A stretch of DNA of 64,000 nucleotides, taken from NCBI GenBank assembly GCA_041687355.1, contig JAWLCD010000011.1, positions 2,217 through 66,216 on the forward strand, in the 5' to 3' direction. Shown one piece after another: positions 1 to 64,000 of this stretch. A program made the position numbers and the translations under genes. Under the pieces are notes generated by a model that saw only the letters and a list, made by a program, of their open reading frames with translations, searched no databases and was not told where the DNA came from. This DNA is from Clostridia bacterium (GTDB taxonomy: Bacteria > Bacillota > Clostridia > Acetivibrionales > UBA4821). The number at the start of each line of letters is the position of its first letter. Within the stretch, counting starts at the first letter, position 1.

Positions 1-666
1 GCCTATGAATGCGACCCTGTATCCATATTCGGTGGAATAATTGCTGCCAACAGGGAAATTGACGAGAGAACGGCCAAGGAGATTAACAAGATATTTGTTG
101 AGATAATTATTGCCCCGGCGTATACTGCGGGAGCTCTCGAAGTGCTTAAATCCAAAAAGAATGTGAGGGTTCTGGAGCTTAAGGATATACAAATCAAGTA
201 TACCCAGGGAATGCTCGACTATAAGAAGGTAGGGGGAGGCCTTTTGGTCCAGGAAGTAAATAATGCGTTGCTTGACCCTGCAGAAATCAGGGTAGTAACA
301 AAAGCCCAGCCTGACCAGAAGCAAATGGACGATTTAATATTTGCCTGGAAGACAGTTAAACATGTAAAATCCAATGCAATAGTCATTGCAAGGAATAAGC
401 AAACCATCGGAATCGGACCTGGACAGGTAAACCGTGTATGGGCTACTCAAAGTGCAGTTGAGAGAGGTGGTGAGAGTGCTAGAGGAGCAGTGCTTGCTTC
501 AGATGCATTCTTTCCATTTGCCGATAATATTGAAGCTGCTGCAAAAGCTGGAGTTTCAGCAATTATCCAGCCTGGTGGCTCACTGAAGGATCAGGACTCT
601 ATAGATGCATGCAACAAGCACGGAATTGCTATGGTATTTACGGGGATAAGACATTTTAAACATTAA
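1..666 (+). CDS. purH: AICAR transformylase / IMP cyclohydrolase PurH, C-terminal part (5' end lies outside the window)
   Basis: Frame 1 is open from base 1, so track ORF 142..666 is only its tail. PurH-type C-terminal sequence is present ([42 protein letters not shown]). It sits directly upstream of purD. Confidence 0.9.
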
Positions 667-717
667 AATGCTGCTAAGACTTGGACAGAAGGCCAAGAAA
701 AAGGGGGGAGATAGCTA

Positions 718-1974
718 ATGAAGGTTCTGGTTATTGGAGGAGGAGGTCGGGAGCACACACTTGTATGGAAGATAGTTCAAAGCCCAAGGGTGAAGAAAGT
801 GTATTGCACTCCAGGAAATGGAGGAATAAGCAGGCTGGCCGAGTGTGTTGATATTGAGGCTGGAGATTTAACTGCAGTTGTTAAATTCGCAAAAGAAAAG
901 GAAATAGACCTTGCTGTTGTGGGGCCTGATGACCCGCTTGCAATGGGATTGGTGGATAAGCTGGAGGAGGCAGGAATAAGGACGTTCGGGCCTTGTGCCC
1001 GGGCGGCTGAGATAGAAGCAAGTAAGGTTTTTTCAAAGGACCTGATGAAAAAATACAATATCCCTACAGCACATTACGAAGTATTTGAAGATTCTGACCA
1101 AGCTGTTAGGTATTTAAGAAACTGCACATTCCCAGTTGTCGTAAAGGCTGAAGGTTTAGCCCTGGGCAAGGGCGTTGTTATAGCCGAGGAATTTGAACAC
1201 GCTAAAAATGCAGTTGAAGAAATGATGTTAAAAAGGGTATTCGGTGAGGCTGGAAGACGGATAGTGATTGAAGAATTCCTTGAAGGTCAGGAAGTGTCCA
1301 TACTTACGTTTACAGACGGAAAAACGGTAGTACCTATGGTGAGTTCACAGGACCATAAAAGGGTCTATGACAATGATTGTGGTCCAAATACCGGAGGTAT
1401 GGGAACCTTTTCTCCGAGCAGGATATATTCCAAAGAGCTGGCTGAAGAGTGTATGGAAAGGATATACATACCCACAATAAGGGCTATGGAAAGTGAAGGC
1501 AGAAGGTTCAAGGGTGTACTGTATTTCGGACTCATAATTACCCGAGAAGGCCCAAAGGTTCTTGAATATAATGCCAGATTCGGTGACCCTGAAACCCAGG
1601 TCGTTATTCCGAGGCTCAAAACCGATATAATAGATGTATTTGATGCTGTAATTGATGAAAGACTTGGGCAGGTAAATATAGAGTGGCATCCCGGTGGCGC
1701 AGCGTGTGTGGTTATGGCGTCAGAGGGCTATCCGGGCAAGTATGAGAAAGGTTATGAGATTTCGGGAATCGAAGAGGCTGAAGAACTTGGGTGTATGGTG
1801 TTTCATGCTGGAACAAAAGTTCATAATGGGAAGCTGGTAACCTCGGGGGGCAGGGTACTTGGAGTTTCGGCATTAGGCAGCAGCCTTGAAAGTTCAATAG
1901 AAAAAGCTTATGAAGGTGTGGCCAGAATACGTTTCAAGGGTGCTCATTATAGAAAAGATATCGGAATAAAATAA
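718..1974 (+). CDS. purD: Phosphoribosylamine-glycine ligase (GAR synthetase)
   Basis: 418-aa ORF with N-terminus MKVLVIGGGGREH and a GARS ATP-grasp body (VVKAEGLALGKGV, EYNARFGDPE). A purine-rich RBS lies upstream. Confidence 0.95.
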   Translation: MKVLVIGGGGREHTLVWKIVQSPRVKKVYCTPGNGGISRLAECVDIEAGDLTAVVKFAKEKEIDLAVVGPDDPLAMGLVDKLEEAGIRTFGPCARAAEIEASKVFSKDLMKKYNIPTAHYEVFEDSDQAVRYLRNCTFPVVVKAEGLALGKGVVIAEEFEHAKNAVEEMMLKRVFGEAGRRIVIEEFLEGQEVSILTFTDGKTVVPMVSSQDHKRVYDNDCGPNTGGMGTFSPSRIYSKELAEECMERIYIPTIRAMESEGRRFKGVLYFGLIITREGPKVLEYNARFGDPETQVVIPRLKTDIIDVFDAVIDERLGQVNIEWHPGGAACVVMASEGYPGKYEKGYEISGIEEAEELGCMVFHAGTKVHNGKLVTSGGRVLGVSALGSSLESSIEKAYEGVARIRFKGAHYRKDIGIK

Positions 1975-1975
1975 C

Positions 1976-2027
1976 AAACGGGAAATTCAATAAAATTTGG
2001 TGTTTAATTTTATTGAATTTCCCGTTT
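1976..2027. terminator. Long hairpin between the convergent purD and the small minus-strand gene (possible bidirectional terminator)
   Basis: AAACGGGAAATTCAATAAAATT / AATTTTATTGAATTTCCCGTTT forms ~22-bp arms with A/T runs at both ends. Confidence 0.6.
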
Positions 2028-2119
2028 AAGTTCGCTGCGCTCACAACTTCTTAGATGTAGCTTTTGTTGAAATCTAGTCATAGCAACGCTTTGCAGTGGA
2101 CTTTCCTAGATTATAACAA

Positions 2120-2147
2120 AACAGGTAAGGATTAATCCTTACCTGTT
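2120..2147 (-). terminator. Hairpin downstream of the 61-aa minus-strand ORF
   Basis: AACAGGTAAGGA-TTAA-TCCTTACCTGTT, followed on the minus strand by TTTGTT. Confidence 0.55.
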
Positions 2148-2153
2148 GAACTC

Positions 2154-2339
2154 TTATCTCCTTTTCCTATGCTGAAACAGGTCTATTCCACCCAAGACAA
2201 CATGGGCAAGACCGAAACCAGCTACGCCGGAAGCAATCAGAGGAGTAACCGGCAGCAATGCCAATCCGGTAGCTGTAACAGCGGTGCCGACTACTGCAGG
2301 AACAGTACCCTCACGCCATTTTCTTCTTTTCATAAACAA
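2154..2339 (-). CDS. Small hydrophobic (Gly/Ala/Val-rich) membrane protein of unknown function, co-oriented with the ArsR-type regulator
   Basis: 61-aa ORF with a strong RBS (AAGGAGGTAG, read on the minus strand). One or two predicted TM segments have basic termini. Confidence 0.55.
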   Translation of the reverse strand: MFMKRRKWREGTVPAVVGTAVTATGLALLPVTPLIASGVAGFGLAHVVLGGIDLFQHRKRR

Positions 2340-2404
2340 CTACCTCCTTTTTTGAGTTCATAAATTAGGTTGCGGAGATAGCAGTTTTTTATTCGGTAGA
2401 TTTT

Positions 2405-2674
2405 TTATTCAAAAAGGCAGTTAATTACATTAATAATATCCCTATCAACCACTTTATAACATACTTCAGAACCAGTTCTATTACCTTCGACAATTCCTGC
2501 AGCTCTAAGCTTGGAAAGATGCTGTGAAACGCTGGACTGCGAGATTCCCAGACAATCCTGTATATTTGATACATTGCTTGGAGATTCCATAAGCTTCTTT
2601 ACAATGCATAACCTATTTAGATGTGCAATTACTTTTAGCTTTTCTGATAGTACCAGATACTGCCTTTTTGTCAT
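2405..2674 (-). CDS. ArsR/SmtB-family winged-helix transcriptional regulator
   Basis: Carries an ArsR-type HTH (NVSNIQDCLGISQSSVSQHLSKLRAAGIV). I place the start at the second Met (MTKRQ) because AGGTGG lies 5 nt upstream of it. The track ORF extends to 2689. Confidence 0.85.
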   Translation of the reverse strand: MTKRQYLVLSEKLKVIAHLNRLCIVKKLMESPSNVSNIQDCLGISQSSVSQHLSKLRAAGIVEGNRTGSEVCYKVVDRDIINVINCLFE

Positions 2675-2910
2675 TTTAACCACCTGCAATTTTACATATT
2701 TAATAGATATATATCTTATTTTGGATTATAAATTCTAGTATTTCTATAATTATATTGGTTTGGGAAATTATTCTATATTTACATATTATAATAGTCTTGC
2801 TAGGTAGTCAATAATTAATTTCCTTATAGCTGGAAAATAAGGCTTACATTGTGAAAGTAAAAGAAATGTATGGGTCTAGGGAAAATGAATTAATTTCAAA
2901 GATACAAATG

Positions 2911-2939
2911 TTGACATAAGACTTCCGGGTTGTTATATT
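2911..2939 (+). promoter_or_regulatory. Sigma-A type promoter for the valS T-box leader
   Basis: TTGACA (2911-2916), 17-nt spacer, TATATT (2934-2939). Confidence 0.6.
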
Positions 2940-2945
2940 ATATAT

Positions 2946-3198
2946 TAACAAAACATAGGGAATAAGCCAAAAACAAAGATGGAGAGGAGTAAGCAGCACA
3001 GCCTCCAAGAGAGAAGCACCCACAGGCTGAAAGGTGCATCAGGTAAAACTGCTGAAGGTCGCTCTGGAGTTCTGCAGTTAAATATCAGTAGACTGCAGCG
3101 GGTAGTGCCGTTATACACTTTGAGTGTATATTCCACATCGGAATATAAATTAAGGTGGTACCACGGAACCTTCGTCCTTAGGAAACGGAGGTTTTTTT
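2946..3198 (+). promoter_or_regulatory. T-box leader (tRNA-sensing riboswitch), probably Val-specific
   Basis: The conserved T-box core AATTAAGGTGGTACCACGG sits at 3148-3166. It is followed by a terminator hairpin and T-run (3167-3198). An AGAGA element lies in the Stem I region near 3009. The best specifier candidate is GUC at 3058-3060 (GAAG-GUC-G), but this was not verified by folding. Confidence 0.85.
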
Positions 3199-3217
3199 AT
3201 TCGGGAGGTGAAGCAAA

Positions 3218-3424
3218 ATGAGTTTTTACTTTATTACAGGTATTTCGTTTATGGGGGTTGGAGCCATAGTTGTGTATTTCGCAAGATTCTTGCTGAAGAG
3301 CTTTCTGCCCGGCTTTATGAATGAAAAAGGTATATTGACTGCAAAGCTGATTGGACTCACACTGGTGGTCCTGGGAGCGTTTATAATATTTTTCAGCGGG
3401 GTCTCAGAGTTCAGAAGTCCATGA
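3218..3424 (+). CDS. Small two-TM membrane protein of unknown function, between the T-box terminator and valS
   Basis: 68-aa ORF with RBS GGGAGGTG 7 nt upstream of the ATG. Two hydrophobic segments are present. Confidence 0.6.
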   Translation: MSFYFITGISFMGVGAIVVYFARFLLKSFLPGFMNEKGILTAKLIGLTLVVLGAFIIFFSGVSEFRSP

Positions 3425-3472
3425 TACAGATATTGAAAAAATCGGGAATAGAATTTAAAGGAGGAATGGAAT

Positions 3473-6124
3473 ATGTCTGAACAAAGATTGATTTCAAAGA
3501 CCTATGAACCTGATAAAGTTGAAGAAAAAACCTATAGAGAATGGATGGGAAAAGGATATTTCAGGGCTGAGATAGACAAAGACAAGGAACCTTATACCAT
3601 CGTGATGCCACCTCCTAACGTAACCGGTCAGCTGCATATGGGTCATGCGCTTGACAATACCCTGCAGGATATTCTAATCAGGTGGAGAAGGATGCAGGGA
3701 TACTCTGCCTTGTGGCTTCCGGGAACCGACCATGCAGGTATTTCTACCGAAGCTAAGGTTGTTGAGAAACTGAGACAGGAAGGGTTAACCAAAGAGGCCC
3801 TTGGTAGGGAGAAATACCTTGAAAGAGCATGGGAGTGGAAGAAACAGTATGGCGGCAGGATAGTTGAACAGCTTAAGAAGCTGGGCTGTTCCTGTGATTG
3901 GTCGCGTGAAAGGTTTACACTGGATGAAGGGCTTTCGTCAGCGGTCACCGAGGTTTTTGTCAAGCTCTATAAAAAGGGCTTGATTTATAAGGGCGAGAGG
4001 ATAATAAACTGGTGTCCCAAGTGCAGAACTTCCATTTCGGATGCAGAGGTTGAATATGAAGAGAAAAGCGGCAGCCTGTGGTATATAAAATACCCGACAC
4101 CTGATGGAACTGACGGTATAGTTGTTGCCACCACAAGACCGGAGACAATGCTGGGTGATACGGCTGTAGCAGTTCATCCCGAGGATGAAAGATATAAGCA
4201 ACTTATAGGCAGAACAGTTGTCCTTCCGCTTATGAACAGGGAAATACCGGTGATTGCAGACCAATATGTGGATAAGGAATTCGGTACAGGGGCTGTTAAG
4301 ATTACCCCTGCCCATGATCCTAATGATTTTGAAGTTGGTCTCAGGCATAACCTTGAACAGATTAAGGTAATTGATGATGCTGGAATCATGAGTAAAAATG
4401 CGGGTAGATATGAAGGTATGGAAAGATACCAGGCAAGGAAGGCTATAGTCGAAGATTTGACAAAGCTGGGACTGCTTGAGAAAACCGAAGAGCATAAGCA
4501 TAATGTCGGAGGGTGTTACCGCTGTAATACTGTAATAGAACCTTCACTCTCAGAACAGTGGTTTGTTAAAATGAAGCCCCTGGCTGAGCCTGCAATCCGG
4601 GTTGTAAAGGAAGGGAAGATTAAATTTGTCCCAGACAGATTCTCAAAGATTTACTTCAATTGGATGGAGAATATCCAGGATTGGTGTATTTCGAGGCAGT
4701 TATGGTGGGGGCACAGGATTCCAGCCTATTATTGTTTGGACTGCGGGTATATAATGGTTGAAAAGGAGCCGCCTTCAAGCTGTGAAAAGTGCGGAAGTAA
4801 AAATATAAAGCAGGATGAAGATACGCTGGATACGTGGTTCAGCTCGGCACTCTGGCCCTTCTCCACCCTGGGGTGGCCGGAGAAGACCCAGGACCTTGAG
4901 TACTTCTATCCGACCAGTGTACTTGTTACAGCTTATGACATCATCTTCTTCTGGGTTGCAAGAATGATATTCTCCGGGATGGAGCATATGGCTGAGGAGC
5001 CGTTCAAGTATGTATTTATCCATGGCATTGTCAGGGATGCCCAGGGAAGAAAGATGTCCAAATCCTTAGGGAACGGAATTGACCCTATTGAGGTAATAGA
5101 CAAGTACGGTACAGATGCGTTAAGGTTTTCACTCACTATAGGCAATACACCCGGTAATGACATAAGGTTTTCAACCGAAAAGATAGAATCGGTGAGGAAC
5201 TTTGCCAACAAGATATGGAATGCTTCAAGGTTTGTTTTAATGAATCTGGAGCAGGGTAGGGATGACGCCAGCCATGCCCCCTTAAGGTTTACGCTTGCGG
5301 ATAAATGGATTCTCAGTAGGGTAAACCAGCTGGTACAGGAAGTAACAGATAATATGGAGAAATTTGAATTTGGTATTGCCGCTCAGAAATTGTATGAGTT
5401 CTTCTGGGATGAATTCTGCGATTGGTATATTGAAATGGTAAAACCAAGACTGTATGATATAAATAATCCCTCAAGACCCGAAGCGCAGTATGTTCTGACT
5501 AAAGTGCTGAGTACGGCATTAAAGCTTCTGCATCCATACATGCCGTTTATTACAGAAGAGATATACAGGAACCTGGTTGATGAAGACACAAGTATTATGG
5601 TTTCCGAATGGCCAGGGTTTGACCGCAGTCTTAGATATGAAGCCGACCAGGAAGATATGGCTCTAATTATGGAAACCATAAAATCAATAAGGAACATTAG
5701 AGCCGAGATGAACGTTCCTGCCAGCAGGAAATCCAAGGTGTTCTTAGTAACCGGGGATACCGGAATAAGGGAACTCCTTGACAGAGAGAAGACTTATTTT
5801 GAAAGACTGGCCTGGTCTGAAATTGAAATAAGACAGAATAGGCATGGGATTTCAAAGAATGTAGTTTCGGCAGTAATACCCGGAGTTGAGATATTTATTC
5901 CTTTTGAGGAACTGGTTGATGTGAGTAAGGAAATTGAAAGGCTGGGAAGGGAGAAGGCCGACCTCGAAAAGGAACTGCATAGGGTAAACGGACTGTTAAG
6001 TAATGAAAAATTCATGCAAAAGGCGCCTAAAAAGGTTGTGGACGAGGAGAAAGAAAAGAAAGTCCGTTATACCGAAATGATGGAAAAAGTTGTTGAGAGG
6101 CTGGAGAGCCTTAAGAATAATTGA
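3473..6124 (+). CDS. valS: Valyl-tRNA synthetase
   Basis: 883 aa. It has the class I HIGH motif (GQLHMGHA), the KMSKS motif, a CP1 editing domain and a C-terminal coiled coil. Confidence 0.97.
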
Positions 6125-6140
6125 TTGAATTGATAAAATA

Positions 6141-6172
6141 CAGAAAGGACCGGAATATTCCGGTCCTTTCTG
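6141..6172. terminator. Bidirectional hairpin terminator between valS and the convergent two-gene operon
   Basis: CAGAAAGGACCGGAATATTCCGGTCCTTTCTG is a perfect palindrome flanked by A/T-rich sequence. Confidence 0.8.
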
Positions 6173-6176
6173 TATT

Positions 6177-6671
6177 TTAAATTGTCAGTCTCCTTATAGG
6201 TAAAGTGAGGAAGTTAAGCTTATTAATAAGCAAGAATACTCTGGCATAAACCATCCTGACCCTGCTTCTACGGACAGCCATTAAACACAGATGGTCCTTT
6301 AGCCCGGCCAATGACAAGGTAATGTCATTCATAAGTATATCCCTGTAGTAATAACTCTTTTCTTTCTTTAAGGCTCGGGCACACATCTGAATCTTGTAAA
6401 TATATGGCTGCTGGTCTGGATGTGCATACCGCAGAACCTCTTCTGCAACAGCCAAGAGCTTGTCTGGGTCTGCATAGGGCATACCGCTTGAGGTATTACG
6501 GATACCACCGCAGTTAGCCAATCTGTTTACAACCTTTCCTGGGTCCGTACCTGGAACATGCTTAAACGTATATTTTATATCATCTTCGTGGATTGGTACT
6601 GAACGTCGTGCCAGGCGTGTATGTGCAGATGGCTCTCCTATACGTACTTTCGTTTTAAGTCTTTCTCTCAT
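6177..6671 (-). CDS. Hypothetical protein, no family recognised (second gene of a two-gene operon)
   Basis: 164-aa ORF from the ATG at 6671, with RBS AAAGGAGGTG upstream. No motif I can assign. Confidence 0.5.
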   Translation of the reverse strand: MRERLKTKVRIGEPSAHTRLARRSVPIHEDDIKYTFKHVPGTDPGKVVNRLANCGGIRNTSSGMPYADPDKLLAVAEEVLRYAHPDQQPYIYKIQMCARALKKEKSYYYRDILMNDITLSLAGLKDHLCLMAVRRSRVRMVYARVFLLINKLNFLTLPIRRLTI

Positions 6672-6695
6672 TCCCAAGCACCTCCTTTGAAGCCG

Positions 6696-7019
6696 TTACT
6701 TGACGTCCTTAATGTAGTGGTAGAATTCCATGAGTTCTGTTTCGCAATCACGTTTATGAACAAATGGCGCAAGGCTTTTAACAAGCTGCTGCCTGCTCTC
6801 ACTCACTATTATCCGCTGTCTGTACTCAGGTATCTGGGTTGAGAACAGGTTGCTGAGGTGGTTTCCCAAATGGAGCCTCAATCTTTGCAGCGATCGGCCT
6901 GATCTTTCAAGCTTGCGGATATGTTCCAGAATCTGTTTGCACCTTGTCTTCTCAAGAGACAGGGAAGCGCCTTGTGACGAAAGGAATGCAGATCTGTAAC
7001 CTGACTTTTTGTAACCCAT
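6696..7019 (-). CDS. Hypothetical protein, no family recognised (first gene of a two-gene operon)
   Basis: 107-aa ORF with RBS AAGGAGGAAATCTG-ATG. The product is basic and predicted helical. Confidence 0.5.
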   Translation of the reverse strand: MGYKKSGYRSAFLSSQGASLSLEKTRCKQILEHIRKLERSGRSLQRLRLHLGNHLSNLFSTQIPEYRQRIIVSESRQQLVKSLAPFVHKRDCETELMEFYHYIKDVK

Positions 7020-7132
7020 CAGATTTCCTCCTTAACGGCTGACATAAAGCCGCTGATTTGATATACAACTCCTTGGTCGAAATTATTCCGAACAGGTTAA
7101 GACATATAGAATTTTTGAGTAGATAATGTTTA

Positions 7133-7161
7133 ATTTTACTATTATTTTAAAGCAAGTTCAA
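7133..7161 (-). promoter_or_regulatory. Sigma-A type promoter for the 7019..6177 operon
   Basis: On the minus strand: TTGAAC (7161-7156), 17-nt spacer, TAAAAT (7138-7133). Confidence 0.55.
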
Positions 7162-7266
7162 GAGAAAAAAGCATATTATTAACTTTTTGCAGAACAATAT
7201 CTTTTTTCATGTGTGCCGGTTTGTTATAATGAATTCAGGATCATAACAGGATTCAGGAGAAATAGT

Positions 7267-8529
7267 ATGCAGAAAAAAACAATGCCGTTCTGGAAGGATT
7301 ACTGCAGGCCAAGATATAAGGATGAGATTGAGAATATTCAATCTGAGTTTCTTGCGCCGTATGCTGCTGTCACGACTGCCGGAAGAAGGTACAAAGAGGA
7401 GAGTTACAAGCTGGAGACCCGTTCCGAGTTCCAGCATGACAGGGACAGGATAATTCACTCCAAGGCATTCAGGAGACTATTATACAAGACTCAGGTATTT
7501 GTAAACCATGAAGGAGACCATTATCGTACAAGGCTGACGCACAGTATGGAGGCAGCCCAGATAGCAAGGAGCATATCAAGATGTCTCGGGCTGAATGAAG
7601 ATTTGACAGAAGCTATTTCGCTCGGGCACGACCTTGGACATACACCTTTTGGACATGCTGTGGAAGGACTGCTTGACAGATATCTTAAGGAAGAAGGTGG
7701 CTTTCTTCACAACCAGCATGGTGTAAGAGTGGTTGATATTCTGGAAAACAAGCCTGGCTATCCCCAGGGGGATTTCGGGCTGAACCTTACATGGGAAGTA
7801 AGGGAGGGGATACTAAAGCATACCGGTGATTCAAGCGGAATATATGCAGACCTTTGTCCGGATAAGCCGGGTTCGTTGGAATCCCAGGTTGTCTATTATG
7901 CGGATAAGATAGCATATATTTGCCACGACCTTGAAGACGCCATGAGTGCAGGCATAATTGATGAACTCAAGAAAAGCTGTATCATAGGCCAGGAATATCC
8001 TGAAAAGTTCTGGTATGATTTCGGAGTGGAGAAGTGTCACATAGATAAAGGTGTAAGTCCGCTTATCGGAGTTCTTACAAGGGTACTTACAGAGGAAACC
8101 ATAAAGGTAATTAGCAGGTACAATATAGACAGCACTGAGAAGGTAAGAAAGTTTTGCGACAATGGGGAAAACTTAAACAGGATTGTTACTTTCGGGCCTT
8201 TTGAATCCAGGTTCAAGGAATTAAAAGGGTTTGTATACAAATACATATACAGCAGTCCGGTTGTATCAGTCATGGATGTAAAAGCTGTGAGGGTTATCAG
8301 AAAAATATTTCATACCTATAAAAGAAATCCTGAGCAGCTGCCCTACCCGGTCTATGACTTATATATAAAAACTGTGGAAAAGCCGGAGAAACTCGGGAAT
8401 GGATACCTAACTACACCGCTGAGGGTAATATGCGATTATATTGCTTCAATGACTGACAGGTATGCAATTGAGGAATACGACAGACTGTTCAATCCACATT
8501 CTAAAGTCTATAAAGGTGTATCAATATGA
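7267..8529 (+). CDS. dgt: dGTP triphosphohydrolase-like HD-domain protein
   Basis: Shows the dGTPase-family pattern (FQHDRDRIIHSKAFRRL, YRTRLTHSMEAAQIAR, GHDLGHTPFGH, DKIAYICHDLEDA). I chose the start at MQKK because AGGAGA lies upstream of it. The track ORF begins at 7213. Confidence 0.85.
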   Translation: MQKKTMPFWKDYCRPRYKDEIENIQSEFLAPYAAVTTAGRRYKEESYKLETRSEFQHDRDRIIHSKAFRRLLYKTQVFVNHEGDHYRTRLTHSMEAAQIARSISRCLGLNEDLTEAISLGHDLGHTPFGHAVEGLLDRYLKEEGGFLHNQHGVRVVDILENKPGYPQGDFGLNLTWEVREGILKHTGDSSGIYADLCPDKPGSLESQVVYYADKIAYICHDLEDAMSAGIIDELKKSCIIGQEYPEKFWYDFGVEKCHIDKGVSPLIGVLTRVLTEETIKVISRYNIDSTEKVRKFCDNGENLNRIVTFGPFESRFKELKGFVYKYIYSSPVVSVMDVKAVRVIRKIFHTYKRNPEQLPYPVYDLYIKTVEKPEKLGNGYLTTPLRVICDYIASMTDRYAIEEYDRLFNPHSKVYKGVSI

Positions 8530-9113
8530 ACAAGTATGCCGGTTTCTATGAACTTAAGTCTTTAAACATACCGACAGTTCCCTGGGAAAGGTTTCAGGTT
8601 AACACCATACTGGACCGGCGCTATCTATGGACAATAAGGGCAGCTGTCGAAAATGGAAATGACCTTGGACTTCCTAGAGCTGTAGGAGTGATGGCTGAGG
8701 AAGCATATATGAAGGGTATGGAGTTCCTGCGCAAGTTTGGTGATACAGGCTTGGTAATCTACTACCCTTATTTCATAGCTGAAAAAAGCGGGGTTATTGA
8801 TATAAGCAGTGGGAGAACGGTTGTTGAAGGGGTAAAAGGCGATTTGTGGAACCTGGTCTCACATGGTGTAAAAGATGTTACGGTGATTATTGAAGACACA
8901 AATCATTATTTTAGAGGGGAAAAGGATTTTTTGTCAGAAGATGAGATGAATGAAATTCTGGGTTATTCGAATATACTAAGAGGTAGGTACAGGAATATTC
9001 TAACTGAAGGGAAGTCGCTGATGCTGGAGTGGAGTTATGCGTTTAAATCAGATATCAATAATAGGCCTACAGGAGACAGATATTTAGTGTTTTACGAAAT
9101 GAGAGCAACCTAA
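8526..9113 (+). CDS. Hypothetical protein with weak resemblance to a PEP-utilising/ATP-grasp nucleotide-binding fold
   Basis: 195-aa ORF whose ATG overlaps the dgt stop (ATGA), implying translational coupling. The segment VIYYPYFIAEKSGVIDI...VVEGVKGDLWNLVSHG resembles the ATP-grasp part of PEP synthase/PPDK-type enzymes, but only by eye. Confidence 0.55.
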   Translation: MNKYAGFYELKSLNIPTVPWERFQVNTILDRRYLWTIRAAVENGNDLGLPRAVGVMAEEAYMKGMEFLRKFGDTGLVIYYPYFIAEKSGVIDISSGRTVVEGVKGDLWNLVSHGVKDVTVIIEDTNHYFRGEKDFLSEDEMNEILGYSNILRGRYRNILTEGKSLMLEWSYAFKSDINNRPTGDRYLVFYEMRAT

Positions 9114-9315
9114 TGAATAATGCTATGAATTATTGGTTGTTTTAGAAAGATGTATACAAGTGGAAGAGGTTTGACACAATAACTCATATTTGATATACAT
9201 ATGTTATATAAGAATAAGGTAGTATCGGAATAAGATGTATACTTACAGTAGAAAAAAGTATTTTTTTGTGCTATAATTAATTTGAGCAATTCATTACAGG
9301 AAGGAGAGGTTGAGT

Positions 9316-9729
9316 ATGGCTGAACAAACCAAGGCCAAGGATGGTAACGTGGGCAGCATCAGGATAGCTAATGAGGTGGTTGCAATAATTGCCGGTCTGG
9401 CTGCAACTGAGGTTGCCGGAGTTGCAGGCATGAGCGGTGGTATTGCAGGCGATATAGTTGAGATTCTTCGGGGCAAGAACCTTTCCAAGGGAGTTAAAGT
9501 TGAAGTAGGAGAAAAGGAAACTGCCATAGATTTGTTTATCATAGTAGAGTATGGAGTTAGAATTCCTGATATCGCATGGGAGATTCAGAACAAGGTCAAG
9601 AAGGCTGTCGAGACCATGACAGGGCTTAATGTTGTTGAAGTAAATATCAATGTTCAGGCAGTGAATATTGAAAGGGAAACCAAGAAAGAACATAAGGAAA
9701 AAGAAGAGGAAGCTCACAGGGTTAAATAA
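9316..9729 (+). CDS. asp23: Asp23/Gls24-family alkaline shock protein
   Basis: Has the Asp23 signature N-terminus (IRIANEVVAIIAGLAATEVAGVAGM). RBS AGGAGAGG lies 7 nt upstream of the ATG at 9316. Confidence 0.9.
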   Translation: MAEQTKAKDGNVGSIRIANEVVAIIAGLAATEVAGVAGMSGGIAGDIVEILRGKNLSKGVKVEVGEKETAIDLFIIVEYGVRIPDIAWEIQNKVKKAVETMTGLNVVEVNINVQAVNIERETKKEHKEKEEEAHRVK

Positions 9730-9918
9730 GCCTTCATAGTGACTCATTATGTTAGGTAGAAGTGCACTAACCTTTATCATGTTTAGAAAAGCATCTTGTT
9801 TTATACCCTTTTTTAAAAGGGTTTATTTTTTTAGAAAAATAAAATATAATGTTTTTTGAAAGACAGATTGTATGCAGGATACTTAAATGAAATATATTTG
9901 AGAAACGGGGGAAACGGT

Positions 9919-10476
9919 GTGAATTTATTTGGAAGGTTGATGTTGTCGTTTTATGCATTTCTGATTGCTCTATTATCAATAACTGCTCTTGTTTTATCAT
10001 TCCTGGTTTGGGCGGGCACCATACCTTACTACACTGCCGCCGAAATGGCAGGGCTGCTCGTATCATACCAGTGGACGCTTCCAACAGTTTTGGTAACTGC
10101 TTTGCTGCTATTCGTTATTAGCCTTAGATTTATGCTCATGGGAGCAGGGAACAGGCAGGAAAGGAGCCCGGTTACAAGAGATGCTGCGGGTGGAGAAATT
10201 GCAATTTCGTTGGAAACATTTGAGAGCATTGCGCTGTCTGCCCTTAGGAAGATACCTGAGGCAAAGGATTACTCGGCAAAGGTAAGGAGAACGAATGACG
10301 GAGTGATAGTATCTATAAGCCTGTCTGTCATTCAGGATGTAAATATACCTGAGCTGGCCGAAGATATTCAGGTAAAAACTATTGAAGCTACTGAAAAAAT
10401 GACAGGAGTAAAAGTTCTGAATGTACGTGTGAAGATAGATAATATTGCTGCCGGTTTCAAGAATAAACTGGAATAG
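9919..10476 (+). CDS. amaP: Alkaline-shock-response membrane anchor protein (AmaP-like)
   Basis: An N-terminal TM pair is followed by an Asp23-like domain, and the gene sits immediately after asp23. I chose the GTG start at 9919 because GGGGGA lies upstream. Confidence 0.75.
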   Translation: MNLFGRLMLSFYAFLIALLSITALVLSFLVWAGTIPYYTAAEMAGLLVSYQWTLPTVLVTALLLFVISLRFMLMGAGNRQERSPVTRDAAGGEIAISLETFESIALSALRKIPEAKDYSAKVRRTNDGVIVSISLSVIQDVNIPELAEDIQVKTIEATEKMTGVKVLNVRVKIDNIAAGFKNKLE

Positions 10477-10495
10477 CTCCCTGGAGGTGAATTGG

Positions 10496-10723
10496 TTGAA
10501 CAAGGAGAAAATACTTGAATTTTATAACAAATACAAGGGAGAAGTCATAGGAGCAGGGGCTGGCCTAATCATTGCTTTATGTATCCTGTTTCTGGGTATA
10601 ATAAAAATACTGTTTATAGCTGCCTGTACATTTTTAGGCTATTATGTAGGAAAAAGAATTTATAAAGATAGAGACTATCTTAGGAATACGATGGATAGGG
10701 TTTTGAGATTTTTTAACATCTAA
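10496..10723 (+). CDS. DUF2273-type small integral membrane protein
   Basis: 75 aa from a TTG start preceded by GGAGGTG. It is the canonical third member of the asp23-amaP-DUF2273 module. Confidence 0.65.
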   Translation: MNKEKILEFYNKYKGEVIGAGAGLIIALCILFLGIIKILFIAACTFLGYYVGKRIYKDRDYLRNTMDRVLRFFNI

Positions 10724-10821
10724 TGTTAGCGGAATCCAGGTGCACAGATAAGTTAGAGAAGTGGGAGTTTGAAAATTCCGTACCCGGTTCCTATTTAACA
10801 GAATGTCTGGGAGGAAAGATA

Positions 10822-11250
10822 ATGAGCCGGAGGACAGCAAGAGAACTGGCGTTTAAACTGTTATTTCAATTGGAAATTCAGAAGGAAGACCGAGAAGTAC
10901 AAATTCAAAGTTTTCTGGAAGATAACGATATAGCTGAAAAAGACAGGGGTTATATACTTGATATAGTTGAAGGTACAGCTAAACGTATTGATGAGATTGA
11001 CAAAGATATTAGCAAATACCTTAAGGGCTGGAAAATAAAAAGAATTTCAAAAGTGGATTTATCAGTACTGAGACTGGCTATGTATGAAATTATGGAGAGA
11101 AATGATATACCTGAGAATGTCTCAATAAATGAAGCGATAGAAATAGCGAAGAAATACAGCGGCGAAGAATCCGGTGCATTTGTAAACGGTGTACTTGGAA
11201 GATTTGTAAAAGCAAGGTTAGTGTCTGATAAAGCAAATGAGACCGAGTAA
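10822..11250 (+). CDS. nusB: Transcription antitermination factor NusB
   Basis: Begins MSRRTARELAFKLLFQ and continues with a NusB fold sequence. The longer track ORF (10723) lacks an RBS. Confidence 0.93.
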   Translation: MSRRTARELAFKLLFQLEIQKEDREVQIQSFLEDNDIAEKDRGYILDIVEGTAKRIDEIDKDISKYLKGWKIKRISKVDLSVLRLAMYEIMERNDIPENVSINEAIEIAKKYSGEESGAFVNGVLGRFVKARLVSDKANETE

Positions 11251-11329
11251 TAAAGCTGACATTGAATTTCCGGATAAAGTTTAGAGGTTTGTCCGGAGTT
11301 TTGAATGATTGGTTTAGAGGGTATATGGA

Positions 11330-12544
11330 ATGAATGCTTTGCAGGTATCTCAGGTAAACAAATACATTAAGGACCTCATATCCAGGGATTTCCTCCTGAA
11401 TGATTTTTGGGTTAGGGGGGAAATATCCAATTTTAAAAACCATTCATCAGGCCATATGTACTTTACAGTCAAAGATGAATCAAGTATTTTAAGATGCGTA
11501 ATGTTTCGGGCATACTGTTCAAACCTGCGGTTTATCCCTGCAAATGGAATGAAAGTGATAATACGTGGTGGAGTAAGCGTTTTTGAGAGGGATGGGCAGT
11601 ATCAGCTTTACTGTCACGAAATGCAGCCTGATGGTCTGGGAGCTCTCTATGCGGCATTTGAACAGCTTAAATTGAAGCTTAAAGACGAAGGCCTGTTTGA
11701 CCCAGGTATTAAGAAGAAGCTGCCAGCTTTCCCCGAAAGAATTGGGGTTGTTACTTCATGCACTGGTGCAGTAATCAAAGATATAATGAACGTATCACTA
11801 CGAAGATTTCCAAATGCCAGTATAGTTTTATTTCCGGTATCGGTCCAGGGAAGCTCGTCGGCCCGGGAGATTGCTCATGCACTCGATGTTCTCAATAAGA
11901 ACAGATCTGTTGATGTAATCATACTTGCAAGGGGCGGAGGCTCACTGGAGGAACTATGGGCTTTTAATGAGGAGCTGGTGGCAAGGGCTATATACAAGTC
12001 CCAGATTCCAGTGGTATCTGCAGTGGGGCATGAGACCGATTATACAATTTCAGATATGGCAGCGGATTTAAGAGCTCCGACACCATCTGCAGCGGCAGAA
12101 CTGGTAGTTCCTGACGCAAAGGAGCTAAAGTGGAAAGTTGATTCGTTAAGAAAAGAAATGGTTCTTGCAGTCCAGTCCAGAGTGTCGGACTGCAGGTCAC
12201 GGCTCCAGAAGATAGAGAACTCAATGCCCTTAAGACAGCCGTATGAAAAAGTCTATCAATTGAGAATGATACTGGATTTAAATCACAAGCTTATTCAGAG
12301 GAATATTGCTCTAAGGATAAGAGAGAGTCGGGATAGGCTTAGAAGTCTTATAGTACATTTGAATTCACTTAGCCCGCTGGCAGTTCTAGCAAGAGGTTAT
12401 TGCATTGCATCCGATTACAGTTCAGGAAAAGTAATAAAATCCGTAAAACAGGTATGCAGGGATGGACAGGTAAACATTAAATTTGCTGACGGCAGGGCTG
12501 AATGCAAGGTTGTAGATATAAAGGGAGGACAACATGAATTTTGA
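11330..12544 (+). CDS. xseA: Exodeoxyribonuclease VII large subunit
   Basis: 404 aa with an OB-fold N-terminus (WVRGEISNFKNHSSGHMYFTVKD) and the XseA catalytic body. Confidence 0.95.
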   Translation: MNALQVSQVNKYIKDLISRDFLLNDFWVRGEISNFKNHSSGHMYFTVKDESSILRCVMFRAYCSNLRFIPANGMKVIIRGGVSVFERDGQYQLYCHEMQPDGLGALYAAFEQLKLKLKDEGLFDPGIKKKLPAFPERIGVVTSCTGAVIKDIMNVSLRRFPNASIVLFPVSVQGSSSAREIAHALDVLNKNRSVDVIILARGGGSLEELWAFNEELVARAIYKSQIPVVSAVGHETDYTISDMAADLRAPTPSAAAELVVPDAKELKWKVDSLRKEMVLAVQSRVSDCRSRLQKIENSMPLRQPYEKVYQLRMILDLNHKLIQRNIALRIRESRDRLRSLIVHLNSLSPLAVLARGYCIASDYSSGKVIKSVKQVCRDGQVNIKFADGRAECKVVDIKGGQHEF

Positions 12545-12767
12545 GGAAGCTGTAAAGAAACTGGAGAAGATAGTTCAAGAGCTTGAAACTGGAGAACTGA
12601 CTCTGGATGAGTCTCTGAAGAAGTTCAAGGAAGGCATAGAACTTACATCATTATGTAATAAGAAGCTGGATGAGGCAGAGAAAAAGATATCTGTTCTTGT
12701 AGAAGGCAGTGATGGAAAGATTAGTGAGAAGCCATTTGATTTACACGGGGAGGAAGGGCTTGAATAA
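12534..12767 (+). CDS. xseB: Exodeoxyribonuclease VII small subunit
   Basis: 77 aa. Begins MNFEEAVKKLEKIVQELE...LTLDESLKKFKEG, and its start overlaps the xseA end. Confidence 0.9.
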   Translation: MNFEEAVKKLEKIVQELETGELTLDESLKKFKEGIELTSLCNKKLDEAEKKISVLVEGSDGKISEKPFDLHGEEGLE

Positions 12768-13650
12768 CATAATTTCTCAGATTGAAGACTACGTGAAGCT
12801 TATTGATGCCAGACTGAGCAGCTGTGTTGGGGAGTTGGATGTGCCGGAGAAGAAGATTTATCAGGCCATGCGATATAGCCTGCTGGCAGGAGGAAAGAGG
12901 ATAAGACCGGTACTTACCCTGTCTGTAAACGACATGTTTGGCGGTGATATTGAAGCTGCCCTACCCTTTGCATGTGCAGTAGAATTAATACATACATATT
13001 CATTGATACATGATGACCTTCCTGCATTAGACAACGATGATTACAGAAGAGGCAGAAAGACAAACCATAAGGTATTTGGCGAAAGTATGGCCATACTAGC
13101 CGGTGATGCACTGCTTAACAAGGCTTTTGAAATAATGATTGATTCACTCAAGCCTGATGTGAAATTGGCTGACAAAATAAAAGCTATGCGGGAAGTAGCT
13201 TCTGCCAGCGGTGCTAACGGTATGATTGGCGGCCAGGTGGTGGATATTGAAAGTGAAGGCTGTGAGGTTGTCGGGGACATTCTTAAATATATGCATTTGA
13301 AAAAGACCGGCTGCCTTATTAAGGCATCGGCTAAAGTGGGGGCGATAATAGCCGGTATGGGAGAGCAGGACATAAATCGGATAGACAATTATGCCCAGAA
13401 TCTAGGGCTGGCTTTTCAGATTAAGGATGATATTTTGTCTGAAGTAGGCAATGAAGCCAGGATGGGTAAGAGTGTGGGTAACGATAGGAAGAACCGTAAG
13501 TCAACCTATGTGACTATACTTGGCCTGGATGAAGCTTACAGACTACTTAACCTTACTACCAGAGATGCTGTAGAATCATTGAGCAGTTACGGAGAGAAAG
13601 CAGATTTTCTTATCGGTTTGGCAGAGTATCTGCTAAAGAGAGAATACTAG
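12760..13650 (+). CDS. ispA: Short-chain (E)-polyprenyl (farnesyl/geranylgeranyl) diphosphate synthase
   Basis: Both Asp-rich motifs are present (LIHDDLPALDNDDYRRG and FQIKDDILS). I favour the TTG start at 12760 because of the GGGGAGGA RBS. The track start is 12709. Confidence 0.9.
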   Translation: MNNIISQIEDYVKLIDARLSSCVGELDVPEKKIYQAMRYSLLAGGKRIRPVLTLSVNDMFGGDIEAALPFACAVELIHTYSLIHDDLPALDNDDYRRGRKTNHKVFGESMAILAGDALLNKAFEIMIDSLKPDVKLADKIKAMREVASASGANGMIGGQVVDIESEGCEVVGDILKYMHLKKTGCLIKASAKVGAIIAGMGEQDINRIDNYAQNLGLAFQIKDDILSEVGNEARMGKSVGNDRKNRKSTYVTILGLDEAYRLLNLTTRDAVESLSSYGEKADFLIGLAEYLLKREY

Positions 13651-13660
13651 GGGGAATAAG

Positions 13661-14110
13661 GTGAATCCGGTTTTGGATATTTTTAGTAACCAGGTAATTC
13701 TGGTTCCTGCATTTGCATGGCTGGTTACCCAGGTTACAAAGGTTATTTATGATCTGGAGAAGTATAAGAAGATTGATATAAGAAGGTTCGTAGGTTCAGG
13801 CGGTATGCCAAGTTCGCATGCAGCGTTTGTGACATCGCTGGCTACAGTTGTGGGGTTGAAGGCGGGCTGGGGCTCACCGGAATTTGGTGTTGCCTTTGCT
13901 CTTGCAATGGTAGTGATGTATGATGCTACGGGTGTCAGAAGGGCAGCGGGCAAGCAGGCACAGGTTCTGAACAGGTTGATTGAGGAGTCCCAAACCAGTG
14001 GAAAGCTTACCAACCTTGACGTTAAGCTCAAAGAACTTATAGGCCATACACCGGTTGAAGTAATTGTTGGTGGGATGATAGGAATACTTTTTGGTATTCT
14101 GTTTTCATAA
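13661..14110 (+). CDS. Divergent PAP2-family (YuiD-like) membrane protein
   Basis: 149 aa starting at GTG. It has the motif run GGMPSSHAAFVTSLA ... MYDATGVRR ... GHTPVEV typical of the DUF212/divergent acid-phosphatase family. Confidence 0.8.
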   Translation: MNPVLDIFSNQVILVPAFAWLVTQVTKVIYDLEKYKKIDIRRFVGSGGMPSSHAAFVTSLATVVGLKAGWGSPEFGVAFALAMVVMYDATGVRRAAGKQAQVLNRLIEESQTSGKLTNLDVKLKELIGHTPVEVIVGGMIGILFGILFS

Positions 14111-14260
14111 GAATAAGAATGCAAATAAAATCAACTTGACGTATATTCAAGCTTAACCGGCATATATATAGAACACCGCTCAAAACGGCTTAATATGAAC
14201 CTGATATGATATTTGTATATATTTTATATCTTATTGTATAATTAAATATTAATAATTAAT

Positions 14261-14877
14261 GGTGGTACAGTATTCTAGTCAGAACTGCCGATTCTGAAGG
14301 CGGGCCTAAAAATCCGCTAAGGGCACATCGATGAAGTTCCTTGTGCCAGCTTGCGACGCCCAGTCGTGGGTTGGTGCTGGGAGTTAAGGATTAGGGGCGA
14401 TCTGCAATGGCATGCGGGCGTTGACCCCTTTTCCGTGGAGACCTGCTTGTGTGGTTTGTAAACCTGGGGTCAGGCTGTGAAGCTTCCGCCACAGGATTTA
14501 TTAAACTACGCTGCAGGATTAAACCTGTTATGCGGTACTATTTGTGCTGTGTACAGTGTAGCCTGCCTTGAGTGAAATTGGTGGATAGCGGGTCTGGCAG
14601 ATGTTTATTGGCCGATAATTATCTGCTAATTGCTGCTTGAAACCTCTTTTGCAAAAGAGGCTAGGGGTTGGCCAGGGCTGTTGAGGAAATCTCCTAGACT
14701 GCTCGTAAAGAAGCATTTCGGGGATTACAGTGTGGACTAAGTGGTAATCCAGTCCCTTCTCCGGCGACGGGAAGGTTTCAGGTTTAATGGGAAACCGCTG
14801 AAACGGCGACGTTTGAGTACCTGATGGGGAAAGCCTACTGGACCTAAGCCGCAAAATTTACTCGAAGTGCTACCACC
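14261..14877 (+). ncRNA. ole: OLE-like (ornate, large, extremophilic) structured non-coding RNA
   Basis: No credible ORF is present. The region is GC-richer than the AT-rich spacer around it. It is closed by GGTGGTA (14261-14267) pairing with TACCACC (14871-14877) and contains many internal hairpins, e.g. CCTCTTTTGCAAAAGAGG at 14643-14660 and GGATTAC...GTAATCC at 14722-14750. The synteny nusB-xseAB-ispA ... small membrane protein-dxs is the hallmark OLE context. Strand is inferred from the operon direction, and the ends are approximate. Confidence 0.75.
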
Positions 14878-14977
14878 ATTTAATTAATAAATTGCAGCAG
14901 CTGGCTGAGTACAGCAGCAGTACATATAGAAGTAAATCTGGTTTAAAACAGATAAACAGGGGACTGGTGAAAAGTTT

Positions 14978-15616
14978 TTGAGTGAAAACCATAGTAACGG
15001 TGATGTAAAGAAAAAGGCAAGAGGTAACCCACACAAGAATAAAAGCCGGAGATGGATTATTATCCTGGTTATTACCACTATTTTTCTCTCTGTGTCTATC
15101 AGCAGTGCTTCATCTATAATAATCCAAAAGATTAACCTGTTTGTTGCAATATGCGTATTACTGGTTATAATTCTTATAGGAATACTTTTTGACATTGTAG
15201 GAATAGCTGTGGCTGCTGCGGATGAAACTCCATTTCATGCCATGGCTTCAAGTAAGGTAAAAGGCTCGAAAAACGCTATTAAACTAGTAAGGAATGCAAG
15301 TAAGGTTACAACGTTCTGTAATGACGTCGTTGGTGATGTTTGCAGTGTAATAAGCGGTTCTACCAGTGCATTCATTGTTCTTAGGCTTGCGCAGATTTTA
15401 AAAGGAATCGATATTTCAGTTCTAGGTATAGCTATAAGTGCATTGGTTGCAGCCCTTACCGTTTTGGGGAAAGGTCTGGGTAAAACTGTTGCGATATCAA
15501 AGAGCAATCAGATAGTATACAGTGTAGCGCTTATGCAATATATTGCCTTTAACAGGTTTAATATAAAAGATTTATTTAAAAAGGATTCGGAAGGGAAAGA
15601 GGATAGACATGAGTAA
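14978..15616 (+). CDS. oapA: OLE-associated membrane protein (OapA-like)
   Basis: 212-aa polytopic membrane ORF with a TTG start, lying immediately downstream of the structured RNA. Its end overlaps the dxs start. The assignment rests on context and topology only. Confidence 0.65.
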   Translation: MSENHSNGDVKKKARGNPHKNKSRRWIIILVITTIFLSVSISSASSIIIQKINLFVAICVLLVIILIGILFDIVGIAVAAADETPFHAMASSKVKGSKNAIKLVRNASKVTTFCNDVVGDVCSVISGSTSAFIVLRLAQILKGIDISVLGIAISALVAALTVLGKGLGKTVAISKSNQIVYSVALMQYIAFNRFNIKDLFKKDSEGKEDRHE

Positions 15617-17501
15617 AATTCTTCCATTAGTTAATAATCCATCTGATATCAAGGGACTTACTGATGAGCAACTCGACCAGCTTGGGAGAGAGCTGAGGGA
15701 GTTTCTGATTTCGTCGGTATCAAAAACCGGCGGACACCTGGCATCAAATCTTGGTGTTGTTGAATTGACTATTGCCCTACACCTCGTATTTAATACACCT
15801 TATGACAAGGTTGTATGGGATGTTGGCCACCAGTCGTACGTACATAAAATTCTTACCGGAAGAAAGGATAGCTTTGATACCTTAAGACAACTGAATGGTA
15901 TCAGCGGGTTTCCAAAAGTTAATGAAAGTGCTCATGACTGTTTTGATACAGGACACAGCAGCACTTCTGTTTCAGCTGCACTTGGAATGGCAAGGGCAAG
16001 AGATCTTAGAAACGAAAAAAACTCGGTAGTAGCTATTATCGGGGACGGAGCACTAACCGGAGGTATGGCCTTTGAAGCTTTAAATGATGCAGGGCGGTCT
16101 CCGAACAATCTGATTGTGGTACTCAATGATAATGAGATGTCTATTGATAAAAATGTTGGCGGCCTGTCCAGCTGTCTGAACAGGATACGAACCCAGCCAA
16201 TATATTTCAAAGTCAAGAGGGACCTTGATCTCCTTCTAAAGAAGATACCTGCAATCGGACCCAAGGTTACAAAGACCATAGATAAGGCAAAGGGAACCAT
16301 CAAATACATGATGCTGCCGGGAATGTTTTTTGAAGAACTGGGTTTTAAATATATAGGTCCTGTTGACGGGCATGATGTAGGTGAACTCCGGAAAGTACTT
16401 ACAAAGGCTAAAGCACTTGGAGGGCCCGTGCTGATTCATATTCTGACCCAGAAGGGGAAGGGTTACTCATATGCTGAGAAAAATCCTCACATATTTCACG
16501 GGATATCGCCCTTTGATATTGAAACCGGGGAAATAAAAAAGAGCGTTAGCGTAAAGGATTACTCGACTGTCTTTGGAGAAGAGCTAACCGATATTGCAAG
16601 GCGTGATGAAAGTGTGGTTGCAATAACAGCCGCCATGCCTCATGGAACTGGTCTTCAGAACTTTGCTTTGGAGTTTCCGGAGAGATTTTTTGACGTAGGT
16701 ATAGCTGAACAGCATGCGGTCACAATTGCAGCCGGTCTCGCATCAGAAGGTTTTAAGCCTGTAGTTGCCATATATTCTTCATTTCTGCAGAGAGCTTATG
16801 ACCAAATAGTTCACGATGTCTGCACGCAGAACCTGCCTGTAGTTTTTGCAATTGACAGAGCGGGAATAGTAGGAAATGACGGGGAAACACATCAGGGGTT
16901 GTTTGACTTGTCCTATCTTTCTCATATACCTAATATGTCGGTAATGGCTCCGAAGGACTTCGATGAGTTCCGCCATATGCTTAGATTTTGCACTGAATTC
17001 AAGGGACCCATTGCAATACGATACCCGAGAGGGTCAGCCAAAGATATACCTGTTGAGAGAATACAACCTATTGAGTATGGCAGAGCCGAACTGCTTCAGC
17101 AAGGGGAAGATATAACCATTGCCGCCTGTGGCAAGATGGTTCGTGTTGCTCTTAAGGTGGCAAGGGAGATAATGAAGTTTGGCATGAGTGCTGATGTAAT
17201 CAATGTAAGATTTATCAAGCCCCTGGACACAAAAATGATACTAGCATCGGCTGAAAAGACCAAGAAGGTTGTAACCATGGAGGATAATGCTATAAGCGGT
17301 GGTTTTGGAAGTGCAGTCCTCCAGGCTATAGCTCAGGGTGGTATTGAGGGAGTAAAGACCAAGATGTTCGGATATCCCGATGAATTTGTAAGACATGGAA
17401 ACACAGATCAGATTCACAGGCTTTACGGTCTGGACTACCAGTCAATTGCGTGTGAGATATTGAATACCTACAAGGTGGGGAAAAAGTTTAAGGTGTTATA
17501 G
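15609..17501 (+). CDS. dxs: 1-deoxy-D-xylulose-5-phosphate synthase
   Basis: 630 aa with GGHLASNLGVVELT, a TPP-binding GDGALTGGMAFEALN motif and transketolase-like C-terminal domains. Confidence 0.97.
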   Translation: MSKILPLVNNPSDIKGLTDEQLDQLGRELREFLISSVSKTGGHLASNLGVVELTIALHLVFNTPYDKVVWDVGHQSYVHKILTGRKDSFDTLRQLNGISGFPKVNESAHDCFDTGHSSTSVSAALGMARARDLRNEKNSVVAIIGDGALTGGMAFEALNDAGRSPNNLIVVLNDNEMSIDKNVGGLSSCLNRIRTQPIYFKVKRDLDLLLKKIPAIGPKVTKTIDKAKGTIKYMMLPGMFFEELGFKYIGPVDGHDVGELRKVLTKAKALGGPVLIHILTQKGKGYSYAEKNPHIFHGISPFDIETGEIKKSVSVKDYSTVFGEELTDIARRDESVVAITAAMPHGTGLQNFALEFPERFFDVGIAEQHAVTIAAGLASEGFKPVVAIYSSFLQRAYDQIVHDVCTQNLPVVFAIDRAGIVGNDGETHQGLFDLSYLSHIPNMSVMAPKDFDEFRHMLRFCTEFKGPIAIRYPRGSAKDIPVERIQPIEYGRAELLQQGEDITIAACGKMVRVALKVAREIMKFGMSADVINVRFIKPLDTKMILASAEKTKKVVTMEDNAISGGFGSAVLQAIAQGGIEGVKTKMFGYPDEFVRHGNTDQIHRLYGLDYQSIACEILNTYKVGKKFKVL

Positions 17502-17511
17502 ACTGTAGAGG

Positions 17512-17537
17512 GAAGCTGGAAACAGCTTCTTTTTTTT
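17512..17537 (+). terminator. Rho-independent terminator of dxs
   Basis: GAAGCTG-GAAA-CAGCTTC followed by T8. Confidence 0.85.
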
Positions 17538-17556
17538 GCTTATTTCAGAGCATTTG

Positions 17557-17587
17557 AACGTGACAGGGGACGGTTCTCTGTCACGTT
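17557..17587. repeat. Hairpin carrying the 19-mer GACAGGGGACGGTTCTCTG, also found at 47936-47954
   Basis: AACGTGACA-[GGGGACGGTTCTC]-TGTCACGTT. The 19-mer is shared exactly with the 47.9-kb palindrome. Confidence 0.6.
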
Positions 17588-17790
17588 TTGGATATTCTTA
17601 TCAAGAGAGGTGTGAAAAGTAAGGTTCTGAAAAGTTACTCTAGAATGCTTTAGATTATTTGTAACAAGTTTGTTAATAAATTGTATTGTAAATGAAAGAA
17701 CAAAAATATAAAGATTCTTGTCAAAAAATACGATAAATCTAGTGAAATACCACCACTTTATGAAAACAAAGGAATTTTTATTAGAATATA

Positions 17791-17819
17791 TTGACATAGA
17801 ACACGTGTTCGTATATAAT
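17791..17819 (+). promoter_or_regulatory. Consensus sigma-A promoter of the YneA-like gene
   Basis: TTGACA (17791-17796), 17-nt spacer, TATAAT (17814-17819). Confidence 0.75.
17798..17811. promoter_or_regulatory. LexA (SOS/Cheo) box 1, inside the promoter spacer
   Basis: AGAACACGTGTTCG matches the Firmicute GAAC-N4-GTTC palindrome. Confidence 0.7.
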
Positions 17820-17826
17820 AAAAATG

Positions 17827-17840
17827 CGAACAGTTGTTCT
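17827..17840. promoter_or_regulatory. LexA (SOS/Cheo) box 2, just downstream of the -10 element
   Basis: CGAACAGTTGTTCT matches CGAAC-N4-GTTC. Confidence 0.65.
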
Positions 17841-17856
17841 AATGGAGGGAGTTAAT

Positions 17857-18147
17857 ATGGTTTCAAAGAGAATTAAGATTAAAGACCCAACAAGATTAAA
17901 ATTATTTTGCTTTGTTATATTCTTTATAACGGTTTTACTTCTTCAAAGTAAGTGGCTCTATAGTTCTGATTACCAACGTACCAAATGGGTTGTTGTGTCA
18001 GCAGGGGAAAGTTTATGGGATATAGCTGCAAGATATAAATCTGATAGGGAGGATATAAGAAATTACATGTATAAGATAAAAGAAATCAATATGCTTAAGT
18101 CGAGTATGGTGTTGGAAGGGCAGGAACTGGAATTACCTGTACAGTAA
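17857..18147 (+). CDS. Small membrane-anchored LysM protein, YneA-like SOS cell-division inhibitor candidate
   Basis: 96 aa from the ATG preceded by GGAGGGA. It has an N-terminal TM segment (LKLFCFVIFFITVLLL) and a C-terminal LysM domain (VVVSAGESLWDIAARY...LELP). Two LexA boxes lie in its promoter. Confidence 0.7.
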   Translation: MVSKRIKIKDPTRLKLFCFVIFFITVLLLQSKWLYSSDYQRTKWVVVSAGESLWDIAARYKSDREDIRNYMYKIKEINMLKSSMVLEGQELELPVQ

Positions 18148-18411
18148 ATGGTTGGTTGAGATTAGGATTTGAATAAGTTATATAGAAAAATCGATGAAAA
18201 GCTGTGTATATAATACATGGCTTTTTGTGTTGCAGCATATCCCGGATTAAGCACATCTACTGCTTCGCTAAAGGAGCTTCTCCTTGAATATAGGGAAATG
18301 AATTAACCAACGAATCAATCTTCCTGCCTTAGGGAATATTTAACATAGAAAGGCCGATAAAACATTATGTGTATACAGTAACAAGGGAAAGGCTGAAAAT
18401 AAGCATTGATT

Positions 18412-19476
18412 ATGAAAGGTATAGGATTGGAAAACCGTATAAGTCTAATTTATAGATTTTTATCCAGGGTGTTTCCAAAGGTTGATATGGAACTTGCCAG
18501 GTGGGTAAGAGAAATCCGCTGTTTTGGTTCTGATGAGCTGGCCTACCAGGCAATGGCAAGCATAAGGCTGAAGAAGTTTCACTGCCAGGGAGGAAGTATT
18601 TTTTCTCTGTATCCGGGCTGCAATACTGACAGGATGATTGAACTGATTGTTGCACTGCAAACCATCAGCGACTACCTTGATAACCTTTGTGATAGGTGTG
18701 GCTTTCAGGAGGAAAGAGCTTTCAGACAGCTACACCTTGCATTTATTGAGGCACTTGAGCCTGAAGGAGCATTATCTGACTATTATCTATACTATCCCTT
18801 TCGAGATGACGGAGGATACCTATCCAAACTTGTTGGTACATGCAGAGAGTGTGTTAATGAATTGCCTTTATACAGGAATGTCCGGGAACGAATAATGAAG
18901 TTGGGAGAGCTATATTCCGAGCTTCAGATATACAAGCATCTCTCCCCGAATATCAGAGAACATAAAGTAATCAGCTGGACCCTCCCAAACCTTAAAGAAT
19001 ATAGAGATATTACAAGCTGGGAATTTGCTGCAGCCTCTGGTTCAACTCTCGCAATATTTATGATGTTTGCTCTGTCAAGCAGTTCAAGTCGGCTTGATAA
19101 GGATATAGACGCTGCTTTTGAAGCTTATTTTCCGTGGATTTGCGGACTGCATATTCTGCTTGATTATTTTATCGATCTCAAAGAGGATAGGGAATGGGGG
19201 GATTTAAATTTTGTATCTTTCTATTCGGATATGTCTGAGGCTGAGGATAGGTTAAAACTCTTCATAGAAAAATCCATAGATAGGGCTGGGAAACTACCAA
19301 ATAATTATTTCCACAGAGTGGTAGTGCAGGGCCTCTTAGCACTGTACCTCTCTGACCCAAAGATTGAACTGGGAAGCCAGGGGGCTATTGGGAGGAGACT
19401 GGTAAACAAGGGCGGAGGCACAGCGTATACCTTGTGGAGAATATGTAGAAGATTAAGAAGCAAAGGTTTTATTTAA
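18412..19476 (+). CDS. Tetraprenyl-beta-curcumene synthase family protein (YtpB/DUF2600-like)
   Basis: ~354 aa with DUF2600-type sequence (AYQAMASIRLKKFHCQGGSIFSLYP, LQTISDYLDNLCDR, LLDYFIDLKED). The start is uncertain between TTG 18406 and ATG 18412. Confidence 0.7.
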   Translation: MKGIGLENRISLIYRFLSRVFPKVDMELARWVREIRCFGSDELAYQAMASIRLKKFHCQGGSIFSLYPGCNTDRMIELIVALQTISDYLDNLCDRCGFQEERAFRQLHLAFIEALEPEGALSDYYLYYPFRDDGGYLSKLVGTCRECVNELPLYRNVRERIMKLGELYSELQIYKHLSPNIREHKVISWTLPNLKEYRDITSWEFAAASGSTLAIFMMFALSSSSSRLDKDIDAAFEAYFPWICGLHILLDYFIDLKEDREWGDLNFVSFYSDMSEAEDRLKLFIEKSIDRAGKLPNNYFHRVVVQGLLALYLSDPKIELGSQGAIGRRLVNKGGGTAYTLWRICRRLRSKGFI

Positions 19477-19483
19477 CAATATG

Positions 19484-20488
19484 CTATCCGCATCGTGCAA
19501 TAACCAAATCGGGAAGTGAAGATAAGAACTGGCGATAATGACTTTCTGGTATGCCTTGAAGGTAGGCTTTAGCTTCCTGGCAGTATTGCTGGGCTATAGT
19601 ATAAGCCTTGTCCAAGGCTCCGGTTTCATGCAAACCGGTTACTATGATGGACTGCAGCTTTTCAGTCGGAAGTGAATTATCCTTCAGGCCATTTATATGA
19701 GGCAGAAATCTGTTGTCTGTTTCAAGTAGTATAAGAATCGGGAGTGTAATATTTCCCTGCATAAGGTCGCTGAACACTGGTTTCCCCAATTTCTCGGGTG
19801 TTCCTCTTAAATCAAGGATATCATCTATTATTTGGAATGCATAGCCTAGTTTTAGCCCGTACAGTTCCATAATATCCGTATAGGTATCACCGGCGTCTGA
19901 TATTGAAGCCCCGGCTTTGCAGCATGCGGAGATTAGCCTGGCAGTTTTTTTCTCTATCCGTTTCATGTAATCCTGCAAATCATAAGAAGGTTCTTTTATA
20001 TCCAGATTCTGAAGAATCTCACCTTCACACATATTTTCAATAGCGTGAACCAAAAATTTCATCTCTCTGTGAAGACGATTGCTGCAGAGTATTTCAAATG
20101 CTTTAGCAAACAGATAATCACCTGCAAGGACTGATATATGGTTACCATATGTATAATTAAGTGTTGTACTGCTGTGTCTTAAAGCGGAATTATCGATAAT
20201 ATCATCATGGACAAGCGATGCAAGATGTATTAGCTCAGCAGCCGCAGCGGTTTTTACCAGCAGATGGGATAACGGTCCAAAGCACATTCCTGAATACAGA
20301 ACCAATAGAGGCCGAATGCGTTTACCGCCTGAGTTAATAATATGCGTACATATTTCTTCTACTTGCCCGCTAAGGCTTGCTGTAGAGTTGACAAGCTCCT
20401 GTTCAACCATTTCAATTTCTCGAAGTTCCCTAACCCTGATAAACGTTGAATAAGCCTGAGAGTGTTTATTCTTTGAAGGTATGTCCAT
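19484..20488 (-). CDS. Long-chain polyprenyl diphosphate synthase (HepT/heptaprenyl-type)
   Basis: 334 aa with GGKRIRP, first DDxxD (LVHDDIIDNS) and second DDxxD (FQIIDDILD). The product chain length cannot be read from the sequence. Confidence 0.85.
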   Translation of the reverse strand: MDIPSKNKHSQAYSTFIRVRELREIEMVEQELVNSTASLSGQVEEICTHIINSGGKRIRPLLVLYSGMCFGPLSHLLVKTAAAAELIHLASLVHDDIIDNSALRHSSTTLNYTYGNHISVLAGDYLFAKAFEILCSNRLHREMKFLVHAIENMCEGEILQNLDIKEPSYDLQDYMKRIEKKTARLISACCKAGASISDAGDTYTDIMELYGLKLGYAFQIIDDILDLRGTPEKLGKPVFSDLMQGNITLPILILLETDNRFLPHINGLKDNSLPTEKLQSIIVTGLHETGALDKAYTIAQQYCQEAKAYLQGIPESHYRQFLSSLPDLVIARCG

Positions 20489-20642
20489 GATTTATTCATC
20501 CCGCTGACATATATAGATTGAGTTTAATCTATTATTTGTGACCCAAGGGGGAAATATGCAGTAAGTAAGAAAAAACCTCTATCAATCCTGAAACAGCAAG
20601 ATAGGGCATGCATTATAAGTTGTATTTACCTGTCTCCTGGAA

Positions 20643-21971
20643 TCAGAGAGCCATTGAACTATCAACTATTGTACTTCCATACTTCTTGGCTGAGATAATC
20701 AAATCAAATGCAGAGTCATCCATTCCGCCGATTACTACACCCGCCTTACCATTATATACTCTCAAGGCTGACTCAAGCAGTACATGAGAGGAGGTATGAA
20801 AGATTAAAGGCAGTCTGGAGTAAGATTGAACTGTCTTTATAAAATTGTTAACCATCTCAGATTTGCTCAGGATATCTAGGCTAATACAGATAACCTGGTA
20901 GTCAAGAGACCTCAAGCTCATCAACTTTTCAGTTACAGTATCAAGACCGGTTTCATTCAGGCCTTCAATTTCTGCCTCATCGAATTCACTAAGAAGGTGG
21001 TAAATTTTTTCTCTGTTTATGTCTTCAGAGTTAGTGTGTTTTGTGGCTGAGCATATAAATGTTCCGAGACTGGGTCTGGGCTGCTCATTAGATGGCGGTA
21101 CACCAAGTTTATCCAATTCACCGCGTATAGCAGCAATAAATTCAGGGGTTGTACCGCAGCACCCTCCAATCAATCTGGTTCCATATTGTACAAAGTCTTT
21201 TACAGTATTTTTGAATTTTTCGGGTGTTTCATCATAGATTACCTTGTCACCTGAGCATTGGGGCATACCTGCATTTGCTTTTACACTTAGGTGTAGATTA
21301 GTAAACCCATACATCTGTTTAGTTATTTCGAGCAAGCCCTCAGGACCGGTAGAACAATTTGAGCCTATAAGATCAGCGCCCAGAGATTGACACACCAGCG
21401 CACAGACTGCGGGACTATTTCCCATAAGTGTACGGCCGTTTTCTTCAAAACTCATGGATGCAATTATTGGAAGAGGGGAGTTTTCACGGGCAGCAAGGAG
21501 CCCGGCCTTCATCTCATATAGGTCGGTCATTGTTTCAAAGTTAATTATGTCGGCACCAGCTTCCGTAACTGATACAACCTGTTCCGTGAAGATTTCATAC
21601 GCCTCCTCAAAAGAAAGTTCTCCTGAAGGTTCCAACAGCTTTCCTGTGGGTCCAATTGAGGCGGCAACGAAAGCAATGTCTCCTGCTGCCTCTTTGGCAA
21701 GTTTAACAGAAGCTGAGTTTATTTCGTGAACTTTATCCTGGAGGCCGAATTTTTCCAGAACAGCTCTATTAGCTCCGAAAGTATTAGTTTGTATTACATG
21801 TGCACCTGCTTCTACATATGATAAGTATAACTCCCTTACCCTGTCAGGATGCTCAATATTCCAAAGTTCAGGGCACTCTCCACCGGTCATACCCATATTC
21901 TGAAGCATTGTGCCCTTGGAACCGTCAAAGGCCAGAACTTCATTTTTTATTCTTCGTAGAAAATTATTCAA
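20643..21971 (-). CDS. Homocysteine S-methyltransferase-domain protein (MetH N-terminal-like) with a short pterin-binding-like tail
   Basis: The N-terminal ~290 aa carry Hcy-binding-domain features (AFDGSKGTMLQ, VIQTNTFGAN, IGGCCGTTPEFI). The C-terminal ~150 aa resemble only part of a DHPS-like pterin-binding domain. No B12-binding domain is present. Confidence 0.75.
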   Translation of the reverse strand: MNNFLRRIKNEVLAFDGSKGTMLQNMGMTGGECPELWNIEHPDRVRELYLSYVEAGAHVIQTNTFGANRAVLEKFGLQDKVHEINSASVKLAKEAAGDIAFVAASIGPTGKLLEPSGELSFEEAYEIFTEQVVSVTEAGADIINFETMTDLYEMKAGLLAARENSPLPIIASMSFEENGRTLMGNSPAVCALVCQSLGADLIGSNCSTGPEGLLEITKQMYGFTNLHLSVKANAGMPQCSGDKVIYDETPEKFKNTVKDFVQYGTRLIGGCCGTTPEFIAAIRGELDKLGVPPSNEQPRPSLGTFICSATKHTNSEDINREKIYHLLSEFDEAEIEGLNETGLDTVTEKLMSLRSLDYQVICISLDILSKSEMVNNFIKTVQSYSRLPLIFHTSSHVLLESALRVYNGKAGVVIGGMDDSAFDLIISAKKYGSTIVDSSMAL

Positions 21972-22181
21972 GTAATCAACTCCTCAGCCAGCTTGATACT
22001 CAATTCAATAGAGCTTACGACTATATTATACTATACTACAAACAGCTTATGCGTCAAATGCTAAAGGTCAGAAAAAGGTTTGTGGCAATAAACTACTCAA
22101 TACACCATTGATATGTTATAATGTTTCACGTAAAGATGTATATATTAATTTGATAAAAGGAAAAATGATTATTACGAGGTT

Positions 22182-22739
22182 TTGCCTTTAAATAAGACTC
22201 TGGTGGTGGACCGATTGAGTATTCCTAATTTCATTACTATTGCAAGATTCTTTCTTATTCCTTTGTTTGTTGTGCTTATGCTGGACAGGCAATATACTAT
22301 TGCCCTGGTGGTCTTCCTGTTTGCCGGGTTTACCGATGCTGTAGACGGTTACATAGCAAGAAAATATAAGATGATTACAAAGCTGGGGCAGATACTTGAC
22401 CCACTTGCAGATAAGCTTGTATTGCTTACTGCTCTTGTTATGATAGCTGTTCAGAACCTGGTGCCTAATATTTATCCAATTATAGTAATTGTAGCTGCCA
22501 AGGAGATATTAATATGCATAGGAAGCGCAGTGCTCTTCAGAAAGGGAGTTGTAGTTAAGGCCAATTGGTACGGTAAGGTATCAACCGTAATTTTTTATGC
22601 TGCAATAACTCTTTCGATATTAATACCGGCCTATGGTAGGTTTCTAATGCTGGTTGCAGTTTCTGCCGCTATATTTGCGTTCATTATGTATTGCCTTAAT
22701 TATCTCAGAATCCGAAAGTCAATTTCATATACAAGGTAA
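22182..22739 (+). CDS. pgsA: CDP-diacylglycerol-glycerol-3-phosphate 3-phosphatidyltransferase
   Basis: 185 aa with the CDP-alcohol phosphatidyltransferase motif DAVDGYIARKYKMITKLGQILDPLADK. TTG start. Confidence 0.85.
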   Translation: MPLNKTLVVDRLSIPNFITIARFFLIPLFVVLMLDRQYTIALVVFLFAGFTDAVDGYIARKYKMITKLGQILDPLADKLVLLTALVMIAVQNLVPNIYPIIVIVAAKEILICIGSAVLFRKGVVVKANWYGKVSTVIFYAAITLSILIPAYGRFLMLVAVSAAIFAFIMYCLNYLRIRKSISYTR

Positions 22740-22808
22740 TTACTTTTGGATGCATAGAGATTGACCACTAACAAGGATTTTGATTTACTAACCAAGTCAA
22801 AAGTAACC

Positions 22809-22837
22809 TTGAAAAAATCAAGCAGAAGTATTATAAT
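22809..22837 (+). promoter_or_regulatory. Sigma-A promoter of tRNA-Pro
   Basis: TTGAAA (22809-22814), 17-nt spacer, TATAAT (22832-22837). Confidence 0.65.
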
Positions 22838-22851
22838 AAATAAGCATTGCT

Positions 22852-22928
22852 CGGGATGTGGCTCAGCTTGGTAGAGCGCGGCGTTCGGGACGCTGAGGTC
22901 GCAGGTTCAAATCCTGTCATCCCGACCA
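22852..22928 (+). tRNA. tRNA-Pro (anticodon CGG), CCA encoded
   Basis: A manual cloverleaf fits: acceptor CGGGATG/CATCCCG, D-arm GCTC-AGCTTGGTA-GAGC, anticodon loop TTCGGGA, T-arm GCAGG-TTCAAAT-CCTGT, then ACCA. Confidence 0.9.
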
Positions 22929-22956
22929 TAAATAGTAACCATAGGGATTACCAAAT

Positions 22957-22992
22957 AAAAAAGAGGTCTTTGCATGCAAAGACCTCTTTTTT
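22957..22992 (+). terminator. Rho-independent terminator after tRNA-Pro
   Basis: AAAAAAGAGGTCTTTGCA/TGCAAAGACCTCTTTTTT is a perfect palindrome with a T-run. Confidence 0.85.
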
Positions 22993-23530
22993 ATTTGGTG
23001 AAGCAGAGGGTCCTGTTTCTTTATCGTTCATTCCTAATTATGTACTTGCGGCACTTCAACCATTACCGGTTCCATATTTAAGTTAACCAGCATAATATGC
23101 TAGCATAATTAAGTAAACACATTTTATTACCTGGGGTTTGACTAGGTACAGGTAAAACCGCTGTCAGAAAGATTTTTCTATGGCATGTAGTGTGGTTTTA
23201 ATTCAATGCCACATATGAACAGGAGATAAAAAACAGGTTAAAAGGAAAGGAATGGTGTATAGGGAAATAGGATTTACTGATTCCAGTAAGCTGCCGAAAG
23301 TGGTACATATCAAAAGTTCAGGTCTTTTTCATGCAGAAAGAAGCCATATCCACGCCGTCATTTGAATAACAGCATGGTTTTTCTGTATGTTCGCTATTAC
23401 ATCAGCGCAGCTTCGGAATCTGTAAATCTGGATGTATTATTCTTGAAACCAGAGTGTGTCAGGGGGTGGCCACCGGATAAAAAAGAAGCGGATGTCTGCA
23501 GGTTAAAAAAGTGTTGAAGGAGGGGGAAAA

Positions 23531-24721
23531 ATGATTACATCAAGTGTCTGCACAAAACCGCAAAGGGATCAAGGAACTTTAATCAATGCGTATGAGGTGA
23601 ACAAGAAATTTGTTTATCCTCGTATCAGTGCAGAGGACAGCATCATTTTGAGGTATCACAAGTCCTTTGTTCCGGATATTGACTTTCAGATTCTGCAGGA
23701 TGTGTCACTTCGGGAGGGGGGTAGGATTATCGGACCCGTCGATGTCAATGGTGTAAACCTGTTTATTCTTGATATGGCGTCCCTGATGGCAGACGGGAAT
23801 TTCAAGTCTACGGTTGCATGTATGGCTGTCGCAAGGAGTATACAACAGGGAGTGCAGAGGCTGGCGGTGTGCTCGTCAGGCAATACAGCCGTCGCAATGG
23901 CAAGGTACTGCCGGGATAAAGACATCAAGCTTGACATATTTATTCCAAGGCTGTCTTCTTATAAGTTTGATTATTCAGTATTGGACCGTAAAAAGCAAAC
24001 CTTGTGGATAGTTGATAAGCCTGAGTGGGGAGTCCGCAGTACTGCAGAGACTTTTGCACACGAGCATGGGCTGCTGCTAGTTCCATCCCTGGGGCACCAG
24101 GTCGAAGCGAACGCCTGCAGGTCTTTTCTCGTCCTGGAATACATGCTGAAAAACAATATTGTTTTTGACTGGGCCACTCAGGCCGTGTCAGGAGGGCATG
24201 GACCGGTGGGGTTTTATAAAAAGCTCTATTCGCTTGTTGAGGATGGGGTAATCCAGCCTGAGATAATTCCAGGCTTCATCGGGGTTCAGCAGTCGGGAAT
24301 ATGCCCTATGCATAATGCCTGGATAAATGGGCGCAGTTATCTGACCGGTGAGGATGTAAATTTGCATCCTCAAGAGGTTCTAGAGCCTACACTTTACTGC
24401 ACCCGACCTGATGAGGGATACCGTTACCTTTACAAGAATGTTGTAAAGCCTAAAGGAGGAGCCTTCTACGCAATTGACTCCAAGGAATATTCAAGATGGG
24501 AGAGTGCGGCGCTTGGGGTATTGATAAGCTGTGGTTTCAGGCTTAAGAAGAGGAATATGGAAGGACATGGTGTGATTACAGAGAAAGCAGGAATACTTAG
24601 CTTAATGGGAGCCCTGAAGGCATTTGAAGAAGGACGGATAGCTTCAGGGGAGAATGTTCTGGTTACTTTTACGGGCACAACCGAAGTCGCAGAACCTATT
24701 CAGTGGCTTAAAGTTATGTAG
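23531..24721 (+). CDS. PLP-dependent enzyme of the tryptophan-synthase-beta (fold type II) superfamily, specific function unknown
   Basis: 396 aa with a candidate PLP lysine in GNFKSTVA and the SSGNTAVAMA motif typical of threonine-synthase/cysteine-synthase-like enzymes. RBS GAAGGAGGGGG lies upstream. Confidence 0.75.
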   Translation: MITSSVCTKPQRDQGTLINAYEVNKKFVYPRISAEDSIILRYHKSFVPDIDFQILQDVSLREGGRIIGPVDVNGVNLFILDMASLMADGNFKSTVACMAVARSIQQGVQRLAVCSSGNTAVAMARYCRDKDIKLDIFIPRLSSYKFDYSVLDRKKQTLWIVDKPEWGVRSTAETFAHEHGLLLVPSLGHQVEANACRSFLVLEYMLKNNIVFDWATQAVSGGHGPVGFYKKLYSLVEDGVIQPEIIPGFIGVQQSGICPMHNAWINGRSYLTGEDVNLHPQEVLEPTLYCTRPDEGYRYLYKNVVKPKGGAFYAIDSKEYSRWESAALGVLISCGFRLKKRNMEGHGVITEKAGILSLMGALKAFEEGRIASGENVLVTFTGTTEVAEPIQWLKVM

Positions 24722-24756
24722 AGATATAAGTTAAGATTATTATGAGATTTACTTTT

Positions 24757-24782
24757 AAATCAGGCAGTATGCCTGATTTTTT
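24757..24782 (+). terminator. Rho-independent terminator of the PLP-enzyme gene
   Basis: AAATCAGGC-AGTAT-GCCTGATTT followed by a T-run. Confidence 0.75.
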
Positions 24783-24994
24783 ATCCGATGAATACCGCCG
24801 CTAAGACTCCCCTCTTGTTCAAGTGGGAGCATTAAAGATGGACACTATCGCTAAGATTTCTTTGAAATCAAGCGACTAGTAGCCTAAGGCGGCGCTACGT
24901 CCCTGGATAACGGCTTCTAAGATTCAGATGGAGAAAGAAACTCCACCTGAATCCAAGAATCCTGTTTATCCGATGAATACCGCCGCTAAGACTC
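24780..24994 (+). repeat. Dispersed structured repeat, copy A (one ~188-bp unit plus a 30-bp restart of the next unit)
   Basis: The 30-mer TTTATCCGATGAATACCGCCGCTAAGACTC occurs at 24780-24809 and again at 24965-24994. The whole unit recurs in reverse complement at 58214-58401. Confidence 0.85.
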
Positions 24995-25094
24995 TCCTAG
25001 AGGCTTGAATAATATTGGTGTGATTGCGGCAATAATAATACCTGTGAACTTATAAGTGCTTAAGCAGAGAAATAAGGCCGGGAGATGAAAAATC

Positions 25095-25376
25095 ATGGAG
25101 AAAGATAAGGGCAGATCCAAGGCTCCATTTGATATAGATAAGGTATCATTTAAAAATGTAAACAGTAGTTTTGAAAAGAAATTCAGGGAACGCTATGAGC
25201 AGTCGATTAAGATGATATCTGATGATTTAGGCGGACTAGTTAGTGCTATAGGTTCCAATTCACTGGATATTCTTGAGAAAATGGCCCAGCGCATAGAATA
25301 CTATGACATGAACTCAGATTTTGAAGACAGTTATCATCAACTTCTTAAGGAATACGAACCGTTCACAGAAACCTAG
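25095..25376 (+). CDS. Hypothetical acidic soluble protein
   Basis: 93-aa ORF with GGAGATGA upstream. No recognisable motif. Confidence 0.5.
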   Translation: MEKDKGRSKAPFDIDKVSFKNVNSSFEKKFRERYEQSIKMISDDLGGLVSAIGSNSLDILEKMAQRIEYYDMNSDFEDSYHQLLKEYEPFTET

Positions 25377-25398
25377 TTCAGCAGATTCATCTGCTGAA
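25377..25398. terminator. Hairpin between convergent genes
   Basis: TTCAGCAGA-TTCAT-CTGCTGAA. Confidence 0.55.
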
Positions 25399-25407
25399 TA
25401 ACTACTG

Positions 25408-26538
25408 TTATGGTTTCAAGATTACCTTAATGCAGTTATCCTTCTTTTCATCAAAGACTTCATACCCATAGTCTCCTTCTTTGAGAGGCAGAACATGAGT
25501 TATTATATCGGTTGCATCGAACTTGTTTTCGCTAATAAGATTCAGAATTGGTTCTACATAAGAGTGGGCAGGACACTGTCCCATCTTCAGGGTTATATTT
25601 CTTGCAAAAAAGTCACCAAGGGGAAACATATTGTATCTAGCCCCATATACTCCTACAAGTGACACTGTTCCTCCCTTTCTTACTGCCTGAGTAGCTATAT
25701 CGATAGCCGACTTGGTACCTCCCTGTATTTTCAGGGCGGATTCAATTATTTCCACAAGATTCATTTTTCCATCCATACCTACGCAGTCGATGACTGCATC
25801 GGCACCCCCGTGAGTTATTTCTTTTATATGTTCACCTGCATTATCATGATGCTCAAAATTTATTACTTCAACATTGTTGTGCTTTCTGGCGTGTTCCAGT
25901 CGGTAGTCAATATAGTCAACAGCAATTATTCTATCCGCACCCTTAAACGCAGCCCATTTCTGAGCAAGCAGGCCTACAGGGCCGCATCCAAGAACTACAA
26001 CCGTATCGCCGTCTTTTACACCTGCGTTCTCAACACCCCAGTAAGAGGTTGGAAGAATATCAGTGAGAAACAGGACTTGTTCATCAGTAAGGTCATCAGG
26101 CACAACAGTAGGACCAACATTGGCGTAAGGTACCCTCAAGTATTCAGCCTGACCTCCGTCGTAACCTCCGTAGGTCTTGCTGTAGCCGAAAATTGCACCT
26201 ACTTCCCCATTGGCATTTGAGTTATCGCATTGAGACCAGAGTTCATGGCTGCAGTACCAGCAGTGCCCGCATGATATAGGGAAGGGGACTATCACCCTGT
26301 CGCCCTTCTTTAACTTTGTTACATCCGGCCCGGCTTCCTCTACAATGCCCATAGTCTCATGCCCGAGGATAAAACCCTTTGGCATATTTGGCACCATCCC
26401 ATGTATCAGATGCAGATCAGAGCCGCATATTGCAGTTGAAGTTACTTTCACAATAATATCATCGGGTTCTTTTATTTCAGGGTCATCAACGTTATTCATT
26501 TTTACCTTCTTAATACCTTCATAAGTAAGTGCTTTCAT
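25408..26538 (-). CDS. Zinc-dependent medium-chain alcohol/formaldehyde dehydrogenase family protein
   Basis: Has AICGSDLHL and GHETMGIVEEAG zinc-ligand motifs, a structural-zinc Cys cluster (CGHCWYCSHELWSQC) and a Rossmann motif GCGPVGL. I chose the start at MKALTYEG because of its GGAGGA RBS. The 37-codon extension in the track (to 26649) runs through a non-coding repeat. Confidence 0.9.
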   Translation of the reverse strand: MKALTYEGIKKVKMNNVDDPEIKEPDDIIVKVTSTAICGSDLHLIHGMVPNMPKGFILGHETMGIVEEAGPDVTKLKKGDRVIVPFPISCGHCWYCSHELWSQCDNSNANGEVGAIFGYSKTYGGYDGGQAEYLRVPYANVGPTVVPDDLTDEQVLFLTDILPTSYWGVENAGVKDGDTVVVLGCGPVGLLAQKWAAFKGADRIIAVDYIDYRLEHARKHNNVEVINFEHHDNAGEHIKEITHGGADAVIDCVGMDGKMNLVEIIESALKIQGGTKSAIDIATQAVRKGGTVSLVGVYGARYNMFPLGDFFARNITLKMGQCPAHSYVEPILNLISENKFDATDIITHVLPLKEGDYGYEVFDEKKDNCIKVILKP

Positions 26539-26615
26539 ATTTTCCTCCAGGAATTCTCTCTTATTAGAGTTTCCATTGGAAGTGTAATTATTCAAATCAA
26601 TAATTTGACTTGTGC

Positions 26616-26640
26616 AGCGATTAAGTTTGCGGAGAAATCC
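26616..26640. repeat. 25-bp direct repeat, copy 1 (AGCGATTAAGTTTGCGGAGAAATCC)
   Basis: Near-identical to 26745-26769. TAAGTTTGCGGAGAAATC is shared exactly. Confidence 0.8.
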
Positions 26641-26659
26641 TGATGCCATCGGGTAGCCC

Positions 26660-26690
26660 GGGCATACGGCTGGGACTTGAACCCAGCCAA
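26660..26690 (-). other. tRNA 3'-half-like fragment (T-arm plus acceptor 3' strand), no complete tRNA
   Basis: The minus strand reads GGCTGGGTTCAAGTCCCAGCCGTATGCCC, which is a T-stem/T-loop (CTGGG-TTCAAGT-CCCAG) followed by 7-8 nt of acceptor-like sequence. No matching 5' acceptor strand or D-arm was found. Confidence 0.45.
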
Positions 26691-26744
26691 AGCCCGAGTC
26701 TACAACTTAATGGAGCTTCTAGGTACAGAGGAAATGAATTGAAT

Positions 26745-26769
26745 AGCGGATAAGTTTGCGGAGAAATCT
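26745..26769. repeat. 25-bp direct repeat, copy 2 (AGCGGATAAGTTTGCGGAGAAATCT)
   Basis: See copy 1. The two copies are 129 bp apart and bracket the tRNA-like fragment. Confidence 0.8.
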
Positions 26770-26779
26770 AATATGGCTG

Positions 26780-27508
26780 CTATATTTCTCCAAGGAGTAC
26801 GACCAGCATTACTCCGGCAAGGAAAGAAAAAATACTGCTGTGGCTTGTCAGTTTAAAGCTTGAGGATGGTATAAGCTCATCGGTACATATATAAATCATC
26901 AGACCTGCGGTAGCTCCGATAATCAGACCAACTACCTGGGTAGGAATATTCTGATACAGAAAATATGCAACAAAAAATCCAACTAGGATGGGAATAGCAG
27001 TGGAGGAAGAAATAATAAACGACTTCAGCCTCTTTTTTGAGCAGTAATAGTATGGTGCTGAAGTACAGATTCCTTCGGGGATGTTGTGTATTGCTATTGC
27101 CAGAGCAATGGCAAGACTTACCTTTATGTCTGAAACTGAACCGATTGCTATAGCCATACCTTCAGGGAGATTGTGCAGAAAAATACCCAGGATAAGGTAT
27201 AGAGAAGTTTTCTTCAGTTCACAGCCTGGGTTCTCGGAACCTAATTCAGGATGTATATGTGGAATAAATTTGTCAACAAGGTGCATGGCAAGTGCGCCTA
27301 AGAATATTCCTGCTATGCATATCAGGGTTGAAGAGAGCTTAATACTCTCAGGAATCAGTTCCAGAAAAGATATGGCCAGCATAACTCCTGCTGCAAAAGA
27401 AAGCATAATGAAAATAAAGTTTTCAGAGGGCCTTTTTACAATCCCAATTAGTGAACCAATAACCGGACCAAGAACTGAAATAGCTAAAATAAATAATATC
27501 GGATCCAT
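26780..27508 (-). CDS. zupT: ZIP-family divalent metal (zinc) transporter, ZupT-like
   Basis: 242 aa and polytopic, with ZIP signature helices (HNLPEGMAIA and HNIPEGI). Confidence 0.85.
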   Translation of the reverse strand: MDPILFILAISVLGPVIGSLIGIVKRPSENFIFIMLSFAAGVMLAISFLELIPESIKLSSTLICIAGIFLGALAMHLVDKFIPHIHPELGSENPGCELKKTSLYLILGIFLHNLPEGMAIAIGSVSDIKVSLAIALAIAIHNIPEGICTSAPYYYCSKKRLKSFIISSSTAIPILVGFFVAYFLYQNIPTQVVGLIIGATAGLMIYICTDELIPSSSFKLTSHSSIFSFLAGVMLVVLLGEI

Positions 27509-27570
27509 TTTATTCCTTCCATTCCTTCTGCTGTTAGTGTACTCTATATATCTTCAATTTTAAATATAGA

Positions 27571-27586
27571 TTATGGTTAATCATAA
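27571..27586. promoter_or_regulatory. Near-palindromic AT-rich box downstream of the zupT promoter (candidate Zur/Fur-family operator)
   Basis: TTATGGTTAATCATAA lies between the predicted -10 element and the zupT start. It resembles metalloregulator boxes only loosely. Confidence 0.3.
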
Positions 27587-27605
27587 GTACGGGAACCGTA
27601 AATAA

Positions 27606-27634
27606 ATCATAAATATTAATTATAGTTTTGTCAA
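27606..27634 (-). promoter_or_regulatory. Sigma-A promoter of zupT
   Basis: On the minus strand: TTGACA (27634-27629), 17-nt spacer, TATGAT (27611-27606). The -35 element sits inside the inverted repeat TATAGTT-N5-AACTATA (27621-27639). Confidence 0.6.
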
Positions 27635-27786
27635 CTATAGTTAATTTGCAAAAAATGTGCCAGTTTGTTTTTCTATATACTTTTTACTGCGTATTGCACA
27701 ACATAATTTGTTAATGTTAAAATTGCATGTAGGAAGCCTAGGCGTCAAAAAATAATTGTGAATAGAAATATAGGGAGGTATTTTAC

Positions 27787-28665
27787 ATGAATACAGTGAA
27801 GAAAAAGCTTGTTTCATGGCTTTTTGAGACAAATGCTTTGAGAGTATGTCCTGAGGACAAGCCGTTCTGGTATACATCCGGTACAATTGGACCTTATTAC
27901 ATAAATACAGAATTTCTGTATGGGGGGCAGGCTAAAGCAGGTGAACTTCTTGATGTTATTGATAAGGAGAAGAGTAACAGGCTTGCATGTCCTCTGACAA
28001 TTGCCAGCATGCTCAGGAAGAACTATGCTGAGAATGAAGTATACAGAGAACTGATTGATTATATGACCGGCTTTGTAAAGGAAAACATTAGTGTTGACGA
28101 AATTGATTTGATTTCGGGTGGAGAGAGGCGTGACTGGTTCTTCTCATTGATAGTTGCAGAGAAACTTGGAAAACCCCATATAACCATTTACAAGGACCTG
28201 GCTGCAGTCATGTCACAGGGTGAACTGACTCGTATAATGAGTGGGCGGGAAATTGAAGGCAAGAGAGTACTCCATATTGCAGACCTGATAACCGAAGGCT
28301 CAAGCTATGAGAGGGCGTGGATTCCTGCGGTTCACAACAGAGGGGGAGAAATCAAGTGGAGTGTAGTTGTGGTTGACAGAAAGCAAGGTGGGGGGGAAAT
28401 GCTCCTCGCTAACCGTATTAAAGCATTTTCGATGATAGAGGTAGATAAGTATCTGTTCGAAGAAGCCTTGAAGATGAACCTAATAAATGAAGGGCAATTT
28501 GCAATGATAATGGATTATATTGATAACCCAAAGGAAACCATGAGAAAATTTTTGCTGGAGCACCCTGAATTCCTTGATGATGCATTAAAATCAGACCAGA
28601 AGACAAAGGAAAGGGCAGAGCTCTGTTTGGAAAAGAACTTATATGACCTTGATCCGGCAAGATAG
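27787..28665 (+). CDS. Phosphoribosyltransferase-fold protein (orotate-PRTase-like) with a C-terminal extension
   Basis: 292 aa with the PRPP-binding acidic loop VLHIADLITEGSS. The N-terminal part resembles PyrE, but the protein is ~80 aa longer than a typical PyrE. Confidence 0.65.
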   Translation: MNTVKKKLVSWLFETNALRVCPEDKPFWYTSGTIGPYYINTEFLYGGQAKAGELLDVIDKEKSNRLACPLTIASMLRKNYAENEVYRELIDYMTGFVKENISVDEIDLISGGERRDWFFSLIVAEKLGKPHITIYKDLAAVMSQGELTRIMSGREIEGKRVLHIADLITEGSSYERAWIPAVHNRGGEIKWSVVVVDRKQGGGEMLLANRIKAFSMIEVDKYLFEEALKMNLINEGQFAMIMDYIDNPKETMRKFLLEHPEFLDDALKSDQKTKERAELCLEKNLYDLDPAR

Positions 28666-28758
28666 TCATCCCATGAATTTTAAAAGCAAGAGTTTTTTCT
28701 AAAAAAGTTATCCTGTTTTGCGCCCCTGATGAATACATTATATCAGGAGGTGTTGGAC

Positions 28759-29697
28759 ATGATATCTAAGAAGTACAGCATAATGGACCATTTCTTCTAT
28801 CCTACCGTGATTCTTGTGACGGTTCTTATGCTAATAGTTTTCGCCAGCGCGCGGGGGATGTCTTCAAGGGAATACCTGATGGGTGGAGAAACTACAGGGC
28901 ATAGTATTGATCATCAGATAGGTGATAACAATACACAAGCCTCATCAGCAAACACGAGTGATTTAGCAAAGATATTAAGGCCGTCAAATCAGCCAATAAT
29001 TGCCCCCAGGTTTGATTTTAAATCAGGAGGTACAGGCCTGCCCAAGACCTTTAATAATCCCCGTGATTTGATTGAAGCATACTTCAGCATATTATCAAAG
29101 GCCGAAAACATGGAAGGATGCTGCTCAGGGTGCGGAGCAACAGGATGGGCGCAGGAACCATACCCTATTGCTTATGAAATGCTTTCTCAGGAAATGAAGA
29201 AAACAATGTCTTTTCAGAAGTTTCTAGACTCATTTAGAGGTATTGGACATATGAACCTACTTAAGCTTCATGAAATGAATCAAGCCATAGTAAGTGGGAA
29301 GTCCTATCAGAGATTCTTTGTGGAATTTGAATCCATAGAAAAATCACAGAACAGAAATCTAACCCTGTTTGGTTATTACACTGGTGAACTTATATTACAA
29401 AATGAGGGAGAAAAAGGATGGAAAATCAGACAAATTGGTGTAAGAGGTGAAGATTTTTTATGCAAAGCCTATCATGGGAAATACCCCGATGCGCAAACTG
29501 TGGCCGAGGTAAGCTACCAGATAAGCAGCATATTTAACATAAAACAGGAAGGCAGTATTATTGAATTGCTTGGTCAATCAAAAAGCGGAAGGATTTATAA
29601 ATTGATTTTTACCAGGCTTACCAACGGTTCAGATTATTTAATCAGGTCTTTTGTCCAGAATGATAAAGGAAAATGGGAAGAATCATATATGAACTAG
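28759..29697 (+). CDS. Membrane-anchored hypothetical protein
   Basis: 312 aa from the ATG preceded by GGAGGTG. There is one N-terminal TM segment, and no motif is recognised in the rest. Confidence 0.55.
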   Translation: MISKKYSIMDHFFYPTVILVTVLMLIVFASARGMSSREYLMGGETTGHSIDHQIGDNNTQASSANTSDLAKILRPSNQPIIAPRFDFKSGGTGLPKTFNNPRDLIEAYFSILSKAENMEGCCSGCGATGWAQEPYPIAYEMLSQEMKKTMSFQKFLDSFRGIGHMNLLKLHEMNQAIVSGKSYQRFFVEFESIEKSQNRNLTLFGYYTGELILQNEGEKGWKIRQIGVRGEDFLCKAYHGKYPDAQTVAEVSYQISSIFNIKQEGSIIELLGQSKSGRIYKLIFTRLTNGSDYLIRSFVQNDKGKWEESYMN

Positions 29698-29752
29698 GTA
29701 AGGAAGGCAAGTATAGAGTCGGGGTATAGGAACATTGTTCAAGCAAAATCGC

Positions 29753-30385
29753 TCAGCTCCCAAGGTCTTCAAGTACCTGTGCCAATTCCTTTTTAGATTC
29801 TACTTTAATTCCTGATTTGAGTCTGTTACGGTCTTGGGAGCGCAGACTTTTTACCGATATTGGAGTAACTTCCTTCAATGAGACACCGTCTACAGGGGTC
29901 TGATAGTAGATTGCTACCAAGCCGTCCTTGTCTATCAGAACGAAGTGGTCAGGACACTTGGAATGGACTTCCTGATAAATTACAACCTGATTGGGAGAAA
30001 ATTCCTTTAATGTCCAGTCTTTGTATGCCTTCTGCAGTTGATATTCTGTCAGGTTAACCATGTCTTCAGGTACTGATGTATGTTTTTTAATTACATGTCC
30101 GCATACGGTATATCTTTTTTCTGTAATTATTACAGCATCAGGACCTATTATTTTATCTTCAGCTCTTCCACCTTCCACCTTGGTGTCTGACTGAGGTTCA
30201 GGAGCATTGTCCGTATCCGGCCCAGTCTGAGAACGTGAGTCTGTTACGTTCTTGGTTTGGGGTGTGCCGGAGTCAGATTTAGATTGGTTTTCCCTCCAGT
30301 ATAGATCAAGAGAGAAGTAAACCACCATTGCAAGTAGTATAATGAGAAGACTCAACATCTTGTGAGGAGGGTGCCTCCGAATCAT
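29753..30385 (-). CDS. Membrane-anchored protein with a BofC C-terminal-like domain (sporulation checkpoint family)
   Basis: An N-terminal TM segment is followed by a low-complexity linker. The C-terminal sequence KDWTLKEFSPNQVVIYQEV...CPDHFVLIDKDGLVAIYY resembles BofC_C. Confidence 0.55.
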   Translation of the reverse strand: MIRRHPPHKMLSLLIILLAMVVYFSLDLYWRENQSKSDSGTPQTKNVTDSRSQTGPDTDNAPEPQSDTKVEGGRAEDKIIGPDAVIITEKRYTVCGHVIKKHTSVPEDMVNLTEYQLQKAYKDWTLKEFSPNQVVIYQEVHSKCPDHFVLIDKDGLVAIYYQTPVDGVSLKEVTPISVKSLRSQDRNRLKSGIKVESKKELAQVLEDLGS

Positions 30386-30482
30386 ATAACCATCCCATTC
30401 CCTGAAAAAAGTTATTTGGCTGTATTTTTTCCCTCAAATGGGCCACTTATACATATGGTTCGTAATTAATCGGGAACGCCTG

Positions 30483-32837
30483 CTATCTGCTAATTGCCGG
30501 TATAACCTTGAATCTGTTCTTATATACCTTAATATTAATGCCTCCATCAAGGTCGGTCCTATATAAACGGGAACCGGATAATTCTATTCGGTTGATTGTC
30601 TCGGGAGATGGATGCCCAAAATTATTCTTTCCTGTACTTACTATGCATACAGATGGAGAGATGGCTTTCAGAAAGTCTAGGGATGTAGAGTTCTTGGAAC
30701 CATGATGGGCAACCTTAAGTATATCCGAGTCCAGATGGGATATTGAACCCAGGATATGTCTCTCGGCGTTAGTCTCAATATCTCCGGTAAAAAGGATACT
30801 TGTATTCCTGTATACCAACCTTATAACAGTTGAGTTATTATTGAGAATTGAGTCTCTGCCAAATAGATTTTCATCTCCAGGGTGAAGCACTTGGAATTCA
30901 GTGCCATCAATGCTTAAACGGTCTCCTTTCGATACAATATATATTTTGGTTTTCCTTTGGCTGCACAGTTTTATAAGGCTATCAAGGTCTGCATTTGGCT
31001 GAAACTGTGGGCCCATGACAAGCTGTTTAACCCTGAGGGTTTTAACTACACTGATTAGCCCCTGTATGTGGTCACCATGGGGGTGGGAAAGCATAGCAAG
31101 GTCAACCGAGGATGATCCATTATCTAGAAGAAAGGGAATGATAGTGCTGCCAGGGTCAAAATTACCCATGCTTCCTGGATATGTACCTCCTCCGTCAATG
31201 AGGCAGGTCTTACCTGAAGGGGTCTTTATTATTGTACAATCACCCTGGCCTATATCTAAAAATGTAATTTCAAGCGGGCGGGGCAGGGAGTAAGAAATCA
31301 ACAGGAATATTACTGCTGCAGCCGCAGCTATGTATGATATTTTAGGAAAATGAGGCCCCGGTTTTTTGAAAGGGATGTATTTCAGCAGTGCATAGAGTAC
31401 AGTATAATAAAACAGAATAAACAATAGGCTGGGAGTGATAACCTGAATAGAGGCAAAGGGAAGGCTTGAAGATACTTCAGATACCCAGAGCATGAATGAT
31501 AGGAAAAAGTAATTCAACCCTCCCAGCAGCTGTGAAATGAAAATTGATACCTGTCCGGCAATGCTCATAACAAAACCGATTATGGTTACAATTCCGGTAA
31601 CAGGAACTACTACAATATTTGAGATGATAGCAATCAGCGAAATCTTGTTGAAGTAGAGAGCAACTATAGGGTTGACCGTAAGCTGTGCCGCCAAAGATAC
31701 CGACATAACATCATTAATAACACGAGGCAGAAAGCTGAAGAAATTAGCCAGCCTTTTATAAAAGAGTACTATACCGGTTGTTCCGGCGAAAGATAGCTGA
31801 AATCCGATATCGTAAATGCAAAGAGGGTTGAATAAGAGAATAGCCAGACATGCAGCTGATATGCTGTTAAGTGCATCACTCTTTCGCTGGAATATTCCTG
31901 CTGACAGGAGCATCATACCCATTATTCCAGCCCGGACAACAGGGGGGGACGAACCGGTTATAAGTACAAATAAAACAAGAACTGCCATAGTAATAAGATT
32001 TGAGAGCGGTTGGCCTACTCGTAATATTCCCAGCAGGAATATACAGGCTCCAGCTATGTAAGCCACGTTTGCACCTGATACACAGAGTATATGAGTCAGC
32101 CCGCTGTCGTTAAAGTTTTGTTTGACCTCTTCGGACAAGCCGCTTCGCTCTCCGATAACCAAACCCTTGAGCAGTCCTGCATGTTCAGCGGGGAGGGATA
32201 AGTCAACCATACTTATGATTCTGTCTCGAAGATACAGGCTGAACCTGATAAGAGGATTTATATCTCCCTGACCCGGGCTCATAATGTCCGAGGGAAAGGT
32301 TATTATTGACGAATAAATATTCTGGGAAGACAGGAAGCGCCTGTAGTCAAATGCACCGGCATTCCTGGCCCGGGAAGGCATCATGCTCTTTCCCGCTCCC
32401 TTTATAATATCACCATACCTGTATAATTTTTTCGAGTGCTCAGGACCATACACTGATAAAAGTGCTCTGGAATTTATATTCACAGCCTTTTTATTGTTAG
32501 AAATCCTTTTTACATCAACCACGTAACTGGTCTTATTTTCCCTGACATCCGGCGGAGATACAACTCTGGCCTCAAAATAGACCCTCTGATTTGAAAAGGG
32601 TTCAAAACGGGTTGATGGCAGGGCTGACTTGTAATATGAATAGACAGCCCCAAAGGAGAATACGACAATTGCCAGGGCAGATAGAAGATAGAGGTTTTGT
32701 CTTTTCAGGGCAAAAAGTACAAAGCAGACTGGAACAAGCAGCATTAGAATACTGATAGATACCCAGCTGAAAAACTGTCCATACATTATTCCAAGAGAAT
32801 ATATGCATGTTAAAGCGATAAGGGGTCTTTTCTTCAT
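30483..32837 (-). CDS. comEC: DNA internalisation competence protein ComEC/Rec2
   Basis: 784 aa with a polytopic competence domain and a C-terminal metallo-beta-lactamase domain (FLDIGQGDC, SHPHGDH, KVAHHGS). Confidence 0.93.
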   Translation of the reverse strand: MKKRPLIALTCIYSLGIMYGQFFSWVSISILMLLVPVCFVLFALKRQNLYLLSALAIVVFSFGAVYSYYKSALPSTRFEPFSNQRVYFEARVVSPPDVRENKTSYVVDVKRISNNKKAVNINSRALLSVYGPEHSKKLYRYGDIIKGAGKSMMPSRARNAGAFDYRRFLSSQNIYSSIITFPSDIMSPGQGDINPLIRFSLYLRDRIISMVDLSLPAEHAGLLKGLVIGERSGLSEEVKQNFNDSGLTHILCVSGANVAYIAGACIFLLGILRVGQPLSNLITMAVLVLFVLITGSSPPVVRAGIMGMMLLSAGIFQRKSDALNSISAACLAILLFNPLCIYDIGFQLSFAGTTGIVLFYKRLANFFSFLPRVINDVMSVSLAAQLTVNPIVALYFNKISLIAIISNIVVVPVTGIVTIIGFVMSIAGQVSIFISQLLGGLNYFFLSFMLWVSEVSSSLPFASIQVITPSLLFILFYYTVLYALLKYIPFKKPGPHFPKISYIAAAAAVIFLLISYSLPRPLEITFLDIGQGDCTIIKTPSGKTCLIDGGGTYPGSMGNFDPGSTIIPFLLDNGSSSVDLAMLSHPHGDHIQGLISVVKTLRVKQLVMGPQFQPNADLDSLIKLCSQRKTKIYIVSKGDRLSIDGTEFQVLHPGDENLFGRDSILNNNSTVIRLVYRNTSILFTGDIETNAERHILGSISHLDSDILKVAHHGSKNSTSLDFLKAISPSVCIVSTGKNNFGHPSPETINRIELSGSRLYRTDLDGGINIKVYKNRFKVIPAISR

Positions 32838-32910
32838 ATTTCCTCACTTAATAAAAAATAGAGACATCAGAATCCCGATATCTCTATCTCTAGTATTCAA
32901 ATATAATTAT

Positions 32911-34368
32911 TTACTTAACAAAGGTTCTTCCTGTAACATATGCGTTATTATAGAATCCCTCACTTAAGGAACTTATTTTTACTACCCTTCCATTACTGGA
33001 TGATGATGCATGAATAAATTTACCGTTTCCTATGTAAATTCCTACGTGATTAACCTTCTTAGTCTTGCCTCCATTGGTATCAAAACATACCAGGTCACCT
33101 GGCTGAAGCTTGGCCTTCGGAACATATTTTCCTTGCTTGGCCTGAGCGGTTGACACTCTCTCCAGGTTAATACCGAACTTCTTAAAGACGTAACTGGTAA
33201 ACCCTGAGCAGTCAAATCCACTTGGAGAACTTCCGCCATACCTGTATCGAACTCCTAGAAAATTTCGGGAGTATAGAACCATTCTGTTTCTCAGAGTGAC
33301 GGCCGTGGCAGCAGCACTGGATGCCTCACTATTAATGCTGGGTATTTTTCCGGCGTATGTTGAAGAGACATTGACATAACTGCCGTAAACCCAGCCGGTA
33401 GTTCCGCCTGAGGATATTTTATACCACTTCCCCGACTGTCCAAGAATATGTACATCCTTGTTTGTAAGACTGGTAATAATATTGGCATTGGTTGTAGGCT
33501 TAGACCGTATATTCACATCCGTACCGTCAATTTTGGCAGGTATCTTTTCTGAGGTAGTATTTTCACTGGAAGCTGATTTCACAGCTGAAGCAGAATTGGA
33601 TGCAACCTTGACAAAGCTGCCGTAAACCCAGCCGGTAATTTTACCAGAAGATATTTTATACCACTCACCCGACTGTCCGACAATATCGACATCCTTATTG
33701 GAGAGAGTGGAAACGATTGCAGCACTAGTTGTAGGTTTTGACCTTATATTTACGTCTGTACCATCAATTTTTCCGGGTTTCTTTGATGAAGAATTTTCAG
33801 CTGTTTTCTCAGTACTGGATGCCGACAGGGTCCGGCTTGAAAGTGCAGGAGTTGATAATGAAACAAAATCATTTTTTACCCAACCTATGGTCTTGTCAAA
33901 GGACACTCTATACCAGTCTCCTGAAGAACTGACTACCTTTACCTGCTTATCGGATACACTGGTAAGTATCTGAGATGTAAGCGTAGGCTTGGTCCTTATA
34001 TTGACATTAGTTCCTTTTATTACAGCGTCCTGTGTCTTGACAATTGTTGATTTGGAACTATCATCTGAGGAATTTTCTGACTGGGGCAGCTGTTTGATAT
34101 CTGTTACATAATCAAACCTCACCCATCCTTTAACGTCTCCGGAACTTATATTATACCAGTCTCCTGAATTCCGCAGGATACTAACCTTTTTATTTGAAAT
34201 TGAACCCAGTACATCTGAGGAAGTTGTAGGTTTTGACCTGACATTTACATTTGTTCCCTTGATATACCCTGTATAATTTGCAGATACTTCTAATACATTG
34301 ACAGATAGGACGAAGACAATTACAAGAACTGTAACAAAGCTTAGAATACCTTTTCTAAAAGTAAACAT
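32911..34368 (-). CDS. Secreted cell-wall hydrolase: four SH3b repeats plus a C-terminal NlpC/P60 (C40) peptidase domain
   Basis: Signal/TM N-terminus. The pattern G(T)NVNIR.KPT...WY.(I/V)S...GWV occurs four times, and repeats 3 and 4 are nearly identical (IDGTDVNIRSKPTT...). The catalytic region reads GFDCSGFTSYVFKKFG ... NHVGIYIGNGKFIHAS. Confidence 0.9.
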   Translation of the reverse strand: MFTFRKGILSFVTVLVIVFVLSVNVLEVSANYTGYIKGTNVNVRSKPTTSSDVLGSISNKKVSILRNSGDWYNISSGDVKGWVRFDYVTDIKQLPQSENSSDDSSKSTIVKTQDAVIKGTNVNIRTKPTLTSQILTSVSDKQVKVVSSSGDWYRVSFDKTIGWVKNDFVSLSTPALSSRTLSASSTEKTAENSSSKKPGKIDGTDVNIRSKPTTSAAIVSTLSNKDVDIVGQSGEWYKISSGKITGWVYGSFVKVASNSASAVKSASSENTTSEKIPAKIDGTDVNIRSKPTTNANIITSLTNKDVHILGQSGKWYKISSGGTTGWVYGSYVNVSSTYAGKIPSINSEASSAAATAVTLRNRMVLYSRNFLGVRYRYGGSSPSGFDCSGFTSYVFKKFGINLERVSTAQAKQGKYVPKAKLQPGDLVCFDTNGGKTKKVNHVGIYIGNGKFIHASSSSNGRVVKISSLSEGFYNNAYVTGRTFVK

Positions 34369-34386
34369 TCTTACCTCCTGTTTTCG

Positions 34387-34495
34387 TAGCCTCCGGAGTT
34401 AGCTGACGGGTTCGGGAAAGGCGGTACATACCCTACCGTATCAAACGGATTCACCCCAATATGGTTCCCCCGTACCCTTAATAGGGACTAGGCTA
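34387..34495 (-). promoter_or_regulatory. cyclic-di-AMP riboswitch (ydaO/yuaA class) in the 5' leader of the SH3b-NlpC/P60 gene
   Basis: The minus strand reads TAGCCT...AAGGGTACGGGGGAACCA...GGGGTGAATCC...ACGGTAGGG...CCGCC...CCCGAACCCGTCAGCTAACTCCGGAGGCTA. This carries the conserved ACGGGG, GGGGUGAAUC and CCCGAA-CCGUCAGCUAAC blocks, with a P1 pairing TAGCCT/AGGCTA. It ends ~10 nt before the RBS. Confidence 0.8.
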
Positions 34496-34597
34496 TATAG
34501 ACACAACAAATTATGCTCTCTAGCCTGAAAGCATAATTCTGTTTAATTTACTGTTTCATATAACACTACAGGTATATTTCAAAATGATTACATTTTT

Positions 34598-34626
34598 ATT
34601 CTAGTACTCAGTAATCTGCTTGTCAA
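34598..34626 (-). promoter_or_regulatory. Sigma-A promoter of the riboswitch-controlled hydrolase gene
   Basis: On the minus strand: TTGACA (34626-34621), 17-nt spacer, TAGAAT (34603-34598). Confidence 0.6.
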
Positions 34627-34927
34627 TATTCCGGATATGTTGAAAAAACATTAAATATGAAGTTATTACTCGAAAAACTCCTTATTCTGGTTATAAGCAT
34701 ATATTTAGTCTTAATTTCATTATATTTTCTGAAGAAGCAAACGTCACAGAAAATTAAATCAATTAAAGAGGTTTACATATCCGACAAATATGATAAAATA
34801 TATTGGATTACCTATATGTGTAAATAATGGAGGTGTGTGCCTGGGAAAATAATTTTTTCGGCAGGTTTTAATGAGTGTTTTCATAAGAAGCCTAATCTTG
34901 ATAATTAAGACGGGAGGAGAAAGTAAT

Positions 34928-35287
34928 ATGAAAGTAACTGTAAATGAAAAGCCGTTTGAAATGAAAATTGCTGATTTTAATAGTGAAAAAAAGATGATTG
35001 ACCAGTTTACTCAAGACAGCATGAAGCATGTAGGAATCTGCGCGTTACTTCGGTTTGGTGCAGGATTCCTAGGTGCGCAGGTGCTTCTGAATCAATTTCA
35101 GAGTGCATTTAGTGTTTGGCCAGTGCCTATGCTCTACGGGATGGAAATACAATTCACCATTTTTGCCTTGATACTTGGACTTTTGGTCGCTCTAGGTCCT
35201 ATCATGGTAACCGGGATTGGTGTCTATAACAAGTACCAGGAAGTAGGCGTTGGAGCAGCGGTGCTGAAGAGATTATTAAAGTGGTAG
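34928..35287 (+). CDS. Hypothetical membrane protein
   Basis: 119 aa from the ATG preceded by GGGAGGAG, with 2-3 hydrophobic segments. The track ORF starts at 34871. Confidence 0.5.
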   Translation: MKVTVNEKPFEMKIADFNSEKKMIDQFTQDSMKHVGICALLRFGAGFLGAQVLLNQFQSAFSVWPVPMLYGMEIQFTIFALILGLLVALGPIMVTGIGVYNKYQEVGVGAAVLKRLLKW

Positions 35288-35570
35288 AATATTTTTACGG
35301 CGCAGTCAACTATATGGCTGTGCCATATTTTTTTGTATATATGCCTAATTCGCAGGTATAGAATCCAGTAACTTCACCTTCTGTTACAGGGGAAATGAAT
35401 TAACAAGCATCTAGTTTATCTTAGATTTTGCAGCCCTTATGAGCGGTTAATTTATTTTCACTGTAATACTACAAACTACTAGTCAACTCAAACTATAGTA
35501 TTTACTTATCGAAGTATGAGTAATAATATATTGAACTAGAGAGAATAAACCAACTTCAGGGTGTAGAAGA

Positions 35571-36641
35571 ATGAAGATAGGATTAAAATTATTAGTGGGG
35601 CTATTGGCGTTAGCATTACTTGCTGTATTAATAACAACAAACCCCCAGAGCCCAGACAAACCGGAGGATGATACTGAACAGCCGATGGAAGCACAAGGTA
35701 TTAGTATGAGCTTTGTAGGAGACATACTTCTCGCTTCCCATGTTCAGAGTGGAGTAAACCGGTTCGGTGCCAATCATCCCTTTGAAAAAGTGAAACCGCT
35801 TTTGAGTTCTAGCGATTTTACAGTAGGCAATCTTGAGAGCGCAGTGGGAATGGGTGGAATTCCCCAGCCTGACAAGGAATACACCTTTAGGGCAGACCCG
35901 ATGGTTCTTGAGGGAGTCAAATGGTCAGGTATAGATGTATTAAGTATAGCCAATAACCATGTGTTAGATTTTGGTTCTGAGGTCTTTGACCAGACACTGA
36001 ATAACATAAGCTCCAGTAATCTTCACTACGTAGGAGGAGGAAGAAATCGTGCAGAAGCATTCAGTCCGGTTATACTAGAAAAGGGAGACAAGAAGATTGC
36101 TGTTTTTGCAGCCAGCCGGGTGGTGCCGGATGTAAGCTGGCACGCCGGGGAGAATTCACCCGGGGTAGCAGGAGTGTATGACCCCCGGAAGCTTGTAGAA
36201 GGAATAGATTATGTGAGGCAGCAGTCTGACCACATTGTAGTTTATCTTCACTGGGGAACTGAAAGAGAGACGTTACCAGGATCCTACCAAAGGAGGCTGG
36301 CCAGGCAGTTGATTGACAGCGGGGCGGACGTGGTAGTCGGAACTCATCCTCATGTACTCCAAGGCTTTGAATTCTATAACCATGGACTCATTGCATACAG
36401 CCTGGGCAATTTTGTATTTACAAACCTGGAGAACGATACTCTCATACTAACCGTAAACTTCGGAGATGAGGGAATAGAATCCTCGAGTATCATTCCCTGT
36501 ATGATCAGGAATTACAGACCTGAACCGATAAAGGATATCAATCGTATTGAGGAATTCTATAAAATGATTGAAGGCAGATCGTTCGGAGTAGGGGTGCAGG
36601 ATGGAAAGCTGGTTGACAGGGGTATTGGAGAAGGTTTCTAA
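35571..36641 (+). CDS. capA: CapA-family (PGA_cap) metallophosphatase-like protein
   Basis: 356 aa with a signal anchor, then FVGDILL, GNLES, SIANNH and HWGTE motifs typical of CapA/poly-gamma-glutamate capsule synthesis proteins. Confidence 0.85.
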   Translation: MKIGLKLLVGLLALALLAVLITTNPQSPDKPEDDTEQPMEAQGISMSFVGDILLASHVQSGVNRFGANHPFEKVKPLLSSSDFTVGNLESAVGMGGIPQPDKEYTFRADPMVLEGVKWSGIDVLSIANNHVLDFGSEVFDQTLNNISSSNLHYVGGGRNRAEAFSPVILEKGDKKIAVFAASRVVPDVSWHAGENSPGVAGVYDPRKLVEGIDYVRQQSDHIVVYLHWGTERETLPGSYQRRLARQLIDSGADVVVGTHPHVLQGFEFYNHGLIAYSLGNFVFTNLENDTLILTVNFGDEGIESSSIIPCMIRNYRPEPIKDINRIEEFYKMIEGRSFGVGVQDGKLVDRGIGEGF

Positions 36642-36696
36642 GAGCCGAACCCAGAAATATAATCATTTACGAGTTAAAGTTACAGCCATACAAATA

Positions 36697-36725
36697 TTGA
36701 CTGTTTAATATTTTTAAAGTATAAT
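36697..36725 (+). promoter_or_regulatory. Sigma-A promoter of the ileS T-box leader
   Basis: TTGACT (36697-36702), 17-nt spacer, TATAAT (36720-36725). Confidence 0.7.
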
Positions 36726-36731
36726 CAGTTC

Positions 36732-36995
36732 AATCATAATATGGTTAAAACGTTGACGGGGAAGAGTATATTGAGTATGCCTGCCTGAAGAGAGCCGGGC
36801 AAGGTGAAATCCGGCGGAGGCTGTCAATAGAAAATCACCCCCGAGTGCCTTACGAAAGGTTTAACGAGTAGAAACGGCCGCTGACTGCGTTAAGGTCAAA
36901 TGAGAGAGTGGAAGGACATATGTTTTTTCCTTCACTAATGTGGGTGGTACCACGAGAGCCTGGCTCTACGTCCCTGTTATGACGTAGGGTCTTTA
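36732..36995 (+). promoter_or_regulatory. T-box leader, Ile-specific
   Basis: T-box core AATGTGGGTGGTACCACGAG at 36937-36956. The AGAGA box lies in GAAGAGAGCC. The candidate specifier is AUC at 36834-36836 (AGAAA-AUC-A). The terminator hairpin CTACGTC...GACGTAG (36966-36987) is followed by a T-rich tract. Confidence 0.85.
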
Positions 36996-37024
36996 TTATT
37001 ATATAAAGAGGAGAGATGATAGGA

Positions 37025-39814
37025 ATGGACTATAGTAAAACACTGAATCTTCCACATACTGATTTTCCCATGAGGGCTAATCTTCCCGAAAGGGAACCTG
37101 AGTATCTTAAAATGTGGGATGAAAAAGACATTTACAAGAAGTCGTTGGAGATGAACAAGGGGAAGCAGTCCTATATTCTTCATGACGGTCCCCCTTATGC
37201 CAATGGCGATATTCATATAGGGCATGCTCTAAACAAGGTGCTAAAGGATATAGTAGTCAAATTTAAATCTATGGACGGTTATTATTCTCCATATGTACCC
37301 GGTTGGGATACACATGGACTGCCAATCGAACAGCAGGCCATAAAGAAACTCGGTATCAACAGACACGAAGTTGATCCGGTTGAATTCAGAAATGCATGCA
37401 GGGAATTTGCACTTGGCTATGTAGATAGACAAAGGGAACAGTTCAAGAGACTGGGGGTCAGAGGTGACTGGTATAATCCTTATCTTACCCTTGCGCCTGA
37501 GTTTGAAGCAACACAGGTAGAGGTATTTGGCGAGATGGCCCAAAAGGGATATATATATAAGGGCCTCAAGCCTGTATACTGGTGTGCAGACTGTGAAACT
37601 GCTCTGGCCGAAGCTGAGATTGAATATGCCGAAGACAGGTCAAAATCAATATATGTTAAATTCGACCTTATTGATGATAAGAAGGTTTTCGGAAATGTGG
37701 CCGGAGATAGCAAAATATCCTTTGTAATATGGACTACTACAACATGGACTCTTCCCGGAAACCTTGCAATTTGTCTGAATGCTGATTTTGATTATGCTCT
37801 TGTGAAGGCTGGTAAAGAGGCATATGTACTGGCTGATAAGCTTGTTGAGGACGTAATGACGTCAGCTGGTATAGACAGCTATAATGTTGTTGCAAGGTAT
37901 AAGGGAAGCGAACTGGAGGGAATGAGATGCTGGCATCCATTCCTTGAGAGGGAATCAGTAGTGATACTTGGTGAGCATGTTACCCTTGAAGCCGGAACCG
38001 GTTGTGTTCATACCGCTCCCGGACATGGTGAGGAAGACTTCGAGGTTTGCAGGAAATATAATCTTCCGGTAATTGTACCGGTGGATAATAAAGGACACTT
38101 AAATGAACTGGCTGGTAAATTCAGCGGGCTGTTCTATGCAAAGTCCAACAAAGCCATAATCGAAGAACTTAAATCAACAGGACATCTGCTTGCCGAAGTT
38201 GAAATAATACATCAGTACCCTCACTGTTGGAGGTGCAAGAACCCTGTTCTTTTCAGGGCAACAGAGCAGTGGTTCGCATCCATTGACGGTTTCAGGAAAC
38301 AGGCACTTGAAGCAATAAAAGATGTTGAATGGATTCCAGCCTGGGGAGAAGAGAGAATTACTAATATGGTAAGAGACAGGGGAGATTGGTGTATATCGCG
38401 TCAAAGAAAGTGGGGAGTACCCATACCCATCTTCTACTGCGAGTCCTGTGGCAAGGAGTTGATAAATGACCAGACAATCAGCGCTGTTAAACAGCTGTTC
38501 AGAGAGAAGGGGTCAAATGCCTGGTTTGAAATGGATGCTTCCGACATTGTCCCAAAGGAAGTAACTTGTGAATGCGGAGGAAGAAAATTCCGGAAAGAAA
38601 CTGATACCATGGATGTATGGTTTGATTCAGGCTCGAGTCATGCTGGGGTACTGGAGAATAGGGGTGACCTGAGTTGGCCTGCTGATATGTACCTGGAGGG
38701 AAGTGACCAGCATAGGGGATGGTTTCAGTCCTCGCTCCTGACGTCGGTGGCAGCCAGAGGGAAAGCGCCGTACAGGACTGTATTGACACACGGTTTTACG
38801 GTTGACGGAGAAGGGAAAAAGATGTCCAAATCACTTGGCAATGGAGTGGACCCTATAGAGGTAATCAAGGAGTATGGTGCTGATATATTGAGGCTCTGGG
38901 TTGTTTCTGCAGACTACAGGAATGATGTAAGGATATCCAAGGATATTCTCAAGCAGCTGACCGAGGTTTATAGAAAAATCAGGAATACATGCAGATTTAT
39001 ATTAGGAAATATATATGATTTTAATCCGGACAATGATAGGGTGTCCTACGAGAAGCTTGAGGAGTTGGACAGATGGGCGTTAATGAAGCTTACAAAGCTG
39101 ATAAAACGTGTGACTGAAGCTTATAGAACGCACGACTATCATTTTGTATATCATTCCATACACAACTTCTGTGTAGTAGACATGAGTAATTTCTACCTGG
39201 ATGTGATTAAAGACAGATTGTATACATCGTCTGCAAACTCTCAGGCCAGGAGAGCTGCTCAGACTGCAATGTATGATGTTCTGGATGTTCTGGTAAAGAT
39301 GCTGGCACCTGTACTTGCATTTACCACTGAGGAAATATGGGAGTATATGTCTCACAGCTCCAGCCATGACAGGGAAAGTGTTCAACTTAATCCGTGGCCG
39401 GCTGTAAATGAAAGATACCTTGACGCAGAACTTGAAAAGAAGTGGGATAAGCTGCTGGCAGTAAGGGATGATGTCTCAAAAGCTCTTGAGACGGCAAGGG
39501 CTGAGAAAATAATAGGACACTCGCTGAATGCTGCGGTTACACTGTATGCTGATGAAGACTATTATAAGTTTCTTTCCGGGCTTGAAGACCAGCTTGCAAC
39601 TGTCTTTATTGTCTCGGATGTTAGGGTCCATGAGGTTCACTGCCCGCCTTCAACAAGAATTGTCAAGGGTGAAGCAACAGGTATTGATATATTTGTGGAG
39701 AATGCAGGTGGAGAAAAGTGTGAACGGTGTTGGATATTCAGCGAAGCTGTGGGCAAGAATCAAAAACATCCAACCTTGTGTGAAAGATGCAGCAGTGTGG
39801 TAACAGGATTATGA
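37025..39814 (+). CDS. ileS: Isoleucyl-tRNA synthetase
   Basis: 929 aa with HIGH (GDIHIGHA), KMSKS, a CP1 editing domain and a C-terminal zinc-finger (CERCW...CERC). Confidence 0.97.
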   Translation: MDYSKTLNLPHTDFPMRANLPEREPEYLKMWDEKDIYKKSLEMNKGKQSYILHDGPPYANGDIHIGHALNKVLKDIVVKFKSMDGYYSPYVPGWDTHGLPIEQQAIKKLGINRHEVDPVEFRNACREFALGYVDRQREQFKRLGVRGDWYNPYLTLAPEFEATQVEVFGEMAQKGYIYKGLKPVYWCADCETALAEAEIEYAEDRSKSIYVKFDLIDDKKVFGNVAGDSKISFVIWTTTTWTLPGNLAICLNADFDYALVKAGKEAYVLADKLVEDVMTSAGIDSYNVVARYKGSELEGMRCWHPFLERESVVILGEHVTLEAGTGCVHTAPGHGEEDFEVCRKYNLPVIVPVDNKGHLNELAGKFSGLFYAKSNKAIIEELKSTGHLLAEVEIIHQYPHCWRCKNPVLFRATEQWFASIDGFRKQALEAIKDVEWIPAWGEERITNMVRDRGDWCISRQRKWGVPIPIFYCESCGKELINDQTISAVKQLFREKGSNAWFEMDASDIVPKEVTCECGGRKFRKETDTMDVWFDSGSSHAGVLENRGDLSWPADMYLEGSDQHRGWFQSSLLTSVAARGKAPYRTVLTHGFTVDGEGKKMSKSLGNGVDPIEVIKEYGADILRLWVVSADYRNDVRISKDILKQLTEVYRKIRNTCRFILGNIYDFNPDNDRVSYEKLEELDRWALMKLTKLIKRVTEAYRTHDYHFVYHSIHNFCVVDMSNFYLDVIKDRLYTSSANSQARRAAQTAMYDVLDVLVKMLAPVLAFTTEEIWEYMSHSSSHDRESVQLNPWPAVNERYLDAELEKKWDKLLAVRDDVSKALETARAEKIIGHSLNAAVTLYADEDYYKFLSGLEDQLATVFIVSDVRVHEVHCPPSTRIVKGEATGIDIFVENAGGEKCERCWIFSEAVGKNQKHPTLCERCSSVVTGL

Positions 39815-40914
39815 TTTCAGCGCCGGAGGTGAGCCAACTGCAGGAGTTAACTGTAAACCTGGGAGAGAGGAGTTATGTAATTTATATCTCCTCCTCCTTT
39901 GATAATCTGAATAAGATTTTTAAGCCTTATAAATCTTTAAAGGCCCTAATTATATCAGATTCAAATGTTAGCCAGTTTTATACCCGGTCATGCATGGAAC
40001 AGCTCGAAGAGGCCGGATTAAAGGTGTTTGCTAATGCTTTTCCTGCAGGTGAAGAGAGTAAGAATCTTGACACGGTGAAAAGCATATACAGGGTCTGCAA
40101 GGATATCAGGCTTGAAAGGTGCGATGTTTTGGTTGCACTTGGAGGAGGAGTTGTAGGTGATGTGGCAGGTTTTGCTGCTGCGACATACCTCCGGGGAATT
40201 GATTTTGTGCAGATTCCTACCTCGCTTCTTGCACAGTGTGACAGCAGTGTGGGAGGAAAGGTTGGAGTCGATTTTGAAGGAGCCAAGAACCTTGTTGGGG
40301 CGTTCTATCAGCCCAAAGCTGTATATATAAATGTAAATACCCTGAGAACTCTTCCAAAAAGGGAATTTGTATCCGGCCTTGCAGAGGTAGTGAAACATGG
40401 AATTATAGGGGATGAGAATTTATTTGGATACCTTGAAGAAAACTATGAAGGCTTTCTTTCACAGAAAGAGGAAATACTTCAACATGTGATAAAGACAAAC
40501 TGCTCAATCAAGTCCAGGATTATCGAACAGGACGAGAGGGAGAACCAGTTGAGAGCAGTCCTTAACCTCGGGCATACCGTAGGCCATGCAATTGAAAGTG
40601 TGCTTGGGTTTTCGCTTCTTCACGGTGAGTGTGTCTCACTTGGGATGGCTGCTGCCTGTAATGTTTCAAGAGAAATGGGAGTAATCAGCGGGCAGGACGC
40701 AGATAGGATTACAAGGCTGTTGTCAAAATTTGGCCTGCCGGTAAACTATAAGAATCTTGAAGTTGATAATGTGATAAATCAGATGAGCCTTGACAAGAAA
40801 ATTTCCGGTGGTAAGTTGAACTTTATCCTGCCCGAAAGAATCGGAAGCGTAATACAGTGTAAGGAAATACCGGAAGACATTATAAGGCGTTCGGTATGTA
40901 TGATTTTAAAATAA
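39811..40914 (+). CDS. aroB: 3-dehydroquinate synthase
   Basis: 367 aa from the ATG that overlaps the ileS stop (ATGA). Has GGGVVGDVAGFAAATYLRGI, GGKVGV and HGECVSLGM motifs. Confidence 0.92.
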   Translation: MISAPEVSQLQELTVNLGERSYVIYISSSFDNLNKIFKPYKSLKALIISDSNVSQFYTRSCMEQLEEAGLKVFANAFPAGEESKNLDTVKSIYRVCKDIRLERCDVLVALGGGVVGDVAGFAAATYLRGIDFVQIPTSLLAQCDSSVGGKVGVDFEGAKNLVGAFYQPKAVYINVNTLRTLPKREFVSGLAEVVKHGIIGDENLFGYLEENYEGFLSQKEEILQHVIKTNCSIKSRIIEQDERENQLRAVLNLGHTVGHAIESVLGFSLLHGECVSLGMAAACNVSREMGVISGQDADRITRLLSKFGLPVNYKNLEVDNVINQMSLDKKISGGKLNFILPERIGSVIQCKEIPEDIIRRSVCMILK

Positions 40915-40917
40915 GGT

Positions 40918-41012
40918 AGGGGGACGCGTCATTCGCTGGGCTCAAGAAACGTGCCTCTTTGAATACGAGGGACGCGACCATTCGCTCCGCTCAAGGAGTT
41001 TCCCCCTCTGCA
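40918..41012. repeat. Imperfect tandem ~27-bp repeat pair enclosed by an AGGGGGA/TCCCCCT outer pairing
   Basis: GGGACGCG-TCATTCGCTGGGCTCAAG and GGGACGCGACCATTCGCTCCGCTCAAG start about 50 bp apart. Confidence 0.55.
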
Positions 41013-41179
41013 CAAATCAAATAACCAGAATAAACTCCAGGCTATATTGACAAAATAATTGTCAAATGTTAGTTTGATATAAGCATAGAATACAGTGCGA
41101 AAAGGTGTACTACCAATATATAAGGCATCAGGATTTGTAAGACCGAATTTTAATAACTATATCATTTAGGGAGAGAACT

Positions 41180-42355
41180 ATGGAGACTAGAATCTACTTG
41201 GATCATGCAGCCACAACACCTGTAAAAAGCGAAGTTCTTGAGGCAATGCTGCCTTACTTCAGCGATAAGTACGGCAATCCGTCTTCAGTGTATTCCATAG
41301 GCAGGGAAAGCAGGAAAGCAATCGACGAAGCAAGGGAACGTGTAGCTAGTGCCATTGGTGCACAGTCAAAGGAGATATTCTTTACTTCCGGAGGCAGTGA
41401 ATCGGATAACTGGGCTATAAAAGGTGTTGCCTATGCAAACAGAGCCAGGGGTAATCACATAATTACTTCTTCAATTGAGCATCATGCAGTACTTAATACT
41501 TGTAGATACCTTGAAGATGATGGGTTTGAGGTTACTTACCTTCCGGTTGACTCAAACGGTCTGGTATCCCCTGAACAGCTCAGGGAGGCTATTAAACCAA
41601 CAACCACAGTTATTTCAGTCATGTTTGCGAACAACGAGATTGGAACCATACAGCCCATAAAAGAGATAGGAAAGATTGCAAGGGAGAAAGGAATATACTT
41701 TCACACTGATGCTGTCCAGGCTGTAGGCAACATACCAATAGATGTTGATGAGTTGAATATAGACATGCTCTCTCTTTCCGCACATAAGTTTTATGGACCC
41801 AAAGGGATGGGGGCATTGTATGTACGAAAAAACGTAAAGCTGGCTTCCTTTATACAAGGTGGTGGACAGGAAAGAGGCAGGAGAGCAGGAACCGAGAATA
41901 TAGCTGGCATTGTTGGTTTGGGAAAAGCCATACAACTGGCGGTTGAGAATTTAGATGATTATAATAGCAGGATTAGACACCTCAGGGATATGATTATAAA
42001 TGGTATAAAAGAAAGAATTCCTTTTGTAAGACTCAATGGTGACCCTGAAAAGAGGCTTCCTGGTAATGTTAATATATCTTTTGAATTTGTTGAAGGTGAA
42101 TCTCTTCTGCTCATGCTGGATATGAAGGGTATAGCGGCATCAAGTGGTTCGGCATGCTCTTCAGGTTCTCTTGACCCGTCACATGTTCTTCTCGCTGTAG
42201 GTTTGAGTCATGAAGTAGCGCACGGCTCTCTGAGGATGACCGTAGGCGAGGATAATACTGAGGAAGATATAAGGTATGTACTTGATGTTCTTCCGCCAAT
42301 TGTCGAGCGGCTCAGGGAGATGTCGCCGCTGTATGAAAAAGAAAAGAGGGGATAG
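41180..42355 (+). CDS. nifS: Cysteine desulfurase (NifS/IscS type)
   Basis: 391 aa with a PLP-lysine context (LSLSAHKFYGPKG) and an active-site Cys loop (SSGSACSS). Confidence 0.92.
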   Translation: METRIYLDHAATTPVKSEVLEAMLPYFSDKYGNPSSVYSIGRESRKAIDEARERVASAIGAQSKEIFFTSGGSESDNWAIKGVAYANRARGNHIITSSIEHHAVLNTCRYLEDDGFEVTYLPVDSNGLVSPEQLREAIKPTTTVISVMFANNEIGTIQPIKEIGKIAREKGIYFHTDAVQAVGNIPIDVDELNIDMLSLSAHKFYGPKGMGALYVRKNVKLASFIQGGGQERGRRAGTENIAGIVGLGKAIQLAVENLDDYNSRIRHLRDMIINGIKERIPFVRLNGDPEKRLPGNVNISFEFVEGESLLLMLDMKGIAASSGSACSSGSLDPSHVLLAVGLSHEVAHGSLRMTVGEDNTEEDIRYVLDVLPPIVERLREMSPLYEKEKRG

Positions 42356-42357
42356 CA

Positions 42358-42795
42358 ATGTATAGTGAAAAGGTTATGGATCATTTTATGAACCCCAGGA
42401 ATGTCGGGGAAATTGAAGATGCCGATGGTATTGGTGAGGTTGGCAATGCCAAGTGTGGAGATATAATGAAGATGTATCTCAAAATTGAGAATGACGTCAT
42501 TGTAGATGCCAAATTCAAGACATTTGGATGCGGTGCGGCTGTAGCAACAAGTAGTATGGCTACAGAACTGGTTAAAGGTAAAACCATAGAAGAAGCTTTG
42601 AAACTTAGCAACAAGGCAGTTGCAGAGGCACTTGACGGACTGCCTCCGGTGAAGATGCACTGCTCGAATCTTGCTGAGGAAGCAATAAAGGCTGCTGTTG
42701 ATGATTACCTGGTAAAGATAGGGAGGAGAAGCGAGCTGACCATGCAGTGTAAAGGCTGTTGTGAAAAGTGTCATGAGGGGATTGAAGATGAGTGA
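42358..42795 (+). CDS. nifU: Fe-S cluster scaffold protein NifU/IscU-like
   Basis: 145 aa with the three scaffold Cys contexts (GNAKCGD, FGCGAA, KMHCS) plus a Cys-rich tail. Confidence 0.9.
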
Positions 42796-43874
42796 TGAAG
42801 AAGTCTGTGTTAGTTGCAATGAGCGGGGGCGTGGATAGTTCAGTGGCCGCCGCTCTTTTGGTTGAGCAGGGTTATGAGGTTATAGGGATTACTATGAAAC
42901 TGCGGCAGGACGAAGAACTAAGTATAAGTGAAAATGGCTGCTGTTCACTTGAAGCAGTTGAGGATGCAAGAAGGGTAGCAGAAATACTGGGTATACCCCA
43001 CTATGTACTTAACTTTTCAGAAGAATTCAGAGCCAAAGTTATTGATTATTTTATTGACCAATACAGCAAAGGATATACCCCAAACCCCTGTATTGCGTGC
43101 AATAGGCATATTAAGTTTGACCTGCTTCTTAACAAGGCCAGAACAATGGGGATTGACTATATTTCAACCGGACATTATGCCAGGATTGAATATGACCCGG
43201 TGAGGAAAAGATGGCTTCTTAAGAAGTCTTTATCGACTGCAAAAGACCAGACTTATGCACTCTATAACATGACTCAGTACCAGTTGGAGCATACTCTGTT
43301 CCCAATAGGGCAATACACAGATAAGGAAAGAATAAGGAGCATAGCAGCAAAGCTTGGTTTGCGCGTTGCGGATAAACCTGATAGTCAGGATATATGTTTT
43401 ATTGATGATGACTACGGAAGCTATGTAGAAAACAGATGCCCGGGCAAGGTTAAATCTGGAGATATTGTAGATACAGACGGCAATGTACTTGGAAAGCACA
43501 GGGGTATTGTTTACTATACCATAGGACAGAGAAAAGGACTGGGACTTGCACTTGGTAAACCCGCATATGTGGTTGCGGTTAATCCACAGAGAAATGAGGT
43601 AGTTGTTGGGGAGCCTGAAAAGGTTTACTCCTTGGGCCTGATTGCGAAGGACATCAATCTGATTGCAGTAGAAAGCCTTGAGGACAAATTGAAGGTGACT
43701 GCAAAGATAAGGTATGCAGCAAGTGAGGCAGAGGCGTTCATTGAACTGATAGAGGGAAGAAAAATGAAAGTAACATTCGAAGAGAAGCAGAGGGCTGTGA
43801 CTCCAGGCCAGTCTGTTGTGTTTTACACCGGTGATATTGTGGTTGGAGGAGGAATAATTGAATCTGCAGTTTAA
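42792..43874 (+). CDS. mnmA: tRNA-specific 2-thiouridylase
   Basis: 360 aa with the PP-loop [10 protein letters not shown] and catalytic Cys contexts ([15 protein letters not shown]). Confidence 0.95.
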
Positions 43875-44035
43875 TATCAAATGACGGTGGTAAGAGCCTG
43901 CAGCAGGAATAAAGTTAAGAATGAACTATCTAGTTACCCATCGGGATACATCGGAAAGCAATAAATGTTGGATAAATCAGGGATATAGTATAGAATATAT
44001 TTATAGAGGTAAATATCCCGAAGGGAGAAGAAATA

Positions 44036-45070
44036 ATGAATATAAATATTCTGGACAGAATAATCCAGGACGGGGGTCTGCTCAGAACCCAGATTGGAAT
44101 AAATGGATGGGAAGACAGTGTAATAATCTCTCATAACAGCAATATAATACAGATAAACCTTGCTCCTGTTTATTACAGCATGGCTGTAATGGCAGGTGAC
44201 CTTATCAGATGCAAGTATCATTATGATGGAGTGGAATATCTGATGGAAGGCCAAATTGAACAGGTTACCATAAATGAGATTCCTTCAATGTTCATCAGAA
44301 TTCATAATGTGAGTAACTTCAATAATAAACGTAAGAACCGAAGGTTGGATGTGCGTCTGGGGGCTGGGGTCAGGCTGAAAGAAAGTGATGAGCTTACATA
44401 CTATTGCATTGTTAACAACCTGAGTACCAGCGGCCTGGGACTATTAGCAAAAAGGAGCTTTGATATTGGAAGCAGTATAATAGTAGAGGTATTAACAAGT
44501 AGCCAGAATACTTTTTCTCTAAGAGGGCAAGTTGTAAGGCAGATGAAAATAGAAGACTATTATGAAATAGGTATAAGCTTGAGTGAGAAGGATGAAGCGG
44601 CCAGAAAAGATGTGGAATATATTATTAGTAATTACTATGAGCTCAGTGAGAAGCTTATAGGGGATACAATTGAGAAAGTAAACCGGAATACCAGTGGTGT
44701 ACCGAAGAACCAGACTGTCATGATTGTGGAGGATAGTCATTTTACAAGAATAATCATAAAAAAGCTTCTATCCCTGCAGGGGTTCTCAAGGATTATCGAA
44801 GTAGCAGACGGACCTCAGGCGTTAAGCCTCGCAGGAAAATTAAAACCGGATATAATAATTCTTGATATTATTCTCCCAACAGTAAACGGCAACGAGATAA
44901 TTGAAGAGATACATAAGTCCAGTTCCGATTCCAGGATTATTGTGGTCTCAACCGTAAGCAGCAGAAAGATGATTGACGAGGTTAAGACCAAGGGAGTATG
45001 TGAATATGTTATCAAGCCTTTTGACCATAAGGAATTGGTTGAGGTTGTTGAGAGAATTTCAAAATTATAA
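44036..45070 (+). CDS. PilZ domain - receiver (CheY-like) domain fusion protein
   Basis: PilZ c-di-GMP motifs RKNRR (RxxxR, aa 99-103) and NLSTSG ([DN]xSxxG, aa 128-133). The C-terminal receiver has MIVEDS, the phospho-acceptor context IIILDIILP and a KP motif (VIKPF). Confidence 0.8.
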   Translation: MNINILDRIIQDGGLLRTQIGINGWEDSVIISHNSNIIQINLAPVYYSMAVMAGDLIRCKYHYDGVEYLMEGQIEQVTINEIPSMFIRIHNVSNFNNKRKNRRLDVRLGAGVRLKESDELTYYCIVNNLSTSGLGLLAKRSFDIGSSIIVEVLTSSQNTFSLRGQVVRQMKIEDYYEIGISLSEKDEAARKDVEYIISNYYELSEKLIGDTIEKVNRNTSGVPKNQTVMIVEDSHFTRIIIKKLLSLQGFSRIIEVADGPQALSLAGKLKPDIIILDIILPTVNGNEIIEEIHKSSSDSRIIVVSTVSSRKMIDEVKTKGVCEYVIKPFDHKELVEVVERISKL

Positions 45071-45084
45071 GGGGTGCAAGCAAA

Positions 45085-46470
45085 ATGAAACTTTTTAATA
45101 CCCTTACTAAGGGTAAGGACCAATTTGAACCTATTGAAAACAACATGGTGAGGATGTATTCCTGCGGTCCTACTGTCTACATGTATGCGCACATAGGCAA
45201 CCTTCGCACCTATGTATTTATGGATATTCTGCGGAGAGTGCTTAAGTATAATGGCTACAAGGTAAAACACGTTATGAACATCACTGATGTAGGACACCTA
45301 CTGTCAGATGCCGATGAGGGCGAGGACAAAATGGTCAAATCTGCCAGAGAGCAGAAAAAAAGTCCGTGGGAGATAGCAGAATACTTTACAGAAGCATTCT
45401 TTGAAGATGTTGAACAGCTGAATATTGAAAAGCCGGAGGTCATATGCAAGGCTACCGAACACATAGACGAGATGCTGGAGTTTGTTCAGGGCCTTGTTGA
45501 GAAAGGGTACGGTTATGAGATAGGAGACGGCATATACTATGATGTTTCAAAGTTCAAAGAATATGGAAAACTTTCGGGGATATCGCTGGAAGAGCAGATG
45601 GCAGGTGCAAGGGTTGAGGTAAATGATGAGAAAAGGCATCCTGCAGATTTTGCCCTTTGGAAAAAAGCCACAAAAGAACATATAATGCAGTGGGATAGTC
45701 CATGGGGGCCTGGATATCCGGGCTGGCACATCGAGTGCTCAGCAATGGGAAAGAAGTATCTGGGATACAGGTTTGATATACACACCGGTGGGGTTGACCA
45801 TATTCCTATCCATCATGAGAATGAGATTGCACAGTCGTGTGGACTGCTGGGTGCACAGCCGGTAAATTTCTGGGTTCACGGTGAGTTCCTGCTTGTGGAT
45901 GGTGGAAAGATGTCCAAAAGCCTGGGGAATACCTATACCATAAGAGACCTAAAAGAAAAGGGCTTTGAGCCTATGGCCTATAGATTTTTCTGCTATAATG
46001 CCCATTACAGGAGTAAGCTGAATTTTACCTGGGATGGATTAAAGAGTGCACAGGCTTCCCTGGAAAAACTCAGAGAAGGTGTTCTGGCACACTCTAAAGG
46101 CGAGAGTGAAATAGGGCAAGAAGAAATTGACCTGCTGAAGGAGGAGTTTTTGGAAGCCGTAAATGATGACCTGAATATCCCGCGCGCCATGGTTGTGGTT
46201 TGGAAGATAGTCAAAGACCCTAGAAAATCAATGCAGTTCCGGGATTTGCTGTATGACTTTGACAGAGTCCTGGGACTGAGACTAGATAAGGTAACTGAGA
46301 AGAAAGAAGAGGAATTCGGGCCGGAGATTATGCAGCTGGTTGAACAGCGTCAGCAGGCACGAGCCAATAAGGACTGGAAGACGGCGGACCAGCTCAGGGA
46401 TAGGCTGAAATCTATGGGTATAGTTGTTGAAGATACCCCTGAAGGCCCCAAGATTAAAAGGGAAGAATAG
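45085..46470 (+). CDS. cysS: Cysteinyl-tRNA synthetase
   Basis: 461 aa with a HIGH variant (YAHIGNLR), KMSKS and zinc-binding Cys/His contexts. Confidence 0.96.
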   Translation: MKLFNTLTKGKDQFEPIENNMVRMYSCGPTVYMYAHIGNLRTYVFMDILRRVLKYNGYKVKHVMNITDVGHLLSDADEGEDKMVKSAREQKKSPWEIAEYFTEAFFEDVEQLNIEKPEVICKATEHIDEMLEFVQGLVEKGYGYEIGDGIYYDVSKFKEYGKLSGISLEEQMAGARVEVNDEKRHPADFALWKKATKEHIMQWDSPWGPGYPGWHIECSAMGKKYLGYRFDIHTGGVDHIPIHHENEIAQSCGLLGAQPVNFWVHGEFLLVDGGKMSKSLGNTYTIRDLKEKGFEPMAYRFFCYNAHYRSKLNFTWDGLKSAQASLEKLREGVLAHSKGESEIGQEEIDLLKEEFLEAVNDDLNIPRAMVVVWKIVKDPRKSMQFRDLLYDFDRVLGLRLDKVTEKKEEEFGPEIMQLVEQRQQARANKDWKTADQLRDRLKSMGIVVEDTPEGPKIKREE

Positions 46471-46551
46471 AGTAAATTAACAAGCATTTGCAATGGGGGG
46501 ATGATTCCAGGACTCATTTCAAAGCGAGTCCCGGAACCAGCCCCCATTAAT

Positions 46552-46581
46552 TTGACACTAAGACCGGACCCATGTTAAAAT
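46552..46581 (+). promoter_or_regulatory. Sigma-A promoter of lysA (extended -10)
   Basis: TTGACA (46552-46557), 18-nt spacer ending in TGT, then TAAAAT (46576-46581). Confidence 0.55.
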
Positions 46582-46611
46582 CTGAGAAAACAATCCGGGG
46601 GGAGTAGATAA

Positions 46612-47925
46612 GTGTTTATTTCAGAAGCATTAAGCGTGAATGATAAGGGGCACCTTACGATAGGAGGCTGTGATTGTGTGGAACTGGCCAAGGAATATCA
46701 AACCCCTTTATATATTTTGGATGAAGAACTTATCCGAAAAACCTGCCGGGAATTTAATACTGCCATTGACAAGTATTATGACGGCAGAGGTCTTGTTCTA
46801 TACGCCTCAAAGGCTTTCTGTTCACTAGCACTTTGCAGAATTGCCGAGCAGGAAGGAATGGGTCTTGACGTAGTGTCGGGAGGAGAACTATACACTGCAA
46901 TTAAGGCGGGATTTCCCTCTGACAAAATATATTTCCACGGGAACAATAAAACCCTTGACGAGCTTAAAATGGCACTGGATTATACAGTCGGAAGAATAGT
47001 GGTAGACAGCTTTGAAGAGCTGGATATCCTGGATAGGATTGCTGCCTCAAAGAACAAGACTGCAGATATATTGTTCAGGGTAAAGCCGGGTATCGATGCA
47101 CATACCCACGAGTTTATCAAAACCGGACAGATTGATTCCAAGTTTGGATTTGCTCTTGAAAACGGAGAGGCTTTTGATGTAGTGCAGAAAGCCTGCACAC
47201 TGACGAATATAAATATAGTGGGGCTGCACTGCCATATTGGGTCACAGATATTTGAAATTGAGCCGTTTGAGGAAGCAGCAAAGGTAATGATGGGTTTCAT
47301 TTCGGACATAAGGGACAAACTGGGACTCAGCATAGATGAACTCAATCTTGGTGGTGGTTTTGGTATAAAATATGTATCCGGTGACAAGCCTCTTGAATTC
47401 GGTAGGCATATTGAAGCTATTGCCTCAGTTGTTAAATCCACTGCGAAGGAGAAAAACCTTAAAATACCGAAGCTGATAATAGAACCCGGGAGGGCTGTTA
47501 CCGCACCGGCAGGAATAACACTCTATACGGTTGGTACCATAAAGGATATTCCCGGTATACGTAAGTATATTTCGGTTGACGGCGGAATGACCGATAACCC
47601 CAGGTACGCTCTCTATCAGGCCGAATATGAAGCTGTAATTGCAAACAGGACTCTTGATCCAAGGGTTGAGAAGGTAACTATTGCGGGTAAGTGCTGTGAA
47701 TCAGGTGATATAATTGCCAGGGATGTGGATATGCCGCCGGTGAATGCCGGAGACTATCTTGCAGTTCTGGTAACCGGGGCATATAATTATTCCATGTCCA
47801 GCAATTACAACAGGATACCCAGACCGGCCGCAATATTGGTCAGGGAGGGAAGGTCAAGGGTAATTGTTAAAAGAGAGGACTATAATGACCTGTTAAGGAA
47901 TGATATTTTACCTGAAGATATCTAG
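46612..47925 (+). CDS. lysA: Diaminopimelate decarboxylase
   Basis: 437 aa starting at GTG, with a PLP-lysine context (YASKAF), HCHIGSQ, and CESGD in the C-terminal beta domain. Confidence 0.95.
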   Translation: MFISEALSVNDKGHLTIGGCDCVELAKEYQTPLYILDEELIRKTCREFNTAIDKYYDGRGLVLYASKAFCSLALCRIAEQEGMGLDVVSGGELYTAIKAGFPSDKIYFHGNNKTLDELKMALDYTVGRIVVDSFEELDILDRIAASKNKTADILFRVKPGIDAHTHEFIKTGQIDSKFGFALENGEAFDVVQKACTLTNINIVGLHCHIGSQIFEIEPFEEAAKVMMGFISDIRDKLGLSIDELNLGGGFGIKYVSGDKPLEFGRHIEAIASVVKSTAKEKNLKIPKLIIEPGRAVTAPAGITLYTVGTIKDIPGIRKYISVDGGMTDNPRYALYQAEYEAVIANRTLDPRVEKVTIAGKCCESGDIIARDVDMPPVNAGDYLAVLVTGAYNYSMSSNYNRIPRPAAILVREGRSRVIVKREDYNDLLRNDILPEDI

Positions 47926-47932
47926 GAGACAG

Positions 47933-47991
47933 TGAGACAGGGGACGGTTCTCTGACTCACGAAATGAGTCAGAGAACCGTCCCCTGTCTCA
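47933..47991. repeat. Perfect 27-bp-stem palindrome after lysA, containing the GACAGGGGACGGTTCTCTG repeat in both arms (probable terminator)
   Basis: TGAGACAGGGGACGGTTCTCTGACTCA-CGAAA-TGAGTCAGAGAACCGTCCCCTGTCTCA. Confidence 0.8.
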
Positions 47992-48011
47992 TTTAAGAAA
48001 TGGAGGGGAGT

Positions 48012-48872
48012 ATGAAGTCGAAGTCAATTAGCATAGAGGCTCCAGCCAAAATAAACCTTTTTCTAGATGTGCTGAGGAAAAGGTCTGACGGATATCATGA
48101 TCTAAAGATGGTTATGCAGACCGTAAGCCTGTATGACACTGTACACTTATTCAGAACCGGTGCCGGTATTGAGGTAACATGCCAGTGCCCAGGGGTTCCG
48201 GACGGAGAAGGGAATATAGCGTTTAAGGCAGCGAGATTGATGTTTGACCATTTCAGACTGACAGAGGGAATCAGAATCACAATTAAAAAAAGAATCCCTG
48301 CTGCCGCCGGGCTTGCAGGAGGAAGTGCCGATGCAGCAGCAGTTATGAAAGGTATAAACAGGCTTTTTGACCTTGAACTGGACGTCCGGACTCTTGCACA
48401 GATGGGTAAAGAAATCGGAGCTGATGTGCCTTTTTGTATAATGGGAGGTACATATACTTCTGAGGGAATAGGAGAGATTCTGACACCGCTGGAGTCCTTC
48501 CTGCAAGTGCCTGTTGTATTGGTGAAGCCGGATTTCAGTGTGTCCACTGCATATGTTTTCTCAAAGTACGGAAACAGCAATTGTACATACAGTAAAAATA
48601 TTATCAGGCTTCAAGATGCAGTTCAAAGACATGATATCAGAGAGGTTGGGTCAAGTCTCTTTAATGCATTGGAGCAGGTAACTGCCGAAGAATTCACGGA
48701 TATAGGGGAAATAAAAACCGTCCTTAATGAAAAGGGTGCTGCAGGAAGTCTGATGTCAGGAAGCGGACCGTCAGTATTCGGGCTGTTTGAGGACGAAGAA
48801 ACTGCACAAAGTGCTTTTGATATTTTAAAGAATATGTATAAGGATACCTACCTGCTGCAAACCTGCCGGTAG
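48012..48872 (+). CDS. ispE: 4-diphosphocytidyl-2-C-methyl-D-erythritol kinase
   Basis: Has APAKINLFLDV at the N-terminus and the GHMP kinase motif PAAAGLAGGSADAAA. I chose the start at MKSK because of the GGAGGGGA RBS. Confidence 0.92.
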   Translation: MKSKSISIEAPAKINLFLDVLRKRSDGYHDLKMVMQTVSLYDTVHLFRTGAGIEVTCQCPGVPDGEGNIAFKAARLMFDHFRLTEGIRITIKKRIPAAAGLAGGSADAAAVMKGINRLFDLELDVRTLAQMGKEIGADVPFCIMGGTYTSEGIGEILTPLESFLQVPVVLVKPDFSVSTAYVFSKYGNSNCTYSKNIIRLQDAVQRHDIREVGSSLFNALEQVTAEEFTDIGEIKTVLNEKGAAGSLMSGSGPSVFGLFEDEETAQSAFDILKNMYKDTYLLQTCR

Positions 48873-48893
48873 AAGAAGTGTAAAGTATTCTTT

Positions 48894-48949
48894 AAAGCGG
48901 TAATAAGTCTGGACTGGCAACCATGTCAGTCCAGACTTATTACCGCTTT
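48894..48949 (+). terminator. Long hairpin terminator after ispE
   Basis: AAAGCGGTAATAAGTCTGGACTG ... CAGTCCAGACTTATTACCGCTTT. Confidence 0.75.
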
Positions 48950-48997
48950 CATATGCGGATAATACCCAGCATACAATATTTGTACGGGGGGATATAT

Positions 48998-50005
48998 ATG
49001 AATATTTCTGAAGCACAGCAGGCAGCAGAGCAGTTTGGAATAACAGGAAGATTATATTTAGTCAAGGATATGGCGAGAATAGAAACCATAGATGGAGTAA
49101 AGATTATCAGAAAAGTTAACTATGGTATTGAACGACTAATGTTTGTACACGAGGTCAAGGAGCATCTGGTCAGCAGAGGATTCCGCTTTGTAGACCGCTT
49201 TCATCGAGCTTGTGGGGGATGCCCCTATGCAGCGTTAAATAATGATATATATGTAATGAATGATTGCATAAACGGTAAGGAGTGCGATTTTGACAACATG
49301 ACACACATAAGGTGTGCAGTGGAAACCTTGGCGAGGTTTCACAGCTGTTCAACCGGATATACACCGTCGGATCGGGTAAAGGTAAGGAATGAGCTCGGAA
49401 AACTTCCGGCAGTATTAAAAAAACGGAGTGATGAACTGCTTAAATTAAAGAAAATTGCAAAGAAGGGAAAAAACAGATTTGACTATCTCTACATGAATAA
49501 CGTTGACTTCTTTATCGAGAGAAGCCTGAGTTCACTAAGAATTATAAATTCGCCTTCTTACAGTAGACTTGTTGAGATTGCTGAAAAGGACAGGGGAATA
49601 TGCCATAGGGATTATTCATATCATAATCTGATATTTGACAGAGAGGGGAACCTCCATATACATAATTTTGATTACTGCTGTTTTGAGATAAGGGTGTATG
49701 ATCTTGTTAGTTTCTTAAGAAAAATCATGAGTGAATGTAACTGGAATGTTGATGTTGCAATGAATGTTGTTAACTGGTATGATACAGTCAATAAACTGAG
49801 CAAGGATGAATTAAGGATTATTGCAGCCTTGATGGAGTATCCCCAGAGATTCTGGAGAATTGCGAACAGGTATTATAACAGCAGGAGAACCCGTCCGGAG
49901 ACAGGGTTCTACAATAAGCTTTCAGATGCTGTATCGGAGAAGGAGTTTTATAAAGAGTATATTAAGAAGTTTAAAGAGAACATTGCTCCGGAGATTTGTG
50001 AGTAA
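48998..50005 (+). CDS. CotS-family spore-coat kinase-like protein
   Basis: 335 aa with the aminoglycoside-phosphotransferase/CotS catalytic loop ICHRDYSYHNLIF and a downstream HNFDYC motif. Confidence 0.7.
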   Translation: MNISEAQQAAEQFGITGRLYLVKDMARIETIDGVKIIRKVNYGIERLMFVHEVKEHLVSRGFRFVDRFHRACGGCPYAALNNDIYVMNDCINGKECDFDNMTHIRCAVETLARFHSCSTGYTPSDRVKVRNELGKLPAVLKKRSDELLKLKKIAKKGKNRFDYLYMNNVDFFIERSLSSLRIINSPSYSRLVEIAEKDRGICHRDYSYHNLIFDREGNLHIHNFDYCCFEIRVYDLVSFLRKIMSECNWNVDVAMNVVNWYDTVNKLSKDELRIIAALMEYPQRFWRIANRYYNSRRTRPETGFYNKLSDAVSEKEFYKEYIKKFKENIAPEICE

Positions 50006-50061
50006 ACAAGACTACTGTGGTTCTATGGCTAACTTTCCGATTTATACTGGAGGGAAATAAT

Positions 50062-51165
50062 ATGGACAACCTGCTGAAAACACCTTTGTATGAACTGCAT
50101 AAGATGCAGGGAGCTAGAATAATAGATTTTGCAGGGTGGGCCCTGCCGGTTCAGTTCTCGGGTATTATTGAAGAACATCTGATGGTTAGGACCGGAGCAG
50201 GGCTATTTGATGTTTCCCACATGGGGGAAATAGTAGTAACGGGGAAAGGGGCAGTGAGACTTCTTGATTATCTCCTGGCAAATGAAATTTCTTCGCTGGA
50301 GAATGGAATTATCAGATACTCTCATATTTGCAACCCCAATGGGGGTGTGGTAGATGATATTCTGGTATACAGGCTTGGTATTGAAGAATTCCTACTGGTG
50401 GTTAATGCCTCGAATATTGGAAAAGACCTTAGCTGGATAAAGTCTTATGCATACGGAGACGTGGAAGTTGAAGATGTGTCCGGAACAACTGCACAGCTGG
50501 CTGTACAGGGACCATTTGCAGAGGGGGTTATACAAAAGCTTATTTCGGATAAGATAGCCGGTATGAAGTACTATTCCTTCCAGCGTGATGTTCATATTGG
50601 TAGGCATAGGTGTATCCTTTCCAGGACAGGCTATACCGGTGAAGACGGTTTTGAAATATACTGTTCCCAGGATGAGGCATCTGATTTGTGGAATTTGCTG
50701 ATGGACGCCGGAGAAGAGTATAATCTAAGACCTGCTGGATTGGGTGCAAGAGATACCTTGAGGTTTGAAGCATGCCTGCCTCTTTACGGGCACGAGCTGT
50801 CTGAAGATATTACGCCGCTGGAAGCGGGGCTTGGGCGTTTTGTGAAAATGGACAAAAGAGATTTTATTGGAAGGGCTGCTCTAAAAAAGCAGGCCGAGGA
50901 AGGTTTGAAGCGGAGGTTGGCCGGTCTTGAAATGATGGATAGGGGAATACCGAGAACCGAATATGGTGTATTCCATAAAGGGAGTCCAGTGGGATTTGTA
51001 ACAACAGGTTCATACTGTCCTGCACTTCAGAAGAATCTTGCACTGGCCATAATTGATATAAACAGCTCCGAAATTGGACAAGTGGTTGAGGTGGACATAC
51101 GAGGCAGAAAGCTAGAAGCAAAGGTAGTTGATACCCCGTTTTACAGGAGGAGTGTCAAAACCTGA
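50062..51165 (+). CDS. gcvT: Glycine cleavage system aminomethyltransferase T
   Basis: 367 aa with TPLYELH, FDVSHMG and SRTGYTGEDGFE. Confidence 0.95.
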   Translation: MDNLLKTPLYELHKMQGARIIDFAGWALPVQFSGIIEEHLMVRTGAGLFDVSHMGEIVVTGKGAVRLLDYLLANEISSLENGIIRYSHICNPNGGVVDDILVYRLGIEEFLLVVNASNIGKDLSWIKSYAYGDVEVEDVSGTTAQLAVQGPFAEGVIQKLISDKIAGMKYYSFQRDVHIGRHRCILSRTGYTGEDGFEIYCSQDEASDLWNLLMDAGEEYNLRPAGLGARDTLRFEACLPLYGHELSEDITPLEAGLGRFVKMDKRDFIGRAALKKQAEEGLKRRLAGLEMMDRGIPRTEYGVFHKGSPVGFVTTGSYCPALQKNLALAIIDINSSEIGQVVEVDIRGRKLEAKVVDTPFYRRSVKT

Positions 51166-51190
51166 AATAGATATGGGAGGGGAAAGTGTT

Positions 51191-51577
51191 ATGAACATTC
51201 CAGCAGAACTGAGGTATACACAGAAGCATGAATGGGTAAGGATAGAAGGCAGCAAGGCATATATAGGCATAACCGATTTTGCACAGCATTCTTTAGGTGA
51301 TATTGTCTTTGTGGAGCTGCCTGAGGAAGGCATGATTCTAAAAGCCGGGGATTCACTTGGGGTGGTTGAATCAGTAAAAGCGGTGTCGGATGTATACTGC
51401 CCACTCAGTGGAACGGTTGGTGAGGTAAACCGGGCGCTGATTGATTATCCTGAAAAAATAAATCAAGCTCCGTATGAAAACTGGATGGCAGTAATTGAAG
51501 TTACTGACCCGGGTGAGGTTGATAAGCTCCTTACTCCGGAGCAGTATGAAGAAACGGTAAAGAATGAATCTCAGTAA
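51191..51577 (+). CDS. gcvH: Glycine cleavage system H protein
   Basis: 128 aa with the lipoyl-lysine context VESVKAVSDVY. Confidence 0.93.
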   Translation: MNIPAELRYTQKHEWVRIEGSKAYIGITDFAQHSLGDIVFVELPEEGMILKAGDSLGVVESVKAVSDVYCPLSGTVGEVNRALIDYPEKINQAPYENWMAVIEVTDPGEVDKLLTPEQYEETVKNESQ

Positions 51578-51614
51578 ATAGATAGACTAAATCGAAGAAT
51601 AAAAGGAGGCTGAC

Positions 51615-52955
51615 ATGCACCCTTATATTCCTATTACTGAAGTGGATAGAGAGGAAATGCTGGCTTCAATAGGAGCCGGGTCCATAGAGGAATTATTTGA
51701 GGATATTCCTGAAGTTATAAGACTGGGTAGAAAGCTTGAGCTCCCGGATAGAAAGCCCGAGATGGAGTTAAGAAACTATTTCAGGGAGTTAAGCATGAAG
51801 AACGGGTCAGACTATCTGTGTTTCAGGGGTGCAGGCGCATACCGGCATTATATACCCTCAATAATTGGGCATATTGTGTCAAGGTCGGAATTCTATACGG
51901 CATATACTCCCTACCAGCCCGAAGTAAGCCAGGGTATTTTGCAGGCCATATTTGAATATCAGACCATGATATGCGAGCTAACGGGCATGGATGTATCGAA
52001 TGCCTCGGTATATGACGGAGCGACTGCTGCAGCTGAGGCAGTTTTTATGGCTGCTGACATAACCGGTCGCAGCAAGGTTCTTCTTCCTTTATCGGTAAGC
52101 CCTGATGTTAGAAGGGTCATAAGTACTTATTGTAAGGCTTCGGGCATTGAAGTTGTTGAAGCGGCCTATTCCCAAGGGTTAACTGACATAAATGACCTTA
52201 AATCAAAACTCGATTCCGAAACGGCAGCAGTGGTAGTTCAGAGTCCAAATTTCTTCGGATGCATCGAACCATGCCGGGAGCTCTTTGAGTCTGTCCACGC
52301 GTCTGGTGCGGCTGCCGTTATGCATGCAGATCCAATATCACTTGGAATGCTTGAATCTCCAGCCGAACTGGGGGCAGATATTGCAGTCGGGGATGGACAA
52401 CCTTTAGGAAACCCTCTGAACTTCGGAGGGCCATACCTAGGATTCATGGCTGTAAGAGAAAAGCATATGAGGAGACTCCCGGGCAGAATTGTGGGAGAGA
52501 CTGTGGACAGGCACGCAAACAGAGGTTTTGTGCTGACTCTTCAGGCAAGAGAGCAGCATATCAGGCGTGAAAAAGCATCGTCAAATATCTGCACCAATCA
52601 GGCACTTAATGCCCTTACCGCTGCTGTGTATCTAAGCATTATGGGTAGCAAAGGACTGAAAAAGGTTGCAGAGCTCTGTATGCAAAAATCCTACTATGCC
52701 GCGCAAGTGATTGCCGGCATAAGTAAATACAGTCTTGCTTTTGGTAGTCCTTTCTTCAGAGAGTTTGTGGTGAAATCGAGTTCAAAAGCTGGAGACATAA
52801 ACTTAAAGCTGATGGAGCAAAACATTATTGGAGGATATGAGTTGGAGAATGACTATCCTGAACTGAAGAACCATATGCTTTTTTGCGTAACCGAGATAAT
52901 ATCAAAGAAGGATATAGATAATCTGGTAAACATACTTGGCCGGAGAGGGAGGTGA
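51615..52955 (+). CDS. gcvPA: Glycine dehydrogenase (decarboxylating) subunit 1
   Basis: 446 aa of the split P-protein N-terminal subunit type ([20 protein letters not shown]). Confidence 0.95.
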
Positions 52956-52965
52956 GGTTATCCGT

Positions 52966-54414
52966 ATGGAGAGAATTGAATTGATATTTGATAGAAGCAG
53001 AGAGGGAAAACAAGGAGTTGTACTACCTGGCAGCGATGTTCCTGAACAAGCTCTGAGGATACCTGATGAATATATGCGCCGGGAAGAGCCGCTTCTACCT
53101 GAGGTGAGTGAAACTGATGTAGTCAGGCATTTTACCGCTCTGTCAAGAAAGAACCATGGAGTGGATACGGGTTTTTATCCACTCGGTTCATGTACAATGA
53201 AATACAACCCCAAAATCAATGAGGATATTGCCCAGCTCGACGGCTTTACCGGACTACATCCATGCAGCCCGGAAGAGTTATCACAGGGAAGCCTGGAAGT
53301 ATTATACAACATGGACAAGTTTCTGGTTGAGATAACCGGTATGGATAGGATGTCTCTCCAGCCTGCTGCTGGAGCACATGGAGAATTAACCGGCGCAATG
53401 ATAATCAAAGCGTACCATGAGTCTAGAGGGGATTATAAGAGAGATAAAATAATCATACCTGATTCTGCTCACGGTACAAATCCTGCAACGGCTTCCATGC
53501 TGGGATATAAGGTGATAGAGGTCAGATCAGATTCCCGGGGAGGTATAGATTTGCAGCACCTCAAGGAAATTGCAGGCCAGGATACGGCTGGGCTTATGCT
53601 TACCAATCCAAATACCCTGGGGCTGTTTGATGAAAATATTATTGAGATATGTAGAATAGTTCATGATGCCGGAGGCCTTCTTTACTATGACGGGGCAAAT
53701 CTTAACGCTGTAATGGGTATATCTAGACCTGGAGATATGGGGTTTGATATAGTTCATCTTAATCTTCATAAGACATTCTCAACCCCTCATGGGGGAGGGG
53801 GCCCCGGAAGTGGTCCTGTAGGCGTGAAGAAAAAGCTGGAACCCTTTTTGCCGGTTCCGCTTATTGAAAAAAGAAACAGCAGATATTTCTTCGACTATGA
53901 CAGGCCTCAATCCATTGGGAAGGTAAAGATGTTCTACGGGAACTTTCAGGTAATCCTTAAAGCATATGCCTATATACTTGCAATGGGAGCCGAGGGACTA
54001 AAGAAGGCAAGCGAGACGGCAGTGCTTAATGCCAACTATATTATGAGAAAGCTGGAGGATAAATATAACCTTCCGTATAACAGAAACTGTAAGCATGAAT
54101 TTGTGCTTTCAGGACTGAAGGATAAAAAAGATGGTATAACAACCATGGATGTTGCAAAAAGGCTGCTGGATTGGGGAATTCACCCTCCAACAGTTTATTT
54201 TCCTCTGATTGTAAAGGATGCACTGATGATTGAACCTACTGAAACTGAGAGCAAGGAAACCCTGGATAGGTTTGTTGAAATTATGAAGGGGATAGCAAAA
54301 GAAGCAGTTGAGAGTGATCAACTACTTAGAGAAGCGCCCCATATTACTCCTGTAAGAAGATTAGACGAGGTACAGGCAGCCCGAAAACCGATACTCAGAT
54401 GGAAAGCCGATTGA
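52966..54414 (+). CDS. gcvPB: Glycine dehydrogenase (decarboxylating) subunit 2
   Basis: 482 aa from the ATG preceded by GGGAGGTGAGG, with PLP-lysine context [17 protein letters not shown]. Confidence 0.95.
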
Positions 54415-54417
54415 CGC

Positions 54418-54456
54418 AAGGACTCCTGCCTCAGGTAGACAGGAGTCCTTTTTTTA
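54418..54456. terminator. Bidirectional terminator between gcvPB and the convergent MCP gene
   Basis: AAGGACTCCTG...CAGGAGTCCTT followed by T7. Confidence 0.85.
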
Positions 54457-56241
54457 TTCAACCTTAAATTTCTTGACCAATTCAGTCAGCTCGGATGCCA
54501 GGAAAGCAAGTTCCTGGGCAGTTGCAGACATTTCCTGTATGGATGCGGTTTGTTCCTCTGTTCCAGCTGATATTTCCTGTATGGATGCGGAAGACTGCTG
54601 AGAAATTGCAGCAACATTTTGTACTGCGTTAACTACCTGCTCAGCGTGTGACAGCTGGGTCTGTGCCGACTGTGAAATCTGGGTTGTAGTTTGAGAAGTT
54701 TCTTTGATAGCAGAATTAATATCTTCAAAGGTCCTATACAGGTTATTTATGATTTCCTTACCTTCCAAAACTTCTTTGGAGCCAACTTCGATAGATTTGA
54801 CCGAACGTATAGTCTCGTCCTGAATTCCCCTGATAAGCACTTCGATTTCTTTTGCAGCCCTGGTACTTTCTTCTGCCAGCTTACGAACTTCTTCAGCTAC
54901 TATGGCAAACCCTTTTCCCGATTCCCCTGCCCTTGCTGCCTCAATCGCAGCATTCAAAGCGAGAAGATTGGTCTGGTCTGCGATGGTTGTAATGGTGGAA
55001 ATAATATCTCCAACATGCTGTGATTTCTTACCCAGTGCACGTATTACCTCGGTCGTGTCGGTGATAGTGCTGGTTATATTGTTCATCTTCTCAACCGCTG
55101 CTACGGCAGCAGCAGCACCTACCTGGGAGCGGTCTATAGCCTGGTTGGATGCATTCACAGCAGATTGGGCATTCAAATATACCTGGTTGGCCAGAGCAGC
55201 AACCTGTTCTATCAATTTAGAAGTTTCATCAATACGTTCTGTCTGGGATGCAGCACCTGAAGAGACTTCCTGTATGGATGATGCTATTTCCTGGGATGAT
55301 ACATTAACTTGCTGGGCACTGGCAGACAGAATCTGTGAGAACGAAGATACCTTGTGAGATGAAGTGGCTATTCCTTTTATAATGTCCCTCAGGCTAACAA
55401 TTATATGATTCATGCTGTCAATTAGTTTTCTTATATCACTAGCAGTTTTCTGACGTATATTTATGGTCCTGCTCAAATCTCCTGTCGCTACACCACTTGA
55501 TACATTTACAAGGTCAGGAATAGGGTGAGTAATTGAATTGCCTATATACAGAGCTGCAATCAGGTTAAGGATTGACAGTATTATGGTTGCTGTGATTACC
55601 GCAAGAATTACTATGTGTGTAATTTGCTTTTCCATTCCCTTGGCGTTTGCTGCAAATTCATTATCTACATCATGTGAAGCATTAATCAGTATGCTTATTT
55701 CCTTATCAATTTCTTCAGATAGCTCGGAATCTACGTTGTTTTTTTCAAACGCAACAAGTTTTTCGAAGAGCTCTGCCTTTTTAAGATTGCGGTCCAATGC
55801 AACCTTAGAATGGTCAGCGAGAGCTTTGACAGAGTCTCCTTTTGCCAGTTTAAAGAAATCTATGGTAAACTGTACATTTCTGGCATCATCAATGTTGAAG
55901 CCAAATTTACTCAGGTTTAAATCAACCAGACTTTCGAGGCTGCTGTAGGACTTATTGGAGAACTTCTCAAATAGAGTTCCTAAAATAGTCAGTGAATCAA
56001 TGCACTCGTTGAACCGTTTAAAATCTTCCACATCCTCGGAGGAGACATAACTCTTATAATAGATATCACACATACTCTCAAATTCATTGAAGGTTGACTC
56101 AGCCTTCATCAATGTTGATGTTCCTAAGATAATCTTTTCACCAAACCAGACTAGGGATACTATCATGATTAGTTCAATCACAAAAAGGCATAAAATCAAG
56201 ATTAGTTTACCCTTGATGGTTGATGCAGTAGGTCTTAGCAT
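54454..56241 (-). CDS. Methyl-accepting chemotaxis protein
   Basis: 595 aa with two TM segments around a helical periplasmic region, a HAMP domain and a conserved MA signalling hairpin ([34 protein letters not shown]). Confidence 0.9.
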
Positions 56242-56350
56242 GGAAGTTTCTCCCCCTTGTTAAATACTTTTGTTTTTCTATTTACTTCGACATTAATTCA
56301 GAAAGTCCTTTAATGGTTAAGATCGGAAGTATTAACTGTTAACTTTATAG

Positions 56351-56376
56351 AAAAATACCAGCTAAAAGCAAGCTGG
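56351..56376 (-). terminator. Rho-independent terminator of copZ
   Basis: On the minus strand: CCAGCT-TGCTTTT-AGCTGG followed by TATTTTT. Confidence 0.7.
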
Positions 56377-56410
56377 TCCAAGATAATATTCTAAAAGGGG
56401 GTGAAAGCTT

Positions 56411-56614
56411 TCATACTACTTCATATCCGGCTGTCCTTATCACTTTTTTTATGGTATCGCCATCGGTTTTTTCATCATCAAACGTGATTTTTACGTTACG
56501 GGTTTTAAAATCAAATTCTATGTCGCTGGCACCTGCATTTTTAACGCGGTTTTCAATTTTTTCTGCACAGGATTCACAGTTCATGCCTGGCAGGTTGAAC
56601 TCAACGGCTTTCAT
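56411..56614 (-). CDS. copZ: Heavy-metal-associated (HMA) domain protein, CopZ-like metallochaperone
   Basis: 67 aa with the GMNCESC (MxCxxC) motif and a ferredoxin-like fold length. Confidence 0.8.
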   Translation of the reverse strand: MKAVEFNLPGMNCESCAEKIENRVKNAGASDIEFDFKTRNVKITFDDEKTDGDTIKKVIRTAGYEVV

Positions 56615-56845
56615 AATATTACCTCCAGAACAATTATTATTTTTAAGTCTTACTGCTGAAATACAGCATGTATTATAAGTTATCCAAAATATTGACCTCT
56701 ATTCATATGCTGCAGACGTAGAGGAGGTGTAGAAATAAAAAAGTTGAAAATACCTTTTATTTCACATAGAATTATTCATGACGGTTTAGATTTATTAAAT
56801 GCGAAAAAGCTGAATGACCTACAATAAAGAGGAGTTGAAGCGGTT

Positions 56846-57226
56846 TTGGAATTAACCTGTGGTGTTGATATAATTGAGATAAAACGGGTTAGGAAAGCAG
56901 TTGAGGGTAACAGGGAAAGATTTCTGGGCAAGGTTTTTACACGGGATGAAATTGATTACTGCGAGCAGAGGGCAGCGGCAAAGTACCAGCACTATGCTGC
57001 AAGGTTTGCTGCCAAGGAAGCTGTTGCAAAAGCTCTGGGACTTGGTTTTACAAATGGAATCTGGTGGACCGACATTGAAGTTATAAAAGATCCTAACGGA
57101 AAGCCATCAATCAAGCTTTATGGGCAGGCTGAAGCTACAGCCCAGGTTCTTGGAATCAAGTCTTTAAATATAAGCCTCTCCCACTGCAAAGAATATGCAG
57201 TTGCAAATGCGGTATGCATATTTTAA
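56846..57226 (+). CDS. acpS: Holo-[acyl-carrier-protein] synthase
   Basis: 126 aa from a TTG start, with GVDIIEIKR, FAAKEAVAKA and SLSHCKEYAVA. Confidence 0.9.
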   Translation: MELTCGVDIIEIKRVRKAVEGNRERFLGKVFTRDEIDYCEQRAAAKYQHYAARFAAKEAVAKALGLGFTNGIWWTDIEVIKDPNGKPSIKLYGQAEATAQVLGIKSLNISLSHCKEYAVANAVCIF

Positions 57227-57287
57227 TTACTCTGGACTTTTTATGCAGTTCGATAGTAAAATATAGAAAAATTGAGAGGGTGTTGGT

Positions 57288-58166
57288 ATGGGTGAAAGAT
57301 TAATTTACATTGATGGACAATATTATCCGAAGTCTGAGGCAAAGGTTTCGGTTTTTGACCATGGGTTCCTCTATGGTGATGGGGTTTTTGAAGGAATAAG
57401 AGCATACAACGGACGTATTTTCAAGTGTAAGGAACATATTGACAGGCTTTATATGGGTGCTAAAACTATTGGACTGAGTATCCCGCTCAATAAGACCGAG
57501 ATGACTGAGGCACTGCTTGATATATGCAGGAAGAATGAAATAAGGGATGGGTATATCAGACTGGTGGTTTCCAGAGGCATGGGAGATCTCGGACTGAGCC
57601 CGACCAAATGTCCCAGGCCCAGCGTGGTTATTATTGCCGATTCCATAGTCCTTTACCCGGAAGAAATGTATTCAGAAGGGATGAAGGTTATTACAGCTTC
57701 AACAAGAAGAAATAATCCGTCAGCACTTGACCCTCAGATAAAATCACTGAACTACCTGAACAATATCCTTGCTAAAATTGAGGCTGACAGGGCGGGAGTT
57801 CCCGAAGCCATTATGCTGAATACTGCAGGAGTGGTATGTGAGTGTACAGGGGACAATATCTTCCTGGTTAAGGATGGAGTCCTGATTACCCCTCCACCTT
57901 ATGTGGGAGCCCTTGACGGAATAACCAGAGCAGTTGTCATTGAGCTTGCCGGTAAGCTGGGATATAAGGTGGAGGAAAAAGAGTTTACCTTATACAATGT
58001 TTATAATGCTGATGAATGTTTCTTTACTGGTACTGCTGCAGAAGTTATCGGAGTTACCGAAGTAGATGGCAGGGTAATTGGCTCAGGCATGGCCGGGGAG
58101 ATTACCATGAAATTTATGAATGCTTTTAAAGAGTATACCCAAAGCCAGGGAGAGCCAATTTATTGA
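57288..58166 (+). CDS. ilvE: Branched-chain-amino-acid aminotransferase (class IV)
   Basis: 292 aa with YGDGVFEGIRAY, a PLP-lysine context (IKSLNYLNN) and ECTGDNIF. Confidence 0.9.
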   Translation: MGERLIYIDGQYYPKSEAKVSVFDHGFLYGDGVFEGIRAYNGRIFKCKEHIDRLYMGAKTIGLSIPLNKTEMTEALLDICRKNEIRDGYIRLVVSRGMGDLGLSPTKCPRPSVVIIADSIVLYPEEMYSEGMKVITASTRRNNPSALDPQIKSLNYLNNILAKIEADRAGVPEAIMLNTAGVVCECTGDNIFLVKDGVLITPPPYVGALDGITRAVVIELAGKLGYKVEEKEFTLYNVYNADECFFTGTAAEVIGVTEVDGRVIGSGMAGEITMKFMNAFKEYTQSQGEPIY

Positions 58167-58213
58167 TGCTTTCATTATTATTGACTAACTGCCTATTAAT
58201 GGTAATATATTTA

Positions 58214-58401
58214 TAAACAGGATTCTTGGATTCAGGAGGAGTTTTATTCTCCATCTGAATGTTAGAATCCGTTATCCAGGGACGTAGCGCCGCTTAGACT
58301 ACTAGTCGCTTGATTTCAAAGAAATCTTAGCGATAGTGTCCATCTTTGATGCTCCCACTTGAAGAAGGGGAGAGTCTTAGCGGCGGTAGTCATCGGATAA
58401 A
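58214..58401 (-). repeat. Dispersed structured repeat, copy B (reverse complement of 24780-24968)
   Basis: Manual alignment to copy A gives about a dozen mismatches/indels over ~188 nt. Confidence 0.85.
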
Positions 58402-58431
58402 TAAATAATAATCCAGGGGGTAACAGAACCA

Positions 58432-60606
58432 ATGCCAATTCCAAATCGTGGGCAGGAGGTATCAAAGGTCCCCCAATTCAGACACACTATAGTGTTCAGA
58501 GTTATTATAAGTCTGGTCATTTTAACCCTTAGTACCATCATATGTATAATAGGGTTTTACAGGAGTATGCCTATTCTAATGGTAATAGGCCTTCTGTTTA
58601 TTGGCCTGGTGTTAATTGACGCATTTAAAAGGTTCAACCTGAAACTGATAGCCATTTTGCTTACATTTACTTATGTTCCGGCAGTTGCACTGCTGTGGCC
58701 CCTTGTTCACCACTTCCATTTTCAGATTATTGATAATTCGATATATAGATTGGAATCACTTGCATTTACCAAGGCTACTTACATCGACGAGTGGTTGAAT
58801 CAAAGGGACAACGACCTTCTTTTCCTTGAAGAAAATATTAAGACATTAAATTACGGAATGTCTTCGGAGTCAGGCATTCAGGATAACCAATTATACATTA
58901 GAAAAACCGGTGAACTTCTTGATAAGTTTACAAAATCATCCCCAATTTATAGAGATGTTTTTATTATGGATATGAATGGACAAGCAGTATTGTCTTCCGA
59001 TAATACTGCTGAACCCGGAGATTATTCAATGCTTGTACAAAACTCAAACCTGAGTCGAGAGCTCATTGTTTCAGAGGTATTTCTGGATTCAAGACAGCCT
59101 GTAATTACTGTCTTTAAGACTATTGAATTTGCAGGGGCTGAGCATATTGCAGGAATAAAGTGTAATTTGCTTGGACTGGAAGATGTAATTAATCCAGTAA
59201 CAGGAACTGACAGGCCTGAAGACACGCTTAAGATATCTCTAGTAGATGAAAATGGATATTATACTATTACAAGCGATAAAGAAAACATCCAACCGCTTAA
59301 GTCCAAGATACATAAAAACTTTTCTAAATATCTGCAGCAAATTGGAAATATGGACTTGTATTATTATAATGATAAGGGCTTAAAAACCGTAGGAGCCTAC
59401 AGCAAAGTTAATAAAACAGGATGGTATGTAATCAGTGAGCAGTCTTTCAGGGAAATAATCTATAATGTAGATAAGAACCTGATGGACGTATTTATAATAA
59501 TGATTGTAAACTTTGCTGCTGTTCTGATTTTTGCTCCTGTTTTTTCCAAGGGGATTACCGGTCCTATCCTTAAGATAAGGGACATGGCAATTGAGGGAGC
59601 ATCAGGGAAGCTTGAAGTGCATCACGAAGAGAAAAGGCGTAATATGTTCGAGTATAGGGAAGCTGATGATACCATGAAGGCTTTCAAAAAAATGATTATC
59701 ACACTCGGTGAACTCAAAGAGTCATTGGAATCAAAGGTAGAGGAGAAGACCCGAATGGCAGCGCAGCTTAAAGAATCAAATGAGGAATTAAATGCTCAGC
59801 AGGAAGAGCTTACCTACCTTAATGAAGCTCTTTCAAAGACCAATGACGACCTGAAAGCAGCATACAATGACTTGCAGAAAACACAGACCAAGCTTATTCA
59901 GAATGAAAAAATGGCTTCACTTGGCATGCTTGTGGCCGGAGTGGCCCATGAAATAAACAGTCCGCTTGGTGCTATCAACAGTAATATTGGAAATTATGAG
60001 TCAATAATCAGGAAACTGGAGTCAAAAGCGGGTAATGATGATGAAATAAACAAGATTACTCAGGACCTCAAGACTCTAAACAATATGAATACTCTGGCGT
60101 GTGACAGGATAATAAAAATAGTACGCAGCCTGAAGAGTTTTGCAAGGCTGGATGAAGCGGAGTACAAGCAGGCTGACCTGCATGAAGGTATTGACAATAC
60201 CATTATACTGCTCAATCATAGAATCAAGGACAAGATTAAGATAATAAAAGGGTATGGCGATTTGCCCAGAGTGAATTGTTATGCCGAGCAGCTTAACCAG
60301 GTTTTTATGAATTTACTTATAAATGCTATAGAGTCAATACAGACCGAAGGTACAATACACATAAAAACCTACCATGAGGACAAGAAGATATATATAAAAA
60401 TCAAGGATAATGGTGTAGGTATCAAGAAGGAGCATATTGACAGGATATTTGACCCTGGATTTACAACCAAAGGAGTAGGGGTGGGAACTGGACTTGGATT
60501 GTCAATAGTGTACAATATTATTGAAAACCATAAGGGGAATATCCTGGTGGAAAGCCAGGAAGGCCTTGGGACTGAGTTTACTATTGAGCTGCCCTTGCAG
60601 CAGTAA
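58432..60606 (+). CDS. Sensor histidine kinase with 3-TM/extracytoplasmic Cache-like sensor, HAMP, coiled coil, HisKA and HATPase_c domains; no cognate response regulator adjacent
   Basis: 724 aa with H-box VAGVAHEINSPLG, N-box FMNLLINAIES, G1 KDNGVGI and G2 GTGLGLS. Confidence 0.9.
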   Translation: MPIPNRGQEVSKVPQFRHTIVFRVIISLVILTLSTIICIIGFYRSMPILMVIGLLFIGLVLIDAFKRFNLKLIAILLTFTYVPAVALLWPLVHHFHFQIIDNSIYRLESLAFTKATYIDEWLNQRDNDLLFLEENIKTLNYGMSSESGIQDNQLYIRKTGELLDKFTKSSPIYRDVFIMDMNGQAVLSSDNTAEPGDYSMLVQNSNLSRELIVSEVFLDSRQPVITVFKTIEFAGAEHIAGIKCNLLGLEDVINPVTGTDRPEDTLKISLVDENGYYTITSDKENIQPLKSKIHKNFSKYLQQIGNMDLYYYNDKGLKTVGAYSKVNKTGWYVISEQSFREIIYNVDKNLMDVFIIMIVNFAAVLIFAPVFSKGITGPILKIRDMAIEGASGKLEVHHEEKRRNMFEYREADDTMKAFKKMIITLGELKESLESKVEEKTRMAAQLKESNEELNAQQEELTYLNEALSKTNDDLKAAYNDLQKTQTKLIQNEKMASLGMLVAGVAHEINSPLGAINSNIGNYESIIRKLESKAGNDDEINKITQDLKTLNNMNTLACDRIIKIVRSLKSFARLDEAEYKQADLHEGIDNTIILLNHRIKDKIKIIKGYGDLPRVNCYAEQLNQVFMNLLINAIESIQTEGTIHIKTYHEDKKIYIKIKDNGVGIKKEHIDRIFDPGFTTKGVGVGTGLGLSIVYNIIENHKGNILVESQEGLGTEFTIELPLQQ

Positions 60607-60639
60607 AATGTGAACGGATTGATGGAGTGAGCTGGAGAT

Positions 60640-61044
60640 ATGCAGGGTTTATTAATAGTTTTTGGAGTACTATCATTCCTATTTTATCTGAAGAGTATAG
60701 TGCTTTATCCTACAATAAGATTAATTGATAGACTTGCCGGCAGTCGGGAACAACAGAAACTGGCCAACAGTCCATGGACTTCCAGGCTGCATTGTGCTGC
60801 AGGAAGTCTGTCATTTGTGTTTGCATTACTGCACATAGTGGATAAGCTTGATAAGATAATGCTGACACCGGGTTACATATCGGCTTTCTTATTATTCCTG
60901 ACCGCATTGTCAGGTTTCTTATGGAAGTATATCGATGAAAAAGAATTGATAAGCAGGTATTGGGGATTATTCCATTACCTGTTTACAGTTGGATTCTTCA
61001 TTAGCTTAGTAGTACATATAATTGATAAGATGCGTATATTATAA
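60640..61044 (+). CDS. Four-TM membrane protein with duplicated H-I-[VI]-D-K motif (DUF4405/cytochrome-b-like?)
   Basis: 134 aa made of two similar halves, each ending in LLHIVDKL or VVHIIDKM. Its 3' end overlaps the convergent MCP gene by 6 nt. Confidence 0.55.
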
Positions 61045-63078
61045 TAAATTACTACTGGAGTCAGAAATTTCAATATCCAGTTTTTTATTTATGCTGCCGA
61101 GGTAAGCTGCGAACTCATGGGAGTACCGAGATATATCACTAGCGGCTGAAGCTATTTCCTCAATACTGGAATTAATGCTGAGTATGGATTGAGAAATATT
61201 ATCAAATGAACCTTTGGAGACTATGGTAAGGTCCATTCCTTTATTTACTTCAACAATTCCTTCCTCCATTTCCTTAACCACCGCTTCTATATTCGAAATT
61301 ACCTGCTTAATCAGGTCAGATATCTGCTTGGAGGCACTGCTTGACTGTACAGAAAGCTTGCTTATTTCTGAAGCAATAACTGCAAAACCTTGTCCGGATG
61401 AACCTGCTTTTGCCGATTCAATTGTTGCATTTAATGCCAGCAGCTGGGTTTGATTTGCAATATAGCTTATAGTTTCATTTACTGCATCTATGTTTTTTGA
61501 TTGGTGATTCAGTTCATTGGTAAATGTCTGAAGGGTCTTCATTTTTGACGAAATATTTTCCATTTGTTTAGTAGTAAGATTAATAGATTGGTCCCCCTTG
61601 TGCAGAAATTCAGATGAAACTTGCATATTCCCAAGTATTCCACTTGACAGCTCACTGATGTGTTTTATATTATCAATAATCCTGTTCTCATGCTCCACCA
61701 AGTGGGACTGAGTTGCTTTCATTTCATTAAATGCCTGCTCAAGCTTCCGGTTCGACTGTGAAAGGTTATTGTTCAGTACTGACATTTCGTCCTGCTGAGT
61801 ATACAGCTTTTCATTTGCATCTTTAAGCTCCTCAGCTGCAAGGGTTTGTTGTTGTATCCGTGCTTCGAGGGATTGGTTGAGCGTACGGATTTTATTTACC
61901 AAGCTGTTAAAAGCATTAGCCATTCTGTCTATTTCAGCAATTTTAATTATATTAAATCTACTTTTTTTGAATAAAACCGAGAGGTCACCTTCAGATCCCT
62001 TCAGCATCAGCTTTTCCAAGAGAGTGATTGGCTTTGTAAGCCCGAATGAAAACAGAAGGGTAAAAACGATTACTACAACAAACGTTGTTAATAGAACAAC
62101 AAAGGGATTCATGAAAGACCTCTCATGGATTACTGATATCAACTCACTATAATCCTGCTCGGTTATTACATACCAGCCTGTTTTATCTACAGCAGAATAC
62201 GCTCCTATGGCTCTGCTGCCGGTAAAATTCTTATAGAACAAGTCACGGTTATTTATCTGTGAAAGGTAGGATTCAATACTGACACCTATACCGGAAGATT
62301 GAAGCTTGTCTTCAGACCACGCAAGAAAAAAACCGTTACTGTTCACAACATAAGTGTTCACAGTATTGTTTGGAACCCTGTCTGAAAGTTTTAAAGAGCT
62401 TATACTTGAGAAAATACTTGAAAGGTCAAGCTTTGAAGATATAATGAATGACCAATTCTGGTTAGTAACAGGTATGGAAATAACAATTGACGGTTCACCG
62501 GTCTCAAGACCTGCATCATAGATACCGTGCTTTACTTCAGTTACCGTGCCTTCAGCAGTTTTATCAGTAGAAATGAGTATATTCCCTGATGAATCCTGGA
62601 TTGAGATTTCCTTATAAGCCTGTGATGATTCTTTTATATTCTCAATTAGACTGCTGATGTTCTGTTCTCTGACAGATGAATCCCGGGATGTAAAGGGATT
62701 TTCTTTCAATTCATTCAAACTGCCTATCAGTTTGAGGTCTTCCTGTCTTTCCTCTATCCATTCATTTATTTCGTGGGCGTGTTTCTGTGAAGCCAATTCC
62801 AATGTATGCGTAATAGAATTGAGGTTTTCAACGTCGAATTGATGGACTAATGACCAGGCGACAGCTACAAGCGGGACAAGTGCAAATGTTGTAAGCAGTG
62901 CTGCCATCTTAAGCTTGAATTTTCTTATAAATAATATAAGGCACACACCGCTTAAAAACAGACCGGCAACCATAAGCAAAGGCTGTGACGCCGTGAAGCC
63001 TGTGCGGGCAATAATCAATCCTGCAATAACCGGTACAAGTTTCAATACCAAAAGTGCTGCAGTACGTGGATTAGCCAC
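61039..63078 (-). CDS. Methyl-accepting chemotaxis protein carrying the same type of sensor module as the histidine kinase at 58432
   Basis: 679 aa. The N-terminal TM bundle, Cache-like region, HAMP domain and coiled coil are colinear with the HK. The C-terminal MA domain reads [31 protein letters not shown]. Confidence 0.88.
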
Positions 63079-63106
63079 TGATAATCACCAACCTTTAAAT
63101 CAATTA

Positions 63107-63736
63107 TTATACAAAAGGCACATCAGAAATAGTTCTGTGCCGGAGTAATGCTTTTCTGACACTGTAGAATTTTAGTATTGAGGAAGCCGTTGTAAATACG
63201 AGTATGCCCAGGTAGAGTGTATATAAAGAATTCAAATCAATACAAAGCAGCTTGCAGGTCAATATTACACACGGAAGGGAGTAAAACAGTGAGCTGGCAA
63301 TCCTTCCGGGGATATCATAATGAAGAACTGTATTATCTTTTAGCTTATGTCCAGACAAGCACCTTTTAACAATTTCCGAGGAAATAAGGAACTCAAAAAA
63401 TTTATACGATGCCAGCATAGTGAGCCAGACAGGAATAATACCCATCAAATTTAGTGCAAGGTAGGAGCAGAAAACAAACAAAAAGTCGCTCCAGACATCC
63501 AGGTAGCTTCCAAATACTGAAGTTTTATTTGTAAGCCGGGCAATCCAGCCGTCCAGGATGTCTGATATCCTAATAAGGATGAATACAAATAATGCAGTAT
63601 TAACGGCAAAATAAACATAAGGAAACTCCGCAGTCAGTCCTTCATATATGAAGAATACAAAAAGAGGTATAAGTAATACCCTTGTCAACGTAATAATATT
63701 CGGTACTGTAAAGTATGTCCTATATACTTTACTCAT
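63107..63736 (-). CDS. CDP-alcohol phosphatidyltransferase family protein (second paralog in the window)
   Basis: 209 aa with motif DILDGWIARLTNKTSVFGSYLDVWSD. Confidence 0.8.
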   Translation of the reverse strand: MSKVYRTYFTVPNIITLTRVLLIPLFVFFIYEGLTAEFPYVYFAVNTALFVFILIRISDILDGWIARLTNKTSVFGSYLDVWSDFLFVFCSYLALNLMGIIPVWLTMLASYKFFEFLISSEIVKRCLSGHKLKDNTVLHYDIPGRIASSLFYSLPCVILTCKLLCIDLNSLYTLYLGILVFTTASSILKFYSVRKALLRHRTISDVPFV

Positions 63737-64000
63737 TTTTCTCCAATCTGTCTACCGAATTCTATGGCTTTATCAGCAGTATAGTCCTTATATCCAAATA
63801 CATGTTTGTTGGAAGCACTTTCTATACCCAGCGCTTTTTCCAGAGGTTCAAACATTGAAGGTTCATTTTGTCCTCCAGCTGTAATGAAAAGGCCGATTTT
63901 CTTTTCTGATGGGTTCTGAAGGGTTCCCATAAACTCAAGCAGTTTTTTCGATGGCTGCAGGTACCATGGTGTGCCGAAAACCATAATATCGAAGCTGGCT
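63733..64000 (-). CDS. Flavodoxin-like protein, C-terminal part (5' end outside the window)
   Basis: The reading frame is open to the window end. It has a flavodoxin-type C-terminal sequence (VFGTPWYLQPSKKLLEFM ... IGLFITAGG). Its stop overlaps the start of the downstream gene (ATGA). Confidence 0.65.
   Translation of the reverse strand, partial: ASFDIMVFGTPWYLQPSKKLLEFMGTLQNPSEKKIGLFITAGGQNEPSMFEPLEKALGIESASNKHVFGYKDYTADKAIEFGRQIGEK

Follow-up and report, generated by a model that had tools for sequence, protein, structure and literature searches.

Gene content and order

The analyzed stretch of DNA (64,000 nucleotides; hereafter, the window) contains a gene for an OLE RNA, followed on the same strand by a gene for a membrane protein of 212 aa, with isoprenoid genes on both sides. 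The features to which we refer below are as follows, in the order of their positions.

9310-9729: Asp23 gene (Pfam/NCBIfam)
9856-10476: amaP-like gene (Pfam/NCBIfam)
10445-10723: DUF2273 gene (Pfam/NCBIfam)
10723-11250, plus strand: nusB, which opens the conserved upstream block (Pfam NusB, E = 6e-40; TIGR01951, 152 bits)
11330-12544, plus strand: xseA, exonuclease VII subunit (TIGR00237, 485 bits)
12534-12767, plus strand: xseB, exonuclease VII subunit (TIGR01280, 78 bits)
12709-13650, plus strand: ispA, of the farnesyl-diphosphate synthase type (NF045485 FPPsyn, 353 bits; cut-off, 275)
13661-14110, plus strand: DUF212 gene for a YuiD-like divergent PAP2 membrane protein (PF02681, 165.6 bits), starting 10 nt after ispA
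14213-14242, plus strand: putative OLE promoter
14246-14892, plus strand: OLE RNA gene (RF01071), with a structured core of approximately 617 nt (14261-14877) closed by helix P1
14978-15616, plus strand: oapA (212 aa, TTG start)
15609-17501, plus strand: dxs (TIGR00204, 847 bits), whose ATG overlaps the oapA stop by 8 nt
17507-17534, plus strand: strong terminator-like hairpin (12-pair stem and T run)
18406-19476: DUF2600 (YtpB-family) gene, convergent with the polyprenyl synthase gene
19484-20488, minus strand: polyprenyl synthase gene
22182-22739: first CDP-alcohol transferase gene
48000-48872: ispE-like GHMP kinase gene
63107-63736, minus strand: second CDP-alcohol transferase gene

The Pfam and NCBIfam matches bear out the arrangement proposed in the initial annotation, that is, nusB, xseA, xseB and ispA upstream of the RNA and dxs downstream. 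The NusB domain occupies the predicted product from residue 35 onward, so the true start of nusB may lie downstream of the annotated ATG. At the other end of the locus, oapA is translationally coupled to dxs. Both ispA and dxs were already known as flanks of OLE (PMC10898510).

The initial annotation had also placed the locus among many genes of isoprenoid and membrane-lipid metabolism. This description holds for the flanking ispA and dxs and for the DUF2600/polyprenyl-synthase pair, which lies within 8 kb and recurs in a 71%-identical metagenomic relative (L001); the first CDP-alcohol transferase gene also lies within 8 kb downstream of the locus. It does not hold for the ispE-like kinase and the second CDP-alcohol transferase, which are surrounded by unrelated housekeeping genes at a distance of 33-48 kb from OLE.

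We scanned for OapA homologues using one genome per GTDB species, and retained 80 loci from 598 confirmed relatives, all of them in Clostridia. OLE was located directly upstream of the oapA homologue in every one of these species loci (80/80), dxs was located downstream of oapA in 75/80, and ispA was located upstream of OLE in 41/80. The gene order in the window is identical to that of the cultured OLE-bearing species Acetivibrio cellulolyticus and Acetivibrio thermocellus.

The OLE RNA and its putative transcription signals

Searching Rfam 15 over the full window yielded a match to RF01071 at 14246-14892 on the plus strand, with a score of 558.6 bits (E = 4.4e-161; gathering score, 50 bits), which covered the model from end to end (1-616 of 616 positions). 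The initial annotation had called this region an OLE-class RNA and had named the Rfam OLE model as the way to check it; the full-length match on the plus strand confirms that call. Its description of a GC-richer core between AT-richer flanks also agrees with the GC profile, in which the GC fraction is 0.43-0.57 across approximately 14275-14875, compared with 0.25-0.35 in 14050-14350 and 0.34-0.39 downstream. The terminal helix P1 that it reported can be read directly, GGTGGTA at 14261-14267 pairing with TACCACC at 14871-14877, and this helix covaries among related loci. In a crude parse, all seven P1 pairs (7/7) were kept in 23 of 29 related OLE loci, and the compensatory variants GGTGGAG/TTCCACC, AGTGGCG/CGCCACT and GATGGCG/TGCCATC were found. 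Non-canonical pairs are few in the alignment of the window OLE to the Rfam model. Within the core, four further elements were located.

14324-14340, plus strand: CACAUCGAUGAAGUUCC, in the P4a/J4a-5 region, invariant and identical to the Rfam consensus
14438-14520, plus strand: long variable hairpin, 37 nt where the Rfam consensus has 5 (32 nt longer)
14755-14775, plus strand: P13 hairpin, composed of CCUUC, a bulged U14760, CCG, a GCGA loop (14764-14767), CGG and GAAGG
14797-14818, plus strand: P14.1 hairpin with a GCGA tetraloop (14806-14809)

Three of these elements correspond to protein-binding sites described in the literature. The P4a/J4a-5 region is the mapped location of one OapA site and of the k-turn bound by OapC (PMC9723947, PMC12265935). 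The binding of OapB needs a GNRA tetraloop and a one-nucleotide bulge in P13, and P14.1 is a weak secondary OapB site in Halalkalibacterium halodurans (PMC7936274). Judged from its sequence, P13 of the window matches the OapB-binding architecture in both respects (GCGA loop and bulged U14760), and the window OLE as a whole keeps the elements that bind OapB (P13) and OapC (the k-turn segment) in H. halodurans.

The hairpin at 14438-14520 has a folding energy of -37 kcal/mol (z = -5.0), and we considered its 37-nt extension as a possible distinguishing variant of this RNA. However, extensions of similar length are present in L001, A. thermocellus and A. cellulolyticus; the hairpin is therefore a variable stem and does not distinguish the window from its relatives, and the candidate was rejected.

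A spacer of approximately 135-150 nt separates the DUF212 gene from OLE. It is AT-rich and holds a promoter-like site, consisting of TTGTAT (14213-14218), an 18-nt spacer and an extended -10 element TGTATAAT (14235-14242) that ends approximately 19 nt before P1. The TATAAT/TATAGT -10 box is common to the two closest relatives, L001 and L003. The site was missing from a consensus promoter scan because its -35 hexamer is weak. In B. halodurans, an active proximal promoter drives OLE from the same position, and some co-transcription with the neighbouring genes occurs as well (PMC3413148). We infer that 14213-14242 is probably a dedicated proximal promoter of the window OLE. On the 3΄ side, a terminator scan found no terminator-like site between the end of OLE (14877) and oapA (14978), and co-transcription of OLE and oapA is therefore likely. 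The terminator-like hairpin at 17507-17534 closes the OLE-oapA-dxs unit.

The absence of a terminator-like site before oapA, together with the 8-nt overlap of oapA and dxs, is also what would be expected if the region were a cis-acting leader, in other words, a large regulatory 5΄ UTR of an oapA-dxs mRNA instead of a free-standing RNA. We regard this as very unlikely, given that OLE of B. halodurans is a single, abundant processed RNA of exceptional stability (PMC3413148), with protein partners bound in trans, and that the window OLE belongs, at full length, to the same family. A protein-coding origin of the region has a probability close to nil. The gap from the end of the DUF212 gene (14110) to the TTG at 14978 is 867 nt, in accordance with the initial annotation, which had reported approximately 870 nt with no credible ORF; all ORFs of at least 50 aa in it are antisense, namely, one of 108 aa at 14528-14854 and a pair starting near 14870-14884. 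The case for a minus-strand gene would be the 108-codon open frame itself and the frequency of long antisense stop-free stretches in OLE loci, where the longest stop-free stretch has a median of 106 codons (79 loci) and is antisense in 67/79. Neither of the two closest relatives keeps this frame open, however, since L001 has an in-frame break in it and L003 a frameshift; for this reason we rejected it as a gene and attribute it to the conserved sequence of the RNA. Conservation of the RNA at the nucleotide level explains the similarity among loci, and the 558.6-bit covariance-model match includes compensatory pairs.

The locus is almost certainly the ole-oapA locus of an uncultured, Clostridia-like member of Bacillota, with a full-length OLE RNA and an intact oapA.

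The OapA homologue and the DUF212 gene

The oapA reading frame starts at 14978, downstream of the OLE core, which ends at 14877 on the same strand, and the N-terminus of its 212-aa product aligns with those of its homologues. We found 1485 homologues of this protein; the closest named ones, from Acetivibrio and Petroclostridium, are approximately 45-50% identical. The protein has no Pfam or NCBIfam match above threshold, as is normal for the OapA family, and comparison of an OapA profile with PDB sequences gave noise only.

An alignment of 14 sequences contains two invariant blocks, C-N-D-V-x-G-D and E-x-P-F-H-x-M-A. The first of these includes the following motif.

15323-15337, plus strand: codons of the OapA DxxxD motif, D116-V-V-G-D120 (N115, D116, V117, G119 and D120 invariant)

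The DxxxD motif is invariant in all aligned homologues (14/14), and has been described as distinctive of OapA (PMC11332333). The D-V-V-G-D segment, singled out in the initial annotation as a point of interest, is therefore the canonical motif of the family. Hydropathy analysis of the 212-aa protein indicated four hydrophobic segments (approximately 23-49, 52-84, 117-135 and 139-168) after a basic N-terminus with 8 K/R in residues 1-25. An AlphaFold model from the 14-sequence alignment, of low confidence (pLDDT 62.6), contained long helices at 19-51, 54-82, 97-140 and 145-193. In the same alignment, K93, K98, R105 and K109 are conserved in the predicted TM2-TM3 loop.

The identification of the ORF as OapA is thus supported by its linkage to OLE, the DxxxD motif, the four helices, the basic N-terminus and a distant, sub-threshold similarity to CNNM/CorB proteins. 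The OapA-like membrane partner postulated in the initial annotation is thereby upheld, the strongest evidence being the linkage of the family to OLE at 80/80 loci.

The distant similarity raises the question of whether the protein is an ordinary Mg2+/Co2+ transporter of the CNNM/CorB type that merely adjoins OLE. In database records, several homologues go under the name 'Mg2+ and Co2+ transporter CorB' or have a precomputed match to PF01595. The CNNM profile (PF01595) matched the window protein with E = 0.0024 and 18 bits, below the Pfam cut-off of 28.4, and matched 11 of 14 family members, the best with E = 5e-7. The top four Foldseek matches in the PDB were transmembrane domains of CorB/CorC (E = 0.017-0.55; TM-score, 0.31-0.38), although these matches are weak, and at most suggestive, because the OapA model is of low confidence. 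Compared with the CNNM Mg2+ transporters MpfA, CorB and CorC, then, the transmembrane region of OapA has a weak profile and fold match. At 212 aa, however, the protein lacks the CBS pair and the CorC/HlyC domain that define MpfA/CorB proteins; it carries DxxxD, which is absent from CNNM domains, and it has four predicted helices, whereas CorB has three (PMC11332333). The sub-threshold score of the window protein and the constant linkage of its family to OLE argue in the same direction, and we consider an ordinary transporter extremely improbable here.

The initial annotation had drawn attention to a PAP2-like gene inserted between ispA and the RNA. The gene is indeed in that place, but it is neither a local insertion nor a peculiarity of this genome. 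The order ispA-DUF212-OLE-oapA-dxs was also found in L001 and two further MAGs (L003 and L004), and in A. cellulolyticus (L002) and A. thermocellus (L086). Among the 41 ispA-linked OLE loci, 17 have DUF212 between ispA and OLE and 24 do not; the DUF212-bearing loci include those of Alkaliphilus transvaalensis, Marinisporobacter balticus, Anaerosolibacter carboniphilus and Acetivibrio mesophilus. The gene also occurs next to ispA where OLE is absent. In Selenihalanaerobacter shriftii (L087), the order is xseA-xseB-ispA-DUF212-dxs-rrmJ-nadK-argR-recN, with a DUF212-dxs gap of 77 nt and no OLE, and ispA-DUF212 without OLE was found at a second locus (L088). A literature search on DUF212 returned nothing relevant.

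DUF212 therefore recurs in the ispA-dxs cluster whether or not OLE is present; the cluster is ancient, and ole-oapA is embedded in it. The neighbourhood counts and the OLE-less ispA-DUF212-dxs cluster associate DUF212 with the isoprenoid genes rather than the RNA. It could instead be imagined as a membrane subunit that is accessory to the OLE particle in certain lineages, as it is directly upstream of ole in 17/41 ispA-linked loci from several orders and is a multi-pass membrane protein, and further membrane proteins may be required for holding OLE in the bilayer (PMC12265935). This seems very improbable in view of L087, where ispA, DUF212 and dxs occur without ole or oapA, of L088, and of the 24 ispA-linked OLE loci that have no DUF212. 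The spacing in the window also speaks against it: DUF212 is 10 nt from ispA, but approximately 135-150 nt from OLE, with the promoter-like site in between.

A related idea is that the recurrent order ispA-DUF212-[ole-oapA]-dxs reflects a functional coupling of the OLE particle and polyprenyl-phosphate metabolism. In one version, DUF212 might act on an isoprenoid pyrophosphate lipid that accommodates or shields the membrane-inserted RNA; in another, it might be an accessory membrane subunit in Clostridia. The occurrence of DUF212 between ispA and dxs in OLE-less genomes weakens this idea, which we consider very improbable in either version.

Proposed function and comparison with known systems

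OLE is among the largest conserved bacterial non-coding RNAs of enigmatic biochemical function, and any copy is consequently of general interest. In H. halodurans, OLE dimerises (PMC12286853, PMC12265935), and cells that have lost the particle become sensitive to cold, short-chain alcohols, Mg2+ and poor carbon sources (PMC3413148, PMC9723947, PMC10898510). By analogy with that species, the window OLE would be transcribed from a promoter of its own immediately upstream, perhaps with a contribution from read-through out of nusB-xseAB-ispA-DUF212, and would be a stable, dimerising RNA. Dimers of OapA would anchor it at, or within, the cytoplasmic membrane, and OapB, bound to P13, and OapC, bound to the k-turn, would complete the particle. 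These two proteins would be encoded elsewhere; neither oapB (SBB/KOW-type) nor oapC (ybxF), nor an MpfA-type gene, was found within the 64-kb window. From an anticorrelation described in the literature, MpfA would be expected to be missing from this genome. The particle might then help the cell withstand cold, short-chain alcohols, an excess of Mg2+ and poor carbon sources. A published and speculative idea is that OapA is a stripped-down divalent-cation transport module of the CNNM/MpfA type, in which OLE replaces the sensing and regulatory CBS and CorC domains; it is the mechanism that we favour, tentatively and at somewhat less than an even chance.

The initial annotation had expected this locus to be an informative variant context, and that expectation failed. 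The copy adds no information: A. thermocellus OLE (L086), from a well-studied species, scores 559 bits with the Rfam OLE model, equal to the window score. This OLE is a correctly identified member of an RNA class that is already known. There is nothing new in the locus, since the stock Rfam model finds the RNA, the gene order matches that of Acetivibrio and the OapA motifs are standard. The useful by-product of the analysis is the neighbourhood count over the 80 species genomes that carry an OapA homologue.

In Bacillota, a conserved cluster has the order Asp23/AmaP-nusB-(folD)-xseA-xseB-ispA-dxs-rrmJ-argR-recN. The window shares the order amaP-DUF2273-nusB-xseA-xseB-ispA...dxs with this cluster, with ole-oapA placed between ispA and dxs. 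It departs from the cluster in having DUF212 behind ispA, a trait that it shares with Acetivibrio, Alkaliphilus, Anaerosolibacter and Selenihalanaerobacter. Downstream of dxs it has a YneA-like LysM gene and the DUF2600/polyprenyl-synthase pair, in the place taken by rrmJ in other species.

The protein was compared with OapA of H. halodurans (WP_010898928.1), which is biochemically characterised, and of C. botulinum (CLB_RS09010) by way of published descriptions. It shares with them the place downstream of ole, four predicted TM helices, the basic, presumably cytoplasmic N-terminus and DxxxD. A distant CNNM-like similarity, below threshold in the window protein, points the same way, and CorB (7M1U/7M1T) is among the best structural matches, weak as these are.

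With regard to the RNA, the window OLE, which matches the model from end to end, is of the 'full-length' type (Fernando & Breaker 2024, PMC11332333), and it is neither the reduced 'variant 1' nor the reduced 'variant 2'. P1, the invariant joining segments, P13, P14.1 and the downstream oapA are all common to the window and to the OLE loci of A. thermocellus and Halalkalibacterium halodurans. The sole difference from the OLE consensus is the longer variable hairpin at 14438-14520, which close relatives also carry.

Antisense open frames within OLE and a cluster lacking it

Long antisense stop-free stretches were frequent within OLE genes (OLE regions of comparison loci L001-L086), and the longest stop-free stretch per OLE locus had a median length of 106 codons (79 loci) and was carried by the antisense strand in 67 of the 79. 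The window contains the following frame:

14528-14854 (-): 108-aa open frame, antisense within OLE

This frame is interrupted in both nearest relatives of the window locus. It is probably a by-product of the conserved, stop-poor sequence of the OLE RNA.

At positions 4086-7398 of the Selenihalanaerobacter shriftii locus (L087), ispA, DUF212 and dxs are contiguous, with a 77-nt gap. Both OLE and oapA are absent from this ispA-DUF212-dxs cluster, which shows the 'empty site' state with DUF212 retained.

Genes upstream of nusB and elements elsewhere in the window

9310-10723 (+): Asp23, AmaP-like and DUF2273 alkaline-shock membrane trio, immediately 5΄ of nusB
2967-3182 (+): T-box leader, 5΄ of valS (3473-6124)
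36744-36978 (+): T-box leader, 5΄ of ileS (37016-39814)
34373-34504 (-): c-di-AMP riboswitch, 89.7 bits
32911-34368 (-): gene for a secreted NlpC/P60 hydrolase that carries four SH3 repeats
44036-45070 (+): PilZ domain and response-regulator receiver domain in one protein

The alkaline-shock trio is kept in most OLE loci that retain the nusB-ispA block, as amaP matches in related loci indicated. The riboswitch lies immediately 5΄ of the hydrolase gene. The PilZ/receiver gene is flanked by an mnmA-like tRNA thiolase gene and cysS.

Genes downstream of dxs

17540-17797 (-): 85-aa ORF, divergent from the LysM gene
17791-18147 (+): region of a YneA-like LysM gene (cell-division suppressor)
18406-19476 (+): DUF2600 gene
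19484-20488 (-): second polyprenyl synthase gene, convergent with the DUF2600 gene
22852-22928 (+): single tRNA-Pro(CGG) gene, after the CDP-alcohol transferase gene

The LysM gene scored 50 bits against NF010723, below the cut-off of 60, and is preceded by a perfectly matching promoter, TTGACA-17-TATAAT (17791-19). A family search with the 85-aa ORF gave no match. Among the closest metagenomic relatives, a comparable LysM gene lies 3΄ of dxs in both L001 and L003, a tRNA occupies a comparable position in L003, and the DUF2600 and polyprenyl synthase pair recurs in L001. This pair, located 1-3 kb 3΄ of dxs, might constitute a sesquarterpene-type lipid cluster; DUF2600 is the family of Bacillus subtilis YtpB, tetraprenyl-beta-curcumene synthase.

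Follow-up and report, generated by a model that had tools for sequence, protein, structure and literature searches.

A widespread family of structured, non-autonomous mobile elements in Clostridia with an IS200/IS605-like left end

The window, which is the whole 64-kb stretch of DNA analysed here, holds two copies of a structured non-coding repeat: copy A, which lies downstream of a thrC-like gene, and copy B, which runs antisense to both of its neighbours, an ilvE-like gene and a histidine kinase gene. Direct reading and alignment bore out the repeat as it had been described in the original prediction, with two full copies in opposite orientation and about a dozen differences between them (~94% identity, the inverted arms being 94% complementary), and the four CTAAG motifs and every helix named there are present. 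The unit likewise lacks an open reading frame and terminal inverted repeats, and each copy lies between genes. An Rfam scan of the same window also returned an OLE RNA, T-boxes and a c-di-AMP riboswitch, which mark the host as an anaerobic Firmicute. The features of the two copies and their immediate surroundings are as follows.

24759-24777, + strand: terminator-like hairpin ATCAGGCA-GTA-TGCCTGAT of the upstream thrC-like gene, from direct reading
24780-24784, + strand: TTTAT flanking copy A, the target DNA and equivalent of the IS200/IS605 transposon-adjacent motif (TAM); pairs with GGATAA in helix P1
24785-24969, + strand: copy A, 185 nt, expanded subtype, ending in CCTGTTTAT
24781-24786 with 24905-24910, + strand: helix P1 of copy A, read from sequence, alignment and fold
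24796-24802 with 24888-24894, + strand: helix P2 of copy A
24807-24829, + strand: P3 hairpin of copy A
24844-24880, + strand: extra, lineage-specific hairpin of copy A
24895-24913, + strand: conserved core of copy A, CTACGTCCCTGGATAACGG
24912-24961, + strand: P4-P5 hairpin of copy A
24962-24969, + strand: element-encoded end of copy A, CTGTTTAT
24970-24998, + strand: 29-nt truncated 5′ fragment of a second copy (CCGATGAATACCGCCGCTAAGACTCTCCT), head-to-tail behind the TTTAT that ends copy A
58213-58396, - strand: copy B, 184 nt, same expanded subtype as copy A
58397-58401, - strand: TTTAT flanking copy B, its target

The T-tract of the thrC-like gene's hairpin, which a simple terminator scan did not flag, continues directly into the TTTAT target of copy A. 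Within the window, the 14-mer CGCCGCTAAGACTC occurs three times exactly and four times with up to two mismatches, against a chance expectation of 0.13. Both copies are predicted to fold stably as RNA when compared with shuffled sequences (copy A, -65.5 kcal/mol, z = -5.2; copy B, -73.8 kcal/mol, z = -8.3). R1, a covariance model trained on copies from other genomes, recognized copy A at 111.7 bits and copy B at 116.1 bits (E ~1e-21), and found no further full copy in the 64-kb window.

The repeat extends far beyond this genome. A weak BLASTN match of the window unit on a C. tetani plasmid led to a shorter relative of 137 nt, which is without the central hairpin and has the closing helix AAGCTCT/AGAGCTT instead of CGCCGC/GCGGCG. 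Scanning one genome per species with the 21-nt core common to both units, TCCCTGGATAACGNNTTCTAA, we recovered at least 113 stretches in at least ~40 Clostridia assemblies. Among the matches listed, all hosts are Clostridia, usually with several copies per genome, and include many Clostridium species, Hathewaya, Haloimpatiens, Tindallia, Petroclostridium, Ruminiclostridium, Garciella and several MAGs; the nearest relatives of the window copies among these matches lie in the MAG 'Clostridia bacterium 30dZY2.bin.108' (JAWLGL). Hosts rich in the repeat include C. ragsdalei, C. ljungdahlii, C. subterminale, C. botulinum/sporogenes and Haloimpatiens. Copies also occur on C. tetani plasmids and in nine viral contigs (IMG/VR), where a search with the 3′-domain pattern returned known copies only. 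BLASTN with the window unit and a C. botulinum unit against 72,556 plasmids returned matches in C. tetani only and none in Bacillus, and the same queries found no match among phages. Partial plasmid matches proved to be a palindromised 3′ end (L117) and a lone 5′ fragment (L118) rather than ends of insertion sequences. Within the literature library searched, sequence strings and keywords returned nothing on this family, which has apparently not been catalogued or described before.

Comparison of these copies defined the anatomy of the unit. Its typical length is ~134 nt (commonly 132-136 nt) within an overall range of 73-234 nt, with mini units of 51-91 nt, and the window copies form an expanded subtype with one additional hairpin relative to the usual unit. 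The 5′ part begins with TTTAT, directly followed by CCGATGACTA and then by P2, which is variable in sequence; the middle consists of CTAA(G/T)A, P3 (CTCCCA..TGGGAG), (A)TAAG, the 3′ strand of P2 and CTACGTCCCTGGATAACGNN; and the 3′ part comprises P4 (TTCT), AAG, the variable P5, C(C/T)AAG, the 3′ strand of P4 and a terminal YYCTGTT(T/G)AT. P1 joins TTATCCG..GAC to GTC..CTGGATAA and includes four bases of the flanking TTTAT, and P4 reaches, by way of an A-U/G-C pair that covaries, as far as AAC/GTT, which leaves three bases to the 3′ end. The GGATAAC box thus pairs with both ends of the unit, so that the ends would be brought side by side. Around this framework, extra hairpins occupy the loop of P3 or that of P5; in the window subtype, the extra hairpin follows P3 and precedes the 3′ strand of P2. 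Variants without P3 exist (L013, L058, L092, L208), as do mini units (L010, L022, L045, L100), of which those of 51 nt consist of CC, GGATAAC, P4/P5 and the tail alone and are nested inside other copies.

Covariation strongly supports four helices. Among 36 diverse copies, 94.2% of cells were paired, against 30-50% with slid partners, and compensatory double changes occurred at 19 pairs, with 0 of 500 shuffles performing as well; with 117 copies aligned to R1, the paired fraction was 95.3% and compensatory changes were found at 27 of the 40 pairs. P1 is nearly invariant, so that covariation speaks neither for nor against it. Selection for hairpins of this kind fits a single-stranded intermediate, not a double-stranded transposon of the DDE type.

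The boundaries are equally sharp. Across 106 copies, conservation spans exactly the interval from TTTAT to CTGTT(T/G)AT, with none upstream or downstream. The 5′ pentanucleotide is TTTAT in 87 of these copies and a T(T/C)(T/C)AT variant in the rest, and its first position is T in 103. Nineteen copies have TTGAT as their end; this end stays fixed while the 5′ pentanucleotide differs among them (TTTAT in 9, TCTAT in 3, TCCAT in 2, TATAT in 2, others in the remainder), from which it follows that the 5′ motif is target DNA, that the 3′ motif belongs to the element and that no target is duplicated. The element's ends are not inverted repeats. Some copies are nested within the P3 loop of others, where they follow TCTAT or TCCAT without a gap (L003, L020, L029, L037, L080), and removing the nested copy restores the host P3 loop exactly. 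Others form head-to-tail tandems that use the TTTAT of the upstream unit (L010, L026, L056, L092, L097, L098 and the window), and solitary 5′ and 3′ fragments are common.

Because the element's own 3′ end recreates the target, later copies can land behind earlier ones, which accounts for the restart of a second unit reported behind copy A. The restart is real, matching the first 34 nt of the unit at 97% (24965-24998) and sharing the ACTCTCC variant of copy B, and the same arrangement of a full copy followed by a 5′ fragment recurs at L097, while L008, L098 and L058 combine a 3′ fragment with a full copy. It is better read, however, as an old truncated copy than as a recent duplication, since a decayed part of it (..AAGACTCTCC..) is present at the orthologous site. 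There, in a spacer of the JAWLGL MAG whose flanking protein is 89% identical, a copy (L208) shares with copy A both its TTTAT and the terminator hairpin ahead of it (JAWLGL010000035), but is of a different subtype and is followed by the decayed restart fragment. Judged from this pair of spacers, the site of copy A has been re-used or converted. For copy B, the orthologous acpS-ilvE-kinase spacer of GCA_002402315.1 contains no copy and is too diverged to define an exact empty site.

Together, the matches in unrelated contexts, the nested and tandem insertions, the defined target and the differing occupancy of orthologous sites support the option of a non-autonomous mobile element, one of three left open by the original prediction, and the outcome that the prediction named as refuting it, only two copies with no covariation, is clearly not what was observed. 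We conclude with high confidence that the window copies are members of a widespread family of non-autonomous mobile elements.

Several familiar classes were considered and rejected. A classical MITE of a DDE transposon is excluded by the lack of terminal inverted repeats and target duplication. The window copies are not the ends of a 33-kb composite, as the interval between them holds core genes (tRNA synthetase paralogues, a T-box, a riboswitch); a hammerhead-like core differs in reading CCGAUGA instead of CUGAUGA and has no GAAA; and integron attC sites and group I/II introns do not match in size or motifs.

The original prediction could not classify the mobile element, and this can now be done in part, through its 5′ half. 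Hallmarks of IS200/IS605 elements are insertion after a T-rich pentanucleotide, a target specificity confined to the 5′ side, and the absence of target duplication and inverted repeats (PMC4227781); for ISGst elements of Geobacillus, both a TTTAT target and non-coding derivatives termed PATEs have been described (bioRxiv 10.1101/2023.03.14.532601). L015, a repeat-bearing locus in a MAG, carries the tnpA of a typical Y1 TnpA; the left end there is related, and the hairpin upstream of the gene (CTCACATCTTCTATAAGTGGGAG) is nearly identical to P3. Using 80 metagenomic relatives of the L015 TnpA as an autonomous comparison set, we found one TnpA subfamily whose left ends read TTTAT followed by CCTYTTCYAGCAAGAAGACTCCSACCTCTAAGGTGGGAGATGAATTGC. 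Beginning at the target, the 5′ half of the repeat aligns with these left ends in the CC that opens the element, the loop (T/G)AAGA, the hairpin and the AT(G/A)A behind it. Their common layout is TTTAT followed by CC, ~10-20 nt (~13-20 in the repeats), a guide AAGA or AATA, and a CTCC..GGGAG hairpin.

The two groups also share a rule that links the guide to the target. In the autonomous elements, the last base of the target changes in step with the base that precedes the hairpin foot, TTTAT occurring with GAAGA before CTCC, and TTTAA with GAAGT or GAATT before CTCC. This is the guide/target pairing known for IS200/IS605, and the repeats obey it: with TTTAT as their target, they carry AAGA or AATA before CTCC, as the rule predicts. 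A model built from autonomous left ends only (R2) matched the 5′ ends of repeats over its full length and in the correct register at 16-24 bits; these matches are individually weak (E 0.016 to ~1), and held-out true left ends score within the same range (L115, 20.1 bits; L015, 17.2 bits). On these sequence comparisons, the 5′ half of the repeat is homologous, in layout and in sequence, to the left end of an autonomous IS200/IS605 element (tnpA+tnpB) with a TTTAT target.

Our best reading, to which we assign a probability of roughly 0.55, is that the repeat is a non-autonomous, PATE-like element derived from IS200/IS605 and probably moved, in the manner of IS200/IS605 elements, by a Y1 TnpA acting in trans. 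The element inserts directly 3′ of T(T/C)(T/C)AT, usually TTTAT, and brings its own 3′ end, CTGTT(T/G)AT. It would move as folded single-stranded DNA through a TnpA-type transposase of the Y1 (HUH) class ('peel and paste'), with the GGATAAC box predicted to pair with TTATCC at the left junction as well as with GTT at the right end and so to hold the ends together.

The 3′ half does not fit an IS200/IS605 element. Right ends of related insertion sequences read ..CCCCCACCTCTATAGGTGGGGGAGGATGTCAC, with a hairpin form CCCCCACC-TCTATA-GGTGGGGG-AGGATGTCAC, or, in another case, ..CCATCCACCTCTTAGGTGGTGGTAGTTCAC; the right end of the repeat reads ..GGATAACGNNTTCTAAG-hairpin-AAGAAYYCTGTTKAT, and its P5 hairpin has the G-rich arm first, the opposite of TnpA-type hairpins. 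Although an element-encoded 3′ motif (TTTAT/TTGAT) does exist, the 3′ half of the repeat showed no similarity to any related right end examined, and R1 matched none of the 80 IS loci; the closest plasmid IS elements (L115, L116, L118) also have different right ends and no R1 match. Neither ~0.9 Mb of repeat-bearing loci nor the plasmids, phages, viral contigs and 80 TnpA loci searched yielded an autonomous element with the repeat's ends. Screening every repeat locus for ORFs returned one tnpA (L015) and no tnpB, and the distances between 5′ and 3′ motifs revealed no long element; one candidate, L069, was rejected as a chance 8-mer beside ABC permease genes.

We also weighed other routes of spread. 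It is unlikely, in our estimate, that the element is mobilised independently of TnpA, its left-end similarity reflecting ancestry only; the candidates would be a site-specific recombinase acting at the common AT/TTTAT core and a rolling-circle process of the IS91/Helitron type. One observation in its favour is the missing strand bias. The active strand of IS200/IS605 elements favours the lagging-strand template, a property that is typical of the group and not strictly defining. Using GC skew as a proxy, which matched the gene strand at 60 of 60 loci, we observed this expected bias among autonomous relatives (24 versus 5), unlike the repeats, of which 45 copies lay on the G-rich strand and 56 on the C-rich strand (35 versus 42 where the skew was strong, and 28 versus 43 within the TTTAT clade). 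Within one MAG, variants without P3 have reached several different sites, and variants lacking P3 or the left end still spread. The 2-nt AT ambiguity at the junction would also fit a dinucleotide crossover or an A/T insertion, in which case the element starts with TC, and arrays with partial units, such as the 1.16-unit array of the window and those of L008, L098 and L058, look as though derived from concatemers; for the bcr repeats of B. cereus, the literature proposes a TTTAT-linked, recombination-like mechanism. Yet none of the copies has a linked gene for a recombinase or a Y2 transposase, and the target is conserved on its 5′ side only, an uncommon pattern for dimeric recombinases, which recognise both half-sites. 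Strong hairpin covariation would be unexpected in a purely double-stranded substrate, and obedience to the guide/target rule at the left end likewise counts against this route.

More doubtful still is the possibility that the conserved fold is that of a functional RNA carried on a mobile repeat: an omega-RNA-like scaffold with its guide in the 3′ flank and TnpB elsewhere, a regulatory RNA, or a self-processing RNA with GGAUAAC as its splint. The small-RNA family proposed in the original prediction survives here to the extent that the structure covaries strongly, and that a conserved core (P1, the junctions, GTCCCTGGATAACG and P4) with variable peripheral stems (P3, P5 and the extras) is the usual pattern of an RNA. 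A near-invariant G-U pair in P1 would become an A-C mismatch on the opposite strand, the end of the element coincides exactly with the start of a would-be TnpB guide, and PATEs are reported often to encode omega-RNAs (bioRxiv 10.1101/2023.03.14.532601). Other expectations of such an RNA fail. Searches of Rfam 15, including omega-RNA/HEARO, ribozymes and small RNAs, gave no match at the gathering threshold on either copy and, at E up to 10, only chance-level matches (at most 18 bits), and the unit has no similarity to the omega-RNA regions of related IS elements. It carries no conserved promoter or terminator, with conservation beginning abruptly at TTTAT and no promoter-like site within the window copies, and its orientation to genes is random (76 of 158 flanking genes are co-oriented with the copies). 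Moreover, the complementary strand folds about equally well (z = -7.8), and G-U pairs in the helices (94) are not enriched over A-C (81), a balance that lends no support to selection acting on the RNA, though a signal of this kind would be blurred as dead copies decay neutrally.

We are similarly sceptical of an account that shifts the weight from the left end to the 3′ domain. Here the part read by the mobilising machinery would be P1, the junctions, GTCCCTGGATAACG, P4 and the TTKAT tail, not the IS605-like hairpin, and the family would represent a new transposon end, or a self-processing or guide-RNA module, that has captured an IS200/IS605 left end and spreads independently of the replication fork. 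Its intermediate might be a single-stranded circle, one unit long, that closes on GGATAAC as an internal splint, which would account for the 51-nt minis that lack the left end, the variants without P3, the partial-unit arrays and the absent strand bias.

A domesticated REP-like element, serving as a host protein-binding site or a structural DNA or mRNA motif (for instance an mRNA stabiliser or terminator helper), is very improbable. In its favour, 96 of 108 copies overlap no long ORF, several lie directly behind terminator hairpins (window copy A, L021, L027), and ACTCC(C/A)NYC occurs four times as two palindromes, but REP/REPIN sequences are RAYT-associated palindromes of 20-40 nt with a conserved GTAG-type head, present alone or in inverted pairs, whereas the unit is several times the size of REP/BIME (73-234 nt), multi-helix, asymmetric and sharply bounded, holds no fixed orientation to genes, and through its nesting, tandems, decayed fragments and patchy orthologous occupancy points to a selfish element on the move and not to positions kept by conservation.

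The guide RNAs of TnpB and IscB, and 'peel and paste' transposition through single strands, have their natural home in IS200/IS605 elements and the non-coding derivatives of these. If the repeat is an IS200/IS605 derivative, the combination of an IS605-type left end with an unrelated, highly conserved 3′ domain and no strand bias would mean either that TnpA accepts a broader range of substrates than the IS608 and ISDra2 models imply or that a second mobilisation route exists. The family is abundant across Clostridial groups that include C. botulinum, C. sporogenes, C. tetani plasmids and industrial acetogens, and its units merit annotation as causes of repeats and assembly breaks and as possible recombination sites, for which a covariance model is now easily made.

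Among known systems, the group A IStrons and IS605-type elements of Clostridia (CdISt1; ISClte2; a tnpA+tnpB element on C. sporogenes pRSJ11_1) share with the repeat their host range, a T-rich target (TTGAT, ATTAT, TTTAT) and a left-end hairpin of the type CTC(N)CAYC..GGTGGGAG. Unlike the repeat, they are at least 1.5-2 kb long and encode TnpA and TnpB, the IStrons with a group I intron in addition, and their right ends and omega-RNA regions are dissimilar. PATEs, such as those related to ISGst1 and ISGst5 of Geobacillus stearothermophilus, where ISGst2 uses TTTAT, are like the repeat short, non-coding and inserted 3′ of a T-rich pentanucleotide, and the repeat resembles them in its lack of target duplication and inverted repeats, its subterminal hairpins with compensatory changes, and its left end with the guide/target rule. 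It departs from them at the right end, which repeats the target motif (TTTAT/TTGAT) in place of a distinct motif such as TCAC, and further in a 3′ half unlike any right end examined, the absence of a lagging-strand-template bias, the dispensability of the TnpA-type hairpin, a GGATAAC box that pairs with both ends, and the lack of a detected autonomous partner.

A third likeness is to bcr1-bcr3, the group A repeats of the Bacillus cereus group, which the available descriptions present as interspersed sequences of 100-400 bp with many copies per genome, TTTAT ends, a predicted stable structure and mobile behaviour. In those descriptions bcr1 is reported only from the B. cereus group, whereas the present family is found in Clostridia, and bcr insertion possibly duplicates TTTAT, whereas the TTGAT clade excludes duplication for the repeat. 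Compared by description only, the repeat would be the Clostridial counterpart of bcr1-3, and the family may also account for the long-puzzling TTTAT-bounded bcr repeats of B. cereus.

The insertion site of copy A, the plus-strand copy of the element in the window (24785-24969), is preserved in the metagenome-assembled genome JAWLGL, where positions 1831-2185 of locus L208 (from JAWLGL010000035) are orthologous to window 24721-25095. At this site, behind the same terminator hairpin as copy A, L208 carries a different element subtype that lacks the TnpA-like hairpin P3 and has an insertion in the P5 loop bearing a TTCTAAG..CAAGAA mini-hairpin; behind it lies the restart fragment, the truncated 5′ piece of a second copy, in decayed form.

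Modular variation also extends across loci of other genomes and plasmids (L numbers). Comparison of L009, L011, L015, L017 and L028 with L006, L033 and L108 revealed a ~52-nt hairpin module (GCACTCTGTGAAAGCGATTCGCACCAAATC..GATTTGGGCTCTCTGCTTTTC) within or beside P3 that occurs in both orientations, suggesting a second-order insertion or inversion inside the element. In four different species, 51-nt minis (CC-TAAAGGATAACG..hairpin..CTGTTAAT), from which the entire left half is missing, are nested in P4 of a host copy, after TTTCT:

L045, 5644-5825, mini locus
L100, 1883-2067, mini locus
L006, minus strand, mini locus
L073, 6948-7119, mini locus

On Clostridium tetani plasmids (L117, 3494-3557, and plasmid hits H4-H6), the element 3′ tail and P5 (ATAAACAGAGTTCTTGG..CCAAGAACTCTGTTTAT) build a 64-nt palindrome with perfect arms, which is the right end of the element in inverted duplication.

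Next to copy B, a promoter-like site on the plus strand (58181-58208; TTGACT-16-TAATAT, with a TG upstream) is placed between the ilvE stop codon and the element. If this site drives the histidine kinase gene, the antisense of copy B would lie within the kinase 5′ UTR.

The window also holds several structured RNAs:

14246-14892, plus strand, full-length OLE (ornate large extremophilic) RNA, 558 bits
2967-3182, T-box leader
36744-36978, T-box leader
34373-34504, minus strand, c-di-AMP riboswitch
22852-22925, tRNA

Together, these RNAs indicate that the window derives from an anaerobic Firmicute. Near the riboswitch, a 237-nt unit in two to three tandem copies (33368-33789; 77% identity) is probably a repeated protein domain. 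Besides the element, we observed a second small dispersed palindromic repeat, with perfect 27-nt arms (TGAGACAGGGGACGGTTCTCTGACTCA) around a 5-nt loop at 47933-47991 and a relative at 83% some 30 kb away (17554-17588). Upstream of a ZIP-transporter-like gene lies a 34-nt direct repeat (..AAGTTTGCGGAGAAATC; 26606-26639 and 26735-26768), which may represent either an operator or part of a larger repeat; its reverse complement (GATTTCTCCGCAAACTTAT.CGC) also adjoins element copies in JAWLGL, at L014 and L092, where it lies just 3′ of the element.

Finally, autonomous IS200/IS605 relatives from metagenomes (L119-L198) show clean covariation between the final target base and the base that precedes the foot of the left-end hairpin on its 5′ side: TTTAT occurs with GAAGA, and TTTAA with either GAAGT or GAATT. 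On the 3′ side of this hairpin lies an invariant GATGAAT, which is complementary to TTTATC.

Follow-up and report, generated by a model that had tools for sequence, protein, structure and literature searches.

Chemoreceptors with a built-in cofactor include Aer (FAD-PAS), HemAT (globin) and DcrA of Desulfovibrio (c-heme). In cetAB, a separate PAS-type (FAD-binding) sensor is encoded together with a sensor-less methyl-accepting chemotaxis protein (MCP) transducer. CetA/CetB of Campylobacter jejuni is described as a bipartite energy-taxis receptor, in which the PAS protein CetB is soluble and CetA lacks a periplasmic sensor (PMC3558505). DUF4405 and the smaller FezC are flavinylation- and ferrosome-associated cytochromes related to MsrQ and PepSY-like proteins, and experiments have shown both to bind heme b, with four central histidines as ligands (PMC11334425). 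The dCache_1 families are spread over chemoreceptors, histidine kinases and other receptors, as reported for dCache_1AA (PMC8915833) and dCache_1AM (PMC10589655), and the general principle of one sensor serving several outputs is already well established.

The locus described here is located in a stretch of 64,000 nt, called the window below, from a Clostridia bacterium (UBA4821; assembly GCA_041687355.1, contig JAWLCD010000011.1, positions 2,217-66,216 of the forward strand). Three ORFs, encoding a histidine kinase (HK), a small four-TM protein and an MCP, lie exactly where an earlier note on this DNA had placed them (Table 1), including the overlap of 6 nt between the 3' ends of the convergent small gene and MCP gene. 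The small gene shares its strand with the HK gene, opposite to the MCP gene, which starts with GTG. The earlier note did not recognise the arrangement as a described system, and a literature search likewise found no description of a histidine kinase, a small cytochrome and an MCP arranged in this way. The neighbouring CDP-alcohol phosphatidyltransferase gene is listed as context, and membership in the system is not claimed for it.

Table 1. Features of the locus in window coordinates
Feature	Position	Strand	Evidence or remark
PilZ-REC protein	44036..45070		sole receiver domain in the window
Heavy-metal-associated (HMA) protein	56411..56614		encoded nearby
Orphan sensor histidine kinase (HK), 724 aa	58432..60606	+	HATPase_c 89.8 bits, weak HisKA, dCache_1 26 bits
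HK N-terminal 3-TM bundle, aa 20-96	58489..58719	+	hydropathy
HK extracytoplasmic dCache-like domain, aa 97-345	58720..59466	+	sub-threshold dCache_1 match
HK TM4, HAMP-like linker and coiled coil, aa 346-492	59467..59907	+	last segment common with MCP
HK transmitter: DHp, H-box VAGVAHEINSPLG (His506), HATPase_c	59908..60600	+	domain matches
DUF4405-like cytochrome b, four-TM, 134 aa	60640..61044	+	four invariant His, family matches, AlphaFold2
H51 codon (134-aa protein)	60790-60792	+	
H65 codon (134-aa protein)	60832-60834	+	
H112 codon (134-aa protein)	60973-60975	+	
H126 codon (134-aa protein)	61015-61017	+	
Methyl-accepting chemotaxis protein (MCP), 679 aa	61039..63078	-	MCPsignal 110.7 bits, dCache_1 33.8 bits
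MCP signalling (MA) domain, aa 465-679, variant hairpin tip	61042..61686	-	
MCP input module homologous to HK	61687..63063	-	alignment with HK
MCP coiled coil	61687-61872	-	
MCP HAMP-like segment	61873-62037	-	
MCP TM4	62038-62124	-	
MCP dCache-like domain	62125-62826	-	
MCP TM1-3	62827-63063	-	
CDP-alcohol phosphatidyltransferase (CDP-OH_P_transf)	63107..63736	-	syntenic neighbour kept in all related loci

When compared by BLASTP, HK and MCP gave one colinear alignment with 149/471 identities (32%, E=5e-71), in which HK 24-492 corresponds to MCP 10-464 and which contains all of the peptide matches quoted earlier in favour of a common input region. From the N-terminus, the common region of both proteins runs through three TM helices, a divergent dCache-like domain and TM4 to a HAMP-like linker and coiled coil. 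The similarity extends beyond generic TM, HAMP and coiled-coil resemblance, since the extracytoplasmic part alone is 30% identical over 244 aa (E=1e-26). It breaks off exactly at the beginning of the HK DHp helix, where ...TQTKLIQNE is followed by KMASLG..AHEIN in HK and ...TQSHLVEHE by NRIIDNI in MCP. The outputs diverge after the coiled coil, as already noted from the ORF translations: HK scores above the cut-off of 26.4 bits for HATPase_c and below that for HisKA (17.5 against 26.9 bits), with an AHEIN H-box present, and MCP is well above the MCPsignal cut-off of 34.6 bits. As judged from alignment and tree, HK and MCP are ancient paralogs with one homologous input module and two different outputs. 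The module is rare, with 6 HKs and 4 MCPs found in searches of billions of proteins. The input of MCP comprises aa 1-464 and its signalling domain is short; around the hairpin tip, which carries substitutions, it is 36% identical to the canonical MCP of the window. The coiled coil of HK is NEEL-type and its kinase core is nearest to the AtoS/ZraS type (NCBIfam). At a UBA4821 locus (L009), an ordinary 1TM-dCache sensor is followed by this same set of linker, coiled coil and kinase.

The Cache-like and HAMP labels of the earlier note need correction at the level of domain matches. The dCache_1 (PF02743) scores are 26.1 bits in HK and 33.8 in MCP, under the Pfam gathering score of 45 bits, and precomputed annotations of both proteins list PF02743. 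HAMP (PF00672, gathering score 25 bits) is sub-threshold in MCP (19.1 bits) and gave no match in HK, and the segment is called HAMP-like here. In position (between TM3 and TM4) and length (about 250 aa), the dCache-like segment is compatible with a double PAS-like fold; a profile search of the PDB found no solved relative.

The HK and MCP clades are reciprocally monophyletic in the tree (200/200 bootstraps each), and the duplication is therefore old; it is older than all sampled lineages. The orthologs of HK at five other loci are 51-80% identical to it, and those of MCP (L003, L008 and L014/L015) 49-79%. Most of the conservation is carried by the TM segments, at 69-90% identity among HK orthologs. 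The N-terminal bundle is 69% identical between orthologs and 42% between the HK and MCP paralogs, and TM4 is 67-90% identical between orthologs. Hydropathy places N-terminal segments of HK at 16-45, 35-68 and 70-92, and the bundle ends at the outer membrane face in an invariant W-x-L-V-H-[HQ]-F motif, the histidine of which (His93) is invariant in all 8 modules compared. The membrane-proximal part of the Cache region is 41% identical between HK and MCP. The helix and membrane-distal region is the least conserved, with 20% identity between paralogs, whose similarity within it is detectable over the first 94 residues only, and 32-33% even between orthologs. The membrane-distal module is the usual site of ligand binding in Cache domains. 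This pattern of conservation agrees more readily with sensing at the level of the membrane than with a ligand pocket under strong constraint.

The 134-aa protein is predicted by AlphaFold2 to consist of four helices (H2-32, H45-65, H77-98 and H102-133; pLDDT 91.4, pTM 0.83), as is also given by hydropathy. It was previously read as two similar halves, each ending in an H-I-[VI]-D-K motif, together making a possible bis-histidine site. The halves are weakly similar (E=0.013), and each contains two conserved histidines (H51/H65 and H112/H126). The protein has no other histidines; each of two helices carries one pair at a spacing of 14 residues, and all four residues and the spacing are unchanged in 26/26 relatives. 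Four histidines so arranged have the pattern of a di-heme cytochrome b rather than of a single site. The protein itself scores 17.0 bits (E=0.0089) on DUF4405 (PF14358), under the gathering score of 26.7; its profile finds P0011 (E=9.5e-8), which is above the cut-off at 31.9 bits. Among 19 family members, 16 match DUF4405 at E<=0.01 (best E=5e-9), 6 match Ni_hydr_CYTB and 4 match Ferric_reduct. Some relatives have PepSY-like N-terminal regions, and two remote four-TM relatives (P0019 and P0029) are located in TetR-FMN_bind-ApbE operons. A Foldseek search of the PDB with the model returned nothing significant (best E about 1), heme proteins being found only among the weak matches. The dN/dS of the small gene against that of L001 is 0.22, indicating purifying selection. 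From these data, the gene encodes a real, selected four-helix membrane protein assigned to the DUF4405-like cytochrome b family, and with four invariant histidines it is very probably a heme protein, as the cofactor role supposed for it earlier would have it. The histidines might instead bind Fe, Cu, Zn or Ni in a metal-handling or metal-sensing accessory. In favour of this are the capacity of His-rich motifs to act as metal ligands, the LVHHFHF motif, itself rich in histidine, that HK carries at the outer membrane face, and an HMA protein encoded nearby. Given the di-heme layout on two of the four TM helices, the family matches to DUF4405, Ni_hydr_CYTB and Ferric_reduct, and the heme b bound experimentally by DUF4405 and FezC (PMC11334425), a metal site is considered very improbable.

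The window, MAG 30dZY2.bin.108 (L001 plus L008) and L003 each have the complete set of HK, small gene and MCP. Linkage of the three genes, which the earlier note proposed to test across genomes, therefore recurs in two other genomes and is broken elsewhere: three genomes (L002, L004 and L005) have HK without MCP or small gene, and one (L014/L015) has MCP and small gene without HK. At 4/4 loci (window, L001/L008, L003 and L014), the small gene adjoins or overlaps the 3' end of the orthologous MCP gene. The pairing is kept where the small protein is only 30% and MCP 51% identical, and where the upstream gene is UDG in place of HK. The small gene is absent from the three loci without MCP, and a 49-aa remnant in L002 suggests that it was deleted there. 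The conserved unit is MCP with the small protein, not the trio; the small protein tracks MCP, not HK. This pairing is drawn from four loci, all of one narrow Clostridia lineage, and with the genes side by side, one deletion or insertion event would yield the same pattern of presence and absence without a functional link. The HK tree is star-like and gives no count of independent losses.

These data also bear on the proposal that the same signal is fed into both pathways, in which the Cache domains of HK and MCP would bind one extracellular ligand for parallel gene regulation and chemotaxis, with the small protein accessory to both. The significant homology of the extracytoplasmic domains and the adjacency of the genes in three genomes are in its favour, and homologous dCache_1 domains with one ligand class do occur in different receptor types (PMC8915833, PMC10589655). 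A common ligand is nevertheless unsupported by the low identity in the distal region and by a duplication that predates the sampled lineages. HK occurs without its supposed partners and they without HK, and the HK sequence, including the TM bundle, stays essentially the same with or without a gene for the small protein in the locus. The proposal is thus regarded as unlikely.

The reading preferred here, with a probability of about 0.35, is that the cytochrome is a redox sensor partner of MCP and that the HK paralog works without it, the choice of MCP over HK being drawn from gene linkage only. By analogy with the family, one pair, H51 and H112, would lie towards the cytoplasmic side, and the other, H65 and H126, towards the outer side of the membrane. 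These pairs would ligate two b hemes stacked across the membrane, which would serve as an electron wire through it like that of DUF4405, MsrQ and PepSY-like cytochromes. On one side the quinol pool or a cytoplasmic donor, and on the other an extracytoplasmic acceptor, would determine the redox state of the cytochrome, a state that the highly conserved TM bundle or the membrane-proximal region of MCP would read. Cytochrome and MCP would in this way signal to CheA as a redox or energy-taxis receptor made of two proteins. HK would respond to a related cue from the membrane or envelope and pass it to a response regulator encoded elsewhere; as the earlier note observed, no response regulator adjoins it, the sole receiver domain of the window being that of the PilZ-REC protein. 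MCP keeps a full extracytoplasmic dCache-like domain that could bind an ordinary chemical ligand, and this is counted against the partnership. A more specific form, in which a minimal four-helix di-heme cytochrome b is a dedicated sensing subunit passing its redox state within the membrane to the four-TM bundle of MCP, and the paralogous kinase uses the same bundle for gene control, is rather doubtful; if true, it would represent a new coupling of electron-transport status to chemotaxis in anaerobic Firmicutes.

Alternatively, the neighbourhood may be coincidental, a possible if somewhat doubtful explanation. The cytochrome would then be a stand-alone transmembrane electron-transfer module for an extracytoplasmic redox protein, kept near MCP only through the relatedness of these genomes and the adjacency of the genes, with HK and MCP acting as chemical sensors of the ordinary kind. 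The redox protein could be an unlinked flavoprotein or the TM-anchored flavodoxin-like protein that is encoded two genes from the cytochrome and is conserved nearby in related loci. The other contexts of the family are ApbE/FMN_bind electron-transfer operons and not signalling genes (also PMC11334425), the supporting loci share one lineage, and the cytochrome and MCP genes, being convergent, are not co-transcribed, which is unusual for obligate partners. However, the flavodoxin-like and CDP-OH_P_transf genes are still present in three loci without the cytochrome, which is therefore not tied to either of them. No ApbE or FMN_bind gene was found in the sequenced flanks of the window locus or of related loci, L001, L003 and L014 among them, and the pairing with MCP survives both the divergence of the two proteins and the exchange of the upstream gene.

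In comparison with known systems, HK resembles AtoS/ZraS in its DHp/CA core, with an EKMASLG..AGVAHEINNPL H-box and HATPase_c; all matches are far under the equivalog cut-offs, the input module differs, and no NtrC-type regulator is adjacent. As in dCache_1AA and dCache_1AM, one extracytoplasmic sensor family is connected to different output types. The unit shared here is much larger, with three additional TM helices before the Cache part and a TM, linker and coiled coil after it; it is very rare, its paralogs are adjacent, its Cache part is under the Pfam cut-off, and no R-x-W-Y type amino-acid motif was seen on reading the sequence by eye. As in Aer, HemAT and DcrA, taxis would in the preferred reading respond to the redox state of a cofactor. 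In those receptors the cofactor domain is part of the receptor polypeptide, whereas HK and MCP have no CxxCH or flavinylation-type motif and no PAS or globin domain match. The 134-aa protein is like DUF4405 and FezC a membrane helical bundle with four central, most-conserved histidines, a likeness extended by the DUF4405 matches and FMN_bind-ApbE contexts of its relatives and the PepSY-like regions of some. It differs from them in having only four TM helices in 134 aa, against the six described for DUF4405 and the homodimer on which FezC depends (PMC11334425), in its sub-threshold Pfam score, and in having a chemoreceptor rather than ApbE or FMN_bind as its conserved neighbour. In contrast to CetA/CetB, the sensor proposed here is a di-heme cytochrome embedded in the membrane, no PAS or FAD domain was found, and MCP, encoded convergently with the cytochrome, carries a dCache-like domain of its own. 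The analogy with CetA/CetB is only functional, a sequence relationship not being expected, and is conceptual in nature: in both cases the redox-cofactor protein is a polypeptide separate from the MCP-type transducer through which it would signal.

The histidine kinase (HK) and the chemoreceptor (MCP) are receptor paralogs whose fusion point is precisely defined. ORF calls matched exactly the three reading frames and the 6-nt overlap that had been claimed from the sequence. By BLASTP the two proteins gave a single colinear alignment (HK 24-492, MCP 10-464; 32% identity, E=5e-71), which bears out the colinear input regions described in the earlier note. The extracytoplasmic region by itself was 30% identical over 244 aa (E=1e-26), so the likeness exceeds generic TM or coiled-coil resemblance and the objection of generic similarity fails. 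In a multiple alignment including orthologs, the similarity stops as the DHp helix of the kinase begins, at its first residue: there the HK passes from ...TQTKLIQNE into KMASLGMLVAGVAHEIN and the MCP from ...TQSHLVEHE into NRIIDNIKH. Pfam assigned the HK a HATPase_c domain (89.8 bits) and a weak HisKA match, with His506 as the H-box histidine, and the MCP an MCPsignal domain (110.7 bits). Of the proposed input layout, the TM bundle, the extracytoplasmic region and the coiled coil were found, whereas dCache_1 was below the Pfam cut-off in both proteins, and HAMP was below it in the MCP and undetected in the HK. Hydropathy placed three TM helices N-terminal and one C-terminal of the Cache-like domain in both, and on the outer face of the membrane the TM bundle closes with an invariant W-x-L-V-H-[HQ]-F motif. 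A CxxCH motif is missing from both sequences, as is a [ST]G[AS][ST] motif of the flavinylation type. Here nature provides a clear example of one complete input module, TM bundle through coiled coil, serving either a kinase or an MCP output, and the precise junction is useful for receptor engineering.

Coordinates of the features discussed; positions are those of the window unless a contig of a related genome is named
Feature	Position	Strand	Remarks
HK	58432-60606	+	724 aa
Small ORF	60640-61044	+	134 aa; start 33 nt past HK stop codon
MCP	63078-61039	-	679 aa; 3' end overlaps small ORF by 6 nt
MCP signalling domain	61039-61686	-	hairpin tip at aa 545-580
Second MCP	54454-56241	-	595 aa, canonical
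Heavy-metal-associated (HMA) protein	56411-56614	-	small; after second MCP, about 2 kb upstream of HK
PilZ-receiver (REC) fusion	44036-45070	+	
CDP-alcohol phosphatidyltransferase gene	63107-63736		start overlapped by stop of flavodoxin-like gene
Flavodoxin-like protein	63733-64000	-	runs past window end
Flavodoxin-like protein, full length	L008 4741-5334		30dZY2.bin.108
49-aa ORF	L002 10220-10369	+	UBA4821
Second HK	L009 5167-7152	+	UBA4821
OLE (Ornate Large Extremophilic) RNA	14246-14892	+	full-length; 558.6 bits, E=4e-161
ORFs just downstream of OLE RNA	14978-15616, 15609-17501		
Repeat, copy in HK leader	58256-58400	+	-63 kcal/mol fold, z=-5.1
Repeat, second copy	24776-24926	-	33 kb distant
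Repeat, partial copy	about 24961-25000	-	
c-di-AMP riboswitch	34373-34504	-	
T-box leader	2967-3182	+	
T-box leader	36744-36978	+	

The module is rare. With the HK input region as query, only four other HKs (51-54% identity) were retrieved from 5.8 billion proteins, and an MCP-profile search added only two MCPs. A scan of species-representative genomes detected the module in no more than two MAGs, 'Clostridia bacterium 30dZY2.bin.108' and 'Clostridiales bacterium UBA4821'. Scans of JGI metagenomes with the sensor and small-protein alignments returned zero relatives, and sequence-profile searches of the PDB with the sensor module and the small-protein family gave no match. Neighbour-joining gave reciprocally monophyletic groups of HK and MCP modules (200/200 bootstraps); the duplication is therefore old, predating all sampled lineages. 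Region by region, constraint is weakest in the part that usually binds ligand and strongest in the membrane segments, which suggests that function depends most critically on the membrane or proximal region.

Identity of the input module by region
Region	HK vs MCP	Between orthologs
N-terminal TM bundle	42%	69%
Helix plus distal Cache module	20%	32-33%
Proximal Cache module	41%	46-60%
TM4	27%	67-90%
Coiled coil	40%	55-76%

The proposal of the earlier note that HK and MCP read the same ligand is therefore not supported and is regarded as quite improbable: the helix plus distal Cache module is only 20% identical between the two, and it is the membrane segments that are conserved instead. UBA4821 encodes a second HK with an ordinary single-TM dCache sensor; from its linker through the NEEL-type coiled coil to the kinase it is very similar to the window HK (43% identity over aa 353-492). 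Input domains have evidently been exchanged in this lineage.

The 134-aa gene product is very probably a minimal DUF4405-like di-heme cytochrome b, and its sequence places it among the cytochrome-family membrane proteins. HMMER retrieved 26 related proteins (E<=1e-3) from 1.84 billion cluster representatives. The only four histidines of the window protein (H51 and H65 on helix 2, H112 and H126 on helix 4) are invariant in 26/26 aligned relatives, and the spacing of 14 residues within each pair never varies. Two histidines 14 residues apart on each of two helices is the layout of di-heme cytochromes b, as in helices B and D of bc1 cytochrome b. Pfam matches among 19 relatives were to DUF4405 (16/19, best E=5e-9), Ni_hydr_CYTB (six) and Ferric_reduct (four); one relative passed the DUF4405 cut-off, and the window protein, at 17 bits, fell below it. 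The link to a heme family agrees with the earlier view of a bis-histidine heme or metal protein, with the correction that each half carries two conserved histidines, four in total; binding of metal rather than heme is highly improbable. AlphaFold2 with a 19-sequence alignment gave a confident four-helix bundle (pLDDT 91.4, pTM 0.83), adopted in place of a model from a 2-sequence alignment that was too poor for use (pLDDT 58). Foldseek of the small-protein model against the PDB found no significant match; the weak ones include heme-binding TM domains of NOX, cytochrome b561, FdnI and a designed two-heme bundle. The loop past helix 1 holds five K/R and two D/E, so by the positive-inside rule the N-terminus is placed outside; H51/H112 would then lie towards the cytoplasm, and H65/H126 towards the outside, beside the H-I-x-D-K motifs. 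Remote four-TM relatives are housed in TetR-FMN_bind-ApbE operons, and DUF4405 was identified in an FMN_bind-ApbE operon context; both DUF4405 and FezC, which is smaller and homodimeric, were shown to bind heme b, and four central conserved histidines were noted (PMC11334425). The gene is conserved against its 30dZY2 ortholog with dN/dS of 0.22 and dS equal to that of neighbouring genes; with 26 relatives and a confident model, a spurious ORF was rejected. Homology of the receptor TM bundle to the cytochrome was likewise rejected (hhalign probability 0.14%).

All the related loci have the gene order ACPS, Aminotran_4, HK, [small, MCP], CDP-alcohol phosphatidyltransferase and flavodoxin-like protein. 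The three-gene linkage held in part.

Occurrence of the three genes; L-numbers denote related loci or contigs in other genomes
Locus	HK	Small protein	MCP
Window	yes	yes	yes
30dZY2.bin.108 (L001 plus L008, two contigs)	yes	yes	yes
L003	yes, 52% identical	yes, 41%	yes, 50%
L002, L004, L005	yes	no	no
SRR27457923 (L014 plus L015)	no	yes, 30% identical	yes, 51% identical

Where the HK occurs alone (L002, L004, L005) it directly adjoins CDP-OH_P_transf, and in SRR27457923 the small gene abuts the MCP 3' end and is preceded by a uracil-DNA glycosylase (UDG) gene, not by an HK; HK and the MCP/small-protein pair are therefore mutually dispensable. Every small protein in the tabulated loci (4/4) has the MCP alongside, and none is found where the MCP is absent: the MCP-cytochrome neighbourhood is conserved. 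In L002 a 49-aa ORF straight after the HK, where the small gene is expected, resembles the first TM helix of the cytochrome (E=0.004) and is probably the remnant of a deletion that took the rest of that gene and the MCP. The flavodoxin-like protein has an N-terminal membrane anchor and is probably extracytoplasmic; with CDP-alcohol phosphatidyltransferase it flanks the locus in all related genomes, whether the cytochrome is present or not, and it is a possible electron acceptor.

Our tentative main reading, to which a probability of roughly 0.35 is given, is that the redox state of the cytochrome is sensed through the MCP. The two b hemes would form a transmembrane wire, and the MCP would use its own conserved TM bundle or proximal region to read the redox state of the cytochrome, or that of the cytochrome's acceptor at the outer face, resulting in redox or energy taxis; the HK paralog would function without cytochrome and signal to an unlinked regulator. 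That the cytochrome proves to be the sensing subunit of the MCP is rated somewhat less probable. The main rival, only slightly less probable than the main reading, holds that the cytochrome has an unrelated role in extracytoplasmic electron transfer and adjoins the MCP by inherited synteny. The genes are adjacent and the genomes all of one lineage, so that a few deletions could yield the presence/absence pattern without functional coupling; the HK tree is star-like and resolves no single clade (a single loss) of HK-only loci. If the adjacency is coincidental, an ordinary paralogous receptor pair and a small cytochrome remain. If the coupled reading is true, energy taxis via a dedicated transmembrane cytochrome would be a new sensing principle for chemoreceptors, and DUF4405-like cytochromes, recently recognised, would gain a signalling role besides electron delivery. 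In the energy-taxis sensors known so far (Aer, CetAB, HemAT) the sensing part is a soluble PAS or globin domain, and to our knowledge the steering of anaerobes along redox gradients is poorly understood.

A cognate response regulator of the HK was sought across the window; as noted before, none is adjacent, and the sole receiver domain belongs to the PilZ-REC protein, 13 kb off among housekeeping genes and flanked by tRNA-modification and cysteinyl-tRNA synthetase genes. The MCP has a short signalling domain (about 215 aa) and a hairpin tip that is non-canonical compared with the second MCP, with similar substitutions in orthologs; it may be of a short-heptad class or act in a distinct chemosensory pathway. 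The second MCP has no recognised sensor domain. A dispersed structured repeat of about 145 nt has a copy in the HK leader, about 95% identical to the distant one; the orthologous HK leaders of L002, L004 and L005 lack it. It matched no Rfam family and could be a MITE/REP-like element or an unrecognised RNA. The OLE RNA marks the organism as one of the anaerobic or extremophilic Firmicutes. One T-box lies 5' of a class I aminoacyl-tRNA synthetase gene (at 37016) with a zf-FPG_IleRS domain.

Taken singly, the parts of the locus are familiar: the kinase core is AtoS/ZraS-like, the MCP has its signalling domain, the dCache domain is divergent and the cytochrome is DUF4405-like. That several receptor classes draw on one sensor family is well documented (PMC8915833, PMC10589655). 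In open-access full text no account was found that pairs an MCP with a cytochrome of the DUF4405-like or b561 type, in keeping with the first impression that the arrangement is undescribed. The closest functional analogy to a split redox-taxis receptor is CetA/CetB (PMC3558505); in contrast, a PAS or FAD sensor is missing here, the genes converge, and the MCP is equipped with a sensor itself. What is new is a rare, anciently duplicated 3TM-dCache module on two outputs, together with a predicted minimal di-heme cytochrome that tracks the chemoreceptor.
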